In this document: piece after piece, positions 1 to 64,000 of the stretch
Position numbering within the stretch: the stretch's first letter is position 1
Layout of the letters: each line of letters starts with the position of its first letter
Assembly: GCA_964542785.1 (NCBI GenBank)
Contig: CAZIUK010000001.1
Location: 197,115-261,114 of the forward strand
Origin: an uncultured Planctomycetales bacterium
GTDB lineage: Bacteria > Omnitrophota > Gorgyraeia > Gygaellales > Profunditerraquicolaceae
Direction of reading: 5' to 3'
Length of the DNA: 64,000 nucleotides
Position numbers and translations under genes: made by a program
Notes under the pieces: generated by a model
What the model was told of the DNA's origin: nothing
Databases searched by the model: none
What the model saw: the letters and a program-made list of their open reading frames with translations, nothing else

Positions 1-1
1 T

Positions 2-1093
2 ACAGCTTCACATAATCCGGCAGAATACAATGGATTTAAAATTAAAAATTCATCCGGAGGCGGGGCAAGTCTTGAATTAACCTCTCAGGTAGAAAGTCTT
101 TTAGGGAAAAGCCCGGTAAAGGATAACGTTGCCTTAGAAAGTATAAAACCAATAGATATAACAAAAGACTACATTAAGTTTATGCGCAATTACATAAACT
201 TAAAAAAAATAAAGAATAAAAAGTTTAAGGTCCTTGTTGATGCAATGTACGGCTCGGGAGATAGTTTTATCGCGCAGGTTTTAAAAGGGACAAATATTAG
301 AATAGAGTTTTTACGCAACAGCATAAACCCTTCTTTTGGGGGAGTAAGGCCTGAGCCTTTAGAGGAGAACTTAAGGGAGTTAAAGGAGCGGGTAAAAAAA
401 GAAAAGTTTGATTTAGGCGTTGCCTTAGATGGAGATGCAGATAGGATTGCCGCAGTTGCCCCGGGTGGGGTATTTATCCATCCGCAGAAGATATTAGGGC
501 TTTTAGCTCTTCATTTAAATCAAGGCCGCGGCTGGTCCGGAGGATTAGTCAAGACAATCTGCGGTACGACGATGATGGATAATATCGCAAAATATCTAGG
601 GATTAAGCTTTATGAAACACCAGTAGGGTTTAAATATATTTCTAACCTTATGCAGACAGAGGATATCATTGCAGGGGGGGAAGAAGCAGGCGGGATGGGG
701 GTAAAAAACTATATCCCTGAACGTGACGGAACAATGGCAGCACTTATACTTATTGAGATGATGGTTTACCGGAATAAAAATATCTTAAAGATACTCAATG
801 AAACCGAAAAGAAGTTTGGAAGATACTATTATGTGCGCAGGGATTTTCACTTGGCAAAAATGGTTATGCCCAAAAAAGAAAATCTGCCAAACAAACTATT
901 AGGCAAGAAGGTCATCGAGGTTAAAGATTACGACGGAATAAAGCTAATTTGTGAAGATGAAAGTTGGCTTATGTTTCGCGGTTCAGGCACAGAGCCTATA
1001 ATGCGTACTTATTCGGAAGCAAAAAGCCTAAATCAGGCGAATAAACTTTTAAATTTAGCTGAAGGTTTATTGAAAGATGCTTTATCGGTTTAG
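2..1093 (+). CDS. phosphoglucomutase/phosphomannomutase family protein (alpha-D-phosphohexomutase), 5'-partial
   Basis: Frame continues from window start; translation from nt 2 gives the TASHNPAEYNGFK active-site Ser motif, then the GDGDADR Mg-binding motif; C-terminal domain typical of PGM/PMM. Confidence 0.85.
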   Translation, partial: TASHNPAEYNGFKIKNSSGGGASLELTSQVESLLGKSPVKDNVALESIKPIDITKDYIKFMRNYINLKKIKNKKFKVLVDAMYGSGDSFIAQVLKGTNIRIEFLRNSINPSFGGVRPEPLEENLRELKERVKKEKFDLGVALDGDADRIAAVAPGGVFIHPQKILGLLALHLNQGRGWSGGLVKTICGTTMMDNIAKYLGIKLYETPVGFKYISNLMQTEDIIAGGEEAGGMGVKNYIPERDGTMAALILIEMMVYRNKNILKILNETEKKFGRYYYVRRDFHLAKMVMPKKENLPNKLLGKKVIEVKDYDGIKLICEDESWLMFRGSGTEPIMRTYSEAKSLNQANKLLNLAEGLLKDALSV

Positions 1094-1676
1094 CAGGTTT
1101 GTCCTTTTAATATTTTTAAAGTTATTTTTTAAGTTTAAGGTCGAAGGCACAGAGCATATCCCTAAGAGCGGCGGGTTTATCCTTGTTTGTAACCACGTAA
1201 GTTACCTTGACCCGGCTGTCTTAGGAGTTGCCTGTCCACGCCCGGTAAGTTTTATGGCACGCGATACGCTTTACCATAACCGTTTGCTTGGGTTATGGAT
1301 GAAGCTGGTTAATGTTATTCCTGTAAAAAGAGATAGCGCAGATTTTTCTGCGATAAAAAAAGGGTTGCGTGTAGTGCAAAAGGGGAAGGGTTTGGCTATC
1401 TTCCCTGAAGGCACGCGCCGCATCCCTGAAAAAGCATTTATAAACCCTGAGCCGGGAGCAGGTTTTTTAGCGGATAAAGGAAGGGTTCCGGTGATTCCTG
1501 CTTTTGTCTTAGGGACTTACGAGGCATTGCCAAAGGGAGTAAATAAAAAAATATTCTTTGGTAAAAAAATTCTGCTACGCTTCGGAGAAGAAATACACAT
1601 AGAAAGGGGGAAGCCTTATCATCAAATAGCAGAGATGATAATGGTCAGCATTAAAAATTTAGGGGACGGTTTTTAG
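1077..1676 (+). CDS. plsC: 1-acyl-sn-glycerol-3-phosphate acyltransferase
   Basis: NHVSYLDP (HX4D) and FPEGTR acyltransferase motifs; N-terminal TM helix. Confidence 0.75.
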   Translation: MLYRFSRFVLLIFLKLFFKFKVEGTEHIPKSGGFILVCNHVSYLDPAVLGVACPRPVSFMARDTLYHNRLLGLWMKLVNVIPVKRDSADFSAIKKGLRVVQKGKGLAIFPEGTRRIPEKAFINPEPGAGFLADKGRVPVIPAFVLGTYEALPKGVNKKIFFGKKILLRFGEEIHIERGKPYHQIAEMIMVSIKNLGDGF

Positions 1677-1722
1677 TTATACAACCATAATAATTGCAAA
1701 TAGTTACAAGGAGAGCAAGATA

Positions 1723-3264
1723 ATGTCAGAAAAAAGAGCAGAGTTAGAGAAGCTTTACAATGATAGCATCAAAGTAATTAAAGAAGGGGATATCGTAACA
1801 GGTAAAATCGTAGCGATAAAAACCAAAGAGGCCTTAGTGGATGTAGGGTTTAAATCTGAAGGGATTGTCCCTATATCCGAGTTTTCTACCCAAGACTTAG
1901 AGGTAGGGAAAGAACTTGAGTTTTTACTTGAGTCAATTGAAAATGACCACGGGAATATAGTCTTATCCCGCGAAAAGGCAATACGTGTAGCTGGTTGGGA
2001 TAAGATTGTTAAGTTCTCCCAAGATGGAACAATGGTAGAAGGCAGACCGGTTAAGAAGGTAAAAGGAGGATTCCTTATTGATGTTATGGGGATAGAGGGA
2101 TTTTTGCCTTTATCTTTATCAGCATTTAAGAATGTACCGGATAAGGAGATTTTATATAAACCTTATAGTTTTAAAATTGTGAAAATAAACAATTTAAGGC
2201 GTAGTATTATCTTAAGCCGCCGTGAAGCAGTCCAAAAAGAGAGGGATGTTGCTAAGGATAAGGTATGGTCAGAGCTTAAGATAGGAAATATCGCTACAGG
2301 CACAGTTAAGGCAATCACTGATTTTGGAGCTTTCATTGACTTAGGTGGGGTTGACGGGCTTTTACACATTACAGATATGTCATGGTCAAAGATAAGCCAC
2401 CCTTCAGAGGTTGTTGCTTTAGGCGATCGGATAGAGGTTATGATTCTTAACATGGATAAAGATTCAGGCAAAGTCTCTTTGGGCCTAAAACAGCGTATGC
2501 CTGATCCATGGGCAGATATCGCTGATAAATTTACCGTTGGTTTAAAGGTAAAGGGTAAAGTAGTTAATATCTTGCCCTATGGTGTTTTTGTTGAGCTTGA
2601 AAAGGGGGTAGAAGGGTTGATTCATGTCTCTGAGATTTCTTGGACTAAGCGCATTAATAACCCAGGAGAGATGTTTTCCGTCGGTGAAACCGTTGAGGCA
2701 CAGATAATTAGCGTTGACGCTGATTCGCGTAGGATTTCGCTTAGCTTAAAACAGCTTGAGCAGAATCCTTGGCTTGAGGCAGAAGAGAAATACAAAGAAG
2801 GCTCTAAGGTATCGGGCAAGGTGCGTGGGTTTACTGATTACGGAGCTTTTGTCGAGTTGGATTCTACCCTTGAAGGGATGATTCATGTCTCTGATATTTC
2901 CTGGACTAAGAGGATTAACCATCCGCAAGATGTCTTAAAGAAAGGGCAGGTAATTGATGTTGTTGTCCTTTCTGTTGATGCGCAAAACAGGCGTATATCT
3001 TTAGGGTTAAAACAATTAGAGGATAGTCCTTGGGAAAAGATTGCTGAAAAATATCCTTTGGACATGGTTCTTGAGGCAGAGGTTGTAAGCATAACTGATT
3101 TTGGTGTTTTTGTTAAGATAGAAGAGGATCTTGAGGGATTGGTTTACTCAAGCGAGATAGATAAAGAGGCAGTAGCGAATCTTAAACCCGGAGATAAGAT
3201 CCAAGTAAAGATAATCAAGGTGGATGTGGAGCAGGCCAAGATCGGCCTTACCGCCCGCCTCTAA
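1723..3264 (+). CDS. rpsA: 30S ribosomal protein S1
   Basis: Multiple tandem S1 domains (repeated G.V.G.V..I..FGAFV.L..G..GL.H.S.IS motifs). Confidence 0.9.
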   Translation: MSEKRAELEKLYNDSIKVIKEGDIVTGKIVAIKTKEALVDVGFKSEGIVPISEFSTQDLEVGKELEFLLESIENDHGNIVLSREKAIRVAGWDKIVKFSQDGTMVEGRPVKKVKGGFLIDVMGIEGFLPLSLSAFKNVPDKEILYKPYSFKIVKINNLRRSIILSRREAVQKERDVAKDKVWSELKIGNIATGTVKAITDFGAFIDLGGVDGLLHITDMSWSKISHPSEVVALGDRIEVMILNMDKDSGKVSLGLKQRMPDPWADIADKFTVGLKVKGKVVNILPYGVFVELEKGVEGLIHVSEISWTKRINNPGEMFSVGETVEAQIISVDADSRRISLSLKQLEQNPWLEAEEKYKEGSKVSGKVRGFTDYGAFVELDSTLEGMIHVSDISWTKRINHPQDVLKKGQVIDVVVLSVDAQNRRISLGLKQLEDSPWEKIAEKYPLDMVLEAEVVSITDFGVFVKIEEDLEGLVYSSEIDKEAVANLKPGDKIQVKIIKVDVEQAKIGLTARL

Positions 3265-3269
3265 TTTGA

Positions 3270-3374
3270 GGGACGCTTCCGAAGGTACCACTCTCCAACG
3301 GTTTTTGGCTAAAAACAGCTAAAAATTGTTAAAAATAATATATTTTTTAGCGGAGCGGCACCTCGGGAGGCGTC
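3270..3374. mobile_element. MITE-like inverted-repeat element, copy A (rpsA-tyrS intergenic)
   Basis: Left end GGGACGCTTCCGAAGGTACCACTCTCCAACGG, AT-rich core with AAAAACAGCTAAAAATTGTT, right end GGCACCTCGGGAGGCGTC is the reverse complement of the left end. Confidence 0.7.
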
Positions 3375-3383
3375 TTCAAGAAG

Positions 3384-4544
3384 ATGATGGAAGAGCAATT
3401 AGCTATAATTAAGCGCGGTGCAGTTGATATTATTTCTGAAGAAGAGTTGCGCAAGAAGCTTAAAGAAAGCATTAAAACCAAAAGGCCGCTTAAAGTAAAA
3501 GCAGGCTTTGACCCCACTGCTCCTGACTTACATTTAGGGCATACTGTTCTTTTACGTAAGCTCCGTCAATTCCAAGATTTAGGCCATGAGGTCTATTTTT
3601 TAATCGGAGATTTTACCGGAATGATTGGCGACCCTACTGGCCGCTCTGAGATAAGAAAGCAACTCACCCGACAAGAAGTTGCTCGCAATGCCTTAACTTA
3701 TAAAAAACAGGTTGCAAAGATTCTAAATTTACGCAAGTTAAAAATAGTCTTTAACAGCAGATGGTTTAGCCGTTTTTCAGGCACAGATATCTTAAAATTA
3801 ACTACTCACTCCTCAATCTCTCAGATTTTAGCCCGCGATGATTTTAAAAAACGCTATACCTTAGGAGAGAATATCTCTATGTTGGAGTTTATGTATCCTT
3901 TGCTGCAAGGTTATGATTCGGTTGTCTTAAAGGCGGATATTGAAATTGGCGGGACTGATCAGATATTCAACCTTCTTGTTGGACGCGATATGCAAAAGGA
4001 CTTTAACCAACCTCAGCAGGTAGTTTTGACTATGCCGCTTTTAGAAGGTACCGATGGTACCCAAAAGATGAGCAAATCCTATTGTAACTATATCGGTATT
4101 AACGAACCGGCAAAAGAGATATTTGGTAAGGTTATGTCTATCTCAGATAACCTGATGCTTAAGTATTACGAACTGCTTACCGATGAGGATTTGGATAAAA
4201 TTAAAGGGATGCATCCGCGCGAGGCCAAAGTTAACCTTGCTAAAATTATCATTACCCAGTATCATTCTAGCGAAGCAGCGCAAAAAGAGGCGGATGAGTT
4301 TACGCGCGTTTTTTCTTTAAAAGAAATCCCGCAGGATATTCCAACATTTAAGGCAGACGCTACAAAAAATATAATAACAATACTTACGGAAAGTAAGCTT
4401 GCCTTAAGCGGAAATGAAGCGCGCCGTTTAGTTAAGCAGGGGGCTGTAAGTTTTAATAACATAAAAGTAGAGAATGAGGATTTTATCCCTAAGGAATCAG
4501 GCGTATTAAAAGTCGGCTCCCGCCGCTTCCTCAAAATCCTCTAG
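3384..4544 (+). CDS. tyrS: tyrosine--tRNA ligase
   Basis: HLGH (HIGH) and KMSKS class-I motifs; C-terminal S4-like domain. Confidence 0.93.
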
Positions 4545-4576
4545 GGGACGCTCCCCAAGGTACCACTCTCCAAAGG
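4544..4576. repeat. solo MITE terminal repeat (left-end type)
   Basis: GGGGACGCTCCCCAAGGTACCACTCTCCAAAGG, identical to the left TIR of the full copies; ends 8 nt before the next ATG. Confidence 0.6.
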
Positions 4577-4584
4577 ATTTTAGC

Positions 4585-4875
4585 ATGTTTTGGACCATAA
4601 TTGGCTCAACAGCAGCAACTCTAACCATGCTTTCTTTTATCCCGCAGATAGTTCGCTCCTATAAAAGCAAGCATGTTAAAGATATCAGCCCGGTTATGCT
4701 CTTTCAGCTCTCTTTAGGTGTCTCTTTATGGATAGCCTACGGCATACACCGCAAAGACCCTATAATTATCATCGCAAACTCCACAACCCTGCTTACGCTC
4801 TTAATCCTCATCTCAATGTATTTTCAGTATGGGGGACGCTCCCCAAGGAGCCACTCTCCAAAGGATTTTGAGTAA
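4585..4875 (+). CDS. SemiSWEET (PQ-loop) sugar transporter; last ~14 codons encoded by MITE copy C
   Basis: 96 aa, 3 TM; the PQ motif (LSFIPQIVRSYKSKHVKDIS) and YGIHRKDPIIIIAN match bacterial SemiSWEETs closely; C-terminus GGRSPRSHSPKDFE is translated from the MITE TIR. Confidence 0.8.
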   Translation: MFWTIIGSTAATLTMLSFIPQIVRSYKSKHVKDISPVMLFQLSLGVSLWIAYGIHRKDPIIIIANSTTLLTLLILISMYFQYGGRSPRSHSPKDFE

Positions 4876-4943
4876 AATCGTATAAAAAAATGCAAAAAAT
4901 CGGTCATTTTCGAAGAAGAGTGGTACCTCGGAGAGCGTCCCCC
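4832..4943. mobile_element. MITE-like element, copy C
   Basis: GGGGACGCTCCCCAAGGAGCCACTCTCCAAAGG ... GAAGAGTGGTACCTCGGAGAGCGTCCCCC. Confidence 0.7.
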
Positions 4944-5711
4944 AGGAGCAGGTTTATTCTTGCTGAATCTGACGGGCTTGTCCTTGAAACTATTCAGACC
5001 TATAGCGCTAACCCTCCCCGCAGAGGCCAGCCTCCAATAGAAACAAAAGGCATTGCCTCCAAACAAGAGTTACGTCTTCTTAAACTCAAAGGCACTTGGC
5101 GCGCCAACCCCTACAACGAGCTTGTATTTGAAGCCTCCGGCCGCAAAGGGAAGCCTGAAAAATTTACCTTCAAAGGCGCTTGGAAGTTAAATAAAAACCA
5201 ACATATTGAATACAAGACTGAAAATAACCGCGATACTCTAACCTTCAAAGGCCATTGGAAAATCCTCTCAGATAAAAAGCTCGTCTATATTTTAGAGGGG
5301 AGCTCAAAGTCAAAATTTGAGTTTAAGGCCCAATTTGAATCTGCCTCAATGCACCCTAAAAAAGGCGCAATCCGTTATCGTATCGGCATTGGAGCGCGCA
5401 GGCGCAGTAGAATCTCTCCGCATAAACTTTTAATACTCTACGGCGAATGGAAATTCAGCCGCAACTTAGGCCTTCTCTTTAATATAGATTACGGGTACAA
5501 CAGAATACAAGCAATATCCCTTGGCGCAGTAGTAACCTTCAGCCCCAACAAAATCGAACTCGCCTTAAGAAATGAATTTGGCAAGCCAATAGGAATTACT
5601 CTTACCTTAACTCGCAAGCTCTTCAAATCCCTTAATGCAAAAGCCTATCTAAGGCTTACCCACCGCCGCCAAGAAAAAGCAATTGAATCCGGCATCACCA
5701 TCCCCTTTTAG
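4890..5711 (+). CDS. hypothetical protein, beta-rich with C-terminal Phe (possible outer-membrane beta-barrel remnant); start uncertain (ATG lies inside the MITE)
   Basis: Only long ORF here; alternating hydrophobic pattern and terminal ...GITIPF; no signal peptide; first ATG is inside MITE copy C; C-rich codon usage unlike neighbours. Confidence 0.4.
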   Translation: MQKIGHFRRRVVPRRASPRSRFILAESDGLVLETIQTYSANPPRRGQPPIETKGIASKQELRLLKLKGTWRANPYNELVFEASGRKGKPEKFTFKGAWKLNKNQHIEYKTENNRDTLTFKGHWKILSDKKLVYILEGSSKSKFEFKAQFESASMHPKKGAIRYRIGIGARRRSRISPHKLLILYGEWKFSRNLGLLFNIDYGYNRIQAISLGAVVTFSPNKIELALRNEFGKPIGITLTLTRKLFKSLNAKAYLRLTHRRQEKAIESGITIPF

Positions 5712-5740
5712 GGGGACGGTTCCTCGCTTCTCAACTCCAG
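5711..5740. repeat. degenerate solo MITE end
   Basis: GGGGACGGTTCCTCGCTTCTCAACTCCAG resembles the TIR with several mismatches. Confidence 0.25.
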
Positions 5741-5816
5741 TAATTACATTACCTTACAACAACATCAAAATATTAGCTGATCCAACCCTCAACAAAAGGA
5801 GGGGAAAATCCCTTAA

Positions 5817-6076
5817 ATGAAGCCTAATAAAATTTTAACCCTTCTCTTTCTCTTCAGCATCGCGTTCTTCCTGCCCAACGCCTCTGCTCAACCCTTATTC
5901 GGCAAAGACTACCTGCAAACCCTTGATAAACACCTAACCCAATCCAAAGACTCTATCACCGTAGCCATGTATTTTATTATAATCACCCCCGAAGACAACC
6001 CAACCCCGGCTAACCAACTCGTAAATTCCCTCATCGCCGCAAAGAATCGCGGAGTAAAAATAAAGGTAATCTTAAA
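5817..6076 (+). pseudogene. PLD-family Nuc-like endonuclease/phospholipase D gene truncated by MITE copy E
   Basis: Signal peptide then KDSITVAMYFI...ANQLVNSLIAAKNRGVKIKVIL matches the N-terminal half of Nuc-type PLD proteins; reading frame runs into the MITE just before where the HxK(x)4D motif would be. Confidence 0.6.
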
Positions 6077-6187
6077 GGGGACGCTCCCCAAGGTACCATG
6101 CTTCGGAGGTTTTTGCCCTAAAACCGCGTAATTTTTAATAAAAACAGTTGATTTTGGAGGGAGAGTGGCACCTCGGAGAGCGTCCCC
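6077..6187. mobile_element. MITE-like element, copy E
   Basis: GGGGACGCTCCCCAAGGTACCATGCTTCGGAGG ... AAAAACAGTTGATTTTGGAGGGAGAGTGGCACCTCGGAGAGCGTCCCC; 111 bp. Confidence 0.75.
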
Positions 6188-6212
6188 AAGGACTGAAGGA
6201 TACATAATTAAC

Positions 6213-6240
6213 TTGACAAATCATATTTGTATTGTATAAT
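6213..6240 (+). promoter_or_regulatory. sigma70-like promoter TTGACA-N16-TATAAT, -10 box ends 6 nt before the ATG (leaderless or near-leaderless)
   Basis: TTGACA at 6213-6218, TATAAT at 6235-6240, ATG at 6247. Confidence 0.5.
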
Positions 6241-6246
6241 TTAAGT

Positions 6247-7425
6247 ATGAAATACTTCAGCAGGAATATAGAAGGCGCGCTTAAGCAGGCAGTGAAGCAA
6301 TTCCGCGTTTTAGTTCTAACCGGGATGCGCCAGACAGGAAAATCCACGCTTCTTTGGCACCTTTTTAAAAAAACGCACCGTTATGTTTCTTTGGATAATC
6401 CCCGCGATTTAAAACTTGCCCAGGAAGACCCTGAGTTATTTTTTGATGAATACAGAGAGCCTTTGATAATAGATGAAATCCAGTATGCCCCGCAGCTTTT
6501 AGCGTATATTAAAATAAAAGTAGATAAATCCGCAAAAAGAGGCCAGTTTATTCTTACTGGTTCTCAACAGTTTACGATGACTTATAATCTGCAAGAGACT
6601 TTAGCGGGCAGAGCGGCGATCTTTAATCTTTTTCCTATGGCTATTACTGAGGCAAAAATCGCTACGCAGAATTATGTTTTTCGCGTCATCAATGGCTCAT
6701 ATCCGGAGTTGATTGTAAGGCGAAGCCATGACCCGCAGCGCTGGTTCGGGTCTTATGTGGCTACATATATTGAAAAGGATATCCAGCCTTTCTACCGGCT
6801 GGAGAAGGCGGCTTATTTTCGCAACCTTCTTTTTCTTTTAGCTGCCCGTTCATCTCAAGCATTAAATTACCAGTCTCTTTCTAATGATTTAGGCGTCTCA
6901 ATTCAAGCAGTAAAATTTTGGATTAATATTCTTGAAATATCGCAGGTTATATACTTGCTTAGGCCGTATCATAGCAATTTAGGAAGCCGTATTGTAAAAT
7001 CCCCAAAAGTCTATTTTACCGATGCCGGATTAGTGAATTATTTAATAGGCAATCAATCAAAAACCGCTTTGGTGCGCGGCGCGCAGGCAGGGGCTATCTT
7101 TGAAAATTTTGTAGTTCAGGAGTTATTAAAACATTATCATAACCTCGGGTTAACCCCGCCTCTTTACTATTACCGGACAAATAACGGGCTGGAAATAGAT
7201 ATAATTATTGAAGAAAGAGCAGGAGTAATCAGGCCTTGTGAAATTAAATTAACTAAAACGCCGAATTCAGGAATGGTTAATTCAATAGAGCGGTTTTGCA
7301 ATTTAAATAAAAGTAAGAAATTATCCATATTGGACGGTTGTGTTATATCGCTTGTTGATAAGTCTTTTCCTCTTACTAAAACTGTCAGGGCGTATAATTT
7401 AAAAGAGTTTCTGTCGGTTATTTAA
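6247..7425 (+). CDS. AAA+ ATPase with DUF4143 domain
   Basis: Walker A GMRQTGKST, Walker B LIIDEIQ; typical AAA_14/DUF4143 architecture. The ORF track starts at TTG 6232; ATG 6247 preferred. Confidence 0.8.
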   Translation: MKYFSRNIEGALKQAVKQFRVLVLTGMRQTGKSTLLWHLFKKTHRYVSLDNPRDLKLAQEDPELFFDEYREPLIIDEIQYAPQLLAYIKIKVDKSAKRGQFILTGSQQFTMTYNLQETLAGRAAIFNLFPMAITEAKIATQNYVFRVINGSYPELIVRRSHDPQRWFGSYVATYIEKDIQPFYRLEKAAYFRNLLFLLAARSSQALNYQSLSNDLGVSIQAVKFWINILEISQVIYLLRPYHSNLGSRIVKSPKVYFTDAGLVNYLIGNQSKTALVRGAQAGAIFENFVVQELLKHYHNLGLTPPLYYYRTNNGLEIDIIIEERAGVIRPCEIKLTKTPNSGMVNSIERFCNLNKSKKLSILDGCVISLVDKSFPLTKTVRAYNLKEFLSVI

Positions 7426-7436
7426 ATACGTCCCCT

Positions 7437-7547
7437 GGGGGACGCTCCCCAAGGTACCATGCTTCGGAGGTTTTGCCCTAAAACCGCGTAATTTTTAATA
7501 AAAACAGCTGATTTTGGAGGGAGAGTGGCACCTCGGAGAGCGTCCCC
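7437..7547. mobile_element. MITE-like element, copy F (near-identical to copy E)
   Basis: Differs from copy E by about 2 indels/substitutions; preceded at 7428-7435 by a CGTCCCC fragment of another right end. Confidence 0.75.
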
Positions 7548-7599
7548 AAGGTGGGGACTGTCCCTAAATTTAAGATAGTTATCCAACTTCCTTTAACTA

Positions 7600-7627
7600 T
7601 TGCCATATCTATAATTTATTGTATAAT
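7600..7627 (+). promoter_or_regulatory. candidate promoter TTGCCA-N16-TATAAT upstream of the glycan locus
   Basis: Sequence match only. Confidence 0.35.
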
Positions 7628-7710
7628 ATGGTTTTACAAAACTTAAGTAAAGTATTGCAGGGTATGTTCTATCTGCAAGGAAGTTAAAGTTTATCTAAAG
7701 GAGAAATAGA

Positions 7711-8478
7711 ATGAAAGTAGTTATATTAGCAGGAGGCAGGGGCACACGCATTAGCGAAGAGACAGAAGTTTTGCCAAAGCCGATGATTCAGATAGGAGGC
7801 AGGCCTGTGCTTTGGCATATAATGAAACTATACTCCCACTATGGCTTTAATGATTTTATTATCTGCTTAGGGTATAAGGGTTTTGTGATTAAAGAATATT
7901 TTGCAAATTACTTCCTGCACTCCTCTGACATAACCATAGACCTAAATAATAATAAAATAGAGGTTATCGGTTCAAAGGCAGAGCCTTGGAAGGTTACTCT
8001 TATTGATACGGGTTTAGAGACGATGACCGGAGGCAGGATTAAGCGGATAGAAAAATATACGCAAGATAAACCCTTTCTTTTAACTTACGGCGACGGGGTA
8101 GGGGATGTAAATATAAAAGAATTAGTAGAGTTCCATAAATCAAAAAACAAGCTTGCCACAGTAACTGCCGTACAATTAGAAGGAAGGTTCGGCGCTTTAA
8201 ATATTGAAAAAGAAGATGAGGTCTCTTCCTTTGCGGAAAAACCCCGCGGCGACGGAGCTTGGATAAACGGCGGATTTTTTGTTTTAGAGCCGGGGATATT
8301 CAAATATATCAAGGACGATACTATTATTTGGGAGCATGGGCCATTAGAAAAGCTAGCCAAAGACAATCAGCTAAACGCCTACAAGCATAAAGGTTTTTGG
8401 AAGTGTATGGATACCTTAAGGGATAAGGTTGAGTTTGATCTTCTATGGAGTGCCGGGAAAACCCCTTGGATAAAATAG
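7711..8478 (+). CDS. rfbF: glucose-1-phosphate cytidylyltransferase
   Basis: N-term MKVVILAGGRGTRISEETEVLPKPMIQIGGRPVLWHIM matches RfbF/DdhA; 255 aa. Confidence 0.9.
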   Translation: MKVVILAGGRGTRISEETEVLPKPMIQIGGRPVLWHIMKLYSHYGFNDFIICLGYKGFVIKEYFANYFLHSSDITIDLNNNKIEVIGSKAEPWKVTLIDTGLETMTGGRIKRIEKYTQDKPFLLTYGDGVGDVNIKELVEFHKSKNKLATVTAVQLEGRFGALNIEKEDEVSSFAEKPRGDGAWINGGFFVLEPGIFKYIKDDTIIWEHGPLEKLAKDNQLNAYKHKGFWKCMDTLRDKVEFDLLWSAGKTPWIK

Positions 8479-8489
8479 CAAGAGTATTT

Positions 8490-9461
8490 ATGAATAGAAA
8501 GTTTTGGGAAAATAAGAGAGTTTTAATTACTGGCTTTGAAGGATTTTTGGGCTCTAACCTTACAAAAGAACTTCTTAAGACAAAAGCCAAGATAGTAGGG
8601 TTAGATATTAAAACCTTCCGTAAGGAAACAATTTTATCCCGCGATGATTATAAAAGGTTTACCGTATATAAAGGTAGTGTAGCTAACTTTAACCTCGTTA
8701 AAAAGATACTCCGTAAGCACTCTATAAACGTAATTTTTCACTTAGCCGCAGAGGCGACTGTTGGCAGTAGCCACAGCCACCCTCGTAAGGCGTTTAAGTC
8801 CAATATAACCGGGACTTGGGAGGTATTAGAGTCAACGCGTAACCAAGGGAAGATAGAGGCAATAGTAGTCGCTTCAAGCGATAAGGCGTATGGAAGCCAT
8901 AAAAAACTCCCTTACCGCGAGGATGCGCCTTTAATAGCCAACCACCCTTATGACGTATCCAAAAGTTGCGCTGACTTGATAGCGCAAACTTATGCTTATA
9001 CCTATGATTTGCCGATAGCAGTTACCCGTTGTGGGAATATATTCGGCCCCGGGGACTTTAACTTTACCCGCCTTATACCGGATGCTATCCGCTCTGCGCT
9101 TAAAAACCGCTTCTTTTTTATCCGCAGTAACGGAAAGTTTATACGCGACTATATCTATGTAAGCGATATAGTAGATGGGTATATACTCTTAGCTGAAAAG
9201 ATAAGAAAACTAAAACTTAAAGGAGAGGCATTTAATTTTAGCGATGAGAAGCCAAAGAGGGTATTAGAGGTGGTAGAAAAAATTTATCAACTGATGAAGA
9301 AAGAAAAGCGCTATAAAATATTAAACAAAGCAGAGTATGAGATAAAGAATCAATACTTATCTTCTAAAAAATCCAAAAGGATATTAGGTTGGAAGCCGCG
9401 CTATTCCTTTGAGTCGGGGTTAAAAGAGACGATTAAGTTTCTGCGTAAGGAATTATTATGA
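8490..9461 (+). CDS. rfbG: CDP-glucose 4,6-dehydratase
   Basis: FWENKRVLITGFEGFLGSNL Rossmann motif, YDVSK catalytic motif; follows rfbF. ATG 8490 preferred over the track start 8445. Confidence 0.85.
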   Translation: MNRKFWENKRVLITGFEGFLGSNLTKELLKTKAKIVGLDIKTFRKETILSRDDYKRFTVYKGSVANFNLVKKILRKHSINVIFHLAAEATVGSSHSHPRKAFKSNITGTWEVLESTRNQGKIEAIVVASSDKAYGSHKKLPYREDAPLIANHPYDVSKSCADLIAQTYAYTYDLPIAVTRCGNIFGPGDFNFTRLIPDAIRSALKNRFFFIRSNGKFIRDYIYVSDIVDGYILLAEKIRKLKLKGEAFNFSDEKPKRVLEVVEKIYQLMKKEKRYKILNKAEYEIKNQYLSSKKSKRILGWKPRYSFESGLKETIKFLRKELL

Positions 9462-10504
9462 GTTTGATTGAACGGGATTTAGCCCACATATTAGATAAAA
9501 CTAAATTTTTATGGAGAGAAGTAAAGGGAAAGAAGATATTTGTTACCGGAGGCACGGGTTTTATCGGGCGCTGGCTCTTAGAGAGTTTTGCCTTTGCTAA
9601 TAAAGAGTTAAACCTTAATGCCTCTCTTGTGCTCCTTACAAGAGACCCAAGGCGTTTTGAAAAGAAAGCTAAAAATATTGTTGCTGATAAGTCTATAAAT
9701 TTGCTCAAAGGAGATGCCGTAAGTTTTACTTTCCCAAAAGGAAAATTTGATTTTGTCATCCACGCGGCAACAGAGGACAGGTATCCTTTAAATTCTTTAG
9801 AGTTGTATGAGAGTAATGTAAAAGGAACGCAGAGGGTTTTAGATTTTGCGGTAAGGTGCGGGTGTAAAAAGTTTTTATTTACCAGTTCCGGAGCTGTCTA
9901 TGGAGTTCAACCTATAAATATAGCTAATCTGCCTGAAGATTATCCGGGGGCGCCTAAGCCAAATGAAATAAATTATGCTTATGGGCATAGCAAGAGGATA
10001 TCTGAGTTTTACTGCGCGCAATATGCGAAAAAATTCGGCTTTGGGGTAAAGATTGCTCGCTGTTTTGCTTTTTTAGGGCCCTATCTTCCTTTAGACTTAA
10101 ACTACGCAGTAGGCAACTTTATAAGGGATGCCCTTACTAGGAAGAGCATAATCGTCAAGACAAATAACCGCGTGTATCGCTCTTATTTATACTCTGCTGA
10201 TTTGGCAATTTGGCTTTGGACTATTTTGTTTAAAGGTGAGAATAACTTGCCCTATAATGTCGGTTCTTCCAAGCCGATAACTATTTTAGATTTGGCTAAA
10301 AAGATAACCCGTATTTTAGGAGTATCAAAAAAGATTGTAATACTAAAGAAGGGTAAGCGCATAAAGACAGAGCGCTATATCCCGGATGTTAAATTAGCGC
10401 AAACTACCCTTAACTTAAAAGAGTTTATTGGTTTAGGCCAAGGCATCCGCAGGATGTCAGAGTTTTATTCAAGCGCAACTTGTATAAATAGCGGGTGTCA
10501 ATAA
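9458..10504 (+). CDS. NAD-dependent sugar epimerase/reductase (SDR family)
   Basis: VTGGTGFIGRWL and the YGHSK YxxxK motif. Confidence 0.8.
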   Translation: MSLIERDLAHILDKTKFLWREVKGKKIFVTGGTGFIGRWLLESFAFANKELNLNASLVLLTRDPRRFEKKAKNIVADKSINLLKGDAVSFTFPKGKFDFVIHAATEDRYPLNSLELYESNVKGTQRVLDFAVRCGCKKFLFTSSGAVYGVQPINIANLPEDYPGAPKPNEINYAYGHSKRISEFYCAQYAKKFGFGVKIARCFAFLGPYLPLDLNYAVGNFIRDALTRKSIIVKTNNRVYRSYLYSADLAIWLWTILFKGENNLPYNVGSSKPITILDLAKKITRILGVSKKIVILKKGKRIKTERYIPDVKLAQTTLNLKEFIGLGQGIRRMSEFYSSATCINSGCQ

Positions 10505-10518
10505 AAAAAGGAGAAGAT

Positions 10519-11388
10519 ATGAGTGAAGTCAAGATTGCTAATGTTTTAGTAGGGGATAATCATCCTTGTTATATTGTCGCTGAAATAGGGATTAACCATA
10601 ACGGAGATATTGATATAGCTAAGATGCTCATTGATGTTGCGATAAAGTTTGGATGTAATGCCGTTAAATTCCAAAAGAGGACCGTTGGTGTCGTCTATTC
10701 TGCTGAAGAGCTTGCCCGGCCAAGAGAGAGCCCTTTTGGCTCTACTAATGGCGATTTAAAATATGGGTTAGAGTTTGAATTAGAGGATTATCAGGAGATT
10801 GATAATTATTGTCGCCAAAAAGGCATTGTTTGGTTTGCTTCTTGCTGGGATGAGGCATCTGTTGATTTTATACAGCAGTTTGATGTCCCTTGTTTTAAGA
10901 TTGCCTCAGCTACCCTTACTGACAGCAAGCTCTTAAGCCACCACAGGTCTAAGGCAAAGCCCATCATATTAGGGACAGGGATGAGCACGATTGAACAGAT
11001 TGACCGCGCGGTAGAGGTTCTTGGCAAGAAGGACTTAATTATACTTCATTCTACAAGCACGTACCCTGCAAATTACGATGAACTAAACTTAAAAGTAATC
11101 AGCGTCCTTCAAAAAAGATACGGGGTTCCGATAGGTTATTCCGGCCATGAAACCGGCGTCCCTGCCTCTGTCGCAGCTGCGGCTTTAGGCGCTTGTATGA
11201 TTGAGCGCCATATAACTTTAGACCGGGCAATGTGGGGTTCGGATCAGGCAGCATCTTTAGGGCCTTCGGGAGTTGAGCAATTAATACGCGATATCAGGTT
11301 AGTAGAGATGTCTATGGGAGACGGAGTAAAGAAGGTTTATGAGAGGGAGTACCCAATCCTAAAAAAACTTCGCAGAGTCCACTCTTAA
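10519..11388 (+). CDS. NeuB-family (N-acylneuraminate/nonulosonate synthase-like) protein lacking the C-terminal SAF domain
   Basis: CYIVAEIGINHNGDIDIAKMLIDVA..GCNAVKFQ NeuB signature; ends about 50 aa short of canonical NeuB; RBS AAAGGAGAAG before ATG 10519. Confidence 0.75.
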   Translation: MSEVKIANVLVGDNHPCYIVAEIGINHNGDIDIAKMLIDVAIKFGCNAVKFQKRTVGVVYSAEELARPRESPFGSTNGDLKYGLEFELEDYQEIDNYCRQKGIVWFASCWDEASVDFIQQFDVPCFKIASATLTDSKLLSHHRSKAKPIILGTGMSTIEQIDRAVEVLGKKDLIILHSTSTYPANYDELNLKVISVLQKRYGVPIGYSGHETGVPASVAAAALGACMIERHITLDRAMWGSDQAASLGPSGVEQLIRDIRLVEMSMGDGVKKVYEREYPILKKLRRVHS

Positions 11389-11393
11389 AAAAA

Positions 11394-13187
11394 ATGATAA
11401 AGGTCTCAGATTACATAATGAAATTCTTGGTATCTAAAGGGGTACGCAATGTCTTTATGCTCCCGGGAGGAGGGGCTATGCATTTAGTTGACTCCCTTGG
11501 CAGGTGTAAAGAGCTAACCTATACCTCTTTTTTGCACGAACAGGCATTGGCTATTGCAGTAGAATCCTTTAGCCAATTCTCAGGTTTTGTTGGAGTAGGG
11601 CTGGTTACTTCTGGTCCCGGCGGGACGAATACGATTACCGGAGTAACTGCTGCTTATCTTGATTCTACCCCTTGCATCTTTATCTCCGGGCAGGTAAAGC
11701 GTTCGGACTTAAAGTTAAAGAGTAGGCTGCGTCAAAAAGGCCCGCAAGAAGTGGACATTATCTCGCTGGTTTCTCCTATTACAAAATATTCAGTTATGGT
11801 CTTAGAGCCAAAGGATATACGTTATCACTTAGAAAAGGCATGGGTATTAGCAACAACTGCAAGAAAAGGCCCTGTTTGGTTAGATATCCCTTTAGATGTC
11901 CAGTCTGCGCTTATTGATGAGGATAAGTTAAAGGGTTTTTCTCTTAGGCCCAAAGCAAGACAGAGGGGTTTGACTAATAAGGTTAAAAGAGTTATTTCTC
12001 TTCTAAATAAGTCAAAATGCCCTTTGATTTTAGCCGGCAATGGGGTGAGGCTTTCAGAAGCACAAGAGCTTTTAAGCAATTTTATAGAGGTTAATCAGAT
12101 ACCTGTTTTGCTTACTTGGAAGGCAATTGACTTTTTTGATAGCGCTCATACTTTAAATTTCGGCAGCCCCGGTATTATGGGCAGCCGTTTTGCTAACTTT
12201 ATAGTGCAAAATTGCGACCTTTTGCTTATATTAGGAAGCAGGTTAGATCCCAGTATTACTGCTTTTAATAGTAGGGAGTTTGGGAAGAATGCAACAAGGG
12301 TTATGGTTGATATTGATAGGAGAGAGATTTCTAAGATACCTAACCTTGATTTAGGCGTTGTAGCAGATATGGGCGAGTTTTTAACGACTTTACAAAATAA
12401 CCAGAGATTGATAAACCTTAAGCCCCGCTTAGAGTGGCTTTCATATTGTAAGGGGCTTAAAGAAAAATACCCGGTTGTCCTAAAGGATTATTCCGATAGT
12501 AAAGATAATATAAATCTTTATTATTTTATTGATACTCTTTTTAAGGAGTTATCTTCAGATGATGTTATTACGCCTGAGAGTTCAGGCTCTGCCGGAGAGG
12601 TTACTTATCAGGCAATTAACGTTAAAAAAGGGCAAAAAATAAGAAATGCCGCGGGTTTAGGGTCAATGGGTTTTGGCCTGCCTTATGCAATAGGCGCTTG
12701 TATTGCCACAGGCATTAAGCGCACTATACTCATAAATGGCGATGGGGCTTTTCAGTTAAATATCCAAGAGTTAGAGGTTGTTGCGCGCTTAAAATTGCCT
12801 ATTAAGATGTTTATACTGGAGAATAACGGATACGGTAGTATTATGGCTACACAAAGAAATATCTTTAATGGTTTTTATGTAGGCGCTCATCCTGAAAGCG
12901 GGCTTACCCTGCCTAATTTATCTAAAATTGCCAATACCTATGGGATTACTTATGTAGAAGCAACTAACCATAATGACTTAACCCCTGCCATAAAACGTTC
13001 TTTGCAGGCAGACGGCCCTGTTTTATGCGCGGTCAAGGCTAAAAATCACATAACTTCTCCAAGGGTTCAATCATTAAAACTTTCCAACGGCGGGATGATT
13101 TCAAAACCCTTAGAGGATATGTGGCCGTATTTATCGCCTGAGGAGATAAAAGAGAATATGTTAAAAAAGGACTATATATATGATTAA
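11394..13187 (+). CDS. thiamine-diphosphate enzyme, acetolactate-synthase-large-subunit-like (YerE-like candidate)
   Basis: GPGGTNTITGVTAAYLDSTPCIFISGQV and the ThDP motif GDGAFQLNIQELE..ILENNGYG. Confidence 0.85.
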   Translation: MIKVSDYIMKFLVSKGVRNVFMLPGGGAMHLVDSLGRCKELTYTSFLHEQALAIAVESFSQFSGFVGVGLVTSGPGGTNTITGVTAAYLDSTPCIFISGQVKRSDLKLKSRLRQKGPQEVDIISLVSPITKYSVMVLEPKDIRYHLEKAWVLATTARKGPVWLDIPLDVQSALIDEDKLKGFSLRPKARQRGLTNKVKRVISLLNKSKCPLILAGNGVRLSEAQELLSNFIEVNQIPVLLTWKAIDFFDSAHTLNFGSPGIMGSRFANFIVQNCDLLLILGSRLDPSITAFNSREFGKNATRVMVDIDRREISKIPNLDLGVVADMGEFLTTLQNNQRLINLKPRLEWLSYCKGLKEKYPVVLKDYSDSKDNINLYYFIDTLFKELSSDDVITPESSGSAGEVTYQAINVKKGQKIRNAAGLGSMGFGLPYAIGACIATGIKRTILINGDGAFQLNIQELEVVARLKLPIKMFILENNGYGSIMATQRNIFNGFYVGAHPESGLTLPNLSKIANTYGITYVEATNHNDLTPAIKRSLQADGPVLCAVKAKNHITSPRVQSLKLSNGGMISKPLEDMWPYLSPEEIKENMLKKDYIYD

Positions 13188-13650
13188 GCTCTTATTACTT
13201 GATATTGACGGCGTGTTAACAGACGGAAAGGTTACGGTTGATTCAAAAGGCAACGAATATAAAACCATAAGCTTTAAAGATATTGATGCAATATTTGAGG
13301 CAAAGCGCAAAAACATACTGGTAGGCCTTATTACCGGCGAAGATACCCCGGTTACGCTTTTTTTCCGCAGGCGTTTTAAGCCGGATTTTTTTTACAAGGG
13401 GTGTAAAGATAAGGTAAGAGCGCTTAAGGAGATTATGCGCAAAACCAAAATAGGGATTAATGAAATTTGTTATATCGGCGACTCTAAGCACGATATTCCT
13501 GTTATGAAATTGATAAAGTTCTCTGCTTGTCCGTCTGATGCTTTAACTGAAGTAAAAAGAATAGCAAAGATACGCCTTAAATCTACCGGAGGAGAGGGCT
13601 GTGTCCGGGAAGTTTTAACCTATATTTTTAACTTATATATTGAAAGGTAA
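13180..13650 (+). CDS. HAD-IIIA phosphatase, KdsC/YrbI-like (sugar-acid phosphate phosphatase)
   Basis: LLLDIDGVLTDGKV DxDG motif; GDSKHD; 156 aa. Confidence 0.7.
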   Translation: MIKLLLLDIDGVLTDGKVTVDSKGNEYKTISFKDIDAIFEAKRKNILVGLITGEDTPVTLFFRRRFKPDFFYKGCKDKVRALKEIMRKTKIGINEICYIGDSKHDIPVMKLIKFSACPSDALTEVKRIAKIRLKSTGGEGCVREVLTYIFNLYIER

Positions 13651-13655
13651 AGCCT

Positions 13656-14774
13656 ATGAAGATAAATTATAATGATATTCAACTAAAAAAATATCTTTTG
13701 AAGTTATTTAGAGAAAAGAGAAATTATAAAAAAGAGCTTAAGGGCTTAATAGATAAATATAATTTTGTGGTATTTTATGGTTGTGGAATGATTTTAAGTA
13801 GTATTATAGAAACATGGGACAAACAAATAAACAGGAAGATATCTTATTTGTGTGATAGCGATAGCAGAAAATGGGGAAAGTATTTTCACGGGATAAAGTG
13901 TTTATCGCCTAAAGAGTTGATTGCTATAAAAAACGACCCTGTGGTCTTTGTTACTATAGGAGATTACAAGGAGGTATTTAATTCTTTGAAAAAGAAGAAA
14001 TTTCCCTCGGTAAATTTATTATATAAATATGATTTAGAAGCATCGCGTTTTTTAATCAATTGCAATATTTTGGATGTGGTCGGCAAATTGATCAGGGTTT
14101 ATAGTTATTTATCCGACGCTCAATCTAAACGGGTGTTTTTATCTATAATTAACCGGGTTTTGGATGAAAAAGCTCCGGTAAATATAATGGCAGGTGTTTA
14201 CGAACCGGATCAGTATTTTCCTTCAGATGTAATTAACCTTACAAAAAATGAGAGCTTTGTTGATATTGGCGCTTTTGACGGAGATACTATCAGGGATTTT
14301 ATAAAGAGGGTTCGGGGAAGATTTGATAATATCTTTTCCTTTGAGGTTAATAAAAACAACTTTAAGTTATTAAGGAAGAGCATTGATAATATTCCTAATA
14401 ATTCTAAAATAAAGATTTATAACTTTGGCATTTCTGATAAAGAGTATGATATTAGGTATAGTTTTGGTGATTCTCAAAGCACTATAGGTGTTGGAACCGG
14501 TAAGGGGCATGTTAAGCCATTAGATAATGTTTTATCAAAGAAAAAAGTTACATTTATAAAGATGGATATAGAGGGAGCGGAGCTCAATGCCTTGCGTGGT
14601 TCAAAGGAGATAATTAAATCCCAAAAACCGAAATTGGCTATAAGCGTTTACCATGACTTTAAACATCTGTGGGAAGTTCCATTATATATAAAAAAACTTG
14701 TTCCGGATTACAAGATTTATTTTCGTCATCATACAAACTTAGAATATGAAACAGTTTGTTATGCTATTCTTTAA
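13656..14774 (+). CDS. FkbM-family methyltransferase
   Basis: FVDIGAFDGDT and IKMDIEGAELNAL FkbM motifs. Confidence 0.8.
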   Translation: MKINYNDIQLKKYLLKLFREKRNYKKELKGLIDKYNFVVFYGCGMILSSIIETWDKQINRKISYLCDSDSRKWGKYFHGIKCLSPKELIAIKNDPVVFVTIGDYKEVFNSLKKKKFPSVNLLYKYDLEASRFLINCNILDVVGKLIRVYSYLSDAQSKRVFLSIINRVLDEKAPVNIMAGVYEPDQYFPSDVINLTKNESFVDIGAFDGDTIRDFIKRVRGRFDNIFSFEVNKNNFKLLRKSIDNIPNNSKIKIYNFGISDKEYDIRYSFGDSQSTIGVGTGKGHVKPLDNVLSKKKVTFIKMDIEGAELNALRGSKEIIKSQKPKLAISVYHDFKHLWEVPLYIKKLVPDYKIYFRHHTNLEYETVCYAIL

Positions 14775-14798
14775 TTATATTTTTATTTTGGAGGGGTT

Positions 14799-15854
14799 AT
14801 GACTGAAAAAGAGATAGAACAGGCAAAGAGAGAGAAATTGCGGAGAGAAAAGCCATTTGTCTTTGAAAAGGTTATTAATATTGAAAAAAGGCATAAATTA
14901 GGGTTGGCTACGCCAATAATTGATATTGCCTATGATTACCTGTGCAATCTTAAGTGTAGTCATTGCACTGCTTCGCGCTTCTCAAGGAAGGGCGGCCGCA
15001 GTTTAACTGTTGCTGACTTAAGAAGAATCAGCAATGAAGCGCATAAATTAGGGTTCTGTCAATTTTGTATCTCCGGAGGAGAGCCGTTGATTTTCAAGGA
15101 TTTAGATAAGGTGATATTGGCTTTACAGCCGGATAAGTTTCATCTAACTATGAGTACTAACGGGCATTTCTTGACCTTGGAAAGGGCGCGGCATCTAAAA
15201 AATCTTGGTTTGGATAAGGTAAAGATAAGTTTGGATGATTTTCGTGTTGAAGAACACGAAAAGAACCGCAAGAGTAAGGGAGCATATCAAAAAGCAATAG
15301 ATGCCTTATTTAATGCTAAAGAGGCGGGTTTAAGTGTAGTGGTTCAAACAGTTGTAACTCATCAAAATTGCATGAACGGCCAATTAATTGAGATGGCAGA
15401 GTTCGCTACGAAGAACAATTTTATTCTTGATGTTTTAATTGCCCGCGCTTTGGGAGCGTGGGAAGGAAAGCACGAAGTTTTAATTGATGCCAAAGATTCT
15501 GAATATCTTTTAGAATTGCATAAAAAATACCCGTGTTTACACCGTGATACTTTTCCTTCTTATGGGATGGATAAGGGGTGTAGCTGTGTAGATTCAACCT
15601 TGCATATTACAAAATATGGGGATGTTATGCCTTGTGCTTATATTCATATTGCTATAGGCAACATATTCCAAGAGACTTTAGAGGAGATTGTTAAAAGAGG
15701 CCAAAGTATTAAGCATTTTAAGAAATATAGTAGATTATGCCTCTCAGGGGAAGACAGGGATTTTATTAATAATTATATGACCAAGTTTTACGGCAAGCCA
15801 TTGCCTATACATTGGTCAGAAGCTTTTAAAGGAGAGGATTTTTGTGAAGATTAA
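14799..15854 (+). CDS. radical SAM protein with C-terminal SPASM/twitch domain
   Basis: CNLKCSHC CX3CX2C; C-terminal Cys-rich CSCVDS...GDVMPC. Confidence 0.8.
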   Translation: MTEKEIEQAKREKLRREKPFVFEKVINIEKRHKLGLATPIIDIAYDYLCNLKCSHCTASRFSRKGGRSLTVADLRRISNEAHKLGFCQFCISGGEPLIFKDLDKVILALQPDKFHLTMSTNGHFLTLERARHLKNLGLDKVKISLDDFRVEEHEKNRKSKGAYQKAIDALFNAKEAGLSVVVQTVVTHQNCMNGQLIEMAEFATKNNFILDVLIARALGAWEGKHEVLIDAKDSEYLLELHKKYPCLHRDTFPSYGMDKGCSCVDSTLHITKYGDVMPCAYIHIAIGNIFQETLEEIVKRGQSIKHFKKYSRLCLSGEDRDFINNYMTKFYGKPLPIHWSEAFKGEDFCED

Positions 15855-16866
15855 ATATACTGCCCTTAAATCAACTAACCGGCAAAACCTAAAGGAGATC
15901 CTGCCCCTTAAAAAGCCGTTTACCCTTTTGATAGAGCCATCTAGTTTATGTAATTTTAGATGCATCCAATGCTTTCAGTCTCTTACAATAGATAACTACT
16001 TTACAAGGACTAAGATGAATATGCCCATTAATCGCTTTAAGCAGATATTAGGGCAATTAAAAATCTGGAAAGGGCCTAATCTTAAAGTTCTTAAATTAAA
16101 CTTGTATGGCGAGCCATTTATGAGCCCTGATTTTTACGCTATGCTTAAACTTGCCAAAGAAGCGGATATCGCAGAGCGGATAGAGACAACCACTAATGCT
16201 TTTTTATTAAATGAGCGTATAGCCGAAGAGTTAGTGCGTCTTCAACTTGATTATGTCAGGGTATCTATCTATGCTGTTGACCAGAAGACGCATGAAGAGC
16301 GCACAGGGGTAAAGGCGGATTTCCGTATTATTTATGAAAACCTAAAAGCCCTTAAAAATATAAAAAGAAGGGTTAATTCTTTAAGCCCGTTTGTTAGTTG
16401 CAAGATGTTGGATTCTTTTGGAGAGGAGAATAAACGTTTTGAAGATACATACAGAGAGGTTTGTGATGAAGTTTACATAGAAAAGCCGCATAATTGGCTT
16501 AAGGTAGAGGGTGTAAACTTTATGCAAAACTATTATCAAGATGATATTAATAAGGCAGTTAATGATTTTACGGCTCATACCTCAAGAAGGATTGCTTGCC
16601 CTATGCCTTTTACTACTATGGCTGTGCGCTCTAATGGGGATGTATCTCCTTGTTGTGTGGATTTTATCGGCGGGACTAACTTAGGTAATGTTGATAAAAA
16701 CTCTTTAGAAGAGATATGGAACTCAGATAAATGGTTTGAGTTTCAAAAGATGCAGTTAGAGGATAGAAAGCAGGAGAATTACTCTTGCGCAAGATGCGAT
16801 ATCTATCTAAATGACTACTACACCTTAGATAATATTGATGGTTTTCCCGTTGAAAAATTAAGGTAA
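15844..16866 (+). CDS. radical SAM protein with C-terminal SPASM domain (GTG start)
   Basis: CNFRCIQC motif; C-terminal CPMPF...GDVSPCC...; overlaps the previous stop. Confidence 0.8.
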   Translation: MKIKYTALKSTNRQNLKEILPLKKPFTLLIEPSSLCNFRCIQCFQSLTIDNYFTRTKMNMPINRFKQILGQLKIWKGPNLKVLKLNLYGEPFMSPDFYAMLKLAKEADIAERIETTTNAFLLNERIAEELVRLQLDYVRVSIYAVDQKTHEERTGVKADFRIIYENLKALKNIKRRVNSLSPFVSCKMLDSFGEENKRFEDTYREVCDEVYIEKPHNWLKVEGVNFMQNYYQDDINKAVNDFTAHTSRRIACPMPFTTMAVRSNGDVSPCCVDFIGGTNLGNVDKNSLEEIWNSDKWFEFQKMQLEDRKQENYSCARCDIYLNDYYTLDNIDGFPVEKLR

Positions 16867-16901
16867 GTAAATAGGGTTATTTTTCTTAAGGAGGATACTT
16901 A

Positions 16902-17843
16902 ATGACTAATAAGTTGTTAATAAGCATAGTAAGCGGATGTTACAACGAAGAGGGGAATCTCCAGGAGTTTTATGACCGAATTATAAAGATTTTAAGAGGA
17001 TTCCCGCACTATTCGTATGAAATAATTATCGCAGATAATTACTCTACGGATAAGAGCAAGGAAATATTAAGACGGATTGCTTTAAAAGATAAAAACTTTA
17101 AGGTAATTTTTAATTCTAATAATTTTGGGCATATCCGCTCAGGATATAATGCGTTATTGCAGGCAACCGGGGATGCGGTTATTTTGTTAAGTTCTGATTT
17201 ACAAGACCCGATAGAACTTATACCGTCTTTAATTAAAAAGTGGGAAGAGGGATTCCAGGTAGTTGTGGCTTTAGGAAAGAAAAAATACGGAAACCCTCTT
17301 ATTCTCTTATTAAAGAAGGCCTATTATTACTTGCTCTCTAAAGATTCCAAAGAAACTGATGTTATACCGAATTTTTATGGTTTTGGTTTATACGGTCGTA
17401 AATTTATGCAGGCATTGCGTAAGTATAATGAGCCGGAGCCGTATTTCCGTAATTTAATCAGTGAAATTGGTTTTCGGCGTGCTGAGATTGAATTTGTTCA
17501 ACCGCCTAGAAAATGCGGGAACTCAAAGTACAACTTCTTTACTCTATATGATTTAGCCATGCTTGGGTTTATTAATCAATCTAAATTGTTGTTGAGATTG
17601 CCGGTTTTTCTTGCTTTTTTACTGGGGGGCATTAGTTTATTTTCAATTTCTATTATTATGATATATAAACTTATACATTGGGGGTGGGTTTTACCGGGAT
17701 CAATTTTATTTTTCTTAATCTTTTTATTTGCTTTTTCTGTGCAGATAATATTTATCGGTGTTATCGGAGAATACTTATCTGTTATTTTGTCTCAAGTTAA
17801 AAATAAGCCCCTTGTAATAGAGGAGGAGAGGATTAATTTTTAA
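16902..17843 (+). CDS. GT2 glycosyltransferase, polyprenyl-phosphate sugar synthase-like (ArnC/GtrB type) with C-terminal TM helices
   Basis: SIVSGCYNEEGNL, DNYSTDKS, DLQDP motifs; two C-terminal TM helices. Confidence 0.8.
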   Translation: MTNKLLISIVSGCYNEEGNLQEFYDRIIKILRGFPHYSYEIIIADNYSTDKSKEILRRIALKDKNFKVIFNSNNFGHIRSGYNALLQATGDAVILLSSDLQDPIELIPSLIKKWEEGFQVVVALGKKKYGNPLILLLKKAYYYLLSKDSKETDVIPNFYGFGLYGRKFMQALRKYNEPEPYFRNLISEIGFRRAEIEFVQPPRKCGNSKYNFFTLYDLAMLGFINQSKLLLRLPVFLAFLLGGISLFSISIIMIYKLIHWGWVLPGSILFFLIFLFAFSVQIIFIGVIGEYLSVILSQVKNKPLVIEEERINF

Positions 17844-17857
17844 AAAAGGAGAATGAA

Positions 17858-18997
17858 GTGCCGGTTTTTGCCTGTCGGGTTTGTAAAAATAATTTTTTTG
17901 ATAAGCCGTTATTATCTTATAAAGATATGCCTAAGGGAGCGCAGAACTTTCCGGATTCTTGCTCCTTAAAATCAGATGCAGGTGTTGATATATCAATTTA
18001 TCAATGCTCCGGGTGCGGGCTTGTGCAATTAAGCAATGACCCTGTTCCCTATTATAGGGAGGTAATAAGGGCTGTGGCTTTTTCAGATGTTATTAAGGCC
18101 GCAAAAACCAAACAATTTATGGATTTTATCAATAAATATTCTCTTAAGGATAAGAAAATCATAGAGATTGGTTGCGGCCGCGGGGAGTTTCTTTCTTTAT
18201 TAAAGCCTTTAGATGTAATGGCTTATGGTTTAGAGTTTTCAGATAATTCTGTTGGCTATTGTAAAAAAAACGGGCTTAATGTGCAAAAAGGATATTTAGA
18301 TGATAGCAATATTAAATTAAAGAATAGCCCATTTGACGCTTTTTTATTACTGATGTTTTTAGAGCATATGCCTGACCCGAACACTGCGTTAAGAGCGGTG
18401 TATAATAATTTATCAGAAGGCGGGGTGGGTATAGTTGAAGTCCCGAATTTTGATATGTTTTTAAGGAATAAGCTCTTTTCAGAGTTTGTGATTGACCATT
18501 TGCTTTATTTTGTCAAGGATACTTTAAGGGTAACTTTATTTTTAAATGGATTTGAGGTCCTTGAAAGCAATGAATTGCGCGATGATTATGTTATCTCTTT
18601 TGTCGTTAAAAAAAGAGCAAAAACAGATATTAAGCAATTTTATGATTACCAGTTAAAAATAACTTCAGAGATTAACGAATATATAAACCGTTTTGGAAAA
18701 AAGAGAATTGCTATATGGGGGGCAAGCCATCAGGCGCTTTTTATTATTTCTTTGACAAAAATATCCGATAAAATTAAATATGTCATAGATTCGGCTCTTT
18801 TTAAGCAGGGAAAATATACCCCTGCTACCCATGTGCCTGTTGTTTCTCCTGACCTTCTTGATTCTGACCCGGTTGATGCGGTTATCATTATGGCGGCTAG
18901 CTATTCTGATGAGGTATTGGGCATAATACGGCAGCGTTTTAGCAAAGATATATCCATAGCTATATTGCGGGATTTTGGGCTGGAGATATGTAATTAA
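17858..18997 (+). CDS. NDP-sugar C-methyltransferase (TylCIII-like: Zn-ribbon + SAM MTase + C-MT C-terminal domain); GTG start
   Basis: CRVCKNN...CSGCG zinc ribbon, IIEIGCGRGEFL SAM motif; length and architecture of sugar 3-C-methyltransferases. Confidence 0.7.
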   Translation: MPVFACRVCKNNFFDKPLLSYKDMPKGAQNFPDSCSLKSDAGVDISIYQCSGCGLVQLSNDPVPYYREVIRAVAFSDVIKAAKTKQFMDFINKYSLKDKKIIEIGCGRGEFLSLLKPLDVMAYGLEFSDNSVGYCKKNGLNVQKGYLDDSNIKLKNSPFDAFLLLMFLEHMPDPNTALRAVYNNLSEGGVGIVEVPNFDMFLRNKLFSEFVIDHLLYFVKDTLRVTLFLNGFEVLESNELRDDYVISFVVKKRAKTDIKQFYDYQLKITSEINEYINRFGKKRIAIWGASHQALFIISLTKISDKIKYVIDSALFKQGKYTPATHVPVVSPDLLDSDPVDAVIIMAASYSDEVLGIIRQRFSKDISIAILRDFGLEICN

Positions 18998-19006
18998 GTT
19001 TTTTAA

Positions 19007-20542
19007 ATGGATAATACATTTTTAACTAACCAAAAAAGAGTCAATTTCTTTCCTAAAGCATTGGTAATTATATCTATTTTCCTTATTACTTTTATTATCT
19101 TTGGTTTTTTTTCTACTATTGGCGTTGATCCGCATCATGATGGATTAATGTTTAAGACGGCATTGGATGTTGCTAAGGGTAAGATGTTATTTAGGGATAC
19201 CTTTACTCAATATGGAGTGCTTGTTCATATAATTCATGCTTTATTACTGAATATTTTAGGGGAGTATTTAATTGTCATAAAAATTGCTACTGTTTTTTTC
19301 TATGCTTTGATATTTGTTTTTTTATTTTTAGTCCTAAAAAGAATTATACCGCGGATACTTACGGTTATTTCTATCGTAGTTTGGCTATTATTAGCCCCAT
19401 TTTATATTATGATTTTTTTGCCTTGGCCTTCGGTTTACGCGCTTTTTTTCCAATTATTATGCGTATGGCTTTTGATGCGTTGGTTAGAAACAAGGTTGAG
19501 TTTATATATTTTTTTAACAGGTATTACTACGGCTTTAGTTTTTTTATGCCGGCAGCCGGTAGGTTTTTTTACCTTTACTGCTATGGCCTTTTTTTATCTC
19601 TATCTTTTTTTACAAAGAGAAATCAGCATATTTGAATTTAGAAAGATTCTTTTAAATTATGCAGCAGCTTATTTTGCGATTTTTTCAATTTTTTTAATCT
19701 GGTTATTAATTAACAACGCTTTGATAGATTGGTGGAAGCAATCCATTATTATGCCTTTTCTTTGGGCGGTTAAACAGCCAGCCGGTATTAACATAGGAAG
19801 TTCTTCTGCAGCTGTTTCTCAGCCCTTTATTGGGCTTGATAACCTTGGCATTGGTTTAGTTAGCACTAGGGGGTTTTATGTTGAAAGAGCTGGATTATTT
19901 TTATACTTAGCCCGGGCAATTGTTTATTTTTGGTTTTTACTTCCTTTTTTATCATTTATAAGGAACCGTAAGAACATCCCTATAGTTTTATTTTCTATTA
20001 TTTGTATTGCTTCTGGTTTACAAATTTATCCGGTTCGCGATATTCGTCATATTTATTGGTCATTTGTTTTGATGCCGGGTATAATTGCCCTATTGGTTTA
20101 TCAGTTTACCGGAAAGTTCTTTAAGTATAACCCTAAAGTTTCAAAAAAGGCAGTACTTTTCATAAGTGCTAGTATTTTTATACTCATTTTTTTGCTTCTC
20201 ACCGCAGTATATCTTATAAGGGGCATAGACAAGGCAAAGGATGAGTATTATTTTGCTGATAAACCCCTTGTTTTAAAAGGCATGCGTTTAACTAAAAAAG
20301 AGAGGGATTTTTACCAGCGGGTCTACCAAAAAATAGAAAAATATTTTATGGGTAATCCTTCAGGTAATGTCCTTATTGATAGTGGAAATATGATTTTTTT
20401 AACCTTTGATAACAGGATAAAAAATATACATCCTATATATTTTAATTTATCTTATTCTCCTTGCTATCCGGAGTATCAAAAAATAAGAAATGAATATATC
20501 TTATCTAATAACCCTTTAATACTTCTTGATAATTTAGAATGA
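19007..20542 (+). CDS. polytopic membrane protein (>=10 TM), possibly a GT-C type glycosyltransferase or polymerase
   Basis: Hydrophobicity only; no recognisable motif. Confidence 0.5.
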   Translation: MDNTFLTNQKRVNFFPKALVIISIFLITFIIFGFFSTIGVDPHHDGLMFKTALDVAKGKMLFRDTFTQYGVLVHIIHALLLNILGEYLIVIKIATVFFYALIFVFLFLVLKRIIPRILTVISIVVWLLLAPFYIMIFLPWPSVYALFFQLLCVWLLMRWLETRLSLYIFLTGITTALVFLCRQPVGFFTFTAMAFFYLYLFLQREISIFEFRKILLNYAAAYFAIFSIFLIWLLINNALIDWWKQSIIMPFLWAVKQPAGINIGSSSAAVSQPFIGLDNLGIGLVSTRGFYVERAGLFLYLARAIVYFWFLLPFLSFIRNRKNIPIVLFSIICIASGLQIYPVRDIRHIYWSFVLMPGIIALLVYQFTGKFFKYNPKVSKKAVLFISASIFILIFLLLTAVYLIRGIDKAKDEYYFADKPLVLKGMRLTKKERDFYQRVYQKIEKYFMGNPSGNVLIDSGNMIFLTFDNRIKNIHPIYFNLSYSPCYPEYQKIRNEYILSNNPLILLDNLE

Positions 20543-20558
20543 AGCATATATTTATGTT

Positions 20559-21875
20559 ATGAGCAAAGCCAATGAAGTTAAGAGCAGGATTTTTAGGTTA
20601 GTTAAAGAGTTTTATTGTAAGCAGAAATGTAATAAACCCTTTTCCTTCGGAGAAAGTAGGGTTGAATACGGGGGAAGGGTCTATGATGAAAAAGAGATTA
20701 TTAACCTTGTTGATTCTGCGCTTGAGTTTTGGTTAACTGCCGGCCGTTATACAAAGGAGTTTGAAAGCGCGTTAGCAAGGTTTATTAAAATTAAGCATTG
20801 CCTTTTGACAAACTCCGGCTCTTCAGCCAACCTTTTAGCCATGACTGCCCTAACCTCGCCCTTATTAAAAGAAAGGCGCCTTAAGCCAAAGGACGAGGTT
20901 ATAACTACTGCCTGTGGTTTTCCTACTACGCTTAACCCTATTTTGCAAAATAATCTTACTCCTATATTTATTGATATAGAGTTAGGAAATTATAATATTG
21001 ATGTAAATAAAATTAAAAGAGCTATCTCTAAGAGGACAAGGGCAATTTTTACTGCGCATACTTTAGGTAATCCCATAAACATTGATGAGATAAAAAAATT
21101 AGTAAAAAAACATAAACTCTGGTGGATTGAAGATAATTGCGATGCCTTGGGCTCAAGGTATCGCGGTAAATATACAGGCGGCTTTGGCGATATTTCTACC
21201 TGCAGTTTTTATCCTCCGCATCATATTACTATGGGAGAAGGGGGAGCGGTTTTAACAAACAATCCTCTTTTAAGAAGAATTGTATTATCTTTGCGTGATT
21301 GGGGTAGGGATTGCTGGTGTGAGCCAGGCAAGGATGATACCTGTAAAAGAAGGTTTAGCCAAAAATTCGGCACCCTACCCTATGGGTATGACCATAAGTA
21401 TGTATATTCACATATCGGCTATAATTTAAAAGTTACTGATATGCAGGCGGCAATAGGTTGCGCGCAATTAGATAAACTGCTTAAGTTTATTTTAGTAAGA
21501 AAGGCTAATTTTAAGGCCATATACGGGTTCTTTAAGAAATACGAAGATTATTTTATACTGCCTCAAGCGCAAGAATATTCAAGCCCAAGTTGGTTTGGTT
21601 TTCCAGTGTTAGTTAAAGAAGGCGCGCCTTTCAAAAGAAATGATATAGTTAATTATTTAGAGTCGCATAAGATTGCTACAAGGATGCTTTTTGGGGGGAA
21701 TTTATTAAGACAGCCGGCTTATAAGGGTATAAAATGCCGCATAGTTGGAAACTTAAAGAATACTGACTTAGTTATGAATAATCTTTTTTGGATTGGCGTT
21801 TATCCGGGGTTAACTAAAGAAAAACTTTGCTATATAGAAAAAACTTTATCTGATTTTATGAGGAGGCATAGATGA
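20559..21875 (+). CDS. rfbH: CDP-4-keto-6-deoxy-D-glucose-3-dehydrase (E1, RfbH/DdhC type)
   Basis: DegT-fold protein; His-His (FYPPHHITMGEGG) replaces the PLP lysine; CWCEPGKDDTC fits the CXCX7C 2Fe-2S motif of E1; 438 aa. Confidence 0.85.
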   Translation: MSKANEVKSRIFRLVKEFYCKQKCNKPFSFGESRVEYGGRVYDEKEIINLVDSALEFWLTAGRYTKEFESALARFIKIKHCLLTNSGSSANLLAMTALTSPLLKERRLKPKDEVITTACGFPTTLNPILQNNLTPIFIDIELGNYNIDVNKIKRAISKRTRAIFTAHTLGNPINIDEIKKLVKKHKLWWIEDNCDALGSRYRGKYTGGFGDISTCSFYPPHHITMGEGGAVLTNNPLLRRIVLSLRDWGRDCWCEPGKDDTCKRRFSQKFGTLPYGYDHKYVYSHIGYNLKVTDMQAAIGCAQLDKLLKFILVRKANFKAIYGFFKKYEDYFILPQAQEYSSPSWFGFPVLVKEGAPFKRNDIVNYLESHKIATRMLFGGNLLRQPAYKGIKCRIVGNLKNTDLVMNNLFWIGVYPGLTKEKLCYIEKTLSDFMRRHR

Positions 21876-22567
21876 AGCTTAGCATAATTATAGCTTGCCT
21901 AAATGAAAAGCCCACTATAGCAGAAGTTATCAAAGAAGCAAAGGCATCGCCTATAGATAAAGAGATAATAGTCATAGATAATTATTCTACTGACGGAACA
22001 AGGGAGATATTAGAAGGCTTTAAGGAAGATAAGGAGTTAAAAATTATACTCCATTCAAGGAATATGGGCATAGGGTATTCTGGGCGCGAAGGTCTTCAGT
22101 TAGCACAAGGAAAATATTTTTATGGCATAGGAGCTGATAAGGAATACAGATTAGCCGATGCTATTAAAATGGTAGATAAGGCAGAGGCAGAAGGGCTGGA
22201 TGCAGTATTTGGCTCGCGGCTTTTAGATAGGAAGAATGTCTCTAAATTAGAACTTGTTAGAGAAAGGCATTTTTGGTTAGGCAGTATTATCTCAACTGCT
22301 TTAGTAAACTTCTTATATCAAAGAAAGTTTACGGATATTATAGGCAGTAAGATAATAAAAGCAGATGTTATGAGGAGCTTGGAATTAAAATCTGATACAC
22401 ATACTGTTGATTTTGAATCGGTAAGTAAATTATGCAAGAGAAGGTATAAAATAGGTGAAGTTCCTGTTTGGTATAAGCCGCGCACGCATAAGGAAGGCAA
22501 GACAATCAGGGCTTTAGATATTATCCCTGCCCTATGGGCAATTATTAAGGTGAAGTTTTTTAATTAG
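21872..22567 (+). CDS. GT2 glycosyltransferase (short)
   Basis: SIIIACLNE...IVIDNYSTDGT GT2 N-terminal motifs. Confidence 0.7.
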   Translation: MKLSIIIACLNEKPTIAEVIKEAKASPIDKEIIVIDNYSTDGTREILEGFKEDKELKIILHSRNMGIGYSGREGLQLAQGKYFYGIGADKEYRLADAIKMVDKAEAEGLDAVFGSRLLDRKNVSKLELVRERHFWLGSIISTALVNFLYQRKFTDIIGSKIIKADVMRSLELKSDTHTVDFESVSKLCKRRYKIGEVPVWYKPRTHKEGKTIRALDIIPALWAIIKVKFFN

Positions 22568-22607
22568 ATATAAGATTTTATTGCAAGATTATAGAGGAAG
22601 GGTTTTA

Positions 22608-23417
22608 ATGGCGCAAAGGAATAAATTAAGATTAGTTCTTTTGGCAGTATTGTTGCTTGGTATATTTATATTAGGCGCGTATTATTTTTGGCTCGCCCCA
22701 AAATACACAGTTCCGATATTAATGTATCATTCAATAGGGTATGAAGAGGGTAGTTTCTTTGTTTCGCCTGAAAACTTTAACCGTCAGATGAGGTATTTGA
22801 AGGATAAGGGTTATGAGGTGATATCTTTAGATGAATTGGTTAAAAGTATAGAGAGTAAAAAAAGAGTAAGAAGAAACAAGGTCGTAATTACCTTTGATGA
22901 CGGGTATAAAGATAATTTTACTTATGCTTATCCTGTTCTTAAGCGTTATAATTTCCCTGCGACTATTTTTTTGATAACGGATTATATAGGGACAAAATCT
23001 AATCCCGGCGAAAAGGAGTTTATGTTATGGGAAGATGTGGTGGTTATGTCTAATAATGGTATAAGCTTTGGTGGCCATACTAAGTCTCATATTACTCTTG
23101 GGTTAATGGTAGATGAAAAGCAGGCATTTGAGGAGATAGCCGGCTCAAAGGAAGCGCTTGAAAAAAAGATAGATGGAAGAGTTGACTATTTTTGTTATCC
23201 GGTAGGTGCTTTTAACGAAAGAATAAAGGAGTTAGTAAGAAAAGCTGGTTATAAGGGTGCCTGCGCAACGAACCGTGGATATGTAAAGTATAACCGTGAT
23301 GTTTATGAGTTAAAGAGGATTAAGGTAACTAACTCTGATACAAATAAGCCTTTTAGTTTTTGGGCAAAATTATCAGGATATTATATGCTTTTTGATAGAG
23401 AAAGGAGTCCTTACTAA
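22608..23417 (+). CDS. polysaccharide deacetylase (NodB-domain) with N-terminal TM anchor
   Basis: VITFDDGYKDNF NodB motif 1, HTKSH motif; ATG 22608 with RBS GAGGAAG preferred over the track start. Confidence 0.8.
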   Translation: MAQRNKLRLVLLAVLLLGIFILGAYYFWLAPKYTVPILMYHSIGYEEGSFFVSPENFNRQMRYLKDKGYEVISLDELVKSIESKKRVRRNKVVITFDDGYKDNFTYAYPVLKRYNFPATIFLITDYIGTKSNPGEKEFMLWEDVVVMSNNGISFGGHTKSHITLGLMVDEKQAFEEIAGSKEALEKKIDGRVDYFCYPVGAFNERIKELVRKAGYKGACATNRGYVKYNRDVYELKRIKVTNSDTNKPFSFWAKLSGYYMLFDRERSPY

Positions 23418-24658
23418 TGCAAAAAGTACTCAAAATTGTAACTGCGGTTAATTATTGGGCGATTGTTTTATTGCCTTTTTCAGTAGGTATTGCTCCGGGT
23501 TTTGCAAATACAGTTATTGGGGTTATATTTGCTTCGTTTTTTATTGAAAAGATTATCAAGAAAGAGAAGATATTTAATTTTTCATTACCAGTGGCGTTAT
23601 TTTTACTTTTTATCTTGATTAGTTTACTTTCTTTTTTTAATACGTCTAATTTAAAGGATAGTGTTCACGGCATAACAAAACTGTTAAAGTTTTTCTTTTT
23701 ATTTACTATTTGTAGCCAAAACATTAAGGATAAAAAGCATTTTGAGAGGATAGCAATATCTATAGCGTGTGCCGTATCTCTTTTGGGTATTGATGCTATT
23801 TGGCAGATTATAACCGGTAAGGATTTCATTCGAGGTAATGCTTTACAGGATCGTATAGGGTTGGTAAGAGCTACAGCGGCATTTCCGGGATGTAATGGAT
23901 TGGGAGTTTACCTTACGGGGTTAACTCCGATTATTGCAGGTATAGCGTTATTTGTAAAAGAGAAGAGGTGGAGGGTTATTTTTGCTTTAGTCGCTTTAAT
24001 TGGAAGTATTGGGGTTTATCTTACTTTATCGCGTGGAGCAGGGATAGGTTTATTTGTAAGTGTTTTATTTTTAAGCATTGTTAGGAGGAATAAGCTTGTA
24101 ATTACTGCGTTAATCTTTTTAATCATAGCGTATCCATTTATTATGCCAAAGAATATTAAGGACTGGGTAAGAAGTGTTAATTATAATCCGGTAGTTGTAC
24201 TGCTTAACGAGGACAGGATAGGTATTTATAGAAACACGATTCGCATGATAAAAAAACATCCTTTTGTAGGGATAGGAATAAATACTTTTTCTAAAAAATA
24301 TAGTGATTATAGGGATCCAGAAGTAGAAAGAACCAATCCTACAGCTGATGGGTATTATGCGCATAATAACTTTTTACATATGGCTGGAGAGGTTGGGCTT
24401 TTTGGGTTGGGTGTTTTCTTGTTATTTTTGTTTTTTGTATTTAAGTCTATTTGGGCGGCTTTTAAGAAAAACACAGATTATTGTTTAAAAGCTTTTGCTG
24501 TTTCTATTTTTGCAGGGCTTTTAGCGTATCTTATAAACGGGCTTACTGAAACCAGCCTTTATTATTCACGTATTGTTATGATTTTTTACTTTATGGTAGG
24601 CTTAGGCCTTGCGCTTACAAAACTTACCGATAAAAATGAAACTGCAAAAAATCAGTAA
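23417..24658 (+). CDS. O-antigen ligase / Wzy_C-family membrane protein
   Basis: About 10 TM; HNNFLHMAGEVGLFG Wzy_C-type motif in a periplasmic loop. Confidence 0.7.
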   Translation: MQKVLKIVTAVNYWAIVLLPFSVGIAPGFANTVIGVIFASFFIEKIIKKEKIFNFSLPVALFLLFILISLLSFFNTSNLKDSVHGITKLLKFFFLFTICSQNIKDKKHFERIAISIACAVSLLGIDAIWQIITGKDFIRGNALQDRIGLVRATAAFPGCNGLGVYLTGLTPIIAGIALFVKEKRWRVIFALVALIGSIGVYLTLSRGAGIGLFVSVLFLSIVRRNKLVITALIFLIIAYPFIMPKNIKDWVRSVNYNPVVVLLNEDRIGIYRNTIRMIKKHPFVGIGINTFSKKYSDYRDPEVERTNPTADGYYAHNNFLHMAGEVGLFGLGVFLLFLFFVFKSIWAAFKKNTDYCLKAFAVSIFAGLLAYLINGLTETSLYYSRIVMIFYFMVGLGLALTKLTDKNETAKNQ

Positions 24659-24852
24659 AGATATATAATCTTTCTGGTTGTTAACGTTTGAATTTTAAGT
24701 CTGCTGATAGTAGTTTTATTTAGAAATGATTTGTCGGGAAAGACAGCTAAGAGGTGGGGGCCGTGGGGAGAGGGGCATAAGGTGATTGAAGGAAGTAAGT
24801 TAGAAGATGTAAGTGTGGACCGAGTAATGGAGGCTATTTCAGGGGGATAAGT

Positions 24853-25628
24853 ATGACATACGCAGTTATATTAGCAGGCGGGGTAGGGAGCAGGTTTTGG
24901 CCATTTTCGCGGGAGCTTGAGCCAAAGCAGTTTATGAAGATAGTAGGCGAAGAGAGCCTCTTGCAATCTACTATTAAGCGCGTAGAGGGAGTAGTTCTTC
25001 AGAAGAATATCTTTATAGTTACAAATAGTATCTACTTTTATGAGGTTTTAAATCAGATAAAAGGATTTAAGATTCCTGAGCAGAATATAATCTTAGAGCC
25101 GGAAGGAAAAAATACAGCCCCGGCTGTTGGGTTGTGCGCTCGTTTGATACTTAAAAAAGACAAAGATGCGGTTTTACTGGTTTTGCCTGCAGACCACTAT
25201 ATTAAAGATAATCTTAAATTCAGGCAGGTTATTAATAAGGCGGTTGAATGCGCGCGTAAGGATTTATTAAACGTAAAGAGCGTGTTACACATTTAACAGA
25301 AAGAAGGCCTTGGGGGTCTTTTACAGTCCTGCAGGCAGGATTGGGTTTTAAGATAAAGTTAATTGAGATTAGCCCGGGCAAGCGCTTAAGCTTGCAGAGG
25401 CATCAAAAGAGAGCAGAGCATTGGGTGGTTGTCTCCGGGGTAGCTAAGGTTATAAGTGGGAATAAGGTTAAGCTAGTGCGCAGCAATGAGAGTATCTATA
25501 TACCAAAGGGAATTAAACATAGGCTTGAAAATAAAGGAAGGGTTCCGTTAAAGATAGTTGAGGTTCAGACCGGCTCTTATCTTGAGGAAGATGATATAGA
25601 GCGGTTTGATGATGATTTTAGGCGGTAA
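24853..25628 (+). pseudogene. manC: mannose-1-phosphate guanylyltransferase gene with central ~200-codon deletion
   Basis: N-term AVILAGGVGSRFWPFSRELEPKQF (24853-25296) and the C-terminal cupin IEISPGKRLSLQRHQKRAEHWVVVSG...VQTGSYLEEDDIERF (25341-25628) are both ManC-like but are separated by a stop; about 220 aa of the middle are missing. Confidence 0.75.
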
Positions 25629-25683
25629 AAAACATTTCTTATTAGTGTTATTTTTAGCACTTTAGAGAAATACATAAATTATA

Positions 25684-26769
25684 ATGATTAATAGGATTCT
25701 TATTATTAATCCCTTTGGCATAGGGGATGTTCTTTTTACTGCACCGGTTATTAGGGCATTAAAAGAAGTATATCCTGAGAGTTTTATCGGGTTTTGGTGT
25801 AATCTAAGGGTAAAGCCGTTACTGGAAAATACTCTTAAGATTAACAAAGTGTTTGCCTTATCGCGAGGAGATATTAAAAAATTATACAAGGAGTCGTTTT
25901 TTAAAGGGTTTTTAGGTTCCTTAAACCTTATCTTGGCCCTTAAAAAAGAGCGTTTTAATCTTTGTCTTGATTTTTCCCTTGACCACCGTTATGGCTTATT
26001 AGCAAAATTAATTGGCATAAAAAAACGGATTGGTTTTAACTATAAAGGCAGGGGTAGGTTTTTAACTGATAAAATTGATATTATCGGTTATAATGATAAG
26101 CACGCTGTAGAGTATTATCTTGATTTATTGCGTTTTTTGGATATAGCCCCTAAAAGGAAAGATTTGGATTTAAATATCCCTGCTTCTTTAAAAGCAAAAG
26201 CCAAGGATATGCTTAGTAAGGCAGGGGTAAGAGATGGTGATTTATTAGTTGGCATTGCGCCCGGAGCAGGCGGGAGTTGGGGCAAGGACGCAGTTTATAA
26301 GCACTGGCCGGTATTAAATTTTGCGCAGATAGCTGATAGATTGGCTGAAAGGTTTAAGGCAAGGATATTATTGCTTGGCGATGAGAGCGATAAACATTTA
26401 GCAGATATAATTACTAATACTATGCGTAGTAAGCCTATAGATTTTACAGGTAAGATAGGGCTTAATTTATTGCCGGCAATAATAAATAATTGCGGGCTTT
26501 TTATTAGTAATGACGGTGGGCCAATGCATATTGCAGTTGGCTTGGGAATTAAGACAGTAACAGTTATGGGACCTGCGGATGAAAAGGTTTATGGGCCATT
26601 TCCTTTAGATAATAATCATAAAGTTTTAACGTGGGGGGGGGATTGTAGGCCGTGTTATAGGAATTTCAGGCTGCCTGTGTGCGAGCGGGATAGGGAGTGT
26701 TTGAAGGGGATAAGCGTTGATGAGGTTTATGAGGCAGCAGCTCAATTATTGAATGAAGGGGCTGTATAG
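25684..26769 (+). CDS. ADP-heptose:LPS heptosyltransferase (GT9)
   Basis: ILIINPFGIGDVLFTAP N-term, DGGPMHIAVGLG C-terminal motif. Confidence 0.85.
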   Translation: MINRILIINPFGIGDVLFTAPVIRALKEVYPESFIGFWCNLRVKPLLENTLKINKVFALSRGDIKKLYKESFFKGFLGSLNLILALKKERFNLCLDFSLDHRYGLLAKLIGIKKRIGFNYKGRGRFLTDKIDIIGYNDKHAVEYYLDLLRFLDIAPKRKDLDLNIPASLKAKAKDMLSKAGVRDGDLLVGIAPGAGGSWGKDAVYKHWPVLNFAQIADRLAERFKARILLLGDESDKHLADIITNTMRSKPIDFTGKIGLNLLPAIINNCGLFISNDGGPMHIAVGLGIKTVTVMGPADEKVYGPFPLDNNHKVLTWGGDCRPCYRNFRLPVCERDRECLKGISVDEVYEAAAQLLNEGAV

Positions 26770-26800
26770 GGACAGTCCCCATAAAAAGGGGACAGTCCCT
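26762..26800. repeat. pair of GGGACAGTCCC(C) hairpin motifs
   Basis: TAGGGACAGTCCCCATAAAAAGGGGACAGTCCCTAAAGG; the same motif recurs at 7551-7566. Confidence 0.4.
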
Positions 26801-26811
26801 AAAGGAGAAGA

Positions 26812-27933
26812 ATGAAAATACCGGCATTAAATTTAAAAAGGCAGATTTCTCCGATTCGCAAAGAAATTGATAAAGCGATAGCAGAAGTTATTAATAATGC
26901 TTCGTTTATTTTAGGTAAGGCAGTTGAGGAGTTTGAGGAGAGTGTTGTTAAATACTGCGGTTGTAATTATGCCTTAGGCGTATCTAATGGGACTGATTCA
27001 ATCTCTTTAAGTTTGCTTTCTTTAGGGATAAATCCGGGGGAGGGTGTGATTTGTCCGGCGTTTACTTATTATGCTACTGCAGGAGCAATTTCAGCTATTG
27101 GGGCTATACCGGTCTTTACGGATATTGACCCGGATACTTATAATATTTCCCTTGATAGTGTAGAGAAGATATTAAAGAGAAAGAATAAAATAAAAGCCAT
27201 TATTTCCGTTCATCTTTATGGCCAATGCGCGGATATGGGTGGGGTTATGAAGATAGCGCGTAAGTATAAATTAAAGGTTGTTGAAGATACAGCGCAGGCA
27301 TTCGGAGCGGAATATTGTGGAAAAAAAGCCGGGACAATCGGAGACTGCGGGAGCGTTAGTTTTTATCCGGGGAAGAACTTAGGCGCATTTGGGGATGCAG
27401 GAATGGTTTTGACTAATAGTAAAACTATAGCAGAGAAGATAAGGATATTGTGCAATCAAGGGAATAAAGATAAATACATTCATCTTTTATTAGGGCGCAA
27501 TAACCGTATGGATGGAATTCAAGGCGCGGTTCTTAATCTTAAGTTAAAGTATTTGGATAAATGGAATAAAGAGAGGCAGGCGTTGGCAGGGTATTATAAT
27601 AAAGGTTTGGCGGGTTTACCGGTAACAACACCTTTTGTTAGCAACTACTCAACGCACATTTATCATCAGTATGTATTAAGGGTAGCTAAAAATAGAGACG
27701 AATTGCTTAAATTTCTTAAAAGCAAAGGCATTGACTCGCGGGTGTTTTATCCGATTCCCTTACATTTACAGAAGTGTTTTGCTTATTTAGGATACAGAAG
27801 AGGAGATTTTCCTGAGGCAGAGAAGGCTTCAAGCCAAACGCTTACTTTGCCTATAGGCCCTGAGCTTACCTTGAAAGAAAGAAAATATATTATTTGTTCA
27901 GTAAGAGGATATTATGAAAAAGAAGAAACGTAA
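26812..27933 (+). CDS. DegT/DnrJ/EryC1/StrS family sugar aminotransferase
   Basis: SFYPGKNLGAFGDAGMV with PLP lysine. Confidence 0.85.
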   Translation: MKIPALNLKRQISPIRKEIDKAIAEVINNASFILGKAVEEFEESVVKYCGCNYALGVSNGTDSISLSLLSLGINPGEGVICPAFTYYATAGAISAIGAIPVFTDIDPDTYNISLDSVEKILKRKNKIKAIISVHLYGQCADMGGVMKIARKYKLKVVEDTAQAFGAEYCGKKAGTIGDCGSVSFYPGKNLGAFGDAGMVLTNSKTIAEKIRILCNQGNKDKYIHLLLGRNNRMDGIQGAVLNLKLKYLDKWNKERQALAGYYNKGLAGLPVTTPFVSNYSTHIYHQYVLRVAKNRDELLKFLKSKGIDSRVFYPIPLHLQKCFAYLGYRRGDFPEAEKASSQTLTLPIGPELTLKERKYIICSVRGYYEKEET

Positions 27934-28196
27934 TTTTCTTTTAGAGTCAGTAGTTCGTATTTTTAGCGATATTTCTAGCGGTATCAAGAATTGGAGTATT
28001 TATTGGTTCAAAGCAAATTGGAGGTTATACGTTTCTTTACCGATAAGAGAAAGGTCAACTTTTATTTTCTATTATTTCCTATTATGTTCTTTTAGTCTAA
28101 ATTAAAAGAAAGGCGTTTTAAGGAAATTAGCGGTCCTTGTGCTACGATTAATTGTTGTTACTAACTATTACTTTTTCCTAAGGGCAATAAAACAAA

Positions 28197-28718
28197 ATGA
28201 AAAAAGTTAAAAAACTGATTATTGGCAGTGCAGGGAAAAAGCATTTAGACGCGGTTACTCTTGATATTGAAGAAGCGCACAATCCTGATGTAGTTCATAA
28301 TTTAATGAATGCGCCGTATCCGTTTGAAGATAATGCTTTTGATGAAATTGTAGCTCACCATGTTTTAGAGCACATGGATGACATTTCTTGCGTTATGAGC
28401 GAGCTTCATCGGACATGTTCACCTCAGGGTAAAATATTTATTGAAGTGCCTCATCATACTTCGTGCTATGCCCACAATCCTTTCCATAAGATTTATTTTA
28501 GTTCTTTTTCTTTTGATGGGTTTATAGAAAACAATCAAACTTGGATTGTCGGAAAGAAATATCGCTGCTTAAAAAAAGAAGTAACTTTTCATAAGTATTA
28601 CCGTATGTTATTTTTGCATAAATTGTTTAACAGGTATCCGTTAATGTATGAAAGGTTTTTCTGTTATATATTTCCTGCTGAACATTTTAAGATTTGCTTA
28701 CAGCCTTTGAAAAAATGA
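28197..28718 (+). CDS. class I SAM-dependent methyltransferase (Methyltransf_11-like)
   Basis: VAHHVLEHMDD motif. Confidence 0.6.
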   Translation: MKKVKKLIIGSAGKKHLDAVTLDIEEAHNPDVVHNLMNAPYPFEDNAFDEIVAHHVLEHMDDISCVMSELHRTCSPQGKIFIEVPHHTSCYAHNPFHKIYFSSFSFDGFIENNQTWIVGKKYRCLKKEVTFHKYYRMLFLHKLFNRYPLMYERFFCYIFPAEHFKICLQPLKK

Positions 28719-28989
28719 TATTTTATTAGGGTTAGGCAGCAGCGCGGATAAAAAACAAGCATATTATCTGGTAAGGTAAGGGATAAGGAATATGGCAAAA
28801 AAGAAGAATTATTTATTAGAAAAGGTCGTTGAGATTATATTATGTTTTTTCAGTCTAAATTAAAAGAAAGGCGTGTTCGGAAAAAAGGCGGGGTTGGTTT
28901 TTCTCGGATGAATAAAATAATCTTGTCTAAAGATATGCTGTTGGGGAGGCATTTGATTATTAAAGCAAATAAGCAACAGGGGGAATAAA

Positions 28990-29790
28990 TTGATGAATAA
29001 GATAAAGTTATCAGTAGTGGTTATAACAAAGAATGAGGAGGCGCGTATTAGAGCGTGTCTTGAGTCTGTTAAATGGGCAGATGAAATTATAGTAGTTGAT
29101 GATGAGAGTACGGATAAGACAGTAGAGGTTGTTAAGGGGTTTGGGGCTAAGGTTTTTGTAAGGATGATGGATGTTGAAGGAACTCATAGGAATTGGGCGT
29201 ATGCGCAGGCAAAGAATGAGTGGGTGTTAAGTTTAGATTCGGATGAGCAGGTTACAGAGGAGCTAAGAGAAGAGATTGGTAGGGTATTAGCCAACAAGCC
29301 GAGGAAGTTACTGTGCATCCACGCGCATTTTTAGATGGAACCTGCGGCCATTTAAAGTCAGATATTATTCATTATTCCTATCGGAGTTTTGAAGATTTTT
29401 TAGCTAAGCTTAACCGCCAGACTACTTGGGAGGCGCAAAAGTGGTATAATGCGAATAAACCAATGACATTAGGCCGCTTTTTATGGCGGACTTATGACCG
29501 CTTTATGCGTTCTTATTTTGGTAAAAAAGGATACAAGATGGGATTTATGGGTTTTGTGATTGCTTATTTTGCCGCGTTGTATCAATTTGTAAGCTACTTG
29601 AAATACCGCGAAATAATCCTTAATGGCGGACTTATGACCGCTTTATGCGTTCTTATTTTGGTAAAAAAGGATACAAGATGGGATTTATGGGTTTTGTGAT
29701 TGCTTATTTTGCCGCGTTGTATCAATTTGTAAGCTACTTGAAATACCGCGAAATAATCCTTAACAGGGACACCCAATCTGCTAAAGCTGC
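28990..29790 (+). pseudogene. waaE/kdtX-like GT2 LPS-core glycosyltransferase paralog, frameshifted, internally deleted and carrying a tandem duplication
   Basis: About 80% identical to the intact copy at 31021; frame breaks after ...LANKPRK; about 45 codons missing; same 3' end CTTAACAGGGACACCCAATCTGCTAAAG. Confidence 0.75.
29484..29763 (+). repeat. tandem direct duplication, 2 x 140 bp
   Basis: TGGCGGACTTATGACCGCTTTATGCG...GAAATAATCCTTAA repeated exactly; the period is not a multiple of 3. Confidence 0.85.
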
Positions 29791-29876
29791 GGGTGTCCCC
29801 AAATAGAAAGGAACGGGGACAGCCGTCCGATTGGCAAGTTGGGTGTCCCTAATATGAGGGTTGTGTTTTGGTCTTG

Positions 29877-29987
29877 GGGACATCCTCCAAGGTGCCAGGC
29901 TCCTTGTAAAAAAGGGGAATTTTGAAGAAAAATCCTTCAAAAACAGCCAAAAATCGTTGGAGAGTGGATACTTGGAGAGCGTCCCCC
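29877..29987. mobile_element. MITE-like element, copy G
   Basis: GGGGACATCCTCCAAGGTGCCAGGCTCC ... AAAAACAGCCAAAAATCGTTGGAGAGTGGATACTTGGAGAGCGTCCCCC; ends 7 nt before ATG 29995. Confidence 0.7.
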
Positions 29988-29994
29988 AGGTTTT

Positions 29995-31020
29995 ATGAAG
30001 AAAATAGAAGATAAAAAGATTAAAAAGATTTTAATAATTGGGCATCGTAATATCGGTGATGCCTGTTGCGACCTTGTTGTGGTCGGGCCGCTGCGCCGTA
30101 AGTTTAAGAACGCGGAGATTGTTTTCTTAACTTCTGCGGTTTCACAAGATATAGTTGAGGGATATAAGGGGTTAGACAGGGTTATTGTCTTTGACAAATA
30201 TGGCGTAGATAAAGGTATCCGGAGGCGTTTGCGCCTGTTATTGTTATTGAGAGGTGAGCGTTTTGACCTTGTGGTGGCACTATCTTCCACCTGGATGTAT
30301 AAATATGTCGGAGGCACATATCAATGGAGCGTTAGAAAGTATCTTGGGTGTTTGCCGCAAGATAAAAAAATGCATATCGCTGATATATATCTTGAATTCC
30401 TGCGCTCCTTTGGCGTGGAAACAGAAAGGGAACACTGGGATTTTAATGTGGAAGGGGAAGATAATTTTTGCGATGAGTTTTTAAGAAAAGCTGGCGTAAA
30501 CAATGGGGACAGAATAGCCGGGATTTTACCCTATAGCGGTTGGCTTTTAAAGGACTGGCCGGTTGAAAGATGGAACGAGCTGGCTAATTTATTAAACAGT
30601 AAGTATAATATTAAAGTTATTGCTTTTGGCAGGGTTGCCGATGATATTAAAGGGAAAGAGAAATTAATACAACTGTCACCTTTGATTATATCCGCGGTTA
30701 ATAAGACCACTTTAAAGCAGGCACTATCTTTAATTAAGCGCTGTAATCTTTTTATAGGGGTAGATTCCAGCCTTCTGCATTTAGCAAGCTGTGTGGGGGT
30801 GGAAACAATCGGTTTATTCGGGGCAACTTCAAAAGAATATATTTACCCGTATTTTCATTATTCTAATGTAATTACCCCTGCGCAAAAGCGCTATTGCATG
30901 CCTTGTTATCCCGGGTTAAATCCTTGTCCATGTATGAAGAATAAGCTCGTCCGCAGCCCTTGTATGGAAGATATTTCTGTGGAAAGTGTAATGCAATTAG
31001 TAAAACAAAGGAGTATGTAA
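29995..31020 (+). CDS. ADP-heptose:LPS heptosyltransferase (GT9)
   Basis: KILIIGHRNIGDACC, GVDSSLLHLASCVG. Confidence 0.85.
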   Translation: MKKIEDKKIKKILIIGHRNIGDACCDLVVVGPLRRKFKNAEIVFLTSAVSQDIVEGYKGLDRVIVFDKYGVDKGIRRRLRLLLLLRGERFDLVVALSSTWMYKYVGGTYQWSVRKYLGCLPQDKKMHIADIYLEFLRSFGVETEREHWDFNVEGEDNFCDEFLRKAGVNNGDRIAGILPYSGWLLKDWPVERWNELANLLNSKYNIKVIAFGRVADDIKGKEKLIQLSPLIISAVNKTTLKQALSLIKRCNLFIGVDSSLLHLASCVGVETIGLFGATSKEYIYPYFHYSNVITPAQKRYCMPCYPGLNPCPCMKNKLVRSPCMEDISVESVMQLVKQRSM

Positions 31021-31788
31021 ATGGCTAATTTATCGGTAGTAGTTTTAACAAAGAATGAAGAGGCATGTATTGCAGAGTGTCTTGAGTCGGTGAAGTGGGC
31101 GGATGAAATAATCGTAGTAGATGATGAGAGTACTGATAAAACTTTAGAGATTGTTAAGCAATTTAACGCGAAGGTTTTTGTAAGGAAGATGGATGTTGAA
31201 GGAACTCATAGGAATTGGGCGTATGCGCAGGCGCGTAATCCTTGGGTTTTAAGTTTAGACGCGGATGAGTCTGTAACACCTGAGTTAAAGACAGAGATTG
31301 AACAAGCAATGAAGTCTGAGGAGTTTGTGGCGTTTAGTATTCCGTTACGTAATTATATTAGTAATTATTGGGTAAGGTATGGGGGGTGGTATCCTGCTTC
31401 TAAGGTACGGTTATTTAGGAGAGATAAGTTTAGGTATGAAGAAGTTGAGGTGCACCCTAGGGCTTTTATTGAAGGGAAGTGTGGGCATTTAAAATCGGAT
31501 ATAATTCATAAAGGATACCCTGATTTAGAGCACTTTCTTAATAGCGTTAATCGTCAGTCCACTTTGGAGGCAAAAAAGTGGATTAATACAGGGCGTAAGA
31601 TGAGCTTGGGGCATATAATTTGGAGGGCAGTAGATCGTTTCTTCAGGCGTTACCTGCGCAAGAAGGCCTATAAAGACGGGATGTACGGGTTTATAATCGC
31701 ATTTTTTGATACTTTATATCAAATATTAAGTTACGTAAAATACAAAGAAATGCTTAACAGGGACACCCAATCTGCTAAAGATATATGA
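31021..31788 (+). CDS. waaE: LPS core biosynthesis glycosyltransferase WaaE/KdtX-like (GT2)
   Basis: LSVVVLTKNEE...DEIIVVDDESTDKT...SLDADE matches KdtX/WaaE; 255 aa. Confidence 0.8.
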   Translation: MANLSVVVLTKNEEACIAECLESVKWADEIIVVDDESTDKTLEIVKQFNAKVFVRKMDVEGTHRNWAYAQARNPWVLSLDADESVTPELKTEIEQAMKSEEFVAFSIPLRNYISNYWVRYGGWYPASKVRLFRRDKFRYEEVEVHPRAFIEGKCGHLKSDIIHKGYPDLEHFLNSVNRQSTLEAKKWINTGRKMSLGHIIWRAVDRFFRRYLRKKAYKDGMYGFIIAFFDTLYQILSYVKYKEMLNRDTQSAKDI

Positions 31789-32348
31789 GGGTTGCGTTTT
31801 TGGATAGAGACGGGGTTATAAATAAATATCCGGGAGATAAGGCTTATGTAACATCTCTGCGGAAGTTTAAATTTTTACCCGGGGCAAAGAAGGCGATAGC
31901 GCTGTTAAGCAGGGGAGGGTATAAGATATTTGTTGCCTCTAATCAGGCAGGGGTTGGCAGGGGCATATATAGCCAAAAGACTTTAGACAAAATAACCTCT
32001 TTTATGCTTTTAGAGGTTAAAAAAGCAGGCGGGCATATTGATAAGGTTTATTACTGCACCCACCATAAGAAAGCAGGTTGCTCTTGCCGTAAGCCAAGGC
32101 CGGGGATGCTTAAGAAAGCTAAGCGCGAGTTTAAGATTAACCTTAAAAACGCTTATTTTATCGGCGATACAATCCGCGATGTGCTTGCCGCTAAAAACGC
32201 CGGGTGTAAGTCTATTCTTGTCTTCTCAGGGAAAGAGAAATTAAGGAATAAACTTAAGTGGGAGGTTGCCCCTGATTTTACCTTTAAGGACCTCTATAGC
32301 GCGGCAAAACACCTCTTAAAAGTTAAAAAAACTTTAATTAAATCTTGA
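31785..32348 (+). CDS. gmhB: D-glycero-D-manno-heptose 1,7-bisphosphate phosphatase
   Basis: FLDRDGVIN HAD motif; zinc motif C-x-H...C-x-C (CTHHKKAGCSCRKP). Confidence 0.9.
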   Translation: MRVAFLDRDGVINKYPGDKAYVTSLRKFKFLPGAKKAIALLSRGGYKIFVASNQAGVGRGIYSQKTLDKITSFMLLEVKKAGGHIDKVYYCTHHKKAGCSCRKPRPGMLKKAKREFKINLKNAYFIGDTIRDVLAAKNAGCKSILVFSGKEKLRNKLKWEVAPDFTFKDLYSAAKHLLKVKKTLIKS

Positions 32349-32406
32349 CAGGGGCTAGAATATCAGGTATAGTTAATTAACATAAATGTTAACTAACTAT
32401 GCTTAG

Positions 32407-33000
32407 ATGAATTACCTTAAAATCAGTAGATTAAGCAAGTTTTACTTTTCTTACCGCGATATCGCCAAGGCCCGCTGTATATCCTTGCCCTCAGCGCGGG
32501 TTGCCTTAAGCCGCCTTGTAAAAAGCGGAAGCATTATCCGCCTTAAAAGGGGCTTGTATGTTTTAGCCCAAAGGTTAAATTACTCTTCTCTTGAAGAGAA
32601 GTTTTTATTAGCCAACCTTATTCAGCCTGCTTCTTATATTTCTTTTATGACTGCTTTGAGTTTTTACGAAGTTACAACGCAACTTCAACGCAACTTTATA
32701 GAATCAGCAGGTTACCTAAGGACTAAGGAGGTAGAGGCAGGAGGGAATCTTTTTAACTATGTTAAGATAAAAAAAGATATTTACTTTGGGTTTATAAAGA
32801 CAAGCGGGTATTTTATCGCTACCCCGGAAAAGGCGTTCTTAGACGCTTTTTATCTAAAATCTTTAAAAAGGTATAACTTTGACCTTGCTTCAATTAATTT
32901 TAAGCGGCTTAATAAGGATAAACTTTTTCAGTTATCCCGCAAATACCCTTTACTAGCCCGCAAACTCTTATTAAAATATGGATACATTAAGAAGGCATGA
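32407..33000 (+). CDS. AbiEi-like antitoxin / transcriptional regulator (type IV TA)
   Basis: N-terminal wHTH-like (...ALSRLVKSGSIIRLKRGLYVL); overlaps the downstream AbiEii gene by 23 nt. Confidence 0.5.
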   Translation: MNYLKISRLSKFYFSYRDIAKARCISLPSARVALSRLVKSGSIIRLKRGLYVLAQRLNYSSLEEKFLLANLIQPASYISFMTALSFYEVTTQLQRNFIESAGYLRTKEVEAGGNLFNYVKIKKDIYFGFIKTSGYFIATPEKAFLDAFYLKSLKRYNFDLASINFKRLNKDKLFQLSRKYPLLARKLLLKYGYIKKA

Positions 33001-33625
33001 GATATTTGAGATAGAGGTTTTAAAGAAGCTTAAAGATAGGCAGCTTCTCTTGCCGCTCGTCTTTGTCGGCGGGACAATGCTTCGGCTCTGTTATGACCTT
33101 AATAGGTATTCAACGGATCTTGATTTTTGGTTTTTAAAAAAAGTAGAGCAAAGAGGGTATTTTAAAAAATTAAAAGATGCCTTAAGCGGCTATCAGATAA
33201 CTGATTCTAAATTAAAATTCAATACTATTCTCTTGGAGGTTCGGAGTAAAAATTATCCTAAACGGCTTAAGATAGAGATAAGAAGGCAGGTTAAAGATTT
33301 AGACCTTCAGGAGAGGATTGCCTTTTCTAAGTTTACTACTCTTCAGGTTGCGTTAAAGGCGCTTACTTTGCAGGGGGCAATGAAAGCTAAGATTGAGGCA
33401 GGGTTAGATAGAAAAGATATCAGGGATTTTTATGATATGGAGTTTTTGTGCCGTCAGGGAGCAGAGGTTAAGGCAGGAGAGAAGGAGTTAGAGAAGTTAA
33501 AGGAAATTATCTTAAGTTTTAAGGCGCAAGATTACAAGGTTGCCTTAGGCTCACTCCTTGAAGAGGAAGAACGAAAGTATTACGTAAAGAATGGGTTTGA
33601 GTATCTATTAAGCAGGCTATCCTAG
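32978..33625 (+). CDS. AbiEii-family nucleotidyltransferase toxin (DUF1814)
   Basis: LVFVGGTMLRLCYDLNRYSTDLDFW matches the KGGTAL..RFSEDLDF NTase motif. Confidence 0.75.
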   Translation: MDTLRRHEIFEIEVLKKLKDRQLLLPLVFVGGTMLRLCYDLNRYSTDLDFWFLKKVEQRGYFKKLKDALSGYQITDSKLKFNTILLEVRSKNYPKRLKIEIRRQVKDLDLQERIAFSKFTTLQVALKALTLQGAMKAKIEAGLDRKDIRDFYDMEFLCRQGAEVKAGEKELEKLKEIILSFKAQDYKVALGSLLEEEERKYYVKNGFEYLLSRLS

Positions 33626-33735
33626 GGGACGCTCCCCAAGGTACCACTCCGCTTTCAAAAATGCCTGTTTTTGATAAAAATTATTCAATTTTTGCCCAAA
33701 AGTCAATGGAGAGTGGCTCCTCAGGGAGCGTCCCC
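33625..33735. mobile_element. MITE-like element, copy H
   Basis: GGGGACGCTCCCCAAGGTACCACTCC ... GTCAATGGAGAGTGGCTCCTCAGGGAGCGTCCCC; starts at the AbiEii stop codon. Confidence 0.75.
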
Positions 33736-33754
33736 AAGGTTAAAGGATAGGCGT

Positions 33755-34846
33755 ATGAGGGTATTGATTGTTTATGCTTCAGCAGGCGCGGGGCACAGGC
33801 GCGCAGCAGAGGCAGTTTATGATTATTTAAAGGCTAATCGTCCGGATTTATCTTTAAAGATTATTGACGCCTTAGATAGGACGAATGCTCTGTTTAGGTT
33901 TGATTATACCGTAGGGTATTCTTTTCTTGTTAGGTATGCGGTTGGGCTTTGGAGGTTTGCTTTTTGGTTGACAGAGTTTAAGGCCTTTCGTTTTTTAAGC
34001 GCGCCGATTGCTACATTTGTAAATAATATCAACTCTTTAAGCTTTATCCGCTACCTTATCCGCAAAAACCCCGACTATATTATCTCTACTCATTTTCTCT
34101 CAGCGGATATTGCCGCGTTATTAAAGCGCAAGAAAAAGATTACCTCAAAGTTGATAACGATTATTACTGACTTTGGCGTTCATCCTTATTGGATTGCCCA
34201 AGGGACTGATTTTTATGTTGTGGCGTCTGATTTTACTAGAAGGCGGCTTTTAAGCGAGGGGGTTAGGGAAGAAAGGATAAAAGTATTCGGCCTTCCTTTT
34301 CATCAGAAGTTTTTGAAAGACTTTGACCGCAAGGCGCTGGCAGAGAAAATCGGGATTAATCCGGATAAGTTTACGGTTATGCTTATGACCGGAAGTTTTG
34401 GCACTGGGCCGTTAAAGAAGATTGCCCGGATGCTTTCTTTTAAGGCGCAGGTGTTGGTGGTTTGCGCGTCTAATGAGAAGTTGCGCAAGGGGTTTTTAAG
34501 GGAGAGATTGCCAAATGTGAAGGCCTTTGGGTATATAAATAATACTGAAGAGCTTATGGCGGTTTCTGATTGCATTGTGACAAAGGCAGGGGGCTCTACT
34601 ATAGCTGAGATTATTAATATGGGGTTAGTCCCGATTTTTATCTCTATTATCCCGGGACAGGAGTCTGGAAATGTTGAAGCAATGCAGGATATGGGGGTTG
34701 GTTTTGTCCCGAAAAACCTTAAAGAGTTAAGGGATATAATTATAGTTTTGAAGAATAACCCTGCCAAACTTGAAGAGATGCAAGAGAGGATAGAGGGGGT
34801 AAAAAAACCTTTTGTCTGCCAGGAGATATCTAATGTTATACGTTAA
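33755..34846 (+). CDS. MGDG-synthase/UgtP-like glycosyltransferase (GT28)
   Basis: MRVLIVYASAGAGHRRAAEAV N-term; C-terminal GT28 motif TKAGGSTIAE. The ORF track start 33671 lies inside the MITE; ATG 33755 preferred. Confidence 0.75.
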   Translation: MRVLIVYASAGAGHRRAAEAVYDYLKANRPDLSLKIIDALDRTNALFRFDYTVGYSFLVRYAVGLWRFAFWLTEFKAFRFLSAPIATFVNNINSLSFIRYLIRKNPDYIISTHFLSADIAALLKRKKKITSKLITIITDFGVHPYWIAQGTDFYVVASDFTRRRLLSEGVREERIKVFGLPFHQKFLKDFDRKALAEKIGINPDKFTVMLMTGSFGTGPLKKIARMLSFKAQVLVVCASNEKLRKGFLRERLPNVKAFGYINNTEELMAVSDCIVTKAGGSTIAEIINMGLVPIFISIIPGQESGNVEAMQDMGVGFVPKNLKELRDIIIVLKNNPAKLEEMQERIEGVKKPFVCQEISNVIR

Positions 34847-36644
34847 GGTTGTTTTAGGGTTGCCGTTGGATTGTTCTTTTGATTATTTTGTGCCGAAAGA
34901 ATTAGAAAAGGAGGTTTCTGTTGGCGCAAGGGTCTGGGTTAATTTCCGTAATAAAAAGTCAGTCGGGTATATAGTTGGATTAGCAAAGAGGACAAAGATA
35001 AAGAAGGTTAAAGAGGTTTTAGGGTTGATTGATAAGAGTCCTTTGTTAAGCAAGAATTTGCTTAAGCTCGCTCGTAATTTAGCTGATTATTACTGCTCTT
35101 CTTACGGCGAAGCGATAGAGGCAATGTTGCCTCAACCATTCCGTCAAGGTAAGCCGGGGGACGCTCTCCAAGGTGCCAGGCTTCCTTTGTCGGAGAGTGG
35201 TTCCTTAGGGAGCGTCCCCCAGGTATTAGAGGGGAGAGAGCCGAGTAAGAGGTGGGAGTTTTATATAAAAGAGTTAAAGAAGGCAGAAAGCGAAGGCAAC
35301 TCCGCAATAGTACTATTCAGCGATATGCAGACACTCTTAAAAGCAAAAGACATTTTTGAGAAAGCCCAAATTAAAGATATCTTCATTTTTCACCGCAAAG
35401 AGAAAGATGAGTCTTTGATTTGGCAGGAGGCGCGCCTTAAACAAAGGTGTGTTGTTTTAGGGACTCGCTCGGCTATCTTTGCTCCGCTTAATAACTTAAA
35501 ATTAATTATCATAGATCGTGAGGAAGATTCAGTTTATAAACAGGAGCAATCTCCTCATTATCATGCCCGCCAAATAGCCTTTATGCGCGCAAAAATAGAG
35601 GATGCCCAAGTTATTTTAGAAAGCACAAGCCCTTCTGTGGAAAGTTTTTTTCTTACACAAGAAAAGAAAGCTATCTATCAAATCTTAAACAGATTAAAGC
35701 CGTATCCACAGATATCTATAGTAGATACCAAGCGTATGCCCTATGCTGAGCGAAGAAGTAAGGCGATATTTCCAAGGGTACTAACAGATGCTATATTTTC
35801 TACTCTCTCCCAAGAGGGTAAAGTGCTTGTTTTTATAAACCGCAGGGGTTTTGCAACTTTTTCTGCTTGCCATAACTGTGGTAAGGCATTAAAATGCCCG
35901 GCGTGCAATACAAGCTTAGTCTATCACTATGACCAGAGTTTGTTAAAATGTCGTCATTGCGCTTTTAAAATGGCGCTTCCTGATATCTGTCCAAACTGTA
36001 ATGCCGGCTATATTAAGTATTCTGGTTTAGGGACGGATAAAGTTGAAAGCGAGCTTGCGCGCATATTCCCTCAAGCGCGTATTGGAGATGATATTATTGC
36101 CTCAGCAAGCGCAATACTAAAGGAAGAGGATAAGGATTTTGACTTAATCTGTGTCTTAAATATTGACAATGCCTTAAACCGCGTTGATTTTATGGCTGCA
36201 GAGAAGGTTTTTTATTTATTATCAGGGTTAGTTGCCTTAACATCTAAAAAAATAATTATCTTAACAACTTACCCCCGGCACCATATTTTTAAGTCTTTAG
36301 AAAAAAAAGACCCGCAGATTTTTTACGCGCAGGAGTTAAAGTTTAGGAAACAACTTAAATACCCTCCTTTTAGAAGTATGGCACTCTTAAAGCTTCGTGG
36401 AAGGGCTGAAGATAAGGTTAAAAAAGCAGCAGAAGGTCTATTTGAAAAGTTAAAAGAAGGTAGCAGAGGCATAGAAGCTCTCTCTGTAAATCCGGGGGAG
36501 CCCCCAAAACTGCGCAGTAATTATTACTGGCAGATATTATTTACCGCCTCAAGCCCGCTAACCTTAAGCAAGTTCTTAAAAAATAATTTAAAGGATGTAA
36601 AGTATTCGGGTATAATAGTTACGATTGATATAAACCCAATCTAG
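34833..36644 (+). CDS. priA: primosomal protein N' (PriA) homolog with degenerate helicase motifs and an in-frame MITE insertion
   Basis: N-term ...LPLDCSFDYFVP (3' DNA-binding domain), Cys-rich zinc region CHNCGKALKCPACN...CRHCAF...CPNCN; Walker A reads GREPSKRW and DEEH reads DREE. Confidence 0.8.
   Translation: MLYVKVVLGLPLDCSFDYFVPKELEKEVSVGARVWVNFRNKKSVGYIVGLAKRTKIKKVKEVLGLIDKSPLLSKNLLKLARNLADYYCSSYGEAIEAMLPQPFRQGKPGDALQGARLPLSESGSLGSVPQVLEGREPSKRWEFYIKELKKAESEGNSAIVLFSDMQTLLKAKDIFEKAQIKDIFIFHRKEKDESLIWQEARLKQRCVVLGTRSAIFAPLNNLKLIIIDREEDSVYKQEQSPHYHARQIAFMRAKIEDAQVILESTSPSVESFFLTQEKKAIYQILNRLKPYPQISIVDTKRMPYAERRSKAIFPRVLTDAIFSTLSQEGKVLVFINRRGFATFSACHNCGKALKCPACNTSLVYHYDQSLLKCRHCAFKMALPDICPNCNAGYIKYSGLGTDKVESELARIFPQARIGDDIIASASAILKEEDKDFDLICVLNIDNALNRVDFMAAEKVFYLLSGLVALTSKKIIILTTYPRHHIFKSLEKKDPQIFYAQELKFRKQLKYPPFRSMALLKLRGRAEDKVKKAAEGLFEKLKEGSRGIEALSVNPGEPPKLRSNYYWQILFTASSPLTLSKFLKNNLKDVKYSGIIVTIDINPI
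35157..35219. mobile_element. 63-bp mini-MITE (two TIRs, no core) inserted in-frame in priA
   Basis: GGGGACGCTCTCCAAGGTGCCAGGCTTCC-TTTGTC-GGAGAGTGGTTCCTTAGGGAGCGTCCCC; translated as GDALQGARLPLSESGSLGSVP. Confidence 0.7.
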
Positions 36645-36667
36645 TAAACTGTAAGATAGTATATAGC

Positions 36668-37612
36668 ATGAAAATAGCATTTTTCGGCAGTTCATATTTC
36701 GCTGTCCCGGCACTTGAGGCGCTTATTAAAAATAAGCATAAAGTTTTTTGCGTTGTTACCCAGTCGGATAAGAAAAAGGGTAGGTACTTGCGTTTAGGGT
36801 ATACTGATATTAAGGCGAAAGCATTAGAGGCAAACCTAAAGGTTTTTCAACCAGAGAACGTCAATACCCCTAAGTCAGTTGAGTATTTAAAAAAGCTTAA
36901 CGTGGATATTTTTGTAATAGTCTCCTATGGCCAGATTTTGTCGCAGGAAGTTTTAGATATTCCAAAGGTATTCCCTTTAAATATTCACGCTTCACTCTTG
37001 CCTAAATACCGTGGTGCAGCGCCTATAAATTGGGCAGTGATAAATGGCGAAAAGGTTACGGGTGTAACTATTATGCAGGTAACTAAAAAGATGGACTCCG
37101 GCCCGATAATCTTACAGCAAAAAATAGATATTTTAAATACGGATGATTCTTGTTCTTTGGAATTTAAACTGCGTGATTTAGGCGCGGATTTGTTGTTAAA
37201 AGCTCTTTCCTTGATAAAGGGTAAGAATTATAAATTAATAGAACAGGATGAAAGAGAGGTTGTCTTTGCCCCTAAGCTTAAAAAAAGCGACGGGCTTATT
37301 AATTGGGAGATGCCTGCGCAAGAGATAGCCAATCTTATCCGCGGGGTTCAGCCTTGGCCGGGAGCTTCTACATGTTATAACGGAAAACTATTAAAGATTT
37401 ATAAAGCAAAGCCTCTTGACTGTAAGTTACCTCAAGTCGATTCTTGTTCTTTTGGAGGAATAGTGTTGGTGGGTAAAGAAGGGATAACCGTAAAAACAGG
37501 AAAAGGATTTTTACTGATTGAGGAGTTACAGCTTGAAGGCAAAAAAAGGCTGACCGCAGGAGAGTTTCTCTTAGGCCACGAGATTAAAATGGGGACAGCG
37601 ACTTTTTTTTAA
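36668..37612 (+). CDS. fmt: methionyl-tRNA formyltransferase
   Basis: N-term MKIAFFGSSYFAVPAL; formyltransferase SLLP/HASLLPKYRG motif; C-terminal domain. Confidence 0.92.
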   Translation: MKIAFFGSSYFAVPALEALIKNKHKVFCVVTQSDKKKGRYLRLGYTDIKAKALEANLKVFQPENVNTPKSVEYLKKLNVDIFVIVSYGQILSQEVLDIPKVFPLNIHASLLPKYRGAAPINWAVINGEKVTGVTIMQVTKKMDSGPIILQQKIDILNTDDSCSLEFKLRDLGADLLLKALSLIKGKNYKLIEQDEREVVFAPKLKKSDGLINWEMPAQEIANLIRGVQPWPGASTCYNGKLLKIYKAKPLDCKLPQVDSCSFGGIVLVGKEGITVKTGKGFLLIEELQLEGKKRLTAGEFLLGHEIKMGTATFF

Positions 37613-37629
37613 AAAAAGTCGCTGTCCCC
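37591..37629. terminator. perfect 19-bp-stem palindrome GGGGACAGCGACTTTTTTT/AAAAAAAGTCGCTGTCCCC (repeat family, cf. 60304)
   Basis: Inverted repeat with A/T tracts; overlaps the last 7 codons and stop of fmt; a partial third arm follows at 37632-37650. Confidence 0.6.
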
Positions 37630-37703
37630 CTGTCAAAAGTCGCTGTTCCCAAAAAAGCAAAAAAGGATTGCATAATTAATAGCTTGTGCTATAATTTTTT
37701 TCT

Positions 37704-38729
37704 ATGCCAGAACTTAGAAAAGATCCGGTTATTGGTAGGTGGGTTATAATCGCTACAGAAAGGGCGCGTAGGCCTGATTATTTTAACGGCGAGAGTCATG
37801 AGCCTGTAGTAGAGAAGTCTTGCCCATTTTGTGAAGGGTTAGAAGAGCAGACCCCTAAAGAGATTTATGCCTTAAGGCCGCGGGGGACTGCGCCTAATAG
37901 CCCTGGGTGGGATTTAAGGGTTGTACCGAGCATAGCCCCTTTTTTAAAGGTAGAAGGAGAGTTAGACCGCCAAGGAAAAGGCCTTTATGACATAATGAGC
38001 GGGATTGGCGCTCATGAGATAATTATTGAAACTAACAAGCATATTGCTAATATAGCTGATTTAACCTTAGATCAGATTACTAAGGTTTTAAAGTGCTATA
38101 CGGATAGGATTTTAGATTTAGAGAAGGATGAGCGTTTTAAATATGTTTTGGCTTTTAAGAATTATGGCGGGGCTGCAGGTGGAAGCAAGATAAGGCATGC
38201 GCGTTCGCAGTTGATAGCTACTCCTGTAAACCCTAAGAGGGTAAAAGAAGAACTTGCTGGAGCAAGACGTTACTTTGATCACCATGAAAGGTGTGTTTTT
38301 TGCGACCTTATCAGGCAGGAGCTTGAACAGAAGTCGCGTTTAATTTTAGATCTAGACGGGTTTGTTGCGGTTAGCCCATTTGCCGCAAGGTTTCCTTTTG
38401 AGACTTGGATACTTCCAAAAAAACACAGCCCTGATTTTACTTCTCAGGATAGTAAGTCCTTAGAAAATCTTGCTAAAATGATGAAGATCGTACTTTTAAA
38501 ATTAAAGAAGGGTTTAAATGACCCGTCTTATAATTATATTATTCATACTGCTCCTTTTAGGCGTAAAAAAGTCGGCTATTGGAAGACGATTGAGCATGAT
38601 TATCATTGGCATATTGAGATTATGCCACGCCTTACACGCATCGCAGGTTTTGAATGGGGGACAGGGTTTTACATTTGCCCGATAGCTCCAGAGGAAGCGG
38701 CTAAATTTTTAAGAGAGGTAGAAGTATAA
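37704..38729 (+). CDS. galactose-1-phosphate uridylyltransferase-like (GalT/HIT family) paralog 1, HPH motif changed to HAR
   Basis: DPVIGRWVII..RP, CPFCEG zinc motif; IRHARSQLIA where GalT has HPHGQ. Confidence 0.75.
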   Translation: MPELRKDPVIGRWVIIATERARRPDYFNGESHEPVVEKSCPFCEGLEEQTPKEIYALRPRGTAPNSPGWDLRVVPSIAPFLKVEGELDRQGKGLYDIMSGIGAHEIIIETNKHIANIADLTLDQITKVLKCYTDRILDLEKDERFKYVLAFKNYGGAAGGSKIRHARSQLIATPVNPKRVKEELAGARRYFDHHERCVFCDLIRQELEQKSRLILDLDGFVAVSPFAARFPFETWILPKKHSPDFTSQDSKSLENLAKMMKIVLLKLKKGLNDPSYNYIIHTAPFRRKKVGYWKTIEHDYHWHIEIMPRLTRIAGFEWGTGFYICPIAPEEAAKFLREVEV

Positions 38730-38730
38730 A

Positions 38731-39726
38731 ATGGGAGAGTTAAGGCGTGATCCTATTGTTGGCAGGTGGGTGATTGTAGATAAAAGTAATACCCCAGCCA
38801 TAAAAGATTTTCAATATGAGAAGAATACCTCTAAAGGTGGGGTATGCCCTTTTTGTTACGGTAATGAAGCTATGGTTCCTCCTGAAGTAGAGTGTTTTAG
38901 AGAACCTGGGACAAGCCCTAATACCTCAGGCTGGTATGTAAGGACTGTGCCGAATAGGTTTCCTGCTTTGCAGATAGAAGGAGATTTAGACAAAAGGCCG
39001 GTAGGGCTTTATGATATGTCTAATGGAGTTGGCGCCCATGAGATAATTATTGAAAGCCCTTATCATGCTAAAGATATTTCAGACCTATTGCCCCATGAAG
39101 TAGAAAATTATATAAGGATGTGCCGTAACCGCGCCTTTGATTTGGCTAAGGATAAGCGTTTTAAATACTTAATGTTTTTCAGGAATTTTGGGCATGGAGC
39201 AGGCGCTTCTTTAGAGCATCCGCATACACAGTTAATCGCTCTGCCTATGGTCCCAAAAAATGTGGCAGAGGAGATTATTGGAGCAAAGAGTTATTTTGAT
39301 TATAAGGAGCGTTGTATCTTCTGTGATATGATAAGGCAAGAGATGCAGGAGAAAGAGCGCATAATATTTGAGAATAAGTATTTTTTGTCCTTTTGCCCTT
39401 TTGTTTCACGTTTTCCTTTTGAGATTTGGATTATGCCTAAAAAGCACAACGCTTACCTTCGTTTTGTTTCAGATGAAGAGATAAAGCTCTTAGCTGAAAT
39501 TTTAAAAGATACGGTAAGCAGGGTAAAAAATATTTTTCCGGATATTTCTTATAATTATATACTTCATGTTGCACCCATTAACGGAGATGTTGATGTAGAG
39601 TATTATCATTGGCATATTGAGTTTATGCCTAAATTAACACAAGTTGCAGGTTTTGAATGGGGGACGGGGTTTTATATTAGCCCGATTACGCCTGAGCGAG
39701 CTGCAAAATATTTAAAAGGAGGGTAA
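38731..39726 (+). CDS. galT: galactose-1-phosphate uridylyltransferase-like paralog 2 (canonical HPH)
   Basis: [17 protein letters not shown]. Confidence 0.8.
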
Positions 39727-39730
39727 TAGA

Positions 39731-40783
39731 ATGGCAGTAAAGGTAGGTATCAATGGTTTTGGGAGGATTGGCAGATTAGTTGCCCGAGCGATATTAGAGA
39801 GAGGCTCTAAAGATATAGAGTTGGTGGCGGTAAATGACTTAACAGATGCAAAGTCAAACGCATACCTTTTTAAATATGACTCCGTACACGGAAGGTTTAA
39901 TGGAGAGGTTAATGCTATTTCGGGTGATACAATCTCAGTCAACGGAAAAGAGATTAAGGTTTTAAGTAAGAGAGACCCTTCAGAGTTACCTTGGAAGGAT
40001 TTAGGGGTTGAGATAGTGGTTGAGTCAACCGGGCTTTTTACCGTCAAAAAAGATGGAGTGAATAAAAAGGGTAAGGAGGTAAAGGGCGCTGAGAATCATA
40101 TAACTAAAGGTGGGGCAAAGAAGGTTATTATTTCTGCTCCGGCTGAAGGCGAGGATATAACTATTGTTATGGGGGTGAATGAGGGTAAGTATGACCCTAA
40201 GAACCATAATGTTTTATCTAACGCCTCTTGTACGACTAATTGCTTAGCACCGGTTGCTAAGGTTATCAATGATAATTGGGGGATAGTAAAGGGATTGATG
40301 ACTACTATCCATGCTTATACTAATGACCAGAAGATTCAGGATATGGCGCATTCGGATTTACGCCGCGCGCGCGCTGCCGCAGTCTCGATGATACCTACTT
40401 CTACGGGTGCGGCTAAGGCGATATCATTGGTTATTCCGGAGCTAAAAGGTAAACTTGATGGTTTTGCAATCCGGGTACCGACACCTAATGTTTCTGTGGT
40501 GGATTTAACCCTTTCTTTAGCAAAGAAAGCTACGGCTGAAGAGTTAAACGCAGCACTTAAGGCAGCTTCAGAAGGTGCCATGAAAGGTATTTTAGGTTAT
40601 ACCGAAGACCCTGTAGTTTCAATTGACTTTAATCATTGCCAATTAAGTTCAGTAGTTGATGCTAAGAGTACCAAGATTATACAGGATGATTTTGTAAAGG
40701 TACTTTCTTGGTATGATAATGAGTGGGGTTATTCAAACCGCGTAGTTGACCTTTGCGAATACATCATCCGCAAAGGCCTCTAA
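39731..40783 (+). CDS. gap: glyceraldehyde-3-phosphate dehydrogenase
   Basis: [22 protein letters not shown] active-site motif. Confidence 0.95.
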
Positions 40784-40795
40784 AACCTAATCTTG

Positions 40796-40835
40796 GGGGA
40801 CAGGCACTTGGAGAGCGTCCCCTAGGGGACAGGTT
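40796..40835. repeat. MITE fragment (right-end type) plus GGGGACAGG motifs
   Basis: GGGGGACAGGCACTTGGAGAGCGTCCCCTAGGGGACAGG. Confidence 0.4.
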
Positions 40836-40860
40836 TGGTTTTGGGATGAGGGGGTAAGGA

Positions 40861-42042
40861 ATGGGTAAGTTAACGCTAAGGGATTTAGAGTTAAAAGGAA
40901 GAGTTGTTTTGATGCGCGCTGATTTTAATGTGCCGCAGGACAAAGAGCTGAAGATAACTGATGATACGCGTATAAGGGCAACCCTTCCGACAATAAAGTA
41001 TATATTAGAAAACAGCGCAAAAAAACTTATTCTTATAAGCCATTTAGGCAGGCCTGAGGGGAAAGTAGTAGAAAAGTATAGTCTAAAACCGGTATCTTTG
41101 CGTTTAACAGAGCTTTTAGGCGAAGAGGTCTTGTTTTTAAATGATTGCGTAGGGGTAAGTATTAAAGAGTCGGTTCAGTCTGCTAAGGAGCGGGTAATCC
41201 TTTTAGAGAATCTTCGTTTCTATCCACAGGAAGAGGCAAATGATCCTAATTTTGCTAAAGAGTTAGCTTCTTTAGCTGAGGTATTTGTTAATGATGCCTT
41301 TGGTACTGCCCACCGCGCCCATGCTTCTACTGAAGGGGTAACGCATTTTTTAAAATCAGCCGCAGGTTTTCTTTTAGAAAAAGAGATAGAATATTTAGGC
41401 AGGGTAATCATAAATCCGGCAAAGCCATTTATGGTTATTTTAGGAGGGGCAAAGGTTTCAGACAAAATCGCTATGATTGAGAACCTTCTGCCTAAGGCAG
41501 ATGCGTTTATTATTGGCGGCGGGATGGCATACACATTTTTAAAAGCACAAGGAAAAGAGATAGGCAATTCAAAGCTTGAAAAAGAAAGGATAGATTTAGC
41601 AAAGAGTATCCTTAGCCAAGCAAAAGAACAGGGTAAAGATATACTCTTGCCGGTTGATAATATTGTAGTAGAATCAATTGATGCAAATGCCAAGAGTGAA
41701 TTAGTAGGAGAGGATATCCCTGATGGGAAGATAGCCGTTGATATTGGTCCAAAGACAGTAGAGCTTTTTAGCGCAAAGCTAAAAAATGCAAAAACTATAG
41801 TTTGGAATGGGCCTTTAGGGATTTTTGAGATGGATGCCTTTGCCAAAGGCACAAGAGAAGTTGCTAAATTTATTTCAGGGTTAGACTGCATCTCTATTAT
41901 TGGAGGCGGGGATACTGCAGCAGCAATAGCTAAGTTTAGATTAGAAGATAAGATGACGCATATCTCAACTGGAGGCGGAGCAAGCTTAGAATACTTGGAA
42001 GGTAAAATCCTTCCCGGGGTAGCAGCGCTCACAGACAAATAA
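40861..42042 (+). CDS. pgk: phosphoglycerate kinase
   Basis: RADFNVP, GGGASLE motifs. Confidence 0.95.
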   Translation: MGKLTLRDLELKGRVVLMRADFNVPQDKELKITDDTRIRATLPTIKYILENSAKKLILISHLGRPEGKVVEKYSLKPVSLRLTELLGEEVLFLNDCVGVSIKESVQSAKERVILLENLRFYPQEEANDPNFAKELASLAEVFVNDAFGTAHRAHASTEGVTHFLKSAAGFLLEKEIEYLGRVIINPAKPFMVILGGAKVSDKIAMIENLLPKADAFIIGGGMAYTFLKAQGKEIGNSKLEKERIDLAKSILSQAKEQGKDILLPVDNIVVESIDANAKSELVGEDIPDGKIAVDIGPKTVELFSAKLKNAKTIVWNGPLGIFEMDAFAKGTREVAKFISGLDCISIIGGGDTAAAIAKFRLEDKMTHISTGGGASLEYLEGKILPGVAALTDK

Positions 42043-42043
42043 G

Positions 42044-42817
42044 ATGAGAAGGACGATTATCGCTGGAAACTGGAAGATGTATAAGACAATTAAAGAAGCG
42101 ATTGAATTAACCAATGGCTTAAAAAGGGAACTGTTTAAGATTAATAGCGATGCCTTGGATATAGTCCTATGCCCGTCTTTTACTGCGCTTTCTGATGTTG
42201 CGGAGGTAATTAATGAAACGGGGATAAAATTAGGAGGGCAGGATTTATACTGGGTAGATGAGGGTGCTTTCACCGGAGAGGTATCGGGTAAGATGTTAAA
42301 AGATGTTGGGTGTAGTTATGTTATTATTGGGCATTCTGAGCGCAGGCAATTTTTTGGCGAAACTAACGAGAGCGTGAATAGGAAGATTAAAAGTGCTCTT
42401 TCCAATGGGTTAATTCCTATAGTCTGTGTGGGCGAGATGCTTGCTGAGCGTGAGGCAGGGAAAACCTTCGATATCCTTAAAAACCATGTAGAGGGCGCAT
42501 TAAGCGGGCTCTTAGAGGAAGATGTTTTAAAAATAGTTATTGCTTATGAACCGGTTTGGGCAATAGGCACAGGTAAGACAGCAACCCCTCAACAGGCGCA
42601 AGAGGTGCATAAATATATCCGTCAGTTATTGTGTAAGTTGTATAATCAAGAGGTTGCCTCTGAGGTAAGGATACAATACGGAGGCAGTGTCAAGCCTGAT
42701 AATATAGTAGAATTAATGAGAGAGCCTGATGTTGACGGCGCATTAGTGGGGGGTGCTAGCCTTAAAGTCGATACATTTTCAGAGATAGTTACTAAAGCTT
42801 CCGAGGTGTTAAAATGA
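42044..42817 (+). CDS. tpiA: triosephosphate isomerase
   Basis: AGNWKM, IGHSERR, AYEPVWAIGTG. Confidence 0.95.
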   Translation: MRRTIIAGNWKMYKTIKEAIELTNGLKRELFKINSDALDIVLCPSFTALSDVAEVINETGIKLGGQDLYWVDEGAFTGEVSGKMLKDVGCSYVIIGHSERRQFFGETNESVNRKIKSALSNGLIPIVCVGEMLAEREAGKTFDILKNHVEGALSGLLEEDVLKIVIAYEPVWAIGTGKTATPQQAQEVHKYIRQLLCKLYNQEVASEVRIQYGGSVKPDNIVELMREPDVDGALVGGASLKVDTFSEIVTKASEVLK

Positions 42818-43143
42818 TGGGATTAGTTATTACAATTCATATTATTGCATGTTTACTTCTTATTATTTTAGTTTTGATTCAAAGGGGTAGAGGTAGTGGT
42901 TTAGTTGAAAGCTTTGCCGGTGTTGAGTCAATGTTTGGGACTAAGACGAGCGATTTTTTGACGCGCGCAACTACTATTTGCGCTATAATATTTTTTCTTA
43001 CTTGTTTAGTGCTTGCTATTCTATCCGTCAGGCAGAGTAAGTCCTTATTAGCCAAAGTTAAGCCCCCAGCTACTAGTGTTAAAGAGAGCAAACTTCCTGC
43101 TGTAGATCAATCAACGCCTATTACAGGTGCAGCTGAAGAATAA
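42814..43143 (+). CDS. secG: preprotein translocase subunit SecG
   Basis: Two TM helices; LIQRGRGSGL motif. Confidence 0.85.
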   Translation: MMGLVITIHIIACLLLIILVLIQRGRGSGLVESFAGVESMFGTKTSDFLTRATTICAIIFFLTCLVLAILSVRQSKSLLAKVKPPATSVKESKLPAVDQSTPITGAAEE

Positions 43144-44284
43144 AAAACTATTCTGGATATATGCTTTAAGTAGTTCTGTTTATTTTACTCAAGGCATTGA
43201 AGCGCTTCCTTCCCAAGGTTTATTTTACTATCTTAAAGAAACCCTTAATTTTTCTCCACAAAAAATAATGGTTATCTTAAGTATCCCAGCCTTTGCTTGG
43301 ATGGTTAAGCCTTTTATCGGTTATGTAATTGATAATTTTTTTAGCAAGAGAAGATGGATTTTTATCTCTCTTGTTTTGGATATTTTAATGGTTTTGGCTT
43401 TAGGGTTAATACAGATGCCTTTGATGACGTTAATTATTTTGTTAGCCATTAACTCCGCTGATTCTGCTTTTCGTGATGTGGCGGTTGACGGGGTTATGTG
43501 CGTTGAAGGGAAAAAATATAATGCCACGGGAAAAATTCAGAGTATTCAATGGATTGCTTTATCCGTAGCAGGGATTATTACCGGGACTGGCGGAGGCTAC
43601 CTTGCGCAGATATGGGGGTACAGGGGCGCGTTTCTTTGCCTTATACCAATTTATATTATAGTTATGCTGCCTGCTTATTTTTATCGTGAGACGATAGTAA
43701 GGCAAGAGAGTAAGCGCAGAAGTTTAATCGATGATTTAAAAACACTTATTTATGATAAATACCTTTTAGCGGTAGCGCTCTTTATTTTTCTTTATAAATT
43801 TTCTCCTTCTTTTGGGGCTCCGCTCTTTTTTATTCAGCGCGATAATTTTGGCTGGGGGAAGGTTTGGATAGGAACTTTGAGTACTATCGGGACTATTTTT
43901 GCTATTATCGGCTCAATATTTTATTTTAAATTAAGCGAGAAGATCAATATAAAAAAGTGGTTATTTGTCTCGGTATTCTTAGGCGCGGTTACTACTTTAA
44001 GTTATCTTTATTATACGCCGGTTACTGCGGTTATTTACGATGTAGTTTATAGCTTTATCGGCATGTTTATTTTTATTATGGTGATGGATTTTATGGCGAG
44101 GAGTTCTATTAAGGGCTTAGAGGCGACTTCTTTTGCGCTTTTATGCAGTGTAAGTAATTTAGCGCTTGTTTTAAGTAACCTCTCTGGCGCATATCTATTA
44201 CCTAAAACAGGTTTAAGCTGGCTTATTATAATTTCTTCGCTTGCTAGTTTTCTTTGCCTTCCTTTAATCCGTAAGATAAGATAG
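43127..44284 (+). CDS. MFS-type transporter (BT1/AmpG-like); GTG start
   Basis: About 12 TM; family assignment tentative. Confidence 0.55.
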   Translation: MQLKNKKLFWIYALSSSVYFTQGIEALPSQGLFYYLKETLNFSPQKIMVILSIPAFAWMVKPFIGYVIDNFFSKRRWIFISLVLDILMVLALGLIQMPLMTLIILLAINSADSAFRDVAVDGVMCVEGKKYNATGKIQSIQWIALSVAGIITGTGGGYLAQIWGYRGAFLCLIPIYIIVMLPAYFYRETIVRQESKRRSLIDDLKTLIYDKYLLAVALFIFLYKFSPSFGAPLFFIQRDNFGWGKVWIGTLSTIGTIFAIIGSIFYFKLSEKINIKKWLFVSVFLGAVTTLSYLYYTPVTAVIYDVVYSFIGMFIFIMVMDFMARSSIKGLEATSFALLCSVSNLALVLSNLSGAYLLPKTGLSWLIIISSLASFLCLPLIRKIR

Positions 44285-44345
44285 GCTAGGAGTGTGGAAT
44301 GTGTTACAATAAGTAAGGATAAAGCTAAAGTATAAAGGAGGAGAG

Positions 44346-44474
44346 ATGGCAAATGTAAAAAGTGTCGGAGAGGTTTATAAATGTAGTATCTGTGGGAATG
44401 TAGTTGAGGTAAAAGAAGTTGGCGGAGGGGAATTAGTTTGTTGCGGTAAGCCGATGGAGAAGATTGTAGGGTAA
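44346..44474 (+). CDS. desulforedoxin (42 aa), absent from the ORF track
   Basis: [42 protein letters not shown]; C-x2-C...CC FeS4 motif close to D. gigas desulforedoxin; strong RBS AAAGGAGGAG. Confidence 0.85.
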
Positions 44475-44477
44475 GGG

Positions 44478-45422
44478 TTGGGCAAAGACATTAAGATACT
44501 TGTTACTGGGGCGACAGGCTTTATCGGAAGGTATCTTATCCTTGAATTGTTGTCGCGCGGATATACTAATATAACTGCCTTAGTGCGGCACACTTCCGAT
44601 GTATCTTTTTTAAAAACGAATAGGATAAAGATTGCCTTTGGGGATATAACAGATAAGATTTCCATTGATTCTTTAGGAGATTATTACGAAGTTTTATTTC
44701 ACTGCGCTGGATTTGTAGCTGATGAGGATTTAGAGGCTTTACATAGGGTAAATGTTTTAGGAACCCAAAATTTATGCTCTTGGGCTTTAGAAAATAAGCT
44801 TAAAAAAGTTGTTTATACCAGTTCAGTTGCGGTTAATTCCGGGAATCTCCAAACTCCCCTTACAGAGGATAAACCCTATTTAGCTACTAATAGATACGGG
44901 GAATCAAAATTAGAAGCAGAGAAGATTGCAGTTGAGTTTCAGGGTAAAGGGTTGCCTCTTGTTATTGTCCGGCCTTGCATGGTTTATGGAGAAGGGGAGC
45001 CGCATATGCTTTCTCTTTTAGTCCGGCTCTTAAGGTTAAGGCTACTTATTTTACCTGGCTTAGGAGAGCCTAAGTTGCATCTTGTTTCTGTGCGTAATGT
45101 TGCCGCTTTCTTAGCGCATTGTATGGAGGATGAGCGGGCTGTGGCAGGGGTATTTCATATAGCGGATAAAGAGGTCCTAAGCCTTAAAGATATTTTTAGT
45201 ATATTTGCTAAAAGTTTAGAGTTAAAAGAACCGCTCTTACTTTCGCCTTTCTTGACAAAGATCCTCTCCTTTCTTCCTTTTATCGGAAAGAGAATTAGGT
45301 TTCTATCCAAGGGGAGAGTTTATAGTTTAGAGAGGATAGAAAAAATCCTTAATTTTATTCCTCCTTATTCAGCCTATCAAGAATTAAGGCTTTCAGTAAA
45401 AAATTTTTCAAAAAAACCTTGA
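44478..45422 (+). CDS. NAD-dependent epimerase/dehydratase family protein (TTG start)
   Basis: ILVTGATGFIGRYL. Confidence 0.75.
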   Translation: MGKDIKILVTGATGFIGRYLILELLSRGYTNITALVRHTSDVSFLKTNRIKIAFGDITDKISIDSLGDYYEVLFHCAGFVADEDLEALHRVNVLGTQNLCSWALENKLKKVVYTSSVAVNSGNLQTPLTEDKPYLATNRYGESKLEAEKIAVEFQGKGLPLVIVRPCMVYGEGEPHMLSLLVRLLRLRLLILPGLGEPKLHLVSVRNVAAFLAHCMEDERAVAGVFHIADKEVLSLKDIFSIFAKSLELKEPLLLSPFLTKILSFLPFIGKRIRFLSKGRVYSLERIEKILNFIPPYSAYQELRLSVKNFSKKP

Positions 45423-45464
45423 CAACCCTTATAAAGGGTGTATACTTGTAAATGGAAACCATTT
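45419..45464 (+). promoter_or_regulatory. TTGACA-N16-TATACT promoter followed by the 7-1-7 palindrome AAATGGAAACCATTT (candidate Fur-family operator)
   Basis: Promoter at 45419-45446; palindrome at 45450-45464, immediately upstream of the Fur-family gene. Confidence 0.45.
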
Positions 45465-45480
45465 TCATTTAGAGGGAATA

Positions 45481-45951
45481 ATGTATAGAGAGGATTGGGG
45501 CAGACACGGTTGGTGGCAAGGGAAATTTAGAGGTTGTGGCTATAGAATTACCTTAGGCAGGGAAGCTGTCTTAGATGTCCTCTCTAAATCAGATAAACAT
45601 TTAAGCGCAGAAGAGATATATAAAAAAATCCGCGCAAGGTTCCCAAGTGTCGGCTTAACTACCGTTTATAGGACGCTGGATGTTTTAGTAAACTTAGGGC
45701 TTGTCTTTAAGTTTGACTTCGGCGATAAAAGGGCACGTTTTGAGTTAGCAGAAGGCCCTAAGGGGGTAAGACATCATCACCATTTAATCTGTACTAACTG
45801 TAAGCGTGTTATAGATTATACTGATTTTATTGATGAAGAGGTTGAATTATTAAACCAGACAGAGAGAGGCTTAAGCGAAAAATACGGGTTTAAAATTACT
45901 AATCATCTGATTCAATTTTATGGCTTATGCGGTACTTGCAGAAAGCCTTAA
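45481..45951 (+). CDS. Fur-family transcriptional regulator (Fur/PerR/Zur type)
   Basis: wHTH ...LDVLSKSDKHLSAEEIYKKI..., HHHHLIC-x-C and CGTC metal sites. Confidence 0.85.
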   Translation: MYREDWGRHGWWQGKFRGCGYRITLGREAVLDVLSKSDKHLSAEEIYKKIRARFPSVGLTTVYRTLDVLVNLGLVFKFDFGDKRARFELAEGPKGVRHHHHLICTNCKRVIDYTDFIDEEVELLNQTERGLSEKYGFKITNHLIQFYGLCGTCRKP

Positions 45952-45965
45952 AAAATTTTAATTAT

Positions 45966-45980
45966 AAATGAAAATCATTT
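45966..45980 (+). promoter_or_regulatory. second copy of the 7-1-7 palindrome AAATGAAAATCATTT upstream of the DUF5320/NifX cluster
   Basis: One mismatch from the site at 45450. Confidence 0.4.
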
Positions 45981-46015
45981 CCAGTAAAACTATTTTTTTT
46001 AGGAGGAGTTAAATT

Positions 46016-46525
46016 ATGCCGAGGTTTGACGGAAGCGGGCCTTTAGGTAAAGGGCCTTTTACAGGCAGGGGAAAAGGATTCTGTGTTTTGAAATTAACAG
46101 ATAAAGAGAAGGGTAAGGTTAATAATGGAAAGGGGGTGGCTGATATGCCAAGAGGAGACGGAACAGGCCCAATGGGGCAGGGACCAATGACAGGAAGAGG
46201 TGGTGGGTATTGCGCTGGTTTTTCTACTCCTGGGTATGCTAATCCTATTGCTGGTAGGGGTTATTTTGGCAGGGGGATGGGTTTTGGCCGGGGAGCTAGA
46301 AGAGGATGGCGTAATTGGTATTACGCTACAGGCCTTGCCGGTTGGCAGAGGGCTTCAATGGGTATGCCTGCTTTTGGCGGAGCATATCCTTATGCGCCTG
46401 AGATAACTCCGGAAGAAGAGGTGAATATCTTAAAGAGCGAAGCTGAAGTTTTAAAAAGAGAGCTTGAAGATATTCAAGGGCGTATTGAAAGCTTAGAGAA
46501 AGCACAGGCAAACAAGGCTAAATAG
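46016..46525 (+). CDS. DUF5320-like glycine-rich protein (two MPRxDGxGPxGxGPxTGRGxGxC motifs) with C-terminal coiled coil
   Basis: MPRFDGSGPLGKGPFTGRGKGFC and MPRGDGTGPMGQGPMTGRGGGYC. Confidence 0.6.
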   Translation: MPRFDGSGPLGKGPFTGRGKGFCVLKLTDKEKGKVNNGKGVADMPRGDGTGPMGQGPMTGRGGGYCAGFSTPGYANPIAGRGYFGRGMGFGRGARRGWRNWYYATGLAGWQRASMGMPAFGGAYPYAPEITPEEEVNILKSEAEVLKRELEDIQGRIESLEKAQANKAK

Positions 46526-46537
46526 CCATTTCTGTTA

Positions 46538-46572
46538 AAAAAAAGGGGGGGGTAGAATCCCTCCCTTTTATA
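46538..46572 (+). terminator. candidate rho-independent terminator
   Basis: AAAGGGGGGGG-TAGAAT-CCCTCCCTTTT hairpin then a T-rich tract. Confidence 0.35.
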
Positions 46573-46598
46573 AAAATTTATAATTAAAGGGAGAGAAG

Positions 46599-46991
46599 AT
46601 GCGAATCGCTATATCTACAGACGGAGACTTTGTTTCCGCACATTTTGGGAGATGCCCGTTTTTTACCATCGTTGATATTGAGGGAGAGAAAATAGTAAAA
46701 AAAGAGAAGGTAGCTAATCCCGGGCATATGCCGGGGGCTATACCGCAATTCTTACACCAAAAAAATGTAGAGTGTATAATCGCCGGCGGGATGGGTATGC
46801 GTGCCAGCGGCTTTTTTGAAGATTTTGGAATAAAAGCAGTTATGGGTATAAGCGGTAGAGTCGATGATGTTATTGGACAGATTCAAAAAGGGACCTTACA
46901 GGGAGGGGAGAGCCTTTGTAAGCCGGGGTCGGGCAAAGGGTATGGATTAGATAAAGGGGTTTGTGACCACCCGGAAGAAAAGAACTGTTAA
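46599..46991 (+). CDS. NifX/NifB-C-terminal-like (dinitrogenase FeMo-cofactor-binding domain) protein
   Basis: MRIAISTDGD..VSAHFGRCPFFTIVDIE... signature. Confidence 0.8.
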   Translation: MRIAISTDGDFVSAHFGRCPFFTIVDIEGEKIVKKEKVANPGHMPGAIPQFLHQKNVECIIAGGMGMRASGFFEDFGIKAVMGISGRVDDVIGQIQKGTLQGGESLCKPGSGKGYGLDKGVCDHPEEKNC

Positions 46992-47011
46992 GAAAAGGAG
47001 AGTAAAAAGAG

Positions 47012-47389
47012 ATGAAGATATGTGTTACTTCAGAGGGAAAGTCTTTAGATTCTAATGTTGACTTGCGTTTTGGAAGGTGTCAGTATTTTATAATTGCGGA
47101 TATTGATTCTTTAGAGTTTGAAGTTTTAGAGAATCCGAATATTGATACTATGGGAGGCGCAGGTATCCAGTCTGCGCAGTTAGTAGCTTCAAAGCAGGTA
47201 ACGGCAGTTTTAACCGGTAATGTAGGGCCGAATGCATTTCAAACCTTACAGGCAGCAGGGGTAGAGGTTTTTATTGGCGCTTCAGGAACGATTAAGGAAG
47301 CGATAGAGAGATATAAGAAGGGTGAATTTCAGTCAGTTAAAAGCGCAAATGTAGGTTCAAAATTCGGAATGCCGGGTAAAAGTAATTAG
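47012..47389 (+). CDS. NifX/NifB-like domain protein (second paralog)
   Basis: DLRFGRCQYFIIADI signature. Confidence 0.8.
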   Translation: MKICVTSEGKSLDSNVDLRFGRCQYFIIADIDSLEFEVLENPNIDTMGGAGIQSAQLVASKQVTAVLTGNVGPNAFQTLQAAGVEVFIGASGTIKEAIERYKKGEFQSVKSANVGSKFGMPGKSN

Positions 47390-47396
47390 GAGGTGG

Positions 47397-47624
47397 GTGA
47401 TGCCAAGAGGAGATGGAACAGGACCTGCCGGAAGAGGCAGGGGTTTAGGTAGAGGGATGGGTAGAGGTTTAGGCCGGGGCCGTATGGGTGGGAATAGAGC
47501 TGGAGCTGGGCCAGGGGGAGATTGCATTTGTTTAAGTTGCGGAATAAAAGTAGCGCATAAGGCAGGCGTGCCTTGTGCTACGATTAGTTGCCCAAAGTGC
47601 GGGATGAATATGGTAAGAGGATAG
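47397..47624 (+). CDS. DUF5320-like protein with C-terminal CxxC...CxxC zinc ribbon
   Basis: MMPRGDGTGPAGRGRGLGRG...CICLSCG...CPKCG. Confidence 0.6.
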   Translation: MMPRGDGTGPAGRGRGLGRGMGRGLGRGRMGGNRAGAGPGGDCICLSCGIKVAHKAGVPCATISCPKCGMNMVRG

Positions 47625-47639
47625 GGTTCTTAAAAAAAA

Positions 47640-48257
47640 TTGGAAAGCAAGGTTTTAGAGAATCATAAACTATATTTAGAGAGAGTTAACTTTTATCGCA
47701 GTTTCGGTTATGACTTAGAATTAGAGAGGGATTTTATAATTGATAAATCCCTCCCTATTCTTGGGGAGATTTTAGAGATAGGAACTGGTAAAGGCCATTT
47801 TGCGCTCGCCTTAGCAAAGAGGGGGTATATTTTTAGAAGTATTGATATTTCAAAAGAAGGCCAGGAGATCGCCTTACTTAATTTAAAGTATTTTAAGTTA
47901 GAGAAGAATGTAGATTTAAGTATTGAGGATGCCCGTTTTTTAAGTTTTAGAAGCAAAAGTTTTGATACGATATTTTCCATAAACGTATTTCACCATTTAG
48001 AAGAGCCTTTAAAAGTATTAAAAGAGATAACCCGGGTTTTAACTCCTTTTGGCAAGGTTATTTTAAGCGATTTTACGGATAAAGGTTTAGGGGTGATTAA
48101 TACCTGCCATACCCAAGAGAACCGTAGGCATGATTATTTCAAGCACAATTTAGACGAGGCTAAAGAGTATTTTTTTGCCTTAGGTTTTGAAGTTAAAGAG
48201 TTTGAAAGCCAACTTCAAAGAGTCCTTGTGGTCAAAAAGGAAGAGAAAGGTAAGTAA
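47640..48257 (+). CDS. class I SAM-dependent methyltransferase (TTG start)
   Basis: LEIGTGKGHFALALAKRG. Confidence 0.65.
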   Translation: MESKVLENHKLYLERVNFYRSFGYDLELERDFIIDKSLPILGEILEIGTGKGHFALALAKRGYIFRSIDISKEGQEIALLNLKYFKLEKNVDLSIEDARFLSFRSKSFDTIFSINVFHHLEEPLKVLKEITRVLTPFGKVILSDFTDKGLGVINTCHTQENRRHDYFKHNLDEAKEYFFALGFEVKEFESQLQRVLVVKKEEKGK

Positions 48258-49111
48258 TGATTATTTCTATTGCCAGCGGTAAAGGCGGCACTGGTAAAAC
48301 AACAGTAGCGGTTAACCTCGCTTTATCTATAGATAACACACAGCTCATTGACGCGGATGTAGAAGAGCCGAATGCCCATATCTTTCTTAATCCTAAGATA
48401 TCCTTCCAAGAGAAAGGTTATATCCCCGTTCCTAGAATAGATGAGTCAAAATGTGATTATTGCGGTAAGTGCGCTAAGGTTTGCGTTTATAATGCGATAG
48501 CTGTTTTGCCCGGGAAAGACAAAAAAGATAAGGGAAAGGTTTTAGTCTTTGATCAACTTTGTCATGGTTGCGGGGCTTGTAGCGCTCTTTGTCCTAAAGG
48601 AGCTATTTATGAAGAGGATAGAGAAATTGGGGTTGTAGAAAAAGGGGAGAGTAATGACATGGAGTTTATCCATGGCAGGCTTAATATTGGTGAAGCTATG
48701 TCTCCGCCTTTAATACGCAAGGTTAAAAGTTTTATTAATGATAAAAAGAATGTGATTATTGACGCTCCTCCAGGGACTTCTTGTCCGGTTGTTGCCTCTT
48801 CAAAAAAGAGCGATTATGCTATTTTAGTTACAGAACCTACACCTTTTGGGTTAAATGATTTAATTTTGGCTGTAGAGGTATTAAGGAAGATGCAAATTCC
48901 TTTTGGCGCGGTGATTAACCGTTCGGATTTAGGAAATAAAGAAACAGAAGAATACTGCTTAAAAGAAGCTATACCTGTTTTAATGCGCATACCTTTTAAC
49001 AGGGATATAGCAGTTGCCTATTCTAAGGGGATTCCTTTGGTTGATGCCTTTCCTGCTTATAAAAAAGAGTTTAGGGAGCTTTTTGATAAAATAATCCAAA
49101 GCAAGGGCTAA
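48257..49111 (+). CDS. MinD/Mrp-superfamily P-loop ATPase with inserted 2x[4Fe-4S] ferredoxin domain
   Basis: IASGKGGTGKTT; CDYCGKCAKVC and CHGCGACSALC. Confidence 0.85.
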   Translation: MIISIASGKGGTGKTTVAVNLALSIDNTQLIDADVEEPNAHIFLNPKISFQEKGYIPVPRIDESKCDYCGKCAKVCVYNAIAVLPGKDKKDKGKVLVFDQLCHGCGACSALCPKGAIYEEDREIGVVEKGESNDMEFIHGRLNIGEAMSPPLIRKVKSFINDKKNVIIDAPPGTSCPVVASSKKSDYAILVTEPTPFGLNDLILAVEVLRKMQIPFGAVINRSDLGNKETEEYCLKEAIPVLMRIPFNRDIAVAYSKGIPLVDAFPAYKKEFRELFDKIIQSKG

Positions 49112-49135
49112 TCAGGGTTTTTTAATGGAGCTATT

Positions 49136-50002
49136 ATGATGAAGGTAAAGCAGATAGTGGTTATTAGCGGTAAGGGCGGGACAGGGAAGACTGTAATTAC
49201 AGGCGCTTTTGCGGCATTGGCAAGAAATAAGGTTATGGCTGATTGCGATGTAGATGCGGCTGATTTGCATTTGTTGCTTAAGCCAAAAATTAAAGAACGT
49301 CATGATTTTAAAAGCGGCTTAAGCGCTATCATAGATAAAAAAGCTTGTATTGAGTGTGGGAAGTGTGTTTCTATTTGTAGATTCTCTGCCATAAGTAATG
49401 ATTATGTAGTTGACCCTATAGCATGCGAGGGGTGCGCTTTCTGTAGCCACGTCTGCCCGGTAGGCGCAATAAAGATGGAAGAGTGTTTGGCAGGAGAGTG
49501 GTTTATATCAGAGACACGCTTTGGGCCCTTGGTGCATGCAAAATTAGGCATTGCCGAAGAGAATTCCGGGAAGTTAGTATCTTTGGTAAGAAAGCAGGCA
49601 AAAGATTTAGCTAAGAAGAATAACTGCGATTGGGTGATTATTGACGGGGCTCCGGGGATAGGTTGCCCTGTAATAGCTTCTCTTTCGGGGATAGATTATG
49701 CAGTAGTAGTTACTGAACCGACTTTATCAGGTTTGCATGATGCTTCAAGGGTGATAGAAGTAACTAAGCATTTTAAGGTTAAACCGGCGATGGTAATTAA
49801 TAAGCACGATTTGAATTGTGAGGTAACCAAAAGAATAGAAGAGTATTGCCAAAAGAAAGATATACCTTTATTGGGAAAGGTTTCTTTTGATAAAGCTGTT
49901 GTGGAGGCCATGGTAGAGGGCAAGACTATTATTGAATATCAAGATTCTTTAGCAAAAGAGGAGGTTAAGAGAATCTGGGCTAATCTACAGGGGTATTTAT
50001 GA
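49136..50002 (+). CDS. MinD/Mrp-superfamily P-loop ATPase with ferredoxin domain (paralog)
   Basis: ISGKGGTGKT; CIECGKCVSIC, CEGCAFCSHVC. Confidence 0.85.
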   Translation: MMKVKQIVVISGKGGTGKTVITGAFAALARNKVMADCDVDAADLHLLLKPKIKERHDFKSGLSAIIDKKACIECGKCVSICRFSAISNDYVVDPIACEGCAFCSHVCPVGAIKMEECLAGEWFISETRFGPLVHAKLGIAEENSGKLVSLVRKQAKDLAKKNNCDWVIIDGAPGIGCPVIASLSGIDYAVVVTEPTLSGLHDASRVIEVTKHFKVKPAMVINKHDLNCEVTKRIEEYCQKKDIPLLGKVSFDKAVVEAMVEGKTIIEYQDSLAKEEVKRIWANLQGYL

Positions 50003-50838
50003 AAAGAGGAGTAAAAAAAGACCTGCATATCTTAAGGTATTGTTCCTCTTTGGTAAGCGTTTCTTTTGGAAAGGTTGTTTATGTCTCTATGCCTAGGATA
50101 GATTTTTGTCCGATGGCAAGGCGTTTTTACAAAGATATCATTAAAAAAGATATTAATAAAAAACAGCAACAAAAAGCGATAAAAAAAATAATAGAGTTTA
50201 AGATTAAGAGGTTTGGTTTTTTTACAGATAAGAGAAGTTTTAGTCTACAAAGAACGCAGGTTCCTTTCGGGGCATCTGAGATGCTCATGCGCGCTTTAGA
50301 GAATAAAATTATTGACGCTGCAGTGATAGTATGCGATGGAGCAGGGACAGTTATTACTGATTCAGCTAAGGCGCTGCAGGGTATTGGTGCTAGAATGCAT
50401 AATATAGTAATGACTTCTCCTATAGATAAAGTTATGCGTAAGCTTGATTCATTAGGATGCTTTGTATTGTCCAAAGATGCTCTTATTGATCAACTTTTAG
50501 GAGTACGCAAGGCGATAGATTTAGGGTATAAGTCTATAGGAGTTACTTTAAATAGCAGTAGCGCTTTAAAGTTAGAGAGTTTAAGGGCAATAGAGAAAGT
50601 TAAGGCAGTTAAAATAACCGCACTTATTACCTGCACTAGCGGGATAAGGGAGGGAGCGGTAGTAAAGATAAAGCGGTATGGAGATTTAGTCTGGAGTTGT
50701 TCGTCTAAAGAGGTCCGTATGTTGATAGCTCCTATTGCTAAAAAGCAGTTATCCGAACTTATGCCTGTTTATGTTATTAGCAAGAAGGGTTTAAAGTTTG
50801 CCACTGCAAGCGATAATATCTTAAAAAAGAGGAGGTAA
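49999..50838 (+). CDS. hypothetical protein, possibly DUF2099-like
   Basis: PRIDFCP and VIVCDGAGTVITD are reminiscent of DUF2099; weak. Confidence 0.35.
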   Translation: MKRGVKKDLHILRYCSSLVSVSFGKVVYVSMPRIDFCPMARRFYKDIIKKDINKKQQQKAIKKIIEFKIKRFGFFTDKRSFSLQRTQVPFGASEMLMRALENKIIDAAVIVCDGAGTVITDSAKALQGIGARMHNIVMTSPIDKVMRKLDSLGCFVLSKDALIDQLLGVRKAIDLGYKSIGVTLNSSSALKLESLRAIEKVKAVKITALITCTSGIREGAVVKIKRYGDLVWSCSSKEVRMLIAPIAKKQLSELMPVYVISKKGLKFATASDNILKKRR

Positions 50839-50844
50839 GATTCG

Positions 50845-51723
50845 GTGAGGACTTATTTAGAGTGTATTCCTTGTTTTTTCCGTCAGGCGCTGGAAGGAAG
50901 TAGGCGCGCAGGATTATCCGTAAAGAAGCAGAAAAAAGTTTTGGATGGCTTTGCTGCGCTAATCCCTAAGTCCTCTTTAAAATTACCCCCGCCACAGATA
51001 GCCCGCGCAGGCTATTCTATCCTAAATAAATATTCTTCTATACCTGACCCATACAAAAAGATAAAAAGAGAAAGCAATAGGCTTGCCTTAAGATTATTAG
51101 GTAAATTAAAAAATAAGGTGGATAGGTCAAAGGACAGCCTTTTGGCGGCAGTAGAGCTGGCTATTGCAGGGAATATAATAGATTTTGGGGTTAAGAACCG
51201 CCTAAACATTAAAGAAGAGCTAAAGAGGTTAACCGCAGAAAAGGTTAAGGCTAAAAGAAGGAATCAGATATTTCGTTATCCTGCATTTAAGAAGAGTTTA
51301 AAGAGAGCTAAGAGCATCTTATATTTAGCGGATAATGCCGGAGAAGTTGTCTTTGACCGTATCTTGATAGAAGAGATAAAAAATAAATACCCGGAAAAAA
51401 TTATTTTTTATGCGGTTAAAGAAAAGCCGATTATTAATGATGCTTTATTAGAAGATGCTTTATTCTGTGGGATTGATAGGGTAGCAAGGATTATTTCTAA
51501 TGGTGCGGATGCACCTGGGACTATATTGAGTTTATGTTCTTTGGATTTTAAAAAGATTTATAAGAGTGCGGATATGGTTATCAGCAAGGGGCAGGGAAAC
51601 TTTGAGTCGCTCTCAAAAGCAAAAAAAAAGATCTTCTTTTTGTTTATGGTTAAATGTCCAGTTGTTGCAAGAGAGGTTAAAGGAAGAATGGGAGATTACG
51701 TGTTGCTATATAACAAGGCTTAA
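50845..51723 (+). CDS. DUF89 (ARMT1-like damage-control phosphatase) family protein; GTG start
   Basis: ADNAGEVVFD and SKGQGNFE motifs. Confidence 0.7.
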   Translation: MRTYLECIPCFFRQALEGSRRAGLSVKKQKKVLDGFAALIPKSSLKLPPPQIARAGYSILNKYSSIPDPYKKIKRESNRLALRLLGKLKNKVDRSKDSLLAAVELAIAGNIIDFGVKNRLNIKEELKRLTAEKVKAKRRNQIFRYPAFKKSLKRAKSILYLADNAGEVVFDRILIEEIKNKYPEKIIFYAVKEKPIINDALLEDALFCGIDRVARIISNGADAPGTILSLCSLDFKKIYKSADMVISKGQGNFESLSKAKKKIFFLFMVKCPVVAREVKGRMGDYVLLYNKA

Positions 51724-51743
51724 CTTAAAAAAAGGTTAAAGTT

Positions 51744-52457
51744 ATGAAAGTAAAGGTATTATTTGATAAGGTTGCGGGAAAGAAAGAATTGATTACTGGC
51801 TGGGGGGTTTCTTTTTTAATAGGAGACGAGGTATTATTTGATACTGGAGAAAATGGAGAGTGGCTTGTTAAGAATATTAGGGAGTTAAAAGTAGATATAG
51901 ATAAGATTAAGGCAGTAGTTATTTCTCATGACCATTGGGATCATACAGGAGGGCTTAAAGCGATATTTAATTTGAATCCTAATATAAAGATATATTCTCC
52001 TTTTAGGTTTAGCAAGGAGTTTGAAGAAGAGTTAGGTTCTTTAAAAAAGAACTTAATAGAGGTAGAAGAGCTTCTAGAGATTTCTAAGGGTATTTTTATA
52101 ACTGGTAAAATTCCCGGAGAATACCGTGGTAAAGATATGCCGGAACAGGCAGTAGTATTAGATACAGATAAAGGACTTGCGATTATTACCGGATGCGCAC
52201 ATCCGGGGGTAATAAAAATAATAGAAAAGGTAAGAGATAGGTTTTTAGGAAAGAGCATTTATGCTGTTTTCGGCGGTTTCCATATGATAGAATCAAGCAA
52301 AGATGATGTAGAGAGCGTGGTAAAAAAATTTAAGGCATTAGGCGTAATAAAAGCAGGGCCTACTCATTGTTCAGGAGATTTAGCTGAAGAAGAGTTTAGA
52401 AGAGAATATAAAGACAACTTTATAGATGTAGTAGTAGGAAAAGAGTTGGAGGTTTAA
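51744..52457 (+). CDS. MBL-fold metallo-hydrolase
   Basis: SHDHWDHTGG. Confidence 0.75.
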   Translation: MKVKVLFDKVAGKKELITGWGVSFLIGDEVLFDTGENGEWLVKNIRELKVDIDKIKAVVISHDHWDHTGGLKAIFNLNPNIKIYSPFRFSKEFEEELGSLKKNLIEVEELLEISKGIFITGKIPGEYRGKDMPEQAVVLDTDKGLAIITGCAHPGVIKIIEKVRDRFLGKSIYAVFGGFHMIESSKDDVESVVKKFKALGVIKAGPTHCSGDLAEEEFRREYKDNFIDVVVGKELEV

Positions 52458-52459
52458 TT

Positions 52460-52777
52460 ATGGCTGACTTTAAGCAGATAGATGAGGCTAGGAGATTGTT
52501 AGGTTTAGATGAAGAGGCTACTATGGGAGAGATCAAGGAAGCCTTCCGGGGTTTGGCGGTTAAATACCATCCTGATAAGCATAGGGGAAAAGAAAAGAAA
52601 GAGCATGAGGAGTCTTTTAAAAAGATAAGTGACGCAAAGGATATAATCTTAAATTATTGCGCAAGTTACCGCTTTTCCTTTAGAGAAAAAGACGTTAAGA
52701 AGAATACGATGTCTAGAGAAGAGTATGAATACCTAAAAAGATTTTACGGCGGGTTTTTTGATGATTTGGGGATATGA
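52460..52777 (+). CDS. J-domain (DnaJ-like) protein
   Basis: KYHPDKH HPD motif. Confidence 0.65.
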   Translation: MADFKQIDEARRLLGLDEEATMGEIKEAFRGLAVKYHPDKHRGKEKKEHEESFKKISDAKDIILNYCASYRFSFREKDVKKNTMSREEYEYLKRFYGGFFDDLGI

Positions 52778-53391
52778 AAAGGGTATTTGATAAATATTAC
52801 AAGAAGTTCGATGCTTGGTATGACAAGAATAGGTTTGTTTTTCTCTCGGAGGTAAGGGTTTTAAAAAAAGCCCTTCCTAAAAGAGGGGAGGGTTTGGAGA
52901 TAGGTGTTGGCACAGGGAGGTTCGCGTCATCTTTAGGGATTAAAAATGGCATAGATCCTTCTTTGAATATGCTTAAAGTTGCTAAAAGAAGGGGCGTTAA
53001 TGTTCGCTTAGGCAAGGGAGAGAAGGTTTCCTTTAAGGATGAGTCTTTTGATTACGTTGCGATCATAATTACTCTATGTTTTGTTAGGGATGTAAATAAA
53101 GTAATAAGCGAGGCAAGACGGGTTTTAAGGCCTAAGGGAAAGATAATTATCGCTATTGTAGATAGGGAGAGCTTTTTAGGGGTTTATTATAGAAATAAAA
53201 AGAGCATTTTTTATAAGAAGGCTAAGTTTTTTAGCGTAGGCGAGGTTAAGATGATCTTAAGTAGGATAGGTTTTAAGAAGTTTTCTTTTTATCAAACCCT
53301 CTCTAAATTACCCCAAGATTTAACTTCTGTAGAAGCCCCAAAAGAAGGATACGGCAGAGGTGGATTTGTAGTGATATCTGCCGTAAAATAA
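52774..53391 (+). CDS. class I SAM-dependent methyltransferase
   Basis: LEIGVGTGRF. Confidence 0.7.
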   Translation: MKRVFDKYYKKFDAWYDKNRFVFLSEVRVLKKALPKRGEGLEIGVGTGRFASSLGIKNGIDPSLNMLKVAKRRGVNVRLGKGEKVSFKDESFDYVAIIITLCFVRDVNKVISEARRVLRPKGKIIIAIVDRESFLGVYYRNKKSIFYKKAKFFSVGEVKMILSRIGFKKFSFYQTLSKLPQDLTSVEAPKEGYGRGGFVVISAVK

Positions 53392-53409
53392 TCCCTTTAG
53401 CTTTTCTCA

Positions 53410-53437
53410 TTGTAAGACGTGTATTTTATGTTACAAT
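53410..53437 (+). promoter_or_regulatory. candidate promoter TTGTAA-N16-TACAAT upstream of hldD
   Basis: Sequence match only. Confidence 0.3.
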
Positions 53438-53486
53438 AGTAAAGCCCATTTTAATAATTTGTTTAATTTTAAGTTAGAGGTATTAA

Positions 53487-54449
53487 ATGGTTATTTTAAC
53501 CGGTGGTGCCGGATTTATCGGGAGCTGTTTTTTATGGAAGTTGAACCAAGAGGGTGTTAAGGATATTATAATCGTAGATAACCTTGACTCTGAACTTAAA
53601 GAAAAAAATCTTTTAGGGAAAAAATATACTGATTACATCAAAAAAGAGGATTTTTTAAAGTTATTAGAGTCCGGCAAGTTCCTTAAAGTGAATAAGATTA
53701 TCCATATGGGAGCTTGCAGCTCAACGATATTGGATGATGCCGATTACTACCGTCAAAATAATTACGAGTATTCAAAACGCCTTGCTAAGTGGGCGGTTAA
53801 TAATAGGATATATTTTATTTATGCTTCATCTGCGGCAACCTATGGAGATGGAGTTTTAGGGTATGATGATGCCGAAAACCTTATTCCGTCTTTAAAGCCA
53901 TTAAACTTATACGGAGAATCAAAGCAGCAGTTTGACCTTTGGGTTTTAGAACAGGGTTTGTTTAAGGAATTTGTGGGATTAAAGTTCTTTAATGTCTTTG
54001 GGCCTAATGAGTATCATAAGGAAGAGATGATGAGTGTAATTTGTAAGCGCTTTGATGATTTAAAAAGCGGCAAGCCCATGCGCTTATTTAAATCTTACCG
54101 CGATGATTTTAAAGACGGAGAGCAGAAACGGGATTTTATCTACGTGAAAGACGCTGTAGAGGTTATGTATTTTTTTTATCAGGATCAAACTAAGGCAGGG
54201 ATATATAATTTAGGTACAGGAAGGGCTCGTAGTTGGAATGATGTGGCAAAGGCTATGTTTTCTTCGTTAGGGATAGATGTAGCTATAGAGTATATTCAGA
54301 TGCCTGAGGCGATAAAAGGGCAGTATCAGTATTTTACGCAGGCTAAGATGGAGAAATTAAGGTCCGTAGGTTGTTTGTATAGGTTTACTTCTTTAGAAGA
54401 GGCAGTTAGAGATTATTCAACATACCTAAAAGATAAAGTACACCTGTAA
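53487..54449 (+). CDS. hldD: ADP-L-glycero-D-manno-heptose 6-epimerase
   Basis: MVILTGGAGFIGS; YASSAATYG; near collinear with E. coli HldD. Confidence 0.92.
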   Translation: MVILTGGAGFIGSCFLWKLNQEGVKDIIIVDNLDSELKEKNLLGKKYTDYIKKEDFLKLLESGKFLKVNKIIHMGACSSTILDDADYYRQNNYEYSKRLAKWAVNNRIYFIYASSAATYGDGVLGYDDAENLIPSLKPLNLYGESKQQFDLWVLEQGLFKEFVGLKFFNVFGPNEYHKEEMMSVICKRFDDLKSGKPMRLFKSYRDDFKDGEQKRDFIYVKDAVEVMYFFYQDQTKAGIYNLGTGRARSWNDVAKAMFSSLGIDVAIEYIQMPEAIKGQYQYFTQAKMEKLRSVGCLYRFTSLEEAVRDYSTYLKDKVHL

Positions 54450-54471
54450 AGGTAAATTTTTTAAAAGCAAA

Positions 54472-55566
54472 GTGGAGAATAGTAGTAACCTTAAATTAAC
54501 CCCCATTATAGAGAAGCATAAGGAATTAGGCGCAAGATTAGCTCCTTTTGGTGGATGGCTTATGCCTATACAGTATAGCGGTATTATTGAGGAGCATAAT
54601 TGGGTGCGTTCTTTTGCCGGGGTATTTGATACCTGCCATATGGGGATTCTTGAGGTTGAGGCGGATTTAGATAATAGCAATATTGAAGAGCTTGTTACGG
54701 TTAATCTTAAAAACTTAAGTTTAAATAGTTGTGGGTATGGTTTTATATTAAATGAGGATGCAGGGGTTATAGATGACTTGATAGTCTATAAGCTCTCTTT
54801 AAATAAGTGGCTCTTTGTGGTCAATGCCGCAACAACTGAAGGGGATTTAAATTACCTGCAGGGTAAATTTAAGGGGAGTGTGAGTATAAAGAATATATCC
54901 GGTAATTTAGGTAAGGTTGATTTGCAAGGGCCTTTATCAAGGGATGTGTTGCAAGGGTTGCTTAAAAAAGATATTGGCCTTAAATATTTTCATTTTGATT
55001 ATTTTAATCTTTTGGGTGAAGAGATAATTATAAGCCGCACCGGATACACAGGAGAATTAGGGTTTGAGTTTTATATGCCTAAGACAAAGATACCTTTACT
55101 TTGGGATGAGATACTAAAAGATAAAAGGGTAAAACCTGCTGGTCTTGGCGCGCGCGATACATTACGCCTTGAGATGGGGTATAGTTTATACGGGCAGGAT
55201 ATAGATAGCAAAACTACTCCTTTAGAAGCCGGATTAAAATTATTTATTGATTGGGATAAGGAGTTTATCGGTAAGGAAGCTTTATTAAAAGATAAGGAGA
55301 GTGGGCTAAAGCGTAGGTTAGTTTCTTTTGAGGCAAACTCACGCCGCGCTCCCCGCCACAATTACCGTATAAATTATAAAGATAAAGATATAGGTTTTGT
55401 AACGAGCGGTTCTTTTTCTCCGAGCTTAGGGGTTGGTATAGGCTTAGGCTATATTACTGAAAAATTGGCAGTTGGGGAAGATATAACCCTTACTGATAAT
55501 GCTGTTAAAATAGAAGCAAAGATAGTTAAGAGGCCTTTTTATAAAAAAGGGAGTGTTAAAAATTAA
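54472..55566 (+). CDS. gcvT: glycine cleavage system T protein (aminomethyltransferase); GTG start
   Basis: TPL...H..LGA....FGGW.MP.QY N-term. Confidence 0.9.
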   Translation: MENSSNLKLTPIIEKHKELGARLAPFGGWLMPIQYSGIIEEHNWVRSFAGVFDTCHMGILEVEADLDNSNIEELVTVNLKNLSLNSCGYGFILNEDAGVIDDLIVYKLSLNKWLFVVNAATTEGDLNYLQGKFKGSVSIKNISGNLGKVDLQGPLSRDVLQGLLKKDIGLKYFHFDYFNLLGEEIIISRTGYTGELGFEFYMPKTKIPLLWDEILKDKRVKPAGLGARDTLRLEMGYSLYGQDIDSKTTPLEAGLKLFIDWDKEFIGKEALLKDKESGLKRRLVSFEANSRRAPRHNYRINYKDKDIGFVTSGSFSPSLGVGIGLGYITEKLAVGEDITLTDNAVKIEAKIVKRPFYKKGSVKN

Positions 55567-55580
55567 AAAAAGAGGAGTTG

Positions 55581-55964
55581 ATGATGGATAGTCTTTTGTT
55601 TACTAAGGAGCATGAGTGGGTAAGAATAACAGGAGAGAGTGCTACTGTAGGGATAACGGATTTTGCGCAAGAGTCATTGGGGGATATAACTTTTATAGAT
55701 TTACCTAAGCCAGGTCAAGAGTTAGCGCAGTTTGGCTTGTGTGCAACAGTGGAATCAGTTAAGGCAGCCTCTGATATATATTCTCCTTTATCCGGCGAGG
55801 TTGTAAAGATAAATGAAGAGTTGGTTAATAAGCCTGAGCTAATCAATAAATCCCCTTATAATTTAGGCTGGTTGGTAGAGATTAAGATAAAAGACTTAAA
55901 AGAAAAAGATAATCTTTTAGATGCAGAAAAATATAAAGGATATTTAAGCACCCTTTCTAAATGA
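55581..55964 (+). CDS. gcvH: glycine cleavage system H protein
   Basis: Lipoyl-lysine motif VESVKAASD. Confidence 0.9.
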   Translation: MMDSLLFTKEHEWVRITGESATVGITDFAQESLGDITFIDLPKPGQELAQFGLCATVESVKAASDIYSPLSGEVVKINEELVNKPELINKSPYNLGWLVEIKIKDLKEKDNLLDAEKYKGYLSTLSK

Positions 55965-57298
55965 ATTACTCCCCGCATACTAACGAAGATAAGAAGAAGA
56001 TGCTTGAAGTAATAGGAGTCAAGAGTATTGATGAGCTTTTTAAGGTTATCCCCGAGTCTTTAAAGCCTAAATCATTTAATATTCCTTTCGGTAGGTCAGA
56101 GTTTGAAGTAATGGAGCACTTAAGAGTTTTGGCGGGCAAGAATAATGTCTCGCTTGTTAATTTTATAGGAGGGGGGTTTTACGACCATTATATTCCCGCA
56201 GCAGTAGATGCCTTATCTATTCGCTCTGAATTTTATACTGCTTATACCCCCTATCAGCCGGAATGTTCTCAGGGTTGGCTTCAGGCAATTTATGAATATC
56301 AGACGGTGATATGCGAATTAACCGGTTTAGATGTTTCCAATGCCTCTTTATATGACGGAGGAACTGCCTTGTATGAAGCAGTGATGATAGCGCTAAGGCA
56401 TACTAAAAGAAAAAAGATTGTTCTAGATAGCGGGGTAAACCCAATCTACCGCATTATGCTTTATACTCATATTTCAAATCTTGATATTGAATTAGTTGAA
56501 ACACCGGTTACCCATGGGCAAAGCTCTCGTGAAGATATATATAAGGTTTTAGATGATAAGACAGCAGCAGTAGTCTTACAGAACCCTAATTTTTTCGGGG
56601 GAGTTGATGATTTCTCTGACATTGCAAAAGAGGCGCAAAGAGTTGGCGCTTTAACAATAGCCTCAGTTTATCCGGTTTCCTTAGGGCTTTTAAAGACTCC
56701 TTCAGAGATGGGGTTTGATATAGCTACTGGAGAAGGCCAGAGCTTGGGGATTCCATTGTCTTTTGGAGGGCCGTATTTAGGTTTTATAGCCCTTAAAGAG
56801 AAGTTTATGCGTCAGATGCCGGGCAGGGTTGTAGGAGTAACAGAGGATAAAGATAAAAAAAGGGGGTTTGTCCTTACTTTACAAGCACGTGAACAGCATA
56901 TCCGTAGGGAGAGGGCAACTTCTAATATTTGTTCAAATGAATCACTCTGTGCTTTAAGGGCTTTAATTTTTACTTGCCTGTTGGGCAAAAAAGGTATTCA
57001 TGATTTAGCGGTTATGAATTATCAAAAGGCAGAGTTTGCTAAATCGCTATTTGAAAAGATACCCGGGGTAAAAGTAAAGAAAAGTGCTCCGACATTTAAT
57101 GAGTTTACAATAGAGCTTCCTCAAACCGCTGAAAGGGCTGTCTCTTTAATGATTGATAGGGGATTTACCTGCGGTTTGCCATTAGGGAAGTTCTATAAAG
57201 ATATGGAGAATTTTCTTTTAGTTGCGGTAACTGAAAAGCGCACAAAGCAAGAGATAGTTAAGTTTGCAGAGAACCTGGAGTCAGCCTTATGCAGTTAA
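55961..57298 (+). CDS. gcvPA: glycine dehydrogenase (decarboxylating) subunit 1
   Basis: TAYTPYQPE..SQG. Confidence 0.93.
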   Translation: MNYSPHTNEDKKKMLEVIGVKSIDELFKVIPESLKPKSFNIPFGRSEFEVMEHLRVLAGKNNVSLVNFIGGGFYDHYIPAAVDALSIRSEFYTAYTPYQPECSQGWLQAIYEYQTVICELTGLDVSNASLYDGGTALYEAVMIALRHTKRKKIVLDSGVNPIYRIMLYTHISNLDIELVETPVTHGQSSREDIYKVLDDKTAAVVLQNPNFFGGVDDFSDIAKEAQRVGALTIASVYPVSLGLLKTPSEMGFDIATGEGQSLGIPLSFGGPYLGFIALKEKFMRQMPGRVVGVTEDKDKKRGFVLTLQAREQHIRRERATSNICSNESLCALRALIFTCLLGKKGIHDLAVMNYQKAEFAKSLFEKIPGVKVKKSAPTFNEFTIELPQTAERAVSLMIDRGFTCGLPLGKFYKDMENFLLVAVTEKRTKQEIVKFAENLESALCS

Positions 57299-58737
57299 TA
57301 TTTGAGAAGAGTGTTGATAATAGAAGAGGTTTTAGCCTCCCTAAGTTAGATGTCCCTATATCTTCGGGGTTACCTAAAGAATATTGCAGAAAAGAATTAG
57401 CTAATTTACCTGAAGTATCAGAGTTGGATGTAGTGCGTCACTTTTCAAATTTATCAAGGATGAATTTTTCTGTTGATACTAATTTTTATCCTTTAGGTTC
57501 TTGCACGATGAAGTATAACCCTAAGTTTACAGAAAAGGTGGCTTCTTTAGAAGGTTTTTTAAATCTTCATCCCTTAATCCCGCAGCTGCCTTTTGGCGCT
57601 GGCCTTACACAGGGAGCGCTTGAGATTTTATACAATATAGAGCAGTTGCTTGCGGAGATAACCGGTATGCATGCTTTTACCTTGCAACCTTTAGCAGGCG
57701 CGCATGGTGAGTTAACCGGAGTTATGCTTATCTTCGCGTATCATAAATTAAGGGGAGAAAAAAGAAAGTTTGTTATTATTCCAGACTCTTCCCACGGGAC
57801 AAACCCGGCGAGCGCGGCAATTGCCGGATATGAAGTAGTTGTTATCCCGACGGATAAAGAAGGGTATCTGGATATGGAAGAATATAAAAAAGCGTTAAAT
57901 AAAGATACGGCTGCGGTTATGCTTACCTGCCCGGATACTTTAGGGTTATTTAACCTGAAGATAAAAGAGATAGCGGATTTAGCTCATAAAGTAGGCGCCT
58001 TGATGTATTATGATGGAGCGAATTTAAATGCTATTATGGGTAAGTGTCGGCCTGGAGATATCGGTTTTGATATAGTCCATCTAAATTTACATAAGACTTT
58101 CGGAACTCCGCATGGAGGAGGCGGACCCGGAGCAGGGCCGATAGGGGTTTGTAAAGAATTAGTTGATTTTCTTCCTATACCTTGTGTTATGCGTAAAGAT
58201 GACGGGACGTATTACCTTGACTATCAAAAGAAGAATACTATTGGTTATATAGCTCCATTTTATGGAAACTTTGGAGTAATTCTAAAAGCATATGCATATA
58301 TTTTAGCTTTAGGCAAAGAGGGTTTAATCGAGGCAAGCGAGAGCGCAGTCTTAAGTGCAAATTATTGTTTAAGTAGGTTAAAAAAATATTTTGTAGTACC
58401 ATTTGATAAGATTTGTATGCATGAGTGTGTCTTATCTGCTCTGCGTCAGGTAAAAAATGGAGTGCATGCTTTAGATATCGCTAAATATTTAATAGATAAA
58501 GGTTTCCATCCGCCTACTATATATTTTCCTCTTATTGTTAAAGAAGCGATGATGATAGAGCCTACGGAAACAGAGAGTAAGGAGATTATTGATAGTTTTA
58601 TTGAGGCGATGATTGAGGCAGCTAATTTTGCCGAAAGTAACCCTGAAGTTTTGCGTTCGTCTCCTGCCAAAATGCCTGTTAAAAGGCTTGATGAGACTAA
58701 AGCAGCACGGGAGCCAAACCTTCGCTGGAAGTCTTAA
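57289..58737 (+). CDS. gcvPB: glycine dehydrogenase (decarboxylating) subunit 2
   Basis: HLNLHKTF PLP-lysine motif. Confidence 0.93.
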   Translation: MQLIFEKSVDNRRGFSLPKLDVPISSGLPKEYCRKELANLPEVSELDVVRHFSNLSRMNFSVDTNFYPLGSCTMKYNPKFTEKVASLEGFLNLHPLIPQLPFGAGLTQGALEILYNIEQLLAEITGMHAFTLQPLAGAHGELTGVMLIFAYHKLRGEKRKFVIIPDSSHGTNPASAAIAGYEVVVIPTDKEGYLDMEEYKKALNKDTAAVMLTCPDTLGLFNLKIKEIADLAHKVGALMYYDGANLNAIMGKCRPGDIGFDIVHLNLHKTFGTPHGGGGPGAGPIGVCKELVDFLPIPCVMRKDDGTYYLDYQKKNTIGYIAPFYGNFGVILKAYAYILALGKEGLIEASESAVLSANYCLSRLKKYFVVPFDKICMHECVLSALRQVKNGVHALDIAKYLIDKGFHPPTIYFPLIVKEAMMIEPTETESKEIIDSFIEAMIEAANFAESNPEVLRSSPAKMPVKRLDETKAAREPNLRWKS

Positions 58738-58743
58738 AAAATA

Positions 58744-59487
58744 ATGAAAAAATTTAAACTTATCCGTTCAAAACCTGCTAATGCCTCTTTTAATATGTCT
58801 ATGGATGAGGGGATATTTTTGCGCTATCTTGAAGATAGGGTGCCGGTATTTCGTATTTATAGTTGGAGTACCCCTTCATTTACCTATGGGTTTTCACAAA
58901 AACCAAAAGAAGAGTTGGACATCTCTTTGTGCAATAAAGACGGGATAGGCATTGCTAAGAGGTTAACCGGAGGCGGGATATTGTTTCATAATAATGAAGT
59001 TACTTATAGTATTGCCTGCTCAAAGTCAGATATAGAAGAAGATGAGGGTGTTTTTGTCTCTTACCGGAAGACCTGCGCATTTTTGATAAACTTCTATAAG
59101 TCTTTAGGTCTAAACCCTATTTTTGCGCTTGAGTCCGTGGGATTTAAGCTTAAGGCTTCTCCTTCTAGGCTCTGTGCAGCCTCTTACGAAAAGTTTGATA
59201 TTACTATAAACGGCAAAAAGATAGGGGGTAATGCGCAAAAGAGAAGGCGGGACGTGATATTTCAGCACGGTTCAATACCTATAGATATGGATTTTAATCT
59301 TATGCGAAAGTATCTGCGTTATTTTTCTGAAAGCGTAGCTTCGGGGGTTACTTTTTTAGCTAAAGAGTTAAAAGGTAATTTAGATAAAGATGCTATTGAA
59401 GAAAAGCTAATAGAATCGTTTAAAAAGACTTTTAATGTTGAGTTTATCAAAGATGAGAGTTTAAATGAAACCGTCTTGGTTAGATAA
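58744..59487 (+). CDS. lipoate-protein ligase / octanoyltransferase family (LplA/LipM-like catalytic domain)
   Basis: RLTGGGILFHNNE; INGKKIGGNAQKR lysine motif. Confidence 0.8.
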   Translation: MKKFKLIRSKPANASFNMSMDEGIFLRYLEDRVPVFRIYSWSTPSFTYGFSQKPKEELDISLCNKDGIGIAKRLTGGGILFHNNEVTYSIACSKSDIEEDEGVFVSYRKTCAFLINFYKSLGLNPIFALESVGFKLKASPSRLCAASYEKFDITINGKKIGGNAQKRRRDVIFQHGSIPIDMDFNLMRKYLRYFSESVASGVTFLAKELKGNLDKDAIEEKLIESFKKTFNVEFIKDESLNETVLVR

Positions 59488-60298
59488 AAAAATCTCCTTA
59501 AAAGATTGCGCTACTCTTAAGGAGATATTAAAGAGAAGGTCTTTACATACTGTATGCGAGGAAGCGCAGTGTCCTAATATAGGGGAATGTTTTGCTAAGA
59601 AGCAGGCGACTTTTTTAATTTTAGGGGATACCTGCACGCGCGGATGTAGTTTTTGCGGGGTAAAAAGAGGAGTTCCGCCTGCAGTAGATTCAAACGAGCC
59701 TTTTAGAATAGCAGAGTGTATAGTTGAATTAGGATTAAAACATGTTGTGATTACTAGTGTCACAAGAGATGATCTGTTTGATTATGGGGTGAGTGGGTTT
59801 GTTAATACCATCAAAGCTATAAGGGCTTTCAATGATAAGGTGAAGATAGAAGTGCTTATTCCTGACTTTAATGCGGATAAAAAAGCGTTAATAGGGTTAT
59901 TAGAGAGCAAGCCGGATATTATCGCTCATAACGTAGAGACTGTGCCAAGTTTATATAAAAAGGTGCGCAAAGGCGCTTCCTATAATAGGTCTTTGGAAGT
60001 TTTTAAAATAATTAAATCATTGAATTTAGATATACCTTTAAAGTCTGGGTTAATGTTAGGTTTAGGAGAAAGAAAGGAAGAGGTTTATCAGGTTTTTGAG
60101 GATTTGGTTGAGGTAGGGTGTATTTATTTAAGTATTGGCCAGTATTTATCGCCGAGTAAATCGCATTATCCGGTGAAAGAGTATATTCGGCCTGAGATTT
60201 TTGAGGAGTATCGCCTAAAAGCTTTATGCGTGGGATTTTCTTTTGTTAAAAGCGCTCCTTATGTGCGTAGTTCTTATCTTGCACATGAATATAAATAG
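59465..60298 (+). CDS. lipA: lipoyl synthase
   Basis: CPNIGEC and CTRGCSFC cluster motifs. Confidence 0.93.
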   Translation: MKPSWLDKKISLKDCATLKEILKRRSLHTVCEEAQCPNIGECFAKKQATFLILGDTCTRGCSFCGVKRGVPPAVDSNEPFRIAECIVELGLKHVVITSVTRDDLFDYGVSGFVNTIKAIRAFNDKVKIEVLIPDFNADKKALIGLLESKPDIIAHNVETVPSLYKKVRKGASYNRSLEVFKIIKSLNLDIPLKSGLMLGLGERKEEVYQVFEDLVEVGCIYLSIGQYLSPSKSHYPVKEYIRPEIFEEYRLKALCVGFSFVKSAPYVRSSYLAHEYK

Positions 60299-60303
60299 GT
60301 AAA

Positions 60304-60344
60304 TAGGGGACAGCGACTTTTTATAAAAAGTCGCTGTCCCCTAT
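60304..60344. terminator. palindrome GGGGACAGCGACTTTTTAT/AAAAAGTCGCTGTCCCC after lipA (same family as 37591)
   Basis: 19-bp perfect stem, 6 nt after the lipA stop. Confidence 0.65.
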
Positions 60345-60366
60345 TAAAAAGCCTGTTTAATATTCC

Positions 60367-60394
60367 TTGCTAAAATAGGCTATTGTTATATAAT
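60367..60394 (+). promoter_or_regulatory. candidate promoter TTGCTA-N16-TATAAT for rubrerythrin
   Basis: Sequence match only. Confidence 0.35.
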
Positions 60395-60446
60395 TAATTG
60401 GAATTTATCTATTCTTTAAAATAAAAGTAAAAGGAGGTAACAGAAG

Positions 60447-61025
60447 ATGAGTAAGTCAGTAAAAGGAACCCAGACAGAAAAAAATCTTTTAGCGGCTTTT
60501 GCCGGAGAATCACAGGCAAGAAACCGCTATACTTATTTTGCCAGTGTAGCAAAAAAAGAAGGATATGAGCAGATTTCGCGCTTTTTTATAGAGACTGCGG
60601 ATAATGAAAAAGAGCATGCTAAGGTATTTTTTAAATATTTAGAGGGTGGAGAGGTAGAGATAACCTCAAGTTATCCGGCGGGGATGATTAAAGATACTAA
60701 GACTAACCTAGATGAAGCGGCTAAGGGAGAAAACTTAGAGTGGACAACCCTTTATCAGGATTTTGCAAAGACCGCTAAAGATGAAGGTTTCCCTGAGATA
60801 GCCCGTTCATTTGAGCAAATTGCTAAGGTAGAGAGATTTCATGAGGAGCGTTACCGAAAACTGCGCAGTAATATGGATAAGAGCGAGGTCTTTAAAAAGA
60901 AATCTACTACAAAATGGCACTGTTTAAATTGCGGTTATGTGCATGAGGGGGATGAGGCGCCTAAAGAGTGTCCTGCTTGCAAGCACCCGCAGGTATTTTT
61001 TGAGGTATTGGCTGAGAATTATTAA
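60447..61025 (+). CDS. rbr: rubrerythrin
   Basis: Ferritin-like diiron E..H motifs; C-terminal rubredoxin [10 protein letters not shown]...CPACKHP. Confidence 0.9.
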
Positions 61026-61059
61026 TACTAAATTATAAGTAAATTAAAAATTAGATAGG

Positions 61060-61599
61060 TTGTTAATAGTGAAAAAATATACTATTTTTATTCTTTTATT
61101 GAGCCTATTTATTATAAAGGGCTCTTTTGCTGAAGAAACTGCACAGGATTACTTTAATCAAGGAGTCTTTTATCGTAATAGCAATGAATTAGACCGGGCT
61201 ATATTAGCTTTTACTAAGGCTATTGAAATTGACCCTAATTATTCTGAGGCCTATCTTAAGCGTGGGATTACCTATCGTAATAGGGGTAAGTTTGATGAAG
61301 CTATCGCCGACTTTACTAAGGCAAGCCACCTTGATCTTAGTAACGATCAGATATATAGCAACCGAGGAAGCGCTTATGCTGTTAAAAATAATTATACTCA
61401 AGCCGAATTAGATTATAGTAAGGCTATTGAGCTTAATCCTAATAACGCAGAAATTTATTTCAACCGCGCAAATGCTTATTATTATCAGCAAAAATACGAT
61501 AAGGCTTGGGAGGATGTACGTAAGGCGCAGGGGTTAGGTTATAGCGTTAATATGCGTTTTCTTGATATGTTAAGAGAATCTTCAGGAGTAGATAAATGA
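61060..61599 (+). CDS. TPR-repeat protein with signal peptide
   Basis: Three to four TPR units (..AI..F.KAIE.DPNY..AY..RG..Y). Confidence 0.7.
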   Translation: MLIVKKYTIFILLLSLFIIKGSFAEETAQDYFNQGVFYRNSNELDRAILAFTKAIEIDPNYSEAYLKRGITYRNRGKFDEAIADFTKASHLDLSNDQIYSNRGSAYAVKNNYTQAELDYSKAIELNPNNAEIYFNRANAYYYQQKYDKAWEDVRKAQGLGYSVNMRFLDMLRESSGVDK

Positions 61600-62033
61600 G
61601 GGGTATTTTAGCCAATAGAGGGTTTACCTTTATAGAGTTGATTTTTGCAATCGCAATTTTTGCTTTTGCTATGGCAGGGATATTGCTTCTATTTATAAAC
61701 TGTGCTTTCCTTGATACGGCAAACCGTGAAAAGGCCATTGCAATAAGCCATGCTGAAACTGCGATGGAATATATAAAATATGAAGCAACCAAGAATTTTA
61801 ACAATAAAGCGATAGAACTTTGTTCCGGGGGCAGCGGCATTTATTTGCTTCCCGTAGATTTAGGATTAGATAACAGCTTGACAGAAGAAGTCATTAGCGT
61901 TGTTCCTACTTTAAATTCTTGTAATGCAGTCCCTTTAAATTTATTAGATGTGACTCTTGAAGTTGTTTGGCGCGATGGCAGGCAAAGGGATAGAAGCGTA
62001 TCTTTAAAGACATTGATTTCAAAACCTAAATAG
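61596..62033 (+). CDS. prepilin-type N-terminal cleavage/methylation domain protein (pseudopilin)
   Basis: RGFTFIELIFAIAIF. Confidence 0.6.
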   Translation: MRGILANRGFTFIELIFAIAIFAFAMAGILLLFINCAFLDTANREKAIAISHAETAMEYIKYEATKNFNNKAIELCSGGSGIYLLPVDLGLDNSLTEEVISVVPTLNSCNAVPLNLLDVTLEVVWRDGRQRDRSVSLKTLISKPK

Positions 62034-62036
62034 AAA

Positions 62037-62531
62037 ATGAAGAGAGGTTTTACTTTAATTGAGACATTAGTAATTGTTTTAGTTTTTAGCCTCATCGTAT
62101 CAGGCATGCTTGGACTTTTAAATTATGCGAAAGTTAATTATAATACTAATTTAATTAGACTTAGTCTTCAACAGCAAACAAGGCGAGCTATGGATTTATT
62201 AAGTAGGGAGATAAGAGAAGCCTCTTGGGATTCTATCCCAAATAGTTTCAGTTTTAATAAAGATGATTCTTTTGATACTTTTAAATTTAAAAAAGTCAGT
62301 TATTTTGTTGAAAAAAATACTGCTTCAAGCAAGTCCTTATCTCAGTTAGTCCGTACTTGTTTGACTTGTCCAAAAAAAGTAGTGGCCAACGATATAACAA
62401 AATTAGAAGCTGAGAAAGAAGACCGGACTATTAAAATTACGGTAGAAGCAAGCAAGGATTTTAAGGTTTTTGGGGAAGAGAAAAATATTAGCTTTGCTCT
62501 TGTTGAAAAAGTATTTGTAAGGAACCTTTAA
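62037..62531 (+). CDS. prepilin-type N-terminal cleavage/methylation domain protein (pseudopilin)
   Basis: MKRGFTLIETLVIVLV. Confidence 0.65.
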   Translation: MKRGFTLIETLVIVLVFSLIVSGMLGLLNYAKVNYNTNLIRLSLQQQTRRAMDLLSREIREASWDSIPNSFSFNKDDSFDTFKFKKVSYFVEKNTASSKSLSQLVRTCLTCPKKVVANDITKLEAEKEDRTIKITVEASKDFKVFGEEKNISFALVEKVFVRNL

Positions 62532-62535
62532 GATA

Positions 62536-63786
62536 ATGAATAACCGCGGCGCAGTATTAATTATCAGTTGGATAGTAATAGTAGTTTCTAGTATTTTAGG
62601 GGCTGCTTTTTTGACGCGTAGCATTACTGAAAATAACCTTGCTGGCAAATATTATGATTCCACGCAGGCCTTTTGGTTGGCAGAAGCCGGAATTCAAGGC
62701 GCTCTTTGGGAGTTGAATTATAATGATTGCAAAGGTTGCGTGAAAGAGTGCTATGAGGCAGAAGAGGGAAAAAGTAAATGCATATTTAAACTAACCCTTA
62801 AGCCTTATGGTTATGATGCAGATGTAATTATAGATAAGAATACTAATATCCTTACTTCAACCGGCTCTATCCTTAGAGTAGGAAACTTTAAGCCTGTAGT
62901 TAGGACTCTGGAGGTTAAATTAAGATTGGATAGTCCTTTTAGGGGCGCGGCGTTTGCCCGCAGTAAAATAAGACTCTTAAATAATGCTATGACTGATAGC
63001 TATGATTCTTCACTCGGGCTTTATGGAGTAAATGGCAATGTAAGCCAATATGGCGATGTGGGTACTAATAGTGGATTAGAAAACGATATTACCTTAGGGA
63101 ATAATGCAATAGTAAAAGGAGATGCATCAACGGGTCCAGGCGGAACAGTGCAGATGAATAATAATGCTACAGTTACTGGAGATATAACTCATAGCAACAA
63201 TGTCAGCATCCCCCCGGTAGAAATACCTCCTGACTTAACTAAATTGCCTAATTTAGGAGCTATGAATATAGCTAATAATGGTTCTCGGGAAATTTCTGAA
63301 GATTCTCATTATACTTCTATAAATATGGCTAATAATTCTACGTTAATAATAAACGGTACTGTTAATCTTTATCTCTCAAGTATAACTGATGCGATTACTA
63401 CGCAGAATAACAGTAAGATAATTTTATCAGAAGGGGCTAAGCTTAATCTTTATGTAGGTGGGGTTGTATCTATAAGCAATAATTCTGCTATTAATAATAA
63501 AACCAAGATTCCGGCTAATTTTCAGCTATATAGTGCTTATACAGGATCAAATGGAGTAAGAATATCCAATAATGGTAATTTTTATGGGGCTGTTTATGCT
63601 CCGGGTACAGATATAATTTTAGCTAATAATTCAGATAGTTTTGGCTCATTTGTAGGTAAGACCATTGATCTATCAAATAATGGAAATATTCATTATGATT
63701 TAGCCCTTCAGCAGCTTAGTGCTCCTGGTTTTTCAGGAGGTAGCGGGGTAGCTTCTTATATTTTGGAAAAATGGCAAGAAGTGTGA
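62536..63786 (+). CDS. PilX-N-terminal-domain-like pilus/T2SS-associated protein with Asn-rich beta-helix-like repeats
   Basis: MNNRGAVLIISWIVIVVSSILGAAFLTRS; repetitive NN..V.GD segments. Confidence 0.5.
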   Translation: MNNRGAVLIISWIVIVVSSILGAAFLTRSITENNLAGKYYDSTQAFWLAEAGIQGALWELNYNDCKGCVKECYEAEEGKSKCIFKLTLKPYGYDADVIIDKNTNILTSTGSILRVGNFKPVVRTLEVKLRLDSPFRGAAFARSKIRLLNNAMTDSYDSSLGLYGVNGNVSQYGDVGTNSGLENDITLGNNAIVKGDASTGPGGTVQMNNNATVTGDITHSNNVSIPPVEIPPDLTKLPNLGAMNIANNGSREISEDSHYTSINMANNSTLIINGTVNLYLSSITDAITTQNNSKIILSEGAKLNLYVGGVVSISNNSAINNKTKIPANFQLYSAYTGSNGVRISNNGNFYGAVYAPGTDIILANNSDSFGSFVGKTIDLSNNGNIHYDLALQQLSAPGFSGGSGVASYILEKWQEV

Positions 63787-63824
63787 GATGGCAAAGTAGC
63801 AAGAATAAAAAGAAAACTTATATA

Positions 63825-64000
63825 ATGAAAAATGGCTTTACTTTAATTGAAATTTTGTTAGTGGTTGCAATAATAATAGCATTAACAGGCGTAGCTATAC
63901 CTAATTTACTACAAATTCGTTTAATCTCAAATGAACAAAATGCAATTTCTAATATTCAAGCAATTTCTGTAGCATCCCAGACTTTTTCTTCTATTGAAGG
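63825..64000 (+). CDS. type IV pilin-like protein, 3'-partial
   Basis: MKNGFTLIEILLVVAIIIALTGVAIPNL. Confidence 0.65.
   Translation, partial: MKNGFTLIEILLVVAIIIALTGVAIPNLLQIRLISNEQNAISNIQAISVASQTFSSIE

Follow-up and report, generated by a model that had tools for sequence, protein, structure and literature searches.

A probably intact AbiE-family toxin–antitoxin cassette with a short toxin in a glycan locus of an uncultured Omnitrophota-like bacterium

The closest described relatives of the gene pair considered here are the AbiE systems of S. agalactiae and L. lactis, the MenAT systems of M. tuberculosis and JHP933 of H. pylori. In S. agalactiae, AbiEi autoregulates via inverted repeats in the promoter, and the motifs of AbiEii have been defined by mutagenesis by Dy et al. 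2014 (PMC3985639). The features of the AbiEii family are hG[G/S]-x(n)-DhD plus the motif II arginine, a motif III comparable to KLxAaxxR, and a motif IV of the form +DxxD; the spacing between the glycine and the aspartate is x = 15, compared with 9–13 in other Pol-beta enzymes (PMC3985639). Antitoxin-induced auto-phosphorylation is on record (PMC11375011; bioRxiv 10.64898/2026.01.19.700257): in S. agalactiae, AbiEi binds the toxin and causes it to phosphorylate itself, and AbiE has been reclassified as Type VII (preprint 10.64898/2026.01.19.700257). The MenT toxins modify the tRNA acceptor stem (PMC7450476, PMC10435456). As regards defence, L. lactis AbiE confers abortive infection (PMC3985639) and related DUF1814 pairs have an effect on infection by T7, whereas S. 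agalactiae AbiE in E. coli gave no protection against 32 coliphages.

The pair studied here is situated in a 64-kb stretch of DNA, referred to below as the window, from an uncultured bacterium that is nearest to Candidatus Omnitrophota. It is almost certainly a member of the AbiE family and, with good probability, forms an intact two-gene toxin–antitoxin cassette of this family (COG5340/DUF1814) from the short-toxin clade. The family assignment as such is already known, both proteins being named accordingly by public pipelines. The cassette is a self-contained unit of about 1.28 kb with its own promoter, palindrome and two genes:

32345–32373, plus strand: cassette promoter, with the -35 box TTGACA at 32345–32350, a 17-nt spacer and the -10 box TATAGT at 32368–32373
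32367–32402, no strand: candidate AbiEi operator, a 36-bp palindrome GTATAGTTAATTAACA-taaa-TGTTAACTAACTATGC with the core TTAACA-N4-TGTTAA
32407–33000, plus strand: abiEi, 197 aa, matched by PF13338 and PADLOC AbiEi
32978–33000, plus strand: overlap of abiEi and abiEii, 23 nt, bicistronic
32978–33625, plus strand: abiEii, 215 aa, predicted DUF1814 Pol-beta-type nucleotidyltransferase toxin, matched by PF08843 and PADLOC AbiEii

The sequence-only reading had recognized an AbiEi/AbiEii pair and proposed Pfam searches as a check; these recovered the domains of both proteins above the curated cut-offs, and the PADLOC profiles cover both nearly at full length. The abiEii gene product matches PF08843 with 58.8 bits (cut-off 22.5, residues 15–181) and the PADLOC profile PDLC02330 with E = 6.3e-87 (residues 1–214), while no NCBIfam model matches it. 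For AbiEi, PF13338 (AbiEi_4) yields 37 bits with the cut-off of 25 at residues 8–54, that is, at the N-terminal winged helix, in agreement with the overlapping upstream gene having been read as one with an AbiEi-like wHTH N-terminus. The PADLOC profile PDLC02241 aligns with residues 1–180 (E = 2.3e-27), and PDLC02272, PDLC02255 and PDLC02240 behave similarly, their alignments running through residue 180 or thereabouts; the homology thus covers the C-terminal (antitoxicity) domain. The NCBIfam equivalog NF047376 (TAA_AbiEi) scores 19.9 bits on this protein, far below its cut-off of 150, and hence the AbiEi protein belongs to a divergent subfamily and is not an equivalog of the NCBIfam seed group.

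The AbiEii toxin has the expected catalytic motifs: G31-G32 (motif I), R43-Y-S45-T-D47-L-D49 (motif II), K138-I-E-A141-G-L-D-R145 (motif III) and R149-D150-F-Y-D153 (motif IV), and also E100. The GGT-x-L...DLDF signature of the sequence-only reading is present in VFVGGTMLRLCYDLNRYSTDLDFWF as G31-G32-T33-M-L35 and D47-L-D49-F50. In the alignment of 18 sequences of the clade, all positions of F29-V-G31-G32 ... R43-Y-S-T-D47-L-D49 are invariant except V30 and T46, as are K138, A141, R145, R149, D150 and D153, so that all four motifs are invariant within the clade. Between G32 and D47 there are 14 residues, near the long spacing of the AbiEii family (PMC3985639). With 215 aa the protein is short for its clade, in which 216–226 aa is usual.

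Of particular relevance to regulation is S45, invariant in the 18 sequences. The register R43-x-S45-x-D47-x-D49 corresponds to R63-x-T65-x-D67-x-D69 of S. agalactiae AbiEii (PMC3985639), and S45 is in register with, and would be equivalent to, the known phospho-acceptors, T65 in S. agalactiae and S78 in MenT3. The S78A and D82A mutant structures of MenT3 are among the PDB matches. In the model of AbiEii, S45 sits on the loop between the helix 32–39 and the strand 47–52.

The AlphaFold2 model of AbiEii (pLDDT 90.7, pTM 0.84) has the MenT/JHP933-like nucleotidyltransferase fold. Foldseek against the PDB yields JHP933 at 3e-8, MenT3/TglT at 5e-6 and MenT1 at 6e-5, and the sequence profile finds 4o8s/4ok0 at 5e-8 and aligns MenT4 (6y56) across 'GGT..RFSTDLDF'. 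The nearest solved structure is JHP933 of H. pylori (4o8s/4ok0), with TM of about 0.6 and 22% identity; its chains of 232 and 260 residues are similar to AbiEii of the window in their compact size, although it comes from another phylum. The M. tuberculosis proteins MenT1, MenT3/TglT and MenT4 (PMC7450476, PMC10435456, PMC11375011, PMC7205606) share the DUF1814 nucleotidyltransferase fold, with Foldseek E-values from 5e-6 to 2e-4, and their active sites have the same RxS/TxDxD register, with the phospho-acceptor of the S78 type, but the identity is 12–15%, and the MenT3 and MenT4 chains have about 290 residues. Since the identity to the structural matches is merely 12–22% overall, the substrate and nucleotide preference of AbiEii may differ.

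Among 555 homologues of the AbiEi antitoxin, nearly all have 197 aa. A conserved block at residues 83–100 (A83, L84, Y87, T90, T91, Q92, F97, E99, S100) is a candidate toxin-contact loop; the low-pLDDT stretch of the model comprises residues 81–103. We could not connect the C-terminal domain with the AbiEi structure that has been solved (PDB 6Y8Q): neither phmmer nor a profile search returned a relative from the PDB, and Foldseek with a mediocre model (pLDDT 70.7, pTM 0.49) gave nothing below E = 0.1.

The arrangement of the two genes is shared with many related loci. Of 80 related genome loci, 75 have a partner gene that overlaps the abiEii start, its product being 197 aa long in 41 of them, and the overlap is exactly 23 nt in 45 of the 80; the 197-aa AbiEi with the 23-nt overlap is also seen in the loci L008–L014. 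Translation of abiEi and abiEii may be coupled across the overlap. No Shine-Dalgarno sequence was seen upstream of either start codon. The scan produced no intrinsic terminator downstream of abiEii, as all terminator-like sites were within the two coding sequences.

The cassette promoter is of the sigma-70 type, with 11 of 12 matches in the consensus scan, and the stop codon TGA of the preceding gene gmhB (32346–32348) falls within the -35 box. The same layout recurs in 73 loci spread over many phyla, whose flanking genes are unrelated, and the similarity to other loci starts at the promoter: column identity over the 73 loci is 93% in the -35 box and 82% in the -10 box, against 35% just upstream. 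The palindrome at 32367–32402 overlaps the -10 box and the expected transcription start. Its arms are complementary in 14 of 16 positions, and in the inverted-repeat scan it appears as repeat I3, whose 15-nt arms have 93% complementarity. Across the 73 loci, conservation of the two arms is 92% and 88%, and the distance to the ATG is fixed. By analogy with S. agalactiae, AbiEi would bind this palindrome. The palindrome moves together with the cassette and lies over the cassette's own promoter, which indicates autoregulation.

Overall, the window cassette resembles the S. agalactiae and L. lactis AbiE systems (PMC3985639; 10.64898/2026.01.19.700257) in the antitoxin gene coming first in a bicistronic arrangement with an overlapping toxin gene, in the two-domain structure of AbiEi (N-terminal winged helix and C-terminal domain) and its similar size (the matched PADLOC profiles have about 200 positions), in motifs I–IV of AbiEii with a Ser/Thr in the T65 register, and in the inverted repeats of the promoter. 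It differs in several respects. The S. agalactiae toxin, about 33 kDa with the His tag, implies a considerably longer protein than the 215 aa observed here. The S. agalactiae operator is IR1-N27-IR2 (PMC3985639), whereas in the window it is a single continuous palindrome of another sequence covering the -10 box. Finally, the window AbiEi scores below the cut-off of the NCBIfam equivalog, and the host is Omnitrophota-like and uncultured.

The surroundings of the cassette are described by the following features:

31785–32348, plus strand: gmhB (D,D-heptose 1,7-bisphosphate phosphatase), 5' flank, NCBIfam NF006506
33625–33739, no strand: palindromic repeat of about 115 nt, outside the cassette, its first G being the last base of the abiEii stop codon TAG
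33755–34846, plus strand: MGDG-synthase/diglucosyl-diacylglycerol-synthase-like glycosyltransferase, 3' flank, with the likely start ATG at 33755, right after the repeat
24707–24860, plus strand: empty alternative site, consisting of the GT9a 3' remnant (24707–24832), a short unrelated spacer and the start of a broken ManC

The gmhB gene product scores 179.7 bits with the GmhB equivalog NF006506, barely above the cut-off of 178. The 3' flanking gene matches PRK13609 of NCBIfam at E = 5e-51, under its curated cut-off, and has the precomputed Pfam domains MGDG_synth and Glyco_tran_28_C. The locus also contains two GT9 heptosyltransferase-family genes, GT2 genes, two DegT genes, Wzy_C and a polysaccharide deacetylase. 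It is a heptose/LPS-core-like glycan locus, and the placement of the cassette inside an LPS core locus, between gmhB on the 5' side and a repeat copy on the 3' side, had been read correctly from the sequence.

In the related loci L008 and L009 the cassette is found elsewhere, between GT9 and ManC. The counterpart of this site in the window is empty and decayed, as seen by tblastn of the L008/L009 proteins against the window and by junction alignment, and neither search revealed a further AbiE pair, whole or as a remnant, at the ancestral GT9a|ManC junction. Conversely, in L008 and L009 the gene for the gmhB protein, which is 70% identical to that of the window, directly abuts the MGDG-synthase gene, the same two genes between which the window cassette is situated. 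Thus a discrete stretch of about 1.28 kb behaves as a portable unit, located at different sites in related genomes, and the reciprocal occupied and empty sites imply that such cassettes relocate without a visible recombinase.

The glycan context suggests another explanation, namely that the pair has been domesticated for surface-glycan biosynthesis, with AbiEi controlling the transcription of the glycan locus and the nucleotidyltransferase acting on a sugar or lipid. GT9, GT2, ManC, gmhB and Wzy_C genes do surround the pair, on the same strand, in the window and in L008 and L009, as well as in a small number of closely related Omnitrophota. However, we rejected a clade-wide link to glycan or LPS loci: the immediate neighbours of the 80 genome loci comprise 153 Pfam families among 123 proteins, the most frequent families accounting for 4 of 123 each, and the GT9/ManC context is restricted to those few relatives. 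Moreover, the palindrome accompanies the cassette on its own promoter, all toxin-type motifs are kept, the phospho-acceptor position included, and the fold resembles that of tRNA-modifying toxins rather than of sugar nucleotidyltransferases. Hence we regard domestication as very improbable.

The locus decays and rearranges around the cassette, as demonstrated by the GT9a remnant, the broken ManC and the remnant of a GT2 duplicate. One might therefore suspect an inactive relic, in which the frames are intact and the function has been lost. Apart from these pseudogenes and gene fragments, this would be consistent with the toxin being at the short end of its clade and with its stop codon overlapping the inserted repeat by one base. 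On the other hand, both open reading frames are of full length and retain all clade-invariant catalytic and structural residues, promoter and operator remain close to the consensus, and the identical protein is encoded on contigs of seven metagenome samples or sequencing runs; a relic is highly unlikely. The identity of the cassette to those in L008/L009 is 63–66%, compared with 64–81% for the flanking housekeeping genes, so its divergence is similar or slightly greater, suggesting long residence and not a recent arrival on a defence island. Its GC content (0.34–0.39) is just slightly under that of the locus (0.38–0.43), and hence there is no clear foreign island; we rejected the cassette as a compositional anomaly.

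The repeat adjoining the cassette had been described as a MITE. Its arms, 33618–33649 and 33711–33742 (32 nt), are 81% complementary, and the RNA folds into a very stable hairpin (-55.1 kcal/mol, z = -8.25). Its 16-mer core is matched 16 times in the window, where 0.11 matches would be expected, and there are at least five full copies plus partial ones in 64 kb, the full copies being at 4833–4946, 6078–6191, 7439–7551, about 29875–29990, and 33625–33739. One short copy lies in frame within the priA open reading frame. Like both MITEs and REP/BIME-type repeats, it is short (about 115 nt), multi-copy, intergenic and non-coding, its terminal inverted repeats being conserved and its interior variable. 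Unlike MITEs, it shows no target-site duplication, as no direct repeat is common to the sequences on either side of the five full copies (alignment A1), and neither a parent transposon with matching termini nor a cognate transposase was recognized within the window. Hence it is equally possible that this is a REP-like palindromic repeat rather than a MITE. No sequence in the window, the repeat included, reaches the gathering threshold of Rfam.

The pair had also been called the only clear defence or addiction module in the window. The pair itself stands, but "only" does not, given one further candidate:

6232–7422: PDC-S01 ATPase, second defence-candidate gene, matching the PADLOC candidate system PDC-S01 at E = 1e-102

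This open reading frame encodes an AAA_14/DUF4143 ATPase, not a transposase, and is bracketed by two repeat copies. PADLOC matches to pVip and mad2 among the window open reading frames are weak and multi-member. The short-toxin clade as a whole is present in at least 353 species-level genomes, mostly of uncultured anaerobic phyla. There was no tblastn match in 72,556 plasmids or 50,697 phage records, and no confirmed relative of the cassette among the IMG/VR viral contigs.

For the mechanism, we propose an autorepressed toxin–antitoxin system, which the analogy with characterised relatives makes moderately probable. Free AbiEii would use NTPs to add nucleotides to the 3' acceptor ends of tRNA, leading to the arrest of translation and growth. 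The N-terminal winged helix of AbiEi would dimerize on the palindrome and repress the operon, whereas its C-terminal domain, probably via the block 83–100, would touch the toxin active site and cause auto-phosphorylation of S45, switching the toxin off. If the supply of AbiEi were lost or shut off, e.g. when a phage infects the cell or the locus is lost, active toxin would be released. The toxicity, rescue, DNA binding, phosphorylation and tRNA target of the window pair are all assigned by this analogy. Such a scheme would be Type VII-like, "Type IV" in the older literature. The type IV label of the sequence-only reading follows Dy et al. 2014 (PMC3985639), but since the 2026 preprint (10.64898/2026.01.19.700257) argues for Type VII, it may be outdated.

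A true anti-phage role in the native host is advanced here only tentatively. Abortive infection by L. lactis AbiE and the effect of related DUF1814 pairs on T7 speak for it, but the failure of S. agalactiae AbiE to protect against the 32 coliphages means that a defence role is not assured. The same failure is consistent with a pure addiction or stabilisation module, or a selfish cassette, with the same toxin–antitoxin biochemistry and an effect on persistence, perhaps the stabilisation of the glycan locus against deletion, instead of abortive infection. The presence of the cassette, in one Omnitrophota lineage, within a visibly decaying and rearranging glycan locus, and its apparently long residence there, also point in this direction. 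The L. lactis and T7 data argue against it, as do the heterogeneous neighbours in the clade with no general glycan-locus link, and it is compatible with a defence role. As a replacement for defence, we consider it rather unlikely.

A more inclusive description would combine these observations. The pair would represent a distinct uncharacterised AbiE subfamily with short toxins (a 197-aa AbiEi and a JHP933-like AbiEii of about 215–225 aa), whose promoter, operator and genes travel together in a cassette of about 1.28 kb that has no recombinase. Within one lineage of Omnitrophota this cassette would have been kept and moved within the heptose-glycan locus, possibly by recombination at the 115-nt repeats, and there it would be an addiction module stabilising a locus that determines phage receptors or coupling this locus to abortive infection. 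Taken as a whole, this description is improbable.

Beyond correct annotation, the find matters little, as modules of the AbiE/MenAT kind are common and ever better understood. What is gained is, firstly, a clean candidate operator, TTAACA-N4-TGTTAA, and defined cassette boundaries for a large uncharacterised clade with short toxins. Secondly, the reciprocal occupied and empty sites provide an example of cassette relocation. Finally, a distant clade lends sequence-level support to the generality of the phospho-acceptor Ser/Thr, and hence of control by auto-phosphorylation (Type VII).

The two genes, both on the + strand and overlapping by 23 nt, lie exactly where the sequence-only reading had placed them.

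32407–33000, +, abiEi, ORF of 197 aa
32978–33625, +, abiEii, ORF of 215 aa

The Pfam searches, whose failure would have refuted the AbiE reading, recovered both domains above their gathering scores. AbiEi_4 (PF13338) covers residues 8–54 of AbiEi (37 bits against 25), that is, the winged helix noticed earlier is indeed at the N-terminus, and AbiEii (PF08843) covers residues 15–181 of the toxin (58.8 bits against 22.5). PADLOC PDLC02330 aligns with residues 1–214 of AbiEii, essentially the whole protein (E = 6.3e-87), and PDLC02241 with residues 1–180 of AbiEi (E = 2.3e-27), the PADLOC AbiEi profiles aligning as far as about residue 180; both matches are thus close to full length. The source collection names the toxin [quoted passage not shown] and the antitoxin "predicted transcriptional regulator of viral defense system". 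The AbiE finding is confirmed, and its earlier interpretation was correct. Since AbiEi scores far under the NCBIfam AbiEi equivalog cut-off (19.9 bits against 150) and the toxin matches no NCBIfam model, the pair is a divergent subfamily and not an equivalog of the curated NCBIfam seed group. It adds a new and as yet uncharacterised member to a well-known family whose proteins public pipelines already label.

The AbiEii signature GGT-x-L...DLDF is found in VFVGGTMLRLCYDLNRYSTDLDFWF as G31-G32-T33-x-L35 and D47-L-D49-F50. In the alignment of the window protein with 17 homologues (57–71% identical to it), all residues required for AbiEii toxicity, as defined by mutagenesis (Dy et al. 2014, PMC3985639), have an invariant counterpart.

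Motif I: G31-G32, invariant
Motif II: R43, D47-x-D49, invariant
Motif III: K138, A141, R145, invariant
Motif IV (+DxxD): R149-D150-x-x-D153, invariant

The AlphaFold2 model of AbiEii is confident (pLDDT 90.7, pTM 0.84). Its best PDB match is H. pylori JHP933 (E = 3e-8, TM about 0.6), with further matches to M. tuberculosis MenT3/TglT (5e-6) and MenT1 (6e-5). The sequence profile also reaches JHP933 (E = 5e-8), and its alignment with MenT4 spans GGT..RFSTDLDF. Given the motifs, the fold and the profile matches, AbiEii can be placed securely in the DUF1814 toxin family.

In S. agalactiae AbiEii, residue T65, the equivalent of MenT3 S78 and MenT1 T39, is auto-phosphorylated upon antitoxin binding (2026 preprint, bioRxiv 10.64898/2026.01.19.700257). 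As this protein has R63, D67 and D69 (PMC3985639), T65 is two residues ahead of the first catalytic Asp. The residue in this register in the window toxin is S45, invariant in the clade alignment and situated in the modelled loop between helix 32–39 and strand 47–52.

Nearly all of the 555 AbiEi homologues detected are exactly 197 aa long. Their most conserved block is residues 83–100 (A83, L84, Y87, T90, T91, Q92, F97, E99, S100), and the stretch containing it, 81–103, is the only one that AlphaFold2 could not place (pLDDT < 50). In the S. agalactiae complex, a flexible AbiEi loop, D85-E86-I87, enters the toxin active site (bioRxiv 10.64898/2026.01.19.700257). We infer that the conserved block may be the counterpart of this loop, and the unplaced stretch would fit a loop ordered only once bound to the toxin. 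Attempts to link the C-terminal domain of AbiEi to a solved AbiEi structure failed.

The region directly upstream of abiEi contains a promoter matching 11 of 12 consensus positions and a palindrome, the candidate operator, overlapping the -10 box and the expected transcription start.

32345–32350, -35 box TTGACA, followed by a 17-nt spacer
32368–32373, -10 box TATAGT
32367–32402, palindrome GTATAGTTAATTAACA-taaa-TGTTAACTAACTATGC

In an alignment with the DNA upstream of homologous pairs in other genomes, the similarity begins abruptly at the -35 box. Over 73 homologous loci from several phyla, the column identity is 93% in the -35 hexamer, 82% in the -10 hexamer, 92% and 88% in the left and right palindrome arms, respectively, and 35% just upstream of the -35 box. 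The 3' limit of the similarity between loci is the toxin stop codon. Hence the functional unit is a cassette of about 1.28 kb (32345–33625), predicted to bring its own promoter and to be autoregulated. AbiEi is known to repress abiE through inverted repeats in the promoter (PMC3985639), which this arrangement fits, although here a single uninterrupted palindrome of another sequence takes the place of those repeats. The -35 box contains the stop codon of gmhB, and the last base of the abiEii TAG is also the first of the downstream repeat.

Contigs of seven metagenome samples or sequencing runs encode an identical toxin protein, and on every contig of sufficient length its neighbours are the same as well. 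The toxin has more than 2,200 matches, and all those with a named organism are Candidatus Omnitrophota. Relatives were found in at least 353 species-representative genomes, the best 80 of which are MAGs labelled as Omnitrophota, Desulfobacterota lineages (Desulfobacterales, Thermodesulfobacteriota), Nitrospirota lineages, Planctomycetia, Elusimicrobia, Lentisphaeria, Calditrichota, KSB1 and others. At 75 of the 80 best loci the start of the toxin gene lies within a partner gene, which encodes 197 aa at 41 loci and overlaps by 23 nt at 45. The immediate neighbours are very diverse (153 Pfam families in 123 neighbour proteins, each family in at most four), so the cassette behaves as a portable unit. 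No copy was found on the sequenced plasmids, phage records or IMG/VR viral contigs searched, and no recombinase gene was recognised next to the cassette within the window.

The description of the surroundings as an LPS core locus is fair. The gene upstream of the cassette scores barely above the NCBIfam GmhB equivalog cut-off (179.7 bits against 178), and the region also contains two GT9 (heptosyltransferase-family) genes, GT2 genes, a pair of DegT aminotransferase genes, a polysaccharide deacetylase gene and a Wzy_C O-antigen-ligase-family gene. The cassette is situated, as proposed, between gmhB and a repeat copy starting directly at the abiEii stop. In two related Omnitrophota MAGs (loci L008 and L009, from GCA_028715785.1 and GCA_026387335.1) the order is GT9a–AbiEi–AbiEii–ManC–GT9b–DegT–GT2–gmhB–MGDG-synthase, with two extra small genes between ManC and GT9b in L009. 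In the window, the GT9a–ManC junction lacks the cassette and is decayed.

24707–24832, GT9a remnant of 42 codons, then a short unrelated spacer and the broken ManC

ManC carries a frameshift and has lost residues ~143–342 through an internal deletion. The window cassette is about 7.5 kb downstream of this junction, between gmhB and an MGDG-synthase-like gene, two genes that abut in L008 and L009. The AbiE identity to L008 and L009, 63–66%, is similar to or slightly lower than the 64–81% of the flanking housekeeping genes, which fits long residence in the lineage and relocation inside the locus; loss and later re-acquisition is a conceivable alternative.

The element adjoining abiEii, earlier called a MITE, is a palindromic repeat of about 115 nt present in several copies, whose inverted ends (GGGGACGCTCCCCAAGGTACCACTC ... 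GAGTGGCACCTCGGAGAGCGTCCCC) are conserved and whose interior varies. It folds into a hairpin of very high stability (-55.1 kcal/mol, z = -8.25) and matched no Rfam family. While the repeat and its inverted ends are real, neither target-site duplications nor a transposase with matching ends were seen, and thus a MITE is one possibility and a REP-like repeat another. Repeat copies bracket gene blocks, including the segment GT9–GT2–gmhB–AbiE (29995–33625); just upstream of its left-hand copy is a decayed GT2 duplicate (29005–29615), the intact GT2 copy being at 31021–31788. Recombination at the repeats could have caused the relocation of the cassette.

Several other features of the window were observed. 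The glycan locus is decaying at 24707–25625, 28197–28718 and 29005–29615, with what looks like a methyltransferase fragment among the remnants. Two tandem galT-like genes (galactose-1-phosphate uridylyltransferase family) are at 37704–39726, and a similar pair precedes the related AbiE cassette of another locus, L014. Of the roughly 73 non-overlapping ORFs with 60 aa or more, just one, of 68 aa (29734–29940), is not on the + strand, and nearly all windows over 28–38 kb have a positive GC skew; the whole window is a co-directional gene array of unusual length. A short repeat copy (~35150–35223), which retains the two conserved ends but has a reduced interior, is in frame inside the priA ORF (34812–36644), encoding roughly GDALQGARLPLSESGSLGSVPQ. 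It sits just ahead of what we take to be the helicase Walker A position, where the sequence is LEGREPSKRWEFY, without GxGKT; in this priA the repeat may have inserted in frame, and the ATP-binding motif may be degenerate. A PQ-loop ORF (4585–4872, 96 aa) is flanked by a repeat half-copy (4545–4580), starting just past the tyrosyl-tRNA synthetase TAG stop (4542–4544), and a full copy (4833–4946). The CTAGGGGACGC junction is common to this stop and that of abiEii.

AbiE had been considered the only clear defence or addiction module in the window. However, PDC-S01, a candidate defence system in PADLOC, is matched at E = 1.1e-102 by an AAA_14 + DUF4143 ATPase (6232–7422, +, 397 aa), hence AbiE is not the sole defence-candidate gene. 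The ATPase gene is bracketed by the two most similar repeat copies (6078–6191 and 7439–7551). Among AbiE neighbours elsewhere, AAA_14 (4 of 123) and DUF4143 (3 of 123) are among the commonest domains.

Beyond the anatomy, family membership and conservation of the pair, which are established here, its mechanism is proposed by analogy with relatives already characterised. The toxin would block translation by extending tRNA 3' ends with nucleotides (PMC7450476, PMC10435456); the antitoxin would both act at the palindrome as repressor of the operon and neutralise the toxin, whose auto-phosphorylation at S45 it would induce (PMC11375011). The label "type IV" follows the 2014 classification, although a 2026 preprint argues for Type VII (bioRxiv 10.64898/2026.01.19.700257). 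A role in phage defence is plausible, with mixed precedent in the literature: L. lactis AbiE aborts phage infection, whereas the S. agalactiae system gave E. coli no protection from 32 phages. The analysis adds a defined cassette with a candidate operator for the large clade of short-toxin AbiE homologues (197-aa AbiEi and an AbiEii of about 215–225 aa), and evidence that the cassette has changed its position inside a decaying glycan locus.

Follow-up and report, generated by a model that had tools for sequence, protein, structure and literature searches.

The window, a stretch of 64,000 nucleotides of Omnitrophota DNA, carries a priA gene on the forward strand. The ORF is continuous from an upstream TTG start at 34812 to 36644 and encloses a palindrome. 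The database form of the protein (P0001, 603 aa, 100% match) starts at the ATG at 34833 (34833..36644). The translation matches the Pfam profiles PF17764, PF18319 and PF18074 (PriA_3primeBD, Zn_ribbon_PriA and PriA_C), each above cut-off, and PDB 4NL4 with E = 1e-63. The 3' DNA-binding domain (3'BD) is encoded by 34845..35132 of the same strand (PF17764, 5e-26; residues 12–107 in the 610-aa numbering).

As in canonical PriA of E. coli and K. pneumoniae (PDB 4NL4, 6DGD), the 3'BD, the helicase-like lobes, the Cys-rich Zn region and the C-terminal domain are recognisable. In contrast to canonical PriA, Omnitrophota PriA lacks a stretch of ~109 residues, the winged-helix domain included, between the 3'BD and Walker A. 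In particular, query residues 5–112 align with residues 21–128 of the K. pneumoniae chain, and query residues 132–418 with residues 237–523. The Omnitrophota proteins bridge the gap with a linker, which is repeat-derived in the window. The SF2 ATPase motifs differ from the canonical ones as well. At the Walker A position (35232..35255, + strand), GREPSKRW aligns with GITGSGKT of K. pneumoniae PriA, and at the Walker B/DExH position (35514..35528, + strand), DREED aligns with DEEHD. Every one of the 28 Omnitrophota orthologs in the alignment shows this degeneracy relative to the functional forms (GxGKT for Walker A, and DExH), the consensus at the Walker A position being LxPxxRWxxYL. The preliminary description placed the palindrome between the DNA-binding region and a degenerate P-loop, and the alignment agrees on both the position and the degeneracy.

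Its sequence clearly identifies the priA ORF as a working gene, as opposed to an artefact of assembly. The comparison set comprises the window and 87 PriA and RAYT loci (L numbers), and the related DNA scanned for hairpins amounts to 1.16 Mb. All eight cysteines of the CRR are invariant across 28 orthologs. Relative to the 89%-identical ortholog of L003, conserved four-fold codons differ at 26% of their third positions, and 11% of the amino acids differ. The frameshift or pseudogene envisaged earlier, like an assembly artefact, is ruled out by the intact Pfam domains, the invariant cysteines, the substitution pattern relative to L003 and the presence of the element in frame in relatives.

The palindrome at 35157–35219 reads GGGGACGCTCTCCAAGGTGCCAGGCTTCC, TTTGTC, GGAGAGTGGTTCCTTAGGGAGCGTCCCC and is near-perfect over 63 nt. 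It consists of a left REP arm (35157..35185, + strand; repeat family D4, copy alignment), a 6-nt loop (35186..35191, + strand) and a right REP arm (35192..35219, + strand; family D2; I10–I12, 85–93% complementary to other left arms). Full copies of the repeat have an A+T-rich spacer of ~50 nt at the place of the loop; relative to these, the priA copy has lost ~48 nt from the centre while its two arms remain. With its outer bases included, the inverted repeat spans 35154..35223 (+ strand; CCGGGGGAC...GTCCCCCAGG), in agreement with the family consensus, and the whole element encodes the entire interdomain linker P115–P136, ~22 aa in length. The 63 nt are translated in the priA frame as GDALQGARLPLSESGSLGSVP. 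Because no empty-site allele exists, the length of 63 nt is conventional; it does not measure an insert. The preliminary description asked whether the insert forms a surface loop; in the AlphaFold2 model, residues 117–133 form a disordered coil (pLDDT below 50) between the 3'BD and the strand 137–141.

An mRNA hairpin had also been suggested, and the fold predicted for the element is very stable (-48.6 kcal/mol, z = -6.7; equally stable shuffles, 0 of 200). The Rfam scan of the window gives no family at threshold, and L013 and L016 give sub-threshold generic hairpin matches only; the priA element belongs to no described RNA family. The terminator scan does not flag the window priA copy, and the downstream sequence CAGGTATTAG contains no T-run or U-tract. 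The scan accepts loops of 3–8 nt, misses most of these elements and says little about them. A stem followed by a T-run is present in the PriA hairpins of L010, L013, L076, L026 and L017; in several orthologous hairpins the run is T5–T7, and loops of 13–18 nt lie outside the definition used by the scan.

The claim of a dispersed palindromic repeat in frame in priA is borne out by a search of the window with the 12-mer GGGGACGCTCYC, which finds 13 matches with at most one mismatch (0.16 expected; none of 100 shuffles reaches 13), and by the continuity of the ORF. Besides the priA copy, the window holds at least eight full and partial copies of the family. Full copies are ~111 bp long and consist of arms of ~28 nt (terminal inverted repeats of ~28–30 nt) around a variable, A+T-rich spacer of ~50 nt. 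The 111-bp copy at 33625..33735, which is orthologous to L003 8814–8924, shares its first base with the end of the AbiEii stop codon and lies upstream of an MGDG-synthase-like gene. Arm search and copy alignment locate further full intergenic copies at 4832..4942, 6077..6187 and 7438..7547, and a diverged one lies at 29873..29986, with a left arm that is the closest to that of priA. A solo left arm (4544..4571, + strand) overlaps the tyrS stop codon by its first base, another solo arm (40806..40822, - strand) lies between a gene ending at 40783 and pgk, and repeat search and copy alignment place a partial copy at 3269. All window copies other than that in priA are intergenic or touch ORF ends, 0–40 nt past stop codons. 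Other repeat families are present at 37591–37629, 60302–60345 and 29765–29850.

Several features point to a family that behaves as REP/REPIN and not as a classical MITE. The priA copy is an inverted doublet with a 6-nt spacer, and the full 111-nt copies are doublets with a spacer of ~50 nt. The 1.16 Mb of related DNA contains 72 perfect GGGAC-type hairpins, 55 of them extragenic and mostly 0–40 nt after a stop codon. The end tag of REP/REPIN sequences, a conserved tetranucleotide GTAG or CGTC (PMC3733652), gives a mixed picture. NTAG precedes GGG(G)AC in many copies, e.g. CTAGGGGAC, ATAGGGAC, GTAGGGGAC and TGTAGGGAC; the priA copy has GCCG; and GACG, the reverse complement of CGTC, is present in most arms. 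A metagenome scan with the 17-mer GGGGACGCTCCCCAAGG, in which most single matches are due to chance and lie in high-GC contigs, yields 24 family members among the matches listed, nearly all within 30 nt of a stop codon, and intergenic mini forms of 58–62 nt are common among these matches. None of the 120 loci among the matches listed encodes PriA, and therefore the scan gives no unbiased test of a hotspot.

In the relatives, such repeats accompany Y1 transposase genes. The Y1_Tnp gene of L083 matches PF01797 (1e-18) and scores 66.6 bits with the NCBIfam model REP_Tyr_transpos, below its curated cut-off of 80, versus 35.6 bits with IS200. The Y1 transposases are ~225 aa long, and the translation shows the motifs HUH (HVH) and YIELNPV. 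GGGAC repeats bracket the RAYT-like Y1 genes at all six Omnitrophota loci examined (L077, L083–L087), and the repeats co-vary in sequence with the gene they flank. With the L077 RAYT as query, a protein search returns 447 homologs, and all source-named ones are from Omnitrophota; none of the 120 listed lies on the 646-kb contig of the window. A tblastn search of the window and all loci with the L083 RAYT as query gives matches in L083 and L077 only and finds no Y1 gene in the window. Likewise, a cognate RAYT flanked by the GGGGACGCTC repeats of the window's own family is found neither in the window nor among the listed homologs, and the link of this family to a RAYT therefore rests on analogy with the GGGGACGCTTC-type families of L077 and L084. 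By that analogy, we infer that the window family may be mobilised by a RAYT.

The same element lies in frame at the same place of PriA in L002, L003, L004, L081 and L082. L081 carries the complete 111-nt element, with 20-bp perfect arms and a spacer homologous to those of the intergenic copies in the window; in L082, L002, L003 and L004, ~60–66 nt lie between the GGGGAC and GTCCCC ends. In PriA orthologs down to ~50% identity with the window PriA, the site is occupied by the genome's own repeat family. A lineage-specific event is not supported: of the refuting condition named in the preliminary description, an insert at this position in distant taxa that lack the repeat family, one half holds, since the position is occupied there, but by other repeats. 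The term "21-aa insert" does not hold, either: the GK-to-RW linker is 32 aa long in the window PriA versus ~28–36 aa in repeat-free orthologs, indicating that the repeat substitutes for linker and adds nothing.

Long perfect hairpins are present in the PriA linker of ~18 of the 43 derived-clade species, and remnants in many others of that clade. The perfect arms measure 13–28 bp and represent at least eight different arm sequences. Eight of the ~18 hairpins have intergenic counterparts in their own genome, no more than 10 kb away. In L026 (GGGGACGTTTCTACTTTT) and L047 (GGGGACGTTTCCCT), for example, the PriA copy is the species-specific variant found in nearby intergenic copies. Over half of the derived-clade species have a linker without an intact hairpin, and the linkers of the 15 basal taxa examined contain no hairpin; in such linkers the MFE can be as weak as approximately -8 to -20 kcal/mol. 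In the basal lineages, priA is a continuous ORF with an ordinary linker, and for that reason we reject the idea that the hairpin marks the place where an intergenic region once separated two genes that later fused.

The hairpin core lies at offsets of 2 to 21 nt past the GK codon and all three reading frames are used, indicating that no peptide is conserved. Nested copies and solo arms occur in the linkers of L043, L016, L023 and L025, and those of L043, L023 and L016 combine two different families. Turnover is rapid: PriA pairs that are 86–94% identical (L037/L023, L020/L025 and L076/L008) differ in linker content. In L007, L008, L019 and L021, the site holds a non-palindromic 54-nt repeat, which recurs between genes in L016. 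In the 1.16 Mb, which include ~1000 neighbouring genes, 16 of the 17 intragenic GGGAC-type hairpins lie in the PriA linker. The PriA hairpins GGGGTCAGATTT (L010 and L013), GGGGTCAGAGCG (L012) and GGGAACGG (L014) are found nowhere else in the compared DNA, and they differ from the common REP at 2–4 positions, each mirrored in the opposite arm. The hairpins of L010 and L013 are identical at 64 of 66 positions, versus 48% identity at four-fold third positions, where synonymous sites are near saturation. Between L010 and L012, the inner stem differs on both arms and the loop is kept; loops are conserved among L010, L012 and L013, and between the orthologs L011 and L037.

The preliminary description took the element for a MITE. 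A classical MITE, the internally deleted derivative of a DDE transposon, that made one recent in-frame jump into priA of the window lineage would fit the terminal inverted repeats of ~28–30 nt around a variable A+T-rich centre, the dispersed copies and the short derivative. However, the alignment of 11 copies with their flanks reveals no direct repeat at the ends and no target-site duplication at any of them, and the symmetric CCTN...NAGG at the copy ends is part of the palindrome itself. Moreover, copies directly past stop codons are REP-like, and related families flank Y1 transposase genes as in REP–RAYT arrangements. Neither the window nor the 87 PriA and RAYT loci contain a longer element with the same termini that could be an autonomous IS. 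Since the site is occupied in orthologs of ~50% identity and L081 is full-length there, the insertion is neither recent nor unique, and a MITE is a very unlikely explanation. The opposite extreme, a single ancient insertion inherited vertically, in which the apparent families diverged in situ and were kept symmetrical by self-templated repair, would agree with the lack of hairpins in basal taxa and their presence across one derived clade, with the symmetrical PriA-only variants and with the conserved loops. It is difficult to reconcile with the eight genomes in which the PriA copy matches intergenic variants nearby that are specific to the species, with nested hairpins and solo arms of two families in one linker, with the 54-nt repeat at the site in four loci, and with offsets and reading frames that vary by species. 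We consider it highly improbable.

A further explanation is that selection maintains the hairpin as a cis-acting element of priA, be it an intragenic attenuator or translation-dependent terminator, a barrier to mRNA decay, or a site between the two domains where ribosomes pause. The peptide would be incidental, and Omnitrophota would keep the hairpin by repeated recruitment of their standard 3'-end hairpin module. The very stable fold is consistent with this, as are the near-exclusive location of intragenic hairpins in the PriA linker, the use of all three frames, by which the peptide is not the conserved entity, the near identity of the L010 and L013 hairpins despite diverged third positions, the two-sided stem changes around a kept loop in L010 and L012, and the perfect symmetry of the PriA-only variants. 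In addition, a T-run follows many of the stems, and like modules at gene ends could terminate or stabilise transcripts. Against it, the lack of an intact hairpin in the majority of derived-clade species and in all 15 basal taxa indicates that the hairpin is not required; its presence differs among close relatives; and the window copy has no T-run and is not terminator-like in the scan. Hairpin-templated (quasipalindrome) correction, moreover, can keep perfect symmetry in the absence of selection. On balance, a selected hairpin is unlikely, and any effect on priA expression would be at most modulatory. Somewhat broader is the proposal that Omnitrophota REP hairpins are specifically targeted to the PriA linker or selected there, which we regard as conceivable but rather doubtful. 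Targeting would mean RAYT-type ssDNA transposition with near-nucleotide precision at the linker site. Selection would mean that a strong hairpin in mid-priA is advantageous, e.g. through translation-coupled attenuation that doses a helicase-dead restart protein, and that it is re-recruited after decay.

Our preferred interpretation is that the priA element is probably tolerated, selfish linker DNA of REPIN origin at a hotspot of fast turnover. The ~109 residues of canonical PriA would have been replaced by a disordered linker of ~20–35 aa, of which the length would matter and the sequence would not. Omnitrophota REPINs would be non-autonomous partners of RAYT-like Y1 (HUH) transposases, with their usual place just past stop codons, and the PriA linker of the derived clade would serve them as a landing pad. 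Copies would have been inserted, nested, truncated and replaced there repeatedly, always in multiples of three, and by this repeated insertion and replacement each species' linker would be built from its own repeat family. The priA element itself would be an internally deleted REPIN, i.e. a REP doublet with a GGGGAC...GTCCCC core, and the 63-nt form of the local 111-nt element, transcribed, translated and tolerated as a floppy tether. The analyses above show the family and its reading in frame, the place of the element in a linker predicted to be disordered, the recurrence and fast turnover of repeats there, and the pairing of REPs with RAYT genes in relatives. An early seeding event, followed by gene conversion or REP-into-REP insertion under relaxed constraint, might have given rise to the hotspot. 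The family copies at 33625 and in priA are conserved between the window and L003, and the shared region is otherwise too rearranged for insertion polymorphism to be followed. No empty-site allele or polymorphism of the priA element is seen in the compared sequences, and mobility of the element therefore stays a proposal. Tolerance alone cannot explain why ~1000 neighbouring genes contain a single such hairpin, and the 64/66 identity of the L010 and L013 hairpins fits hairpin selection or nucleotide-precise targeting at least as well as it fits neutral tolerance.

To our knowledge, the Omnitrophota have not been described as a REPIN-bearing phylum, and a literature search on their palindromic repeats and their PriA returned nothing relevant. 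The closest known systems are REP/REPIN sequences and their RAYTs (Bertels & Rainey 2011, PMC3116915; Di Nocera et al. 2013, PMC3733652). Shared features are short palindromic inverted doublets that form hairpins; several families per genome, clustered and nested, mainly just downstream of ORFs; and Y1/HUH genes bracketed by repeats that co-vary with the gene. In contrast to the strict GTAG, the Omnitrophota tag is mostly NTAG or NNAG followed by GGG(G)AC, and the arms, which can be perfect over as many as 28 bp, are longer. At ~225 aa, the transposases score below the NCBIfam RAYT cut-off, and the link of the window family to them is by analogy.

An in-frame repeat in an essential gene was first thought unusual, but such cases, in replication and repair genes notably, are already published (PMC3733652, PMC10969869). 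Intragenic, "protein-decorating" REPs (Di Nocera et al. 2013, PMC3733652) are likewise in-frame singles or dimers; they encode ~20–30 aa, for which a location in flexible linkers has been argued. They are over-represented in UvrABCD, RecBCD, PolA and DnaE2 and are often in the sole REP-tagged ORFs of a species; priA is absent from the listed genes (PMC3733652). Whereas the published cases occupy scattered sites in different genes, the element described here occupies one linker position in dozens of species, with different families and rapid turnover. The new aspect is this recurrence in the PriA linker across species.

Rickettsia palindromic elements (RPEs) are also in-frame palindromes in housekeeping genes, translated and compatible with the protein fold (PMC10969869). 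RPE-1, however, is ~100–150 bp long and occurs across many unrelated genes, whereas the Omnitrophota elements are almost exclusively extragenic save for the PriA linker; no dedicated transposase is known for RPEs (PMC10969869). RPEs are defined by many unrelated genes and a conserved peptide; here, one of 17 intragenic hairpins lies outside PriA and three frames are used. Neisseria DUS pairs and mycobacterial TRIT are dispersed, terminator-like hairpins. Pneumococcal SPRITE, a further such repeat, resembles the Omnitrophota elements in its sequence-conserved, G+C-rich stem-loops, A/T-run flanks and location at gene 3' ends (PMC10969869). SPRITE, DUS pairs and TRIT, however, are not reported as translated linkers, the window priA copy is without a T-run, and a terminator role in Omnitrophota is putative.

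In-frame palindromic repeats are usually seen as one-off accidents. The PriA linker appears to have been rebuilt repeatedly from the genome's own REP family, in dozens of species, while ~1000 neighbouring genes stay almost untouched. The evidence is consistent with a RAYT/REPIN system in uncultivated Omnitrophota, of which we found no published description. The linker thereby offers a natural experiment in which selfish hairpins may serve as a "spacer" peptide for a protein minus one domain, and a sharply defined case for asking what biases intragenic REPs towards genes of replication and repair. If the linker is targeted or selected, this old, unexplained bias would become a concrete and testable system. 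Finally, a PriA without the winged-helix domain and the ATPase motifs bears on replication restart in these small-celled bacteria.

The palindromic repeat at window positions 35157–35219 reads GGGGACGCTCTCCAAGGTGCCAGGCTTCC-TTTGTC-GGAGAGTGGTTCCTTAGGGAGCGTCCCC and lies within a single unbroken ORF (34812..36644), whose product has Pfam matches to the 3'BD, the Cys-rich region, and the C-terminal domain of PriA. Its inverted symmetry reaches CCGGGGGAC...GTCCCCCAGG (35154–35223), matching the family consensus. With up to one mismatch, the window contains 13 matches to the terminal 12-mer, versus 0.16 expected. The family (GGGGACGCTCCCC) has five full copies of ~111 bp at 4832, 6077, 7438, 29873, and 33625, and three partial copies at 3269 (GGGACGCTTCCGAAGG), 4544, and 40806. 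All copies outside priA lie between genes, including housekeeping ones (for example rpsA, tyrS, and pgk). Compared with the full copies, the priA copy keeps both arms and lacks ~48 nt of the A+T-rich centre. It is predicted to fold into a near-uninterrupted hairpin as RNA (−48.6 kcal/mol, z = −6.7) and to fold with −21.7 kcal/mol (z = −4.8) as DNA. No target-site duplication is visible at the aligned copies, and no Rfam family is matched by the repeats. The continuous ORF, the family copies, and the stable predicted hairpin confirm the preliminary description of a dispersed palindromic repeat in frame inside priA.

Read from the ATG at 34833, the window PriA is identical to a 603-residue Candidatus Omnitrophota protein (P0001). 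Residues 5–112 align with chain residues 21–128 of K. pneumoniae PriA (PDB 4NL4), ending ...RQGKP, and residues 132–418 align with chain residues 237–523, with LEGREPSKRWEFYI opposite LAGITGSGKTEVYL. The jump from 128 to 237 indicates that ~109 canonical residues, including the winged-helix domain, are missing from the window PriA; the gap is bridged by ~20 residues, exactly the repeat-encoded ones. The preliminary description had proposed a check for a surface loop here; in an AlphaFold2 model (mean pLDDT 82) residues 117–133 are a low-confidence coil (pLDDT <50) that follows the 3'BD and precedes the first lobe 1 strand. It had also taken the repeat for a 21-residue insert. However, linkers with and without repeats are similar in length (26–37 residues in most species, median ~30–32), indicating that the repeat takes the place of ordinary linker without making the protein longer.

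The Walker A (GREPSKRW) and DExH (DREED) motifs of the window PriA are degenerate. All 28 aligned Omnitrophota orthologs likewise lack the winged-helix domain (~109 residues relative to K. pneumoniae PriA), and in all of them the Walker A (consensus LxPxxRW) and DExH (D-x-E-E/Q-D/N) motifs are degenerate. Omnitrophota PriA probably does not work as an ATPase or helicase; nothing relevant to PriA in Omnitrophota turned up in a literature search. The amino acid identity between the window PriA and that of the relative L003 is 89%, versus 74% identity at third positions of conserved four-fold codons, indicating at the sequence level that priA is under purifying selection.

We fetched 80 Omnitrophota priA loci, plus three by exact protein look-up, and extracted the linker DNA, which is bounded by the conserved motifs LRKGK and RW/RMPVYL (fetched priA and transposase loci are designated L001–L087). 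In the protein alignment, peptides resembling the repeat arms occupy the same place in orthologs only 50–67% identical to the window PriA. Within the subclade to which the window belongs, L003, L002, L004, and L082 have versions of its element at the same site, ~60–66 nt long when measured from the GGGGAC end to the GTCCCC end. In L081, of the same subclade, a complete 111-nt element with 20-bp perfect arms is in frame at the linker, and its spacer is homologous to the intergenic copies of the window. Therefore, the simplest origin of the 63-nt form of the window is the internal loss of 48 nt (16 codons) from a full copy at this site. Mini forms of 58–62 nt are also common intergenically.

Other linkers in the phylum carry other families of perfect inverted repeats, with arms of 13–28 bp and spans of 43–83 nt: GGGGTCAGATTTATTTTTC (L010, L013), GGGGTCAGAGCGAATTTTC (L012), GGGACCGTTTCTATTTTTC (L011, L037), GGGAACGGTTCTGTTTTT (L014), GGGGACGGTTCTCT (L016, L076), GGGGACGTTTCT... 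(L017, L026, L047), GGGGACGCTTCGG (L027), and GGGACAGCGACC (L043, with a second hairpin nested in the loop). Solo arms, duplicated arms, or decayed copies are found in the linkers of L023, L025, L016, L005, and L056. A 54-nt non-palindromic repeat, GGCCTCGCCCCTCTGGGCTCGGCAC...CCTCGGTCGC, translated GLAPLGSALPRAGCPRS, lies in the linkers of L007 (10349–10402), L008 (2064–2117), L019 (6426–6479), and L021 (754–800), and recurs intergenically in L016 (13952–14005), just after a stop codon. The insert is thus not specific to the lineage of the window, a point that the preliminary description had proposed to check. Across species the position of the repeat core ranges from 2 to 21 nt past the GK codon and the core is read in all three frames, so no peptide is conserved. 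In a rough neighbour-joining tree, 15 basal taxa have no such linker sequences, and a derived clade of 43 taxa has them patchily, 18 with long perfect arms.

The linker is a hotspot with rapid turnover. We counted 72 perfect GGGAC-type hairpins (arm of at least 12 bp) in the 1.16 Mb of fetched DNA; 17 are located well within ORFs of 200 residues or more. Sixteen of these 17 are in the PriA linker, a stretch that makes up ~0.5% of the DNA. The remaining one, which is small, lies in a GT9 heptosyltransferase gene (L066 3553–3581; GGGGACGGTTCTC-ttt-GAGAACCGTCCCC, translated in frame as GGTVLFENRP). Linker contents differ even between species with 86–94% identical PriA, as in L020 versus L025 and L076 versus L008; the hairpin is intact in L037, whereas in L023 one arm is gone and a solo arm from a different family has been added. 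In eight genomes, intergenic copies at most 10 kb away show species-specific variants that the PriA copy shares, which favours repeated acquisition or conversion over a single static insert of ancient origin.

Outside PriA, the hairpins are almost always 0–40 nt past a stop codon, and A-runs and T-runs often flank them. L083 encodes a 225-residue Y1_Tnp protein (PF01797, 1e-18) whose best NCBIfam match is the REP-associated tyrosine transposase (RAYT; 66.6 bits, cut-off 80; IS200, 35.6 bits). A hairpin, AATAGGGACGGTTCTA(17)TAGAACCGTCCCTATT, lies upstream of the gene, and the stop codon of the gene is within another arm copy. The L077 homolog is flanked by CTAGGGGACGCTTCGG and TAGAAGCGTCCCCTGG in inverted orientation, with an inverted doublet (REPIN) of the same sequence 900 bp away. 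A protein search returned 447 relatives, and those named by source among the matches listed are from Omnitrophota; four further homologs that we fetched are bracketed in the same way, each by its own REP variant. All six loci share the layout of the published REP–RAYT 'REPtron' (Bertels & Rainey, PMC3116915; Di Nocera et al., PMC3733652). The window family is close to those of L077, L084, and L087. Its own RAYT was not found within the 64-kb window or among the homologs listed, so that we infer its REP–RAYT membership from the related families, in which it is seen directly.

A conserved TTAGATTTTCCCTCCTTTTACGTCTATTnATAGTAGAAGGAGGGATTTTTTATG separates the upstream REP from the RAYT start codon (L077 8200–8267; L083 20702–20754; L084–L087, upstream of 3001). 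Its CCCTCC is predicted to pair with GGAGGG and so to sequester the ribosome-binding site, which may provide translational control of the transposase. Inverted pairs of an exact 17-mer, GGGGACGCTCCCCAAGG, occur in the metagenome contigs L097, L115, L152, L177, and L193. The G+C content of these contigs is 59–63%, far above that of the window (~40%), which suggests that one REP sequence inhabits rather dissimilar genomes.

The window has several further features. An AbiEi/AbiEii toxin–antitoxin pair (32323–33625; ORFs 32407..33000 and 32978..33625; PF13338 and PF08843) is missing from the syntenic region of the 89%-identical L003, and this additional 1.3 kb stops precisely at the left boundary of the REPIN (33622–33625). 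At the 3' end of fmt lies an overlapping element of a second REP family, GGGGACAGCGAC (37591–37646; 19-bp arms, 1-nt loop); the left arm encodes the last residues (MGTATFF) and the stop codon, and another arm follows. Its sister copy at 60302–60345 has 22-bp arms and no loop. A third family, AGGGACACCCAA(62)TTGGGTGTCCCT, is found at window 29765–29850, L003 8184–8269, L001 3423–3508, L006 1466–1551, and L082 3263–3348, and begins 1–2 nt past the priA stop codon in L001, L006, and L082. A 140-bp tandem duplication (29480–29759, 99% identical) and a 274-nt direct repeat (29005–29278 and 31027–31300, 81%) are also present, the latter among glycosyltransferase fragments. The region with both is rearranged relative to L003, with breakpoints near hairpin elements. 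Tandem paralogs at 37704–38729 (clearly GalT-like) and 38731–39726 share 75–79% identical DNA segments (repeat families D8, D13, D17, and D18).

The best-supported reading, which we consider likely, is that selfish REPIN DNA is tolerated in a linker that needs length and not sequence. Insertion, nesting, deletion, and replacement would recur at this position, and the changes would be filtered for multiples of three and for the absence of stop codons. At intergenic sites in L084, L076, L066, L036, and L043 the repeats cluster and nest, which suggests that a resident copy draws in others; a single early colonisation of the linker could then make it a lasting landing pad.

A real rival reading, which we consider unlikely, is that the hairpin in priA is itself under selection. 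The hairpins of L010 and L013, which are not mutual nearest relatives, are identical at 64 of 66 positions, versus only 48% at four-fold third positions of the same genes. In L012 the inner stem has changed on both arms while the loop is kept, and the GGGGTCAGA and GGGAACGG variants are found, within the fetched DNA, in PriA only. However, self-templated repair can preserve the symmetry of a palindrome, an intact hairpin is missing in more than half of the derived-clade species and in all basal taxa, and the window copy has no U-tract. We favour tolerated REPIN DNA.

Palindromic repeats in frame are known from Rickettsia (RPEs; PMC10969869) and from 'REP-decorated' proteins, in which intragenic REPs encode 20–30 residues (Di Nocera et al., PMC3733652). 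The latter are over-represented among genes for replication and repair (UvrABCD, RecBCD, PolA, and DnaE2), often the only REP-tagged ORFs of a species (PMC3733652). PriA is absent from the text and tables of that work; thus, the phenomenon is known, but the host gene and the phylum are new. As far as we found in the literature, a single linker position recurrently re-populated across a phylum is a feature that has not been described.

Follow-up and report, generated by a model that had tools for sequence, protein, structure and literature searches.

Complementary active-site losses suggest an obligate heterodimer of two tandem GalT-like paralogues in Omnitrophota

In the window, a 64,000-nucleotide stretch of an Omnitrophota contig, two GalT-like genes lie in tandem on the + strand. 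The upstream gene P1 (37704-38729) encodes a paralogue of 341 residues that lacks the catalytic nucleophile; the downstream gene P2 (38731-39726) encodes a paralogue of 331 residues, in which the own-chain catalytic motif is intact. As the initial annotation had claimed, the two are tandem paralogues, with 46% identity over the full length (E 1e-113). The P1 stop codon is separated from the P2 start codon by 1 nt, and the P2 stop codon from the start of gap by 4 nt. The gap gene (39731-40783, +) is followed by pgk (40861-42042, +) and tpiA (42044-42817, +); this downstream gap-pgk-tpiA synteny is kept across the Omnitrophota loci.

The end of the upstream fmt gene is overlapped by one perfect palindrome (37591..37629) with an 18-bp stem (GGGGACAGCGAC...GTCGCTGTCCCC). 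The palindrome is terminator-like and was found again at 60306-60341; by the copy at fmt, the P1-P2-gap transcription unit is probably bounded upstream. One promoter-like site could be read at 37668..37695 (+), with TTGCAT, 16 nt spacing and an extended -10 TGcTATAAT. It was not listed by the automatic scan, because its -35 hexamer matches at just 3 of 6 positions. The extended -10 ends 8 nt upstream of the P1 ATG and P1 has no Shine-Dalgarno sequence, which suggests that the P1 mRNA is leaderless or nearly so. No gal genes (galK, galE) are located near P1-P2, the neighbours of which are fmt and gap-pgk-tpiA. Among the ten large ORFs scanned in the annotated part of the window, there are no glucan-metabolism genes; the ten include rpsA, tyrS, a TPP enzyme, a DegT aminotransferase, Wzy and gcvP. 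Exact-sequence look-up of P1 matched 2-3 kb contigs only.

Both P1 and P2 match the Pfam GalT N- and C-terminal domains (PF01087 and PF02744) and, in addition, DUF4931_N, DUF4921 and TIGR00209 galT, the last one just above the cut-off. Against the PRK11720 equivalog, the two proteins score 120 and 133 bits, compared to the cut-off of 448; neither by this score nor by gal gene context do they qualify as bona fide Leloir GalT. The closest solved relative of both is the ADP-glucose phosphorylase At5g18200 of Arabidopsis (1Z84), with phmmer E-values against the PDB of 9e-69 for P1 and 3e-64 for P2; 1Z84/2H39 is also the top structural hit of the AlphaFold (AF2) model of P1 (TM 0.82). P1 and P2 both have the GalT-branch HIT fold of two fused HIT-like halves, and share with At5g18200 the two half-barrels, the first zinc site and a second CxxC/His site. 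Class I GalTs (E. coli 1HXP/1HXQ, human 5IN3 and Pyrobaculum 6K5Z) have the same fold and the same two-chain active-site architecture, but their identity to P1 and P2 is only 20-28%. The structural zinc site is formed by C40, C43, H104 and H165 in P1 and by C39, C42, H103 and H163 in P2; all four ligands are 100% kept in the respective clades. Of the initial claim that both proteins keep the CxxC zinc motif and the overall motifs of the family, the first part therefore stands, whereas the second does not, owing to the losses described below. The N-terminal dimerisation strand motif E-L-R-x-D-P-x-x-G-R-W-V-I is retained in both. Clade membership was taken from an NJ tree, which was not used to date the duplication because its deep branches are star-like.

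In the homodimers of canonical class I GalT and At5g18200, both chains contribute to each active site. The own-chain (cis) elements are the Asn77-equivalent and the Zn-bound H-x-H-x-Q, which contains the nucleophilic His; the partner-chain (trans) elements are the N-terminal R-x-x-R-P arginines, which hold the phosphate of the hexose-1-phosphate, and the C-terminal hexose-binding loop. Human GALT Arg48 and Arg51 (E. coli Arg28 and Arg31) bind Glc-1-P and make inter-subunit contacts with Asp98 and Phe99 of the other chain; Arg48 lies near Gln188 of the opposite chain, and the hexose loop, too, reaches the site from the partner chain. Our cis/trans assignment was taken from this human and E. coli literature and transferred to P1 and P2 by homology at 20-40% identity.

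Residues 164-169 of P1 (38193..38210, +) read R-H-A-R-S-Q, where the zinc ligand His165 is retained and Arg167 takes the place of the nucleophilic His; the corresponding P2 residues 162-167 (39214..39231, +) read E-H-P-H-T-Q. The initial annotation had noticed this difference, and the Arg does fall on the nucleophile column. In the phmmer alignment to the PDB, H-S-H186-S-Q of At5g18200 pairs with H-A-R167-S-Q of P1, gap-free around the motif, and E. coli His166 shares a column with P1 Arg167 in one L-INS-i alignment of 247 sequences. As these two alignments and the structure match agree, the register of Arg167 is firm. A register shift that would bring some His of P1 onto the nucleophile column, which the initial annotation had named as its possible refutation, was looked for and ruled out by the pairwise HMM, by the 150- and 247-sequence alignments and by the structure search.

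The variant is not private to this genome. The pattern H-[S/A/T]-[R/K]-S-Q is present in all 120 closest database orthologues of P1 (73-81% identical), so that neither chance nor sequencing error can account for it. In species-level genomes, 81 P1-type sequences were compared; their nucleophile position is basic in 75 (R 74, K 1), Ile in one lineage (L074) and His in five. With this change, the net charge of the motif is about +2 instead of about 0. The second cis element is altered as well: Ser76 (37929..37931, +) stands where the family has a conserved Asn (E. coli Asn77, human Asn97), a residue of own-chain function beside the active-site Gln, and 77 of the 81 sequences have Ser here. The trans elements of P1 are kept. 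Residues 19-24, E-R-A-R-R-P (37758..37775, +), correspond to E. coli Arg28/Arg31 and human Arg48/Arg51, with R20 conserved at 99% and R23 at 93%; the C-terminal loop (residues 314-326; 38643..38681, +), which in GalT dimers binds hexose in the partner's site, is better conserved in P1 than in P2. Judged by its sequence, P1 is a structural but not a catalytic member of the GalT branch, because the nucleophilic second His of H-x-H-x-Q is missing.

Could P1 simply be a decaying duplicate without function? The loss of the catalytic His and of the Asn77-equivalent would fit, and further degeneration was found in some lineages, the P1 of one divergent pair (L088) having lost a zinc His and P0128 being similar. 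However, every genome encodes P1 at full length, and orthologues sampled across the phylum share 59-81% identity, about 100 columns being invariant in a set of 36 sequences; the mean pairwise identity of P1 also exceeds that of P2 (0.678 versus 0.632). This conservation effectively refutes the decaying duplicate, to which we give a negligible chance, and a P1 pseudogene was rejected on the same ground.

The initial annotation had overlooked that P2 is incomplete, too. In P2 the cis residues are all present: the zinc ligand His163, the nucleophile His165 and the intermediate-stabilising Gln167 are each 100% conserved in the P2 clade. The counterpart of R-x-x-R-P, in contrast, is degenerate in P2 (residues 16-26; 38776..38808, +), both arginines being gone. 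Across the clade this segment is variable and acidic, with a mean net charge of -2.2. The first Arg is missing from P2 in 75 of 75 pairs; the second position is variable and is Lys in many orthologues, and such Lys could retain partial function.

For comparison of the two sets of losses, we used about 78 reference columns, in which conservation across 95 complete relatives reaches 80% or more. At these columns, the losses of P1 are confined to the equivalents of Asn77, Ala81, position 160, His166 and At-Asn334, and those of P2 to Arg28, Arg31 and three minor positions. P1 has thus lost own-chain elements and P2 partner-chain elements; the losses are complementary. The same division was seen in the entropy of 69 P1/P2 pairs. 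P1 is the better conserved paralogue overall (1.00 versus 1.15 bits), in the trans N-terminal segment (0.67 versus 1.70 bits) and in the trans C-terminal loop (0.40 versus 0.65 bits). In the two cis elements the order is reversed, P1 being less conserved than P2 (0.92 versus 0.57 and 0.92 versus 0.67 bits). The conservation of each region matches the own-chain/partner-chain prediction. The charges of the site left dead are inverted on both sides, about +2 in the P1 motif and about -2 in the N-terminal segment of P2.

Both genes are found in tandem at 75 of the 76 evaluable Omnitrophota loci, always in the order fmt-P1-P2-gap(-pgk-tpi). The dead paralogue, under purifying selection, thus strictly co-occurs with the live one; the one locus that deviates (L077) has a single gene, in which no motif is lost. 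Two further, more divergent P1-P2 pairs were found (L087 and L088). One contig with a P1-like gene and no P2 (L086, P0128) was not used, as priA runs into the end of that gene from the opposite strand, pointing to a rearranged or chimeric Logan contig. In four lineages P1 still has the His, and there the first Arg of P2 is already missing; therefore, the trans loss came first. A correlation of the His/Arg state of P1 with the charge of the P2 segment was set aside, since only four pairs bear the His, three of them from one clade.

In addition to the tandem pairs, we identified three independent natural fusion proteins, mutually 52-56% identical. For one of them (P0121, locus L083), the only fusion locus read, the gene takes the place of the pair in front of gap-pgk-tpi-secG. 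In the fusions, module 1 contains an invariant A-V-E-R-A-K-R-P-N-D-F and an A-G-F-E-W-G-T-G loop and has neither CxxC nor HxH; module 2 begins at CPFC, with the trans segment deleted and H-P/S-H-T-Q kept. Each module retains just the elements predicted for it, and by sequence the fusions support an association of P1 with P2. In the AlphaFold model of P0121, residues 1-52 have pLDDT below 50 and module 1 was covered by only 3 sequences, because MAFFT aligned every single-module sequence to module 2.

We weighed how these observations fit P1 as a catalyst in its own right. The zinc ligands, Asn153, Gly159 and Gln169 are all kept in P1, and selection for a basic residue at the nucleophile position might mean that Arg167 stabilises the transition state of a direct, non-covalent nucleotidyl transfer or of hydrolysis. 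However, the Asn77-equivalent is lost along with the His, the trans partner of the P1 site in the heterodimer would be the arginine-less segment of P2, one lineage has Ile and the fusions have deleted the motif altogether; nor did we find any HIT-family precedent in the searchable literature. Such altered chemistry is quite improbable. The initial suggestion that P1 might be a phosphorylase does not follow from the His-to-Arg change: the phosphorylase At5g18200 keeps that His, and its ADP-glucose complex 2H39 carries a substitution at this position, so the loss of the His argues against phosphorylase chemistry in P1.

Alternatively, P1 and P2 may form separate homodimers. P2 would then be an ordinary transferase or phosphorylase, in which residues such as Lys23 and Lys25 compensate for the arginines. 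P1 would be non-catalytic and serve in ligand binding or regulation, its basic pocket taking up some sugar phosphate or nucleotide sugar, and would be co-expressed only as regulator of the same pathway. In other lineages, stand-alone degenerate GalT-like genes without an adjacent paralogue do exist: P0122 has the His and lacks the arginines, and P0129, P0132, P0145 and P0204 lack the His. Loss of either element is thus not always accompanied by a neighbouring partner. P1 also has conserved innovations of its own, namely Arg167 (91%), Lys181 (100%), Arg287 and one G-Y-W insertion, all in its dead site. Against separate homodimers, the losses are exactly complementary by chain of origin, the two paralogues show opposite patterns of region-specific conservation, as expected for one shared site, and the tandem linkage is strict. 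Moreover, the fusions keep just the trans elements of P1 and have erased the whole cis pocket with its zinc site, which is incompatible with the pocket being the conserved function of P1 across lineages. We consider separate homodimers unlikely.

Taken together, these observations favour, with a probability of about 0.68, an obligate heterodimer of P1 and P2, a GalT-branch HIT nucleotidyltransferase or phosphorylase with a single composite active site. After duplication, P2 would have lost its trans arginines and P1 its cis residues (Asn to Ser76 and His to Arg167). The live site, composed of P2 cis residues (His165) and P1 trans residues (Arg20, Arg23 and the sugar loop), would be complete; the second site, of P1 cis and P2 trans elements, would be dead on both sides. 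P2 would be the catalytic subunit and P1 a pseudoenzyme, a non-catalytic partner that is nevertheless indispensable because it donates Arg20, Arg23 and the sugar loop to the His165 site. A pseudoenzyme or partner-subunit role for P1 was among the initial suggestions, and it gains from the sequence of P2, which lacks exactly those partner-acting arginines that P1 would supply. The inverted charges of the dead site would favour P1:P2 pairing and disfavour both homodimers; for P1:P1 dimers, repulsion by Arg164 and Arg167 may be argued from the geometry of human GALT p.Gln188Arg. The events would have run from trans loss through cis decay in the other copy and charge inversion of the dead site to fusion, which erased the dead half.

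The pair would probably catalyse NDP-glucose + Pi (or hexose-1-P) <-> glucose-1-P + NDP (or NDP-hexose), through a nucleotidyl-His165 intermediate. An activity of the ADP-glucose phosphorylase type, in which phosphate cleaves ADP-glucose to Glc-1-P + ADP through an adenylyl-His, is predicted by analogy, from the closest characterised homologue At5g18200, the linkage to gap-pgk-tpiA and further fusions: GalT-like relatives are fused to glycogen synthase (GlgA; one cluster of 19 members) or to GH57, which suggests a role in NDP-glucose or glucan metabolism. The reaction may link the pools of glucan and NDP-sugars with glycolysis through the co-transcribed gap-pgk-tpiA genes, the weakest step of the model.

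The dead site of P1 is not eroding in this lineage, so that the role of P1 may go beyond the donation of trans residues. Since the zinc site and Gln169 are kept and a basic cluster was gained (Arg164/Lys164, Arg167, Lys181, Arg287 and the G-Y-W insertion), the dead site might be an allosteric pocket for some phosphorylated glycolytic metabolite or nucleotide, gating the NDP-glucose <-> glucose-1-P flux into the gap-pgk-tpiA genes. This is a tentative reading, possible but rather unlikely; if true, a regulatory subunit was born from one half-dead HIT enzyme, comparable to the regulatory subunits of ADP-glucose pyrophosphorylase.

Prozyme-type heteromers arise from duplicated enzymes in which the catalytically dead paralogue cannot be dispensed with, the sites being located where the subunits meet. 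Examples, which we take to be analogous, are trypanosomatid deoxyhypusine synthase, AdoMetDC/prozyme and the catalytic/regulatory subunits of plant ADP-glucose pyrophosphorylase. Like the proposed P1:P2, they have one live and one dead site per dimer; they differ in fold and chemistry. In human GALT p.Gln188Arg, the cis H-x-H-x-Q has gained a positive charge, as in P1; this charge comes near Arg48 of the opposite chain, and charge repulsion has been proposed to explain the dominant-negative behaviour of this variant of classic galactosaemia. However, p.Gln188Arg is a pathogenic point mutation in a homodimer, whereas the change in P1 is fixed and matched by the acidic segment of P2. At5g18200 forms a homodimer, both sites of which are complete and identical, and carries both R-A-K-R-P and H-x-H-x-Q; here R-x-x-R-P lies in P1 and the nucleophile in P2. 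Different from the class I GalTs and At5g18200, the P1:P2 pair, proposed from sequence, would be heteromeric and half-dead.

Most likely, P1:P2 follows this known pseudoenzyme-partner logic, and what would be new is the split site in the GalT family. We found no report of such an arrangement in the literature on bacterial ADP-glucose phosphorylase, GH57 with GalT, HIT heterodimers or pseudoenzymes, Omnitrophota glycogen, or DUF4931/DUF4921; the broader group in which a GalT-like protein is joined to glycogen synthase or GH57 also appears undescribed. If the model is true, P1:P2 would be, as far as we found, the first obligate heterodimer of the HIT superfamily and GalT fold, a fold of medical importance, with the nucleophile and the phosphate-binding arginines on different paralogues. 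It would provide a natural experiment on how two-chain active sites degenerate after duplication. Both genes are annotated as 'galactose-1-phosphate uridylyltransferase' in public genomes, and neither alone would be an enzyme. For the Omnitrophota, a phylum with very few cultured representatives, the pair points to a link from NDP-glucose or glucan to glycolysis that is conserved across the phylum.

P1 and P2, the upstream and downstream GalT-like paralogues, are encoded by adjacent ORFs on the + strand, at 37704–38729 (341 residues) and 38731–39726 (331 residues), respectively. The two proteins are 46% identical over their full length (E 1e-113). Each has hits to the N- and C-terminal GalT domains of Pfam, DUF4931_N, DUF4921 and NCBIfam TIGR00209, and each scores far under the cut-off of PRK11720, the E. 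coli-type equivalog. The nearest solved structure is that of At5g18200, the Arabidopsis ADP-glucose phosphorylase (1Z84/2H39; E 9e-69 for P1 and 3e-64 for P2), followed by the class I GalTs of Pyrobaculum, E. coli and human; 1Z84/2H39 is also the top structural match (TM 0.82) of the AlphaFold model of P1 (pLDDT 69.8, pTM 0.76). By structure, both proteins belong to the GalT branch of the HIT superfamily. The initial annotation had read HAR in place of HPH in P1, and the HMM alignment, which is gapless near the motif, agrees: H184-S-H186-S-Q of At5g18200 corresponds to H165-A-R167-S-Q in P1 and H163-P-H165-T-Q in P2. The first His, a zinc ligand, is present in both proteins, whereas the second, the nucleophile, is Arg in P1. 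Given the gapless alignment and the structural match to 1Z84/2H39, Arg167 stayed at the nucleophile column when the register was checked, and a register shift therefore does not explain the missing His.

The names of the nearest database proteins and loci place the source organism in the Omnitrophota. The replacement is shared by relatives of P1. All 120 closest orthologues (73–81% identity) carry H-[S/A/T]-[R/K]-S-Q, and a set of 81 P1-type sequences, taken from species-representative genomes, has Arg at the nucleophile position in 74, Lys in one, Ile in one and His in five. These counts indicate that the Arg state is conserved and no accident. In the wider subfamily, His occupies the position in 137 of the 150 best representatives (50% clustering); the others have R, Y, S, V, C, I or L, and such assorted replacements point to repeated loss of the nucleophile.

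P2, with its intact H-P-H-T-Q, is incomplete too, which had been missed earlier: it lacks the R-x-x-R-P motif. The canonical arginines of this motif are Arg28/Arg31 in E. coli, Arg48/Arg51 in human and Arg41/Arg44 in At5g18200. P1 keeps the segment as E-R20-A-R-R23-P; its counterpart in P2, gapless between the W13 and F27 anchors, is D-K-S-N-T-P-A-I-K. In human GALT, Arg48 and Arg51 bind the phosphate of glucose-1-phosphate, and the arginine segment reaches over to the other subunit through hydrogen bonds (Arg48A-Phe99B, His47A-Pro100B and Ser45A-Ala101B) and the Arg51B-Asp98A salt bridge (PMC5081055, PMC8513031). Gln188 is adjoined by Arg48 ‘from the opposite chain’ and touched by Asn97 (E. 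coli Asn77) of its own chain, and the hexose-binding loop Lys334...Gln346 is supplied by the chain that does not provide the His (PMC5081055, PMC8513031). According to a 2026 preprint, E. coli GalT and At5g18200 share this architecture. Judging by these motifs, neither paralogue alone holds the full catalytic set, P1 lacking the nucleophile and P2 the arginines that act in trans, in the partner's active site.

To compare the losses, we aligned (L-INS-i) 81 P1-type and 69 P2-type sequences with 95 ‘complete’ representatives, At5g18200 and E. coli GalT. Conservation in the complete set reaches at least 80% in about 78 columns, and P1 differs from it in only five of these: Asn77 (E. coli) to Ser76, Ala81 to Phe80, position 160 to Gly, His166 to Arg167 and At-Asn334 to Cys325. 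P2 likewise differs in only five: Arg28 to His/Asn, Arg31 to Lys/Ala and three minor ones, including the same At-Asn334 column. Four of the five P1 losses fall in cis elements, which act in the chain's own site, the exception being the At-Asn334 column in the partner-acting C-terminal loop; both major P2 losses fall in partner-acting elements. With cis losses in P1 and trans losses in P2, a P1:P2 dimer would have one complete and one defective site. The live site would combine His165, Gln167 and Asn75 of P2 with Arg20, Arg23 and the C-terminal loop of P1, and the second, dead site would be defective from both chains.

Mean column entropy over 69 matched P1/P2 pairs follows the same division. 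For the whole protein it is 1.00 bits in P1 and 1.15 in P2, and mean pairwise identity is 0.678 versus 0.632. P1 is better conserved overall and in both trans elements (N-terminal segment, 0.67 versus 1.70; C-terminal loop, 0.40 versus 0.65) but worse in the cis nucleotide strand (0.92 versus 0.57) and the cis motif region (0.92 versus 0.67). This is the pattern predicted by a shared-site model. Net charge of the cis motif (160–170) is +2.17 in P1, -0.99 in P2 and -0.26 in complete relatives; for the trans N-terminal segment (16–26) the values are +0.98, -2.16 and +0.91, respectively. Polarity is thus inverted on both faces of the dead site, whereas the live site retains the ancestral polarity. 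Because of the reported geometry of human Gln188Arg versus Arg48, we infer that this inversion should penalise P1:P1 and P2:P2 and favour P1:P2. P1 and P2 probably form a complex.

The two genes also occur together. P1 and P2 are in tandem in 75 of 80 loci retrieved from species genomes; four of the remaining five are cut by contig ends, and the other is a singleton (L077) with all motifs intact, a canonical enzyme. Two divergent P1-types (L087 and L088, ~50% identity) are each directly followed by a P2-type. At locus L086 (Logan contig, 2457–3566), the end of the P1-like gene coincides with a priA-like ORF of opposite orientation; this overlap is more likely an inversion or chimera made in assembly than a biological feature. 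The first Arg is absent from every P2, even in the pairs whose P1 keeps H-x-H (L066, L071, L073 and L078); P2 must therefore have undergone its trans loss before P1 lost the His. The Asn-to-Ser and His-to-Arg changes are not strictly coupled, with Ser plus His in four sequences and Asn plus Arg in three.

Three fusion proteins from independent samples (596–599 residues, 52–56% mutual identity) join a P1-type to a P2-type module; P0121 (L083), the one examined at the level of its locus, lies directly upstream of gap-pgk-tpi-secG, the position of the pair. In all three, module 1 has invariant A-V-E-R-A-K-R-P-N-D-F and an equally invariant loop, A-G-F-E-W-G-T-G-x-Y-I-N-P-T, and lacks both CxxC and H-x-H, and module 2 starts at C-P-F-C, with the N-terminal trans segment deleted and H-P/S-H-T-Q present. 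The C-terminal loop is less conserved in module 2 than in module 1. The fusions keep exactly the elements assigned to the live site, with the dead site erased. In an AF2 run on a natural fusion, only three aligned sequences covered module 1, too few for an informative model of the trans segment. A separate protein of 871 residues (P0144) carries two GalT-like modules, both with H-x-H, after a long low-complexity N-terminus.

That P1 has acquired a new, His-independent chemistry is unlikely, as Asn77 is also lost in P1, an Ile variant exists at the nucleophile position and the motif is wholly deleted in the fusions. The degree of conservation rules out a relic without function. The dead site has invariant zinc ligands and an invariant Gln169 in the window's lineage, where Arg167 is 91% and Lys181 100% conserved, and Arg287 and a G-Y-W insertion in P1 are 95–100% conserved. 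It is thus remodelled, not eroded, which leaves room for a second function, perhaps as an electrostatic latch or allosteric pocket. Degenerate copies also occur alone in other lineages: P0122, next to ruvX/yceG, has the His without the arginines, and four His-less proteins (P0129, P0145, P0204 and P0132) lie in unrelated contexts, beside pantothenate kinase/Usp, acetate kinase, larB/larC-like genes (AIRC + Ni_insertion) or a baeRF release-factor-like gene. They may have unlinked partners or other roles.

The order fmt-P1-P2-gap(-pgk-tpi) is kept across Omnitrophota loci. Only 1 nt separates the P1 stop from the P2 start and 4 nt the P2 stop from the gap start, a tight coupling that fits equimolar synthesis of two subunits. 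A candidate promoter, read from the sequence, is an extended -10 (TGcTATAAT, 37687–37695) ending 8 nt upstream of the P1 start codon without an intervening Shine-Dalgarno sequence (37687–37706), which suggests that the P1-P2-gap operon transcript may be leaderless or near-leaderless. Overlapping the fmt end is a palindrome with a perfect 18-bp stem (37591–37629). The intergenic palindrome, GGGGACAGCGAC-(A/T loop)-GTCGCTGTCCCC, recurs at 60306–60341, with a half-copy at 37639–37650; its arm has five matches, compared to 0.08 expected by chance, and its two candidate identities are a REP-like element and a shared bidirectional terminator family. All 66 ORFs of at least 110 residues (greedy non-overlapping set, 1–64000) are on the + strand, and GC skew is positive in every 2-kb bin but one (4001–6000), in keeping with a single long stretch of replichore in one orientation. 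A 511-residue ORF (19007–20542) has no Pfam match at E<=1e-5; a DegT-type aminotransferase (20559–21875) lies just downstream and a Wzy-like O-antigen polymerase/ligase (23417–24658) further on, and the ORF may belong to a surface-polysaccharide cluster as a component not yet characterised.

As for the reaction, no gal genes adjoin P1-P2, the Leloir-GalT equivalog model is not matched, and the nearest characterised enzyme is ADP-glucose phosphorylase. GalT-like domains of this subfamily are joined to a GlgA-type glycogen/starch synthase in P0153 (814 residues; a 19-member cluster including Coprothermobacterota) and to a GH57 glucan enzyme in P0160 and P0205 (about 860–875 residues), and the fusion locus has a phosphoglucomutase gene on its upstream side. 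No glucan genes were found among ten large window ORFs scanned, and GalT-like enzymes go unmentioned in a 2024 review of prokaryotic alpha-glucan enzymes. On the basis of the phosphorylase homology, the lack of gal context, the fusions and the phosphoglucomutase, we favour, as the weakest step of the argument, NDP-glucose + Pi (or hexose-1-P) <-> glucose-1-P + NDP (or NDP-hexose), which would connect lower glycolysis with pools of glucan or NDP-sugars.

Heteromers of a pseudoenzyme and its partner are known from trypanosomatid deoxyhypusine synthase, the AdoMetDC prozyme and plant AGPase subunits; P1 and P2 would follow the same logic, although those systems are of other folds. The literature searched, covering few subscription-journal papers, held no description of a split-site arrangement in GalT/HIT proteins, of the Omnitrophota pair or of fusions between GalT-like domains and GlgA or GH57. 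Taken together, the comparisons indicate that the P1-P2 feature is real and conserved, and the heterodimer that we propose for it is a specific and directly testable model.
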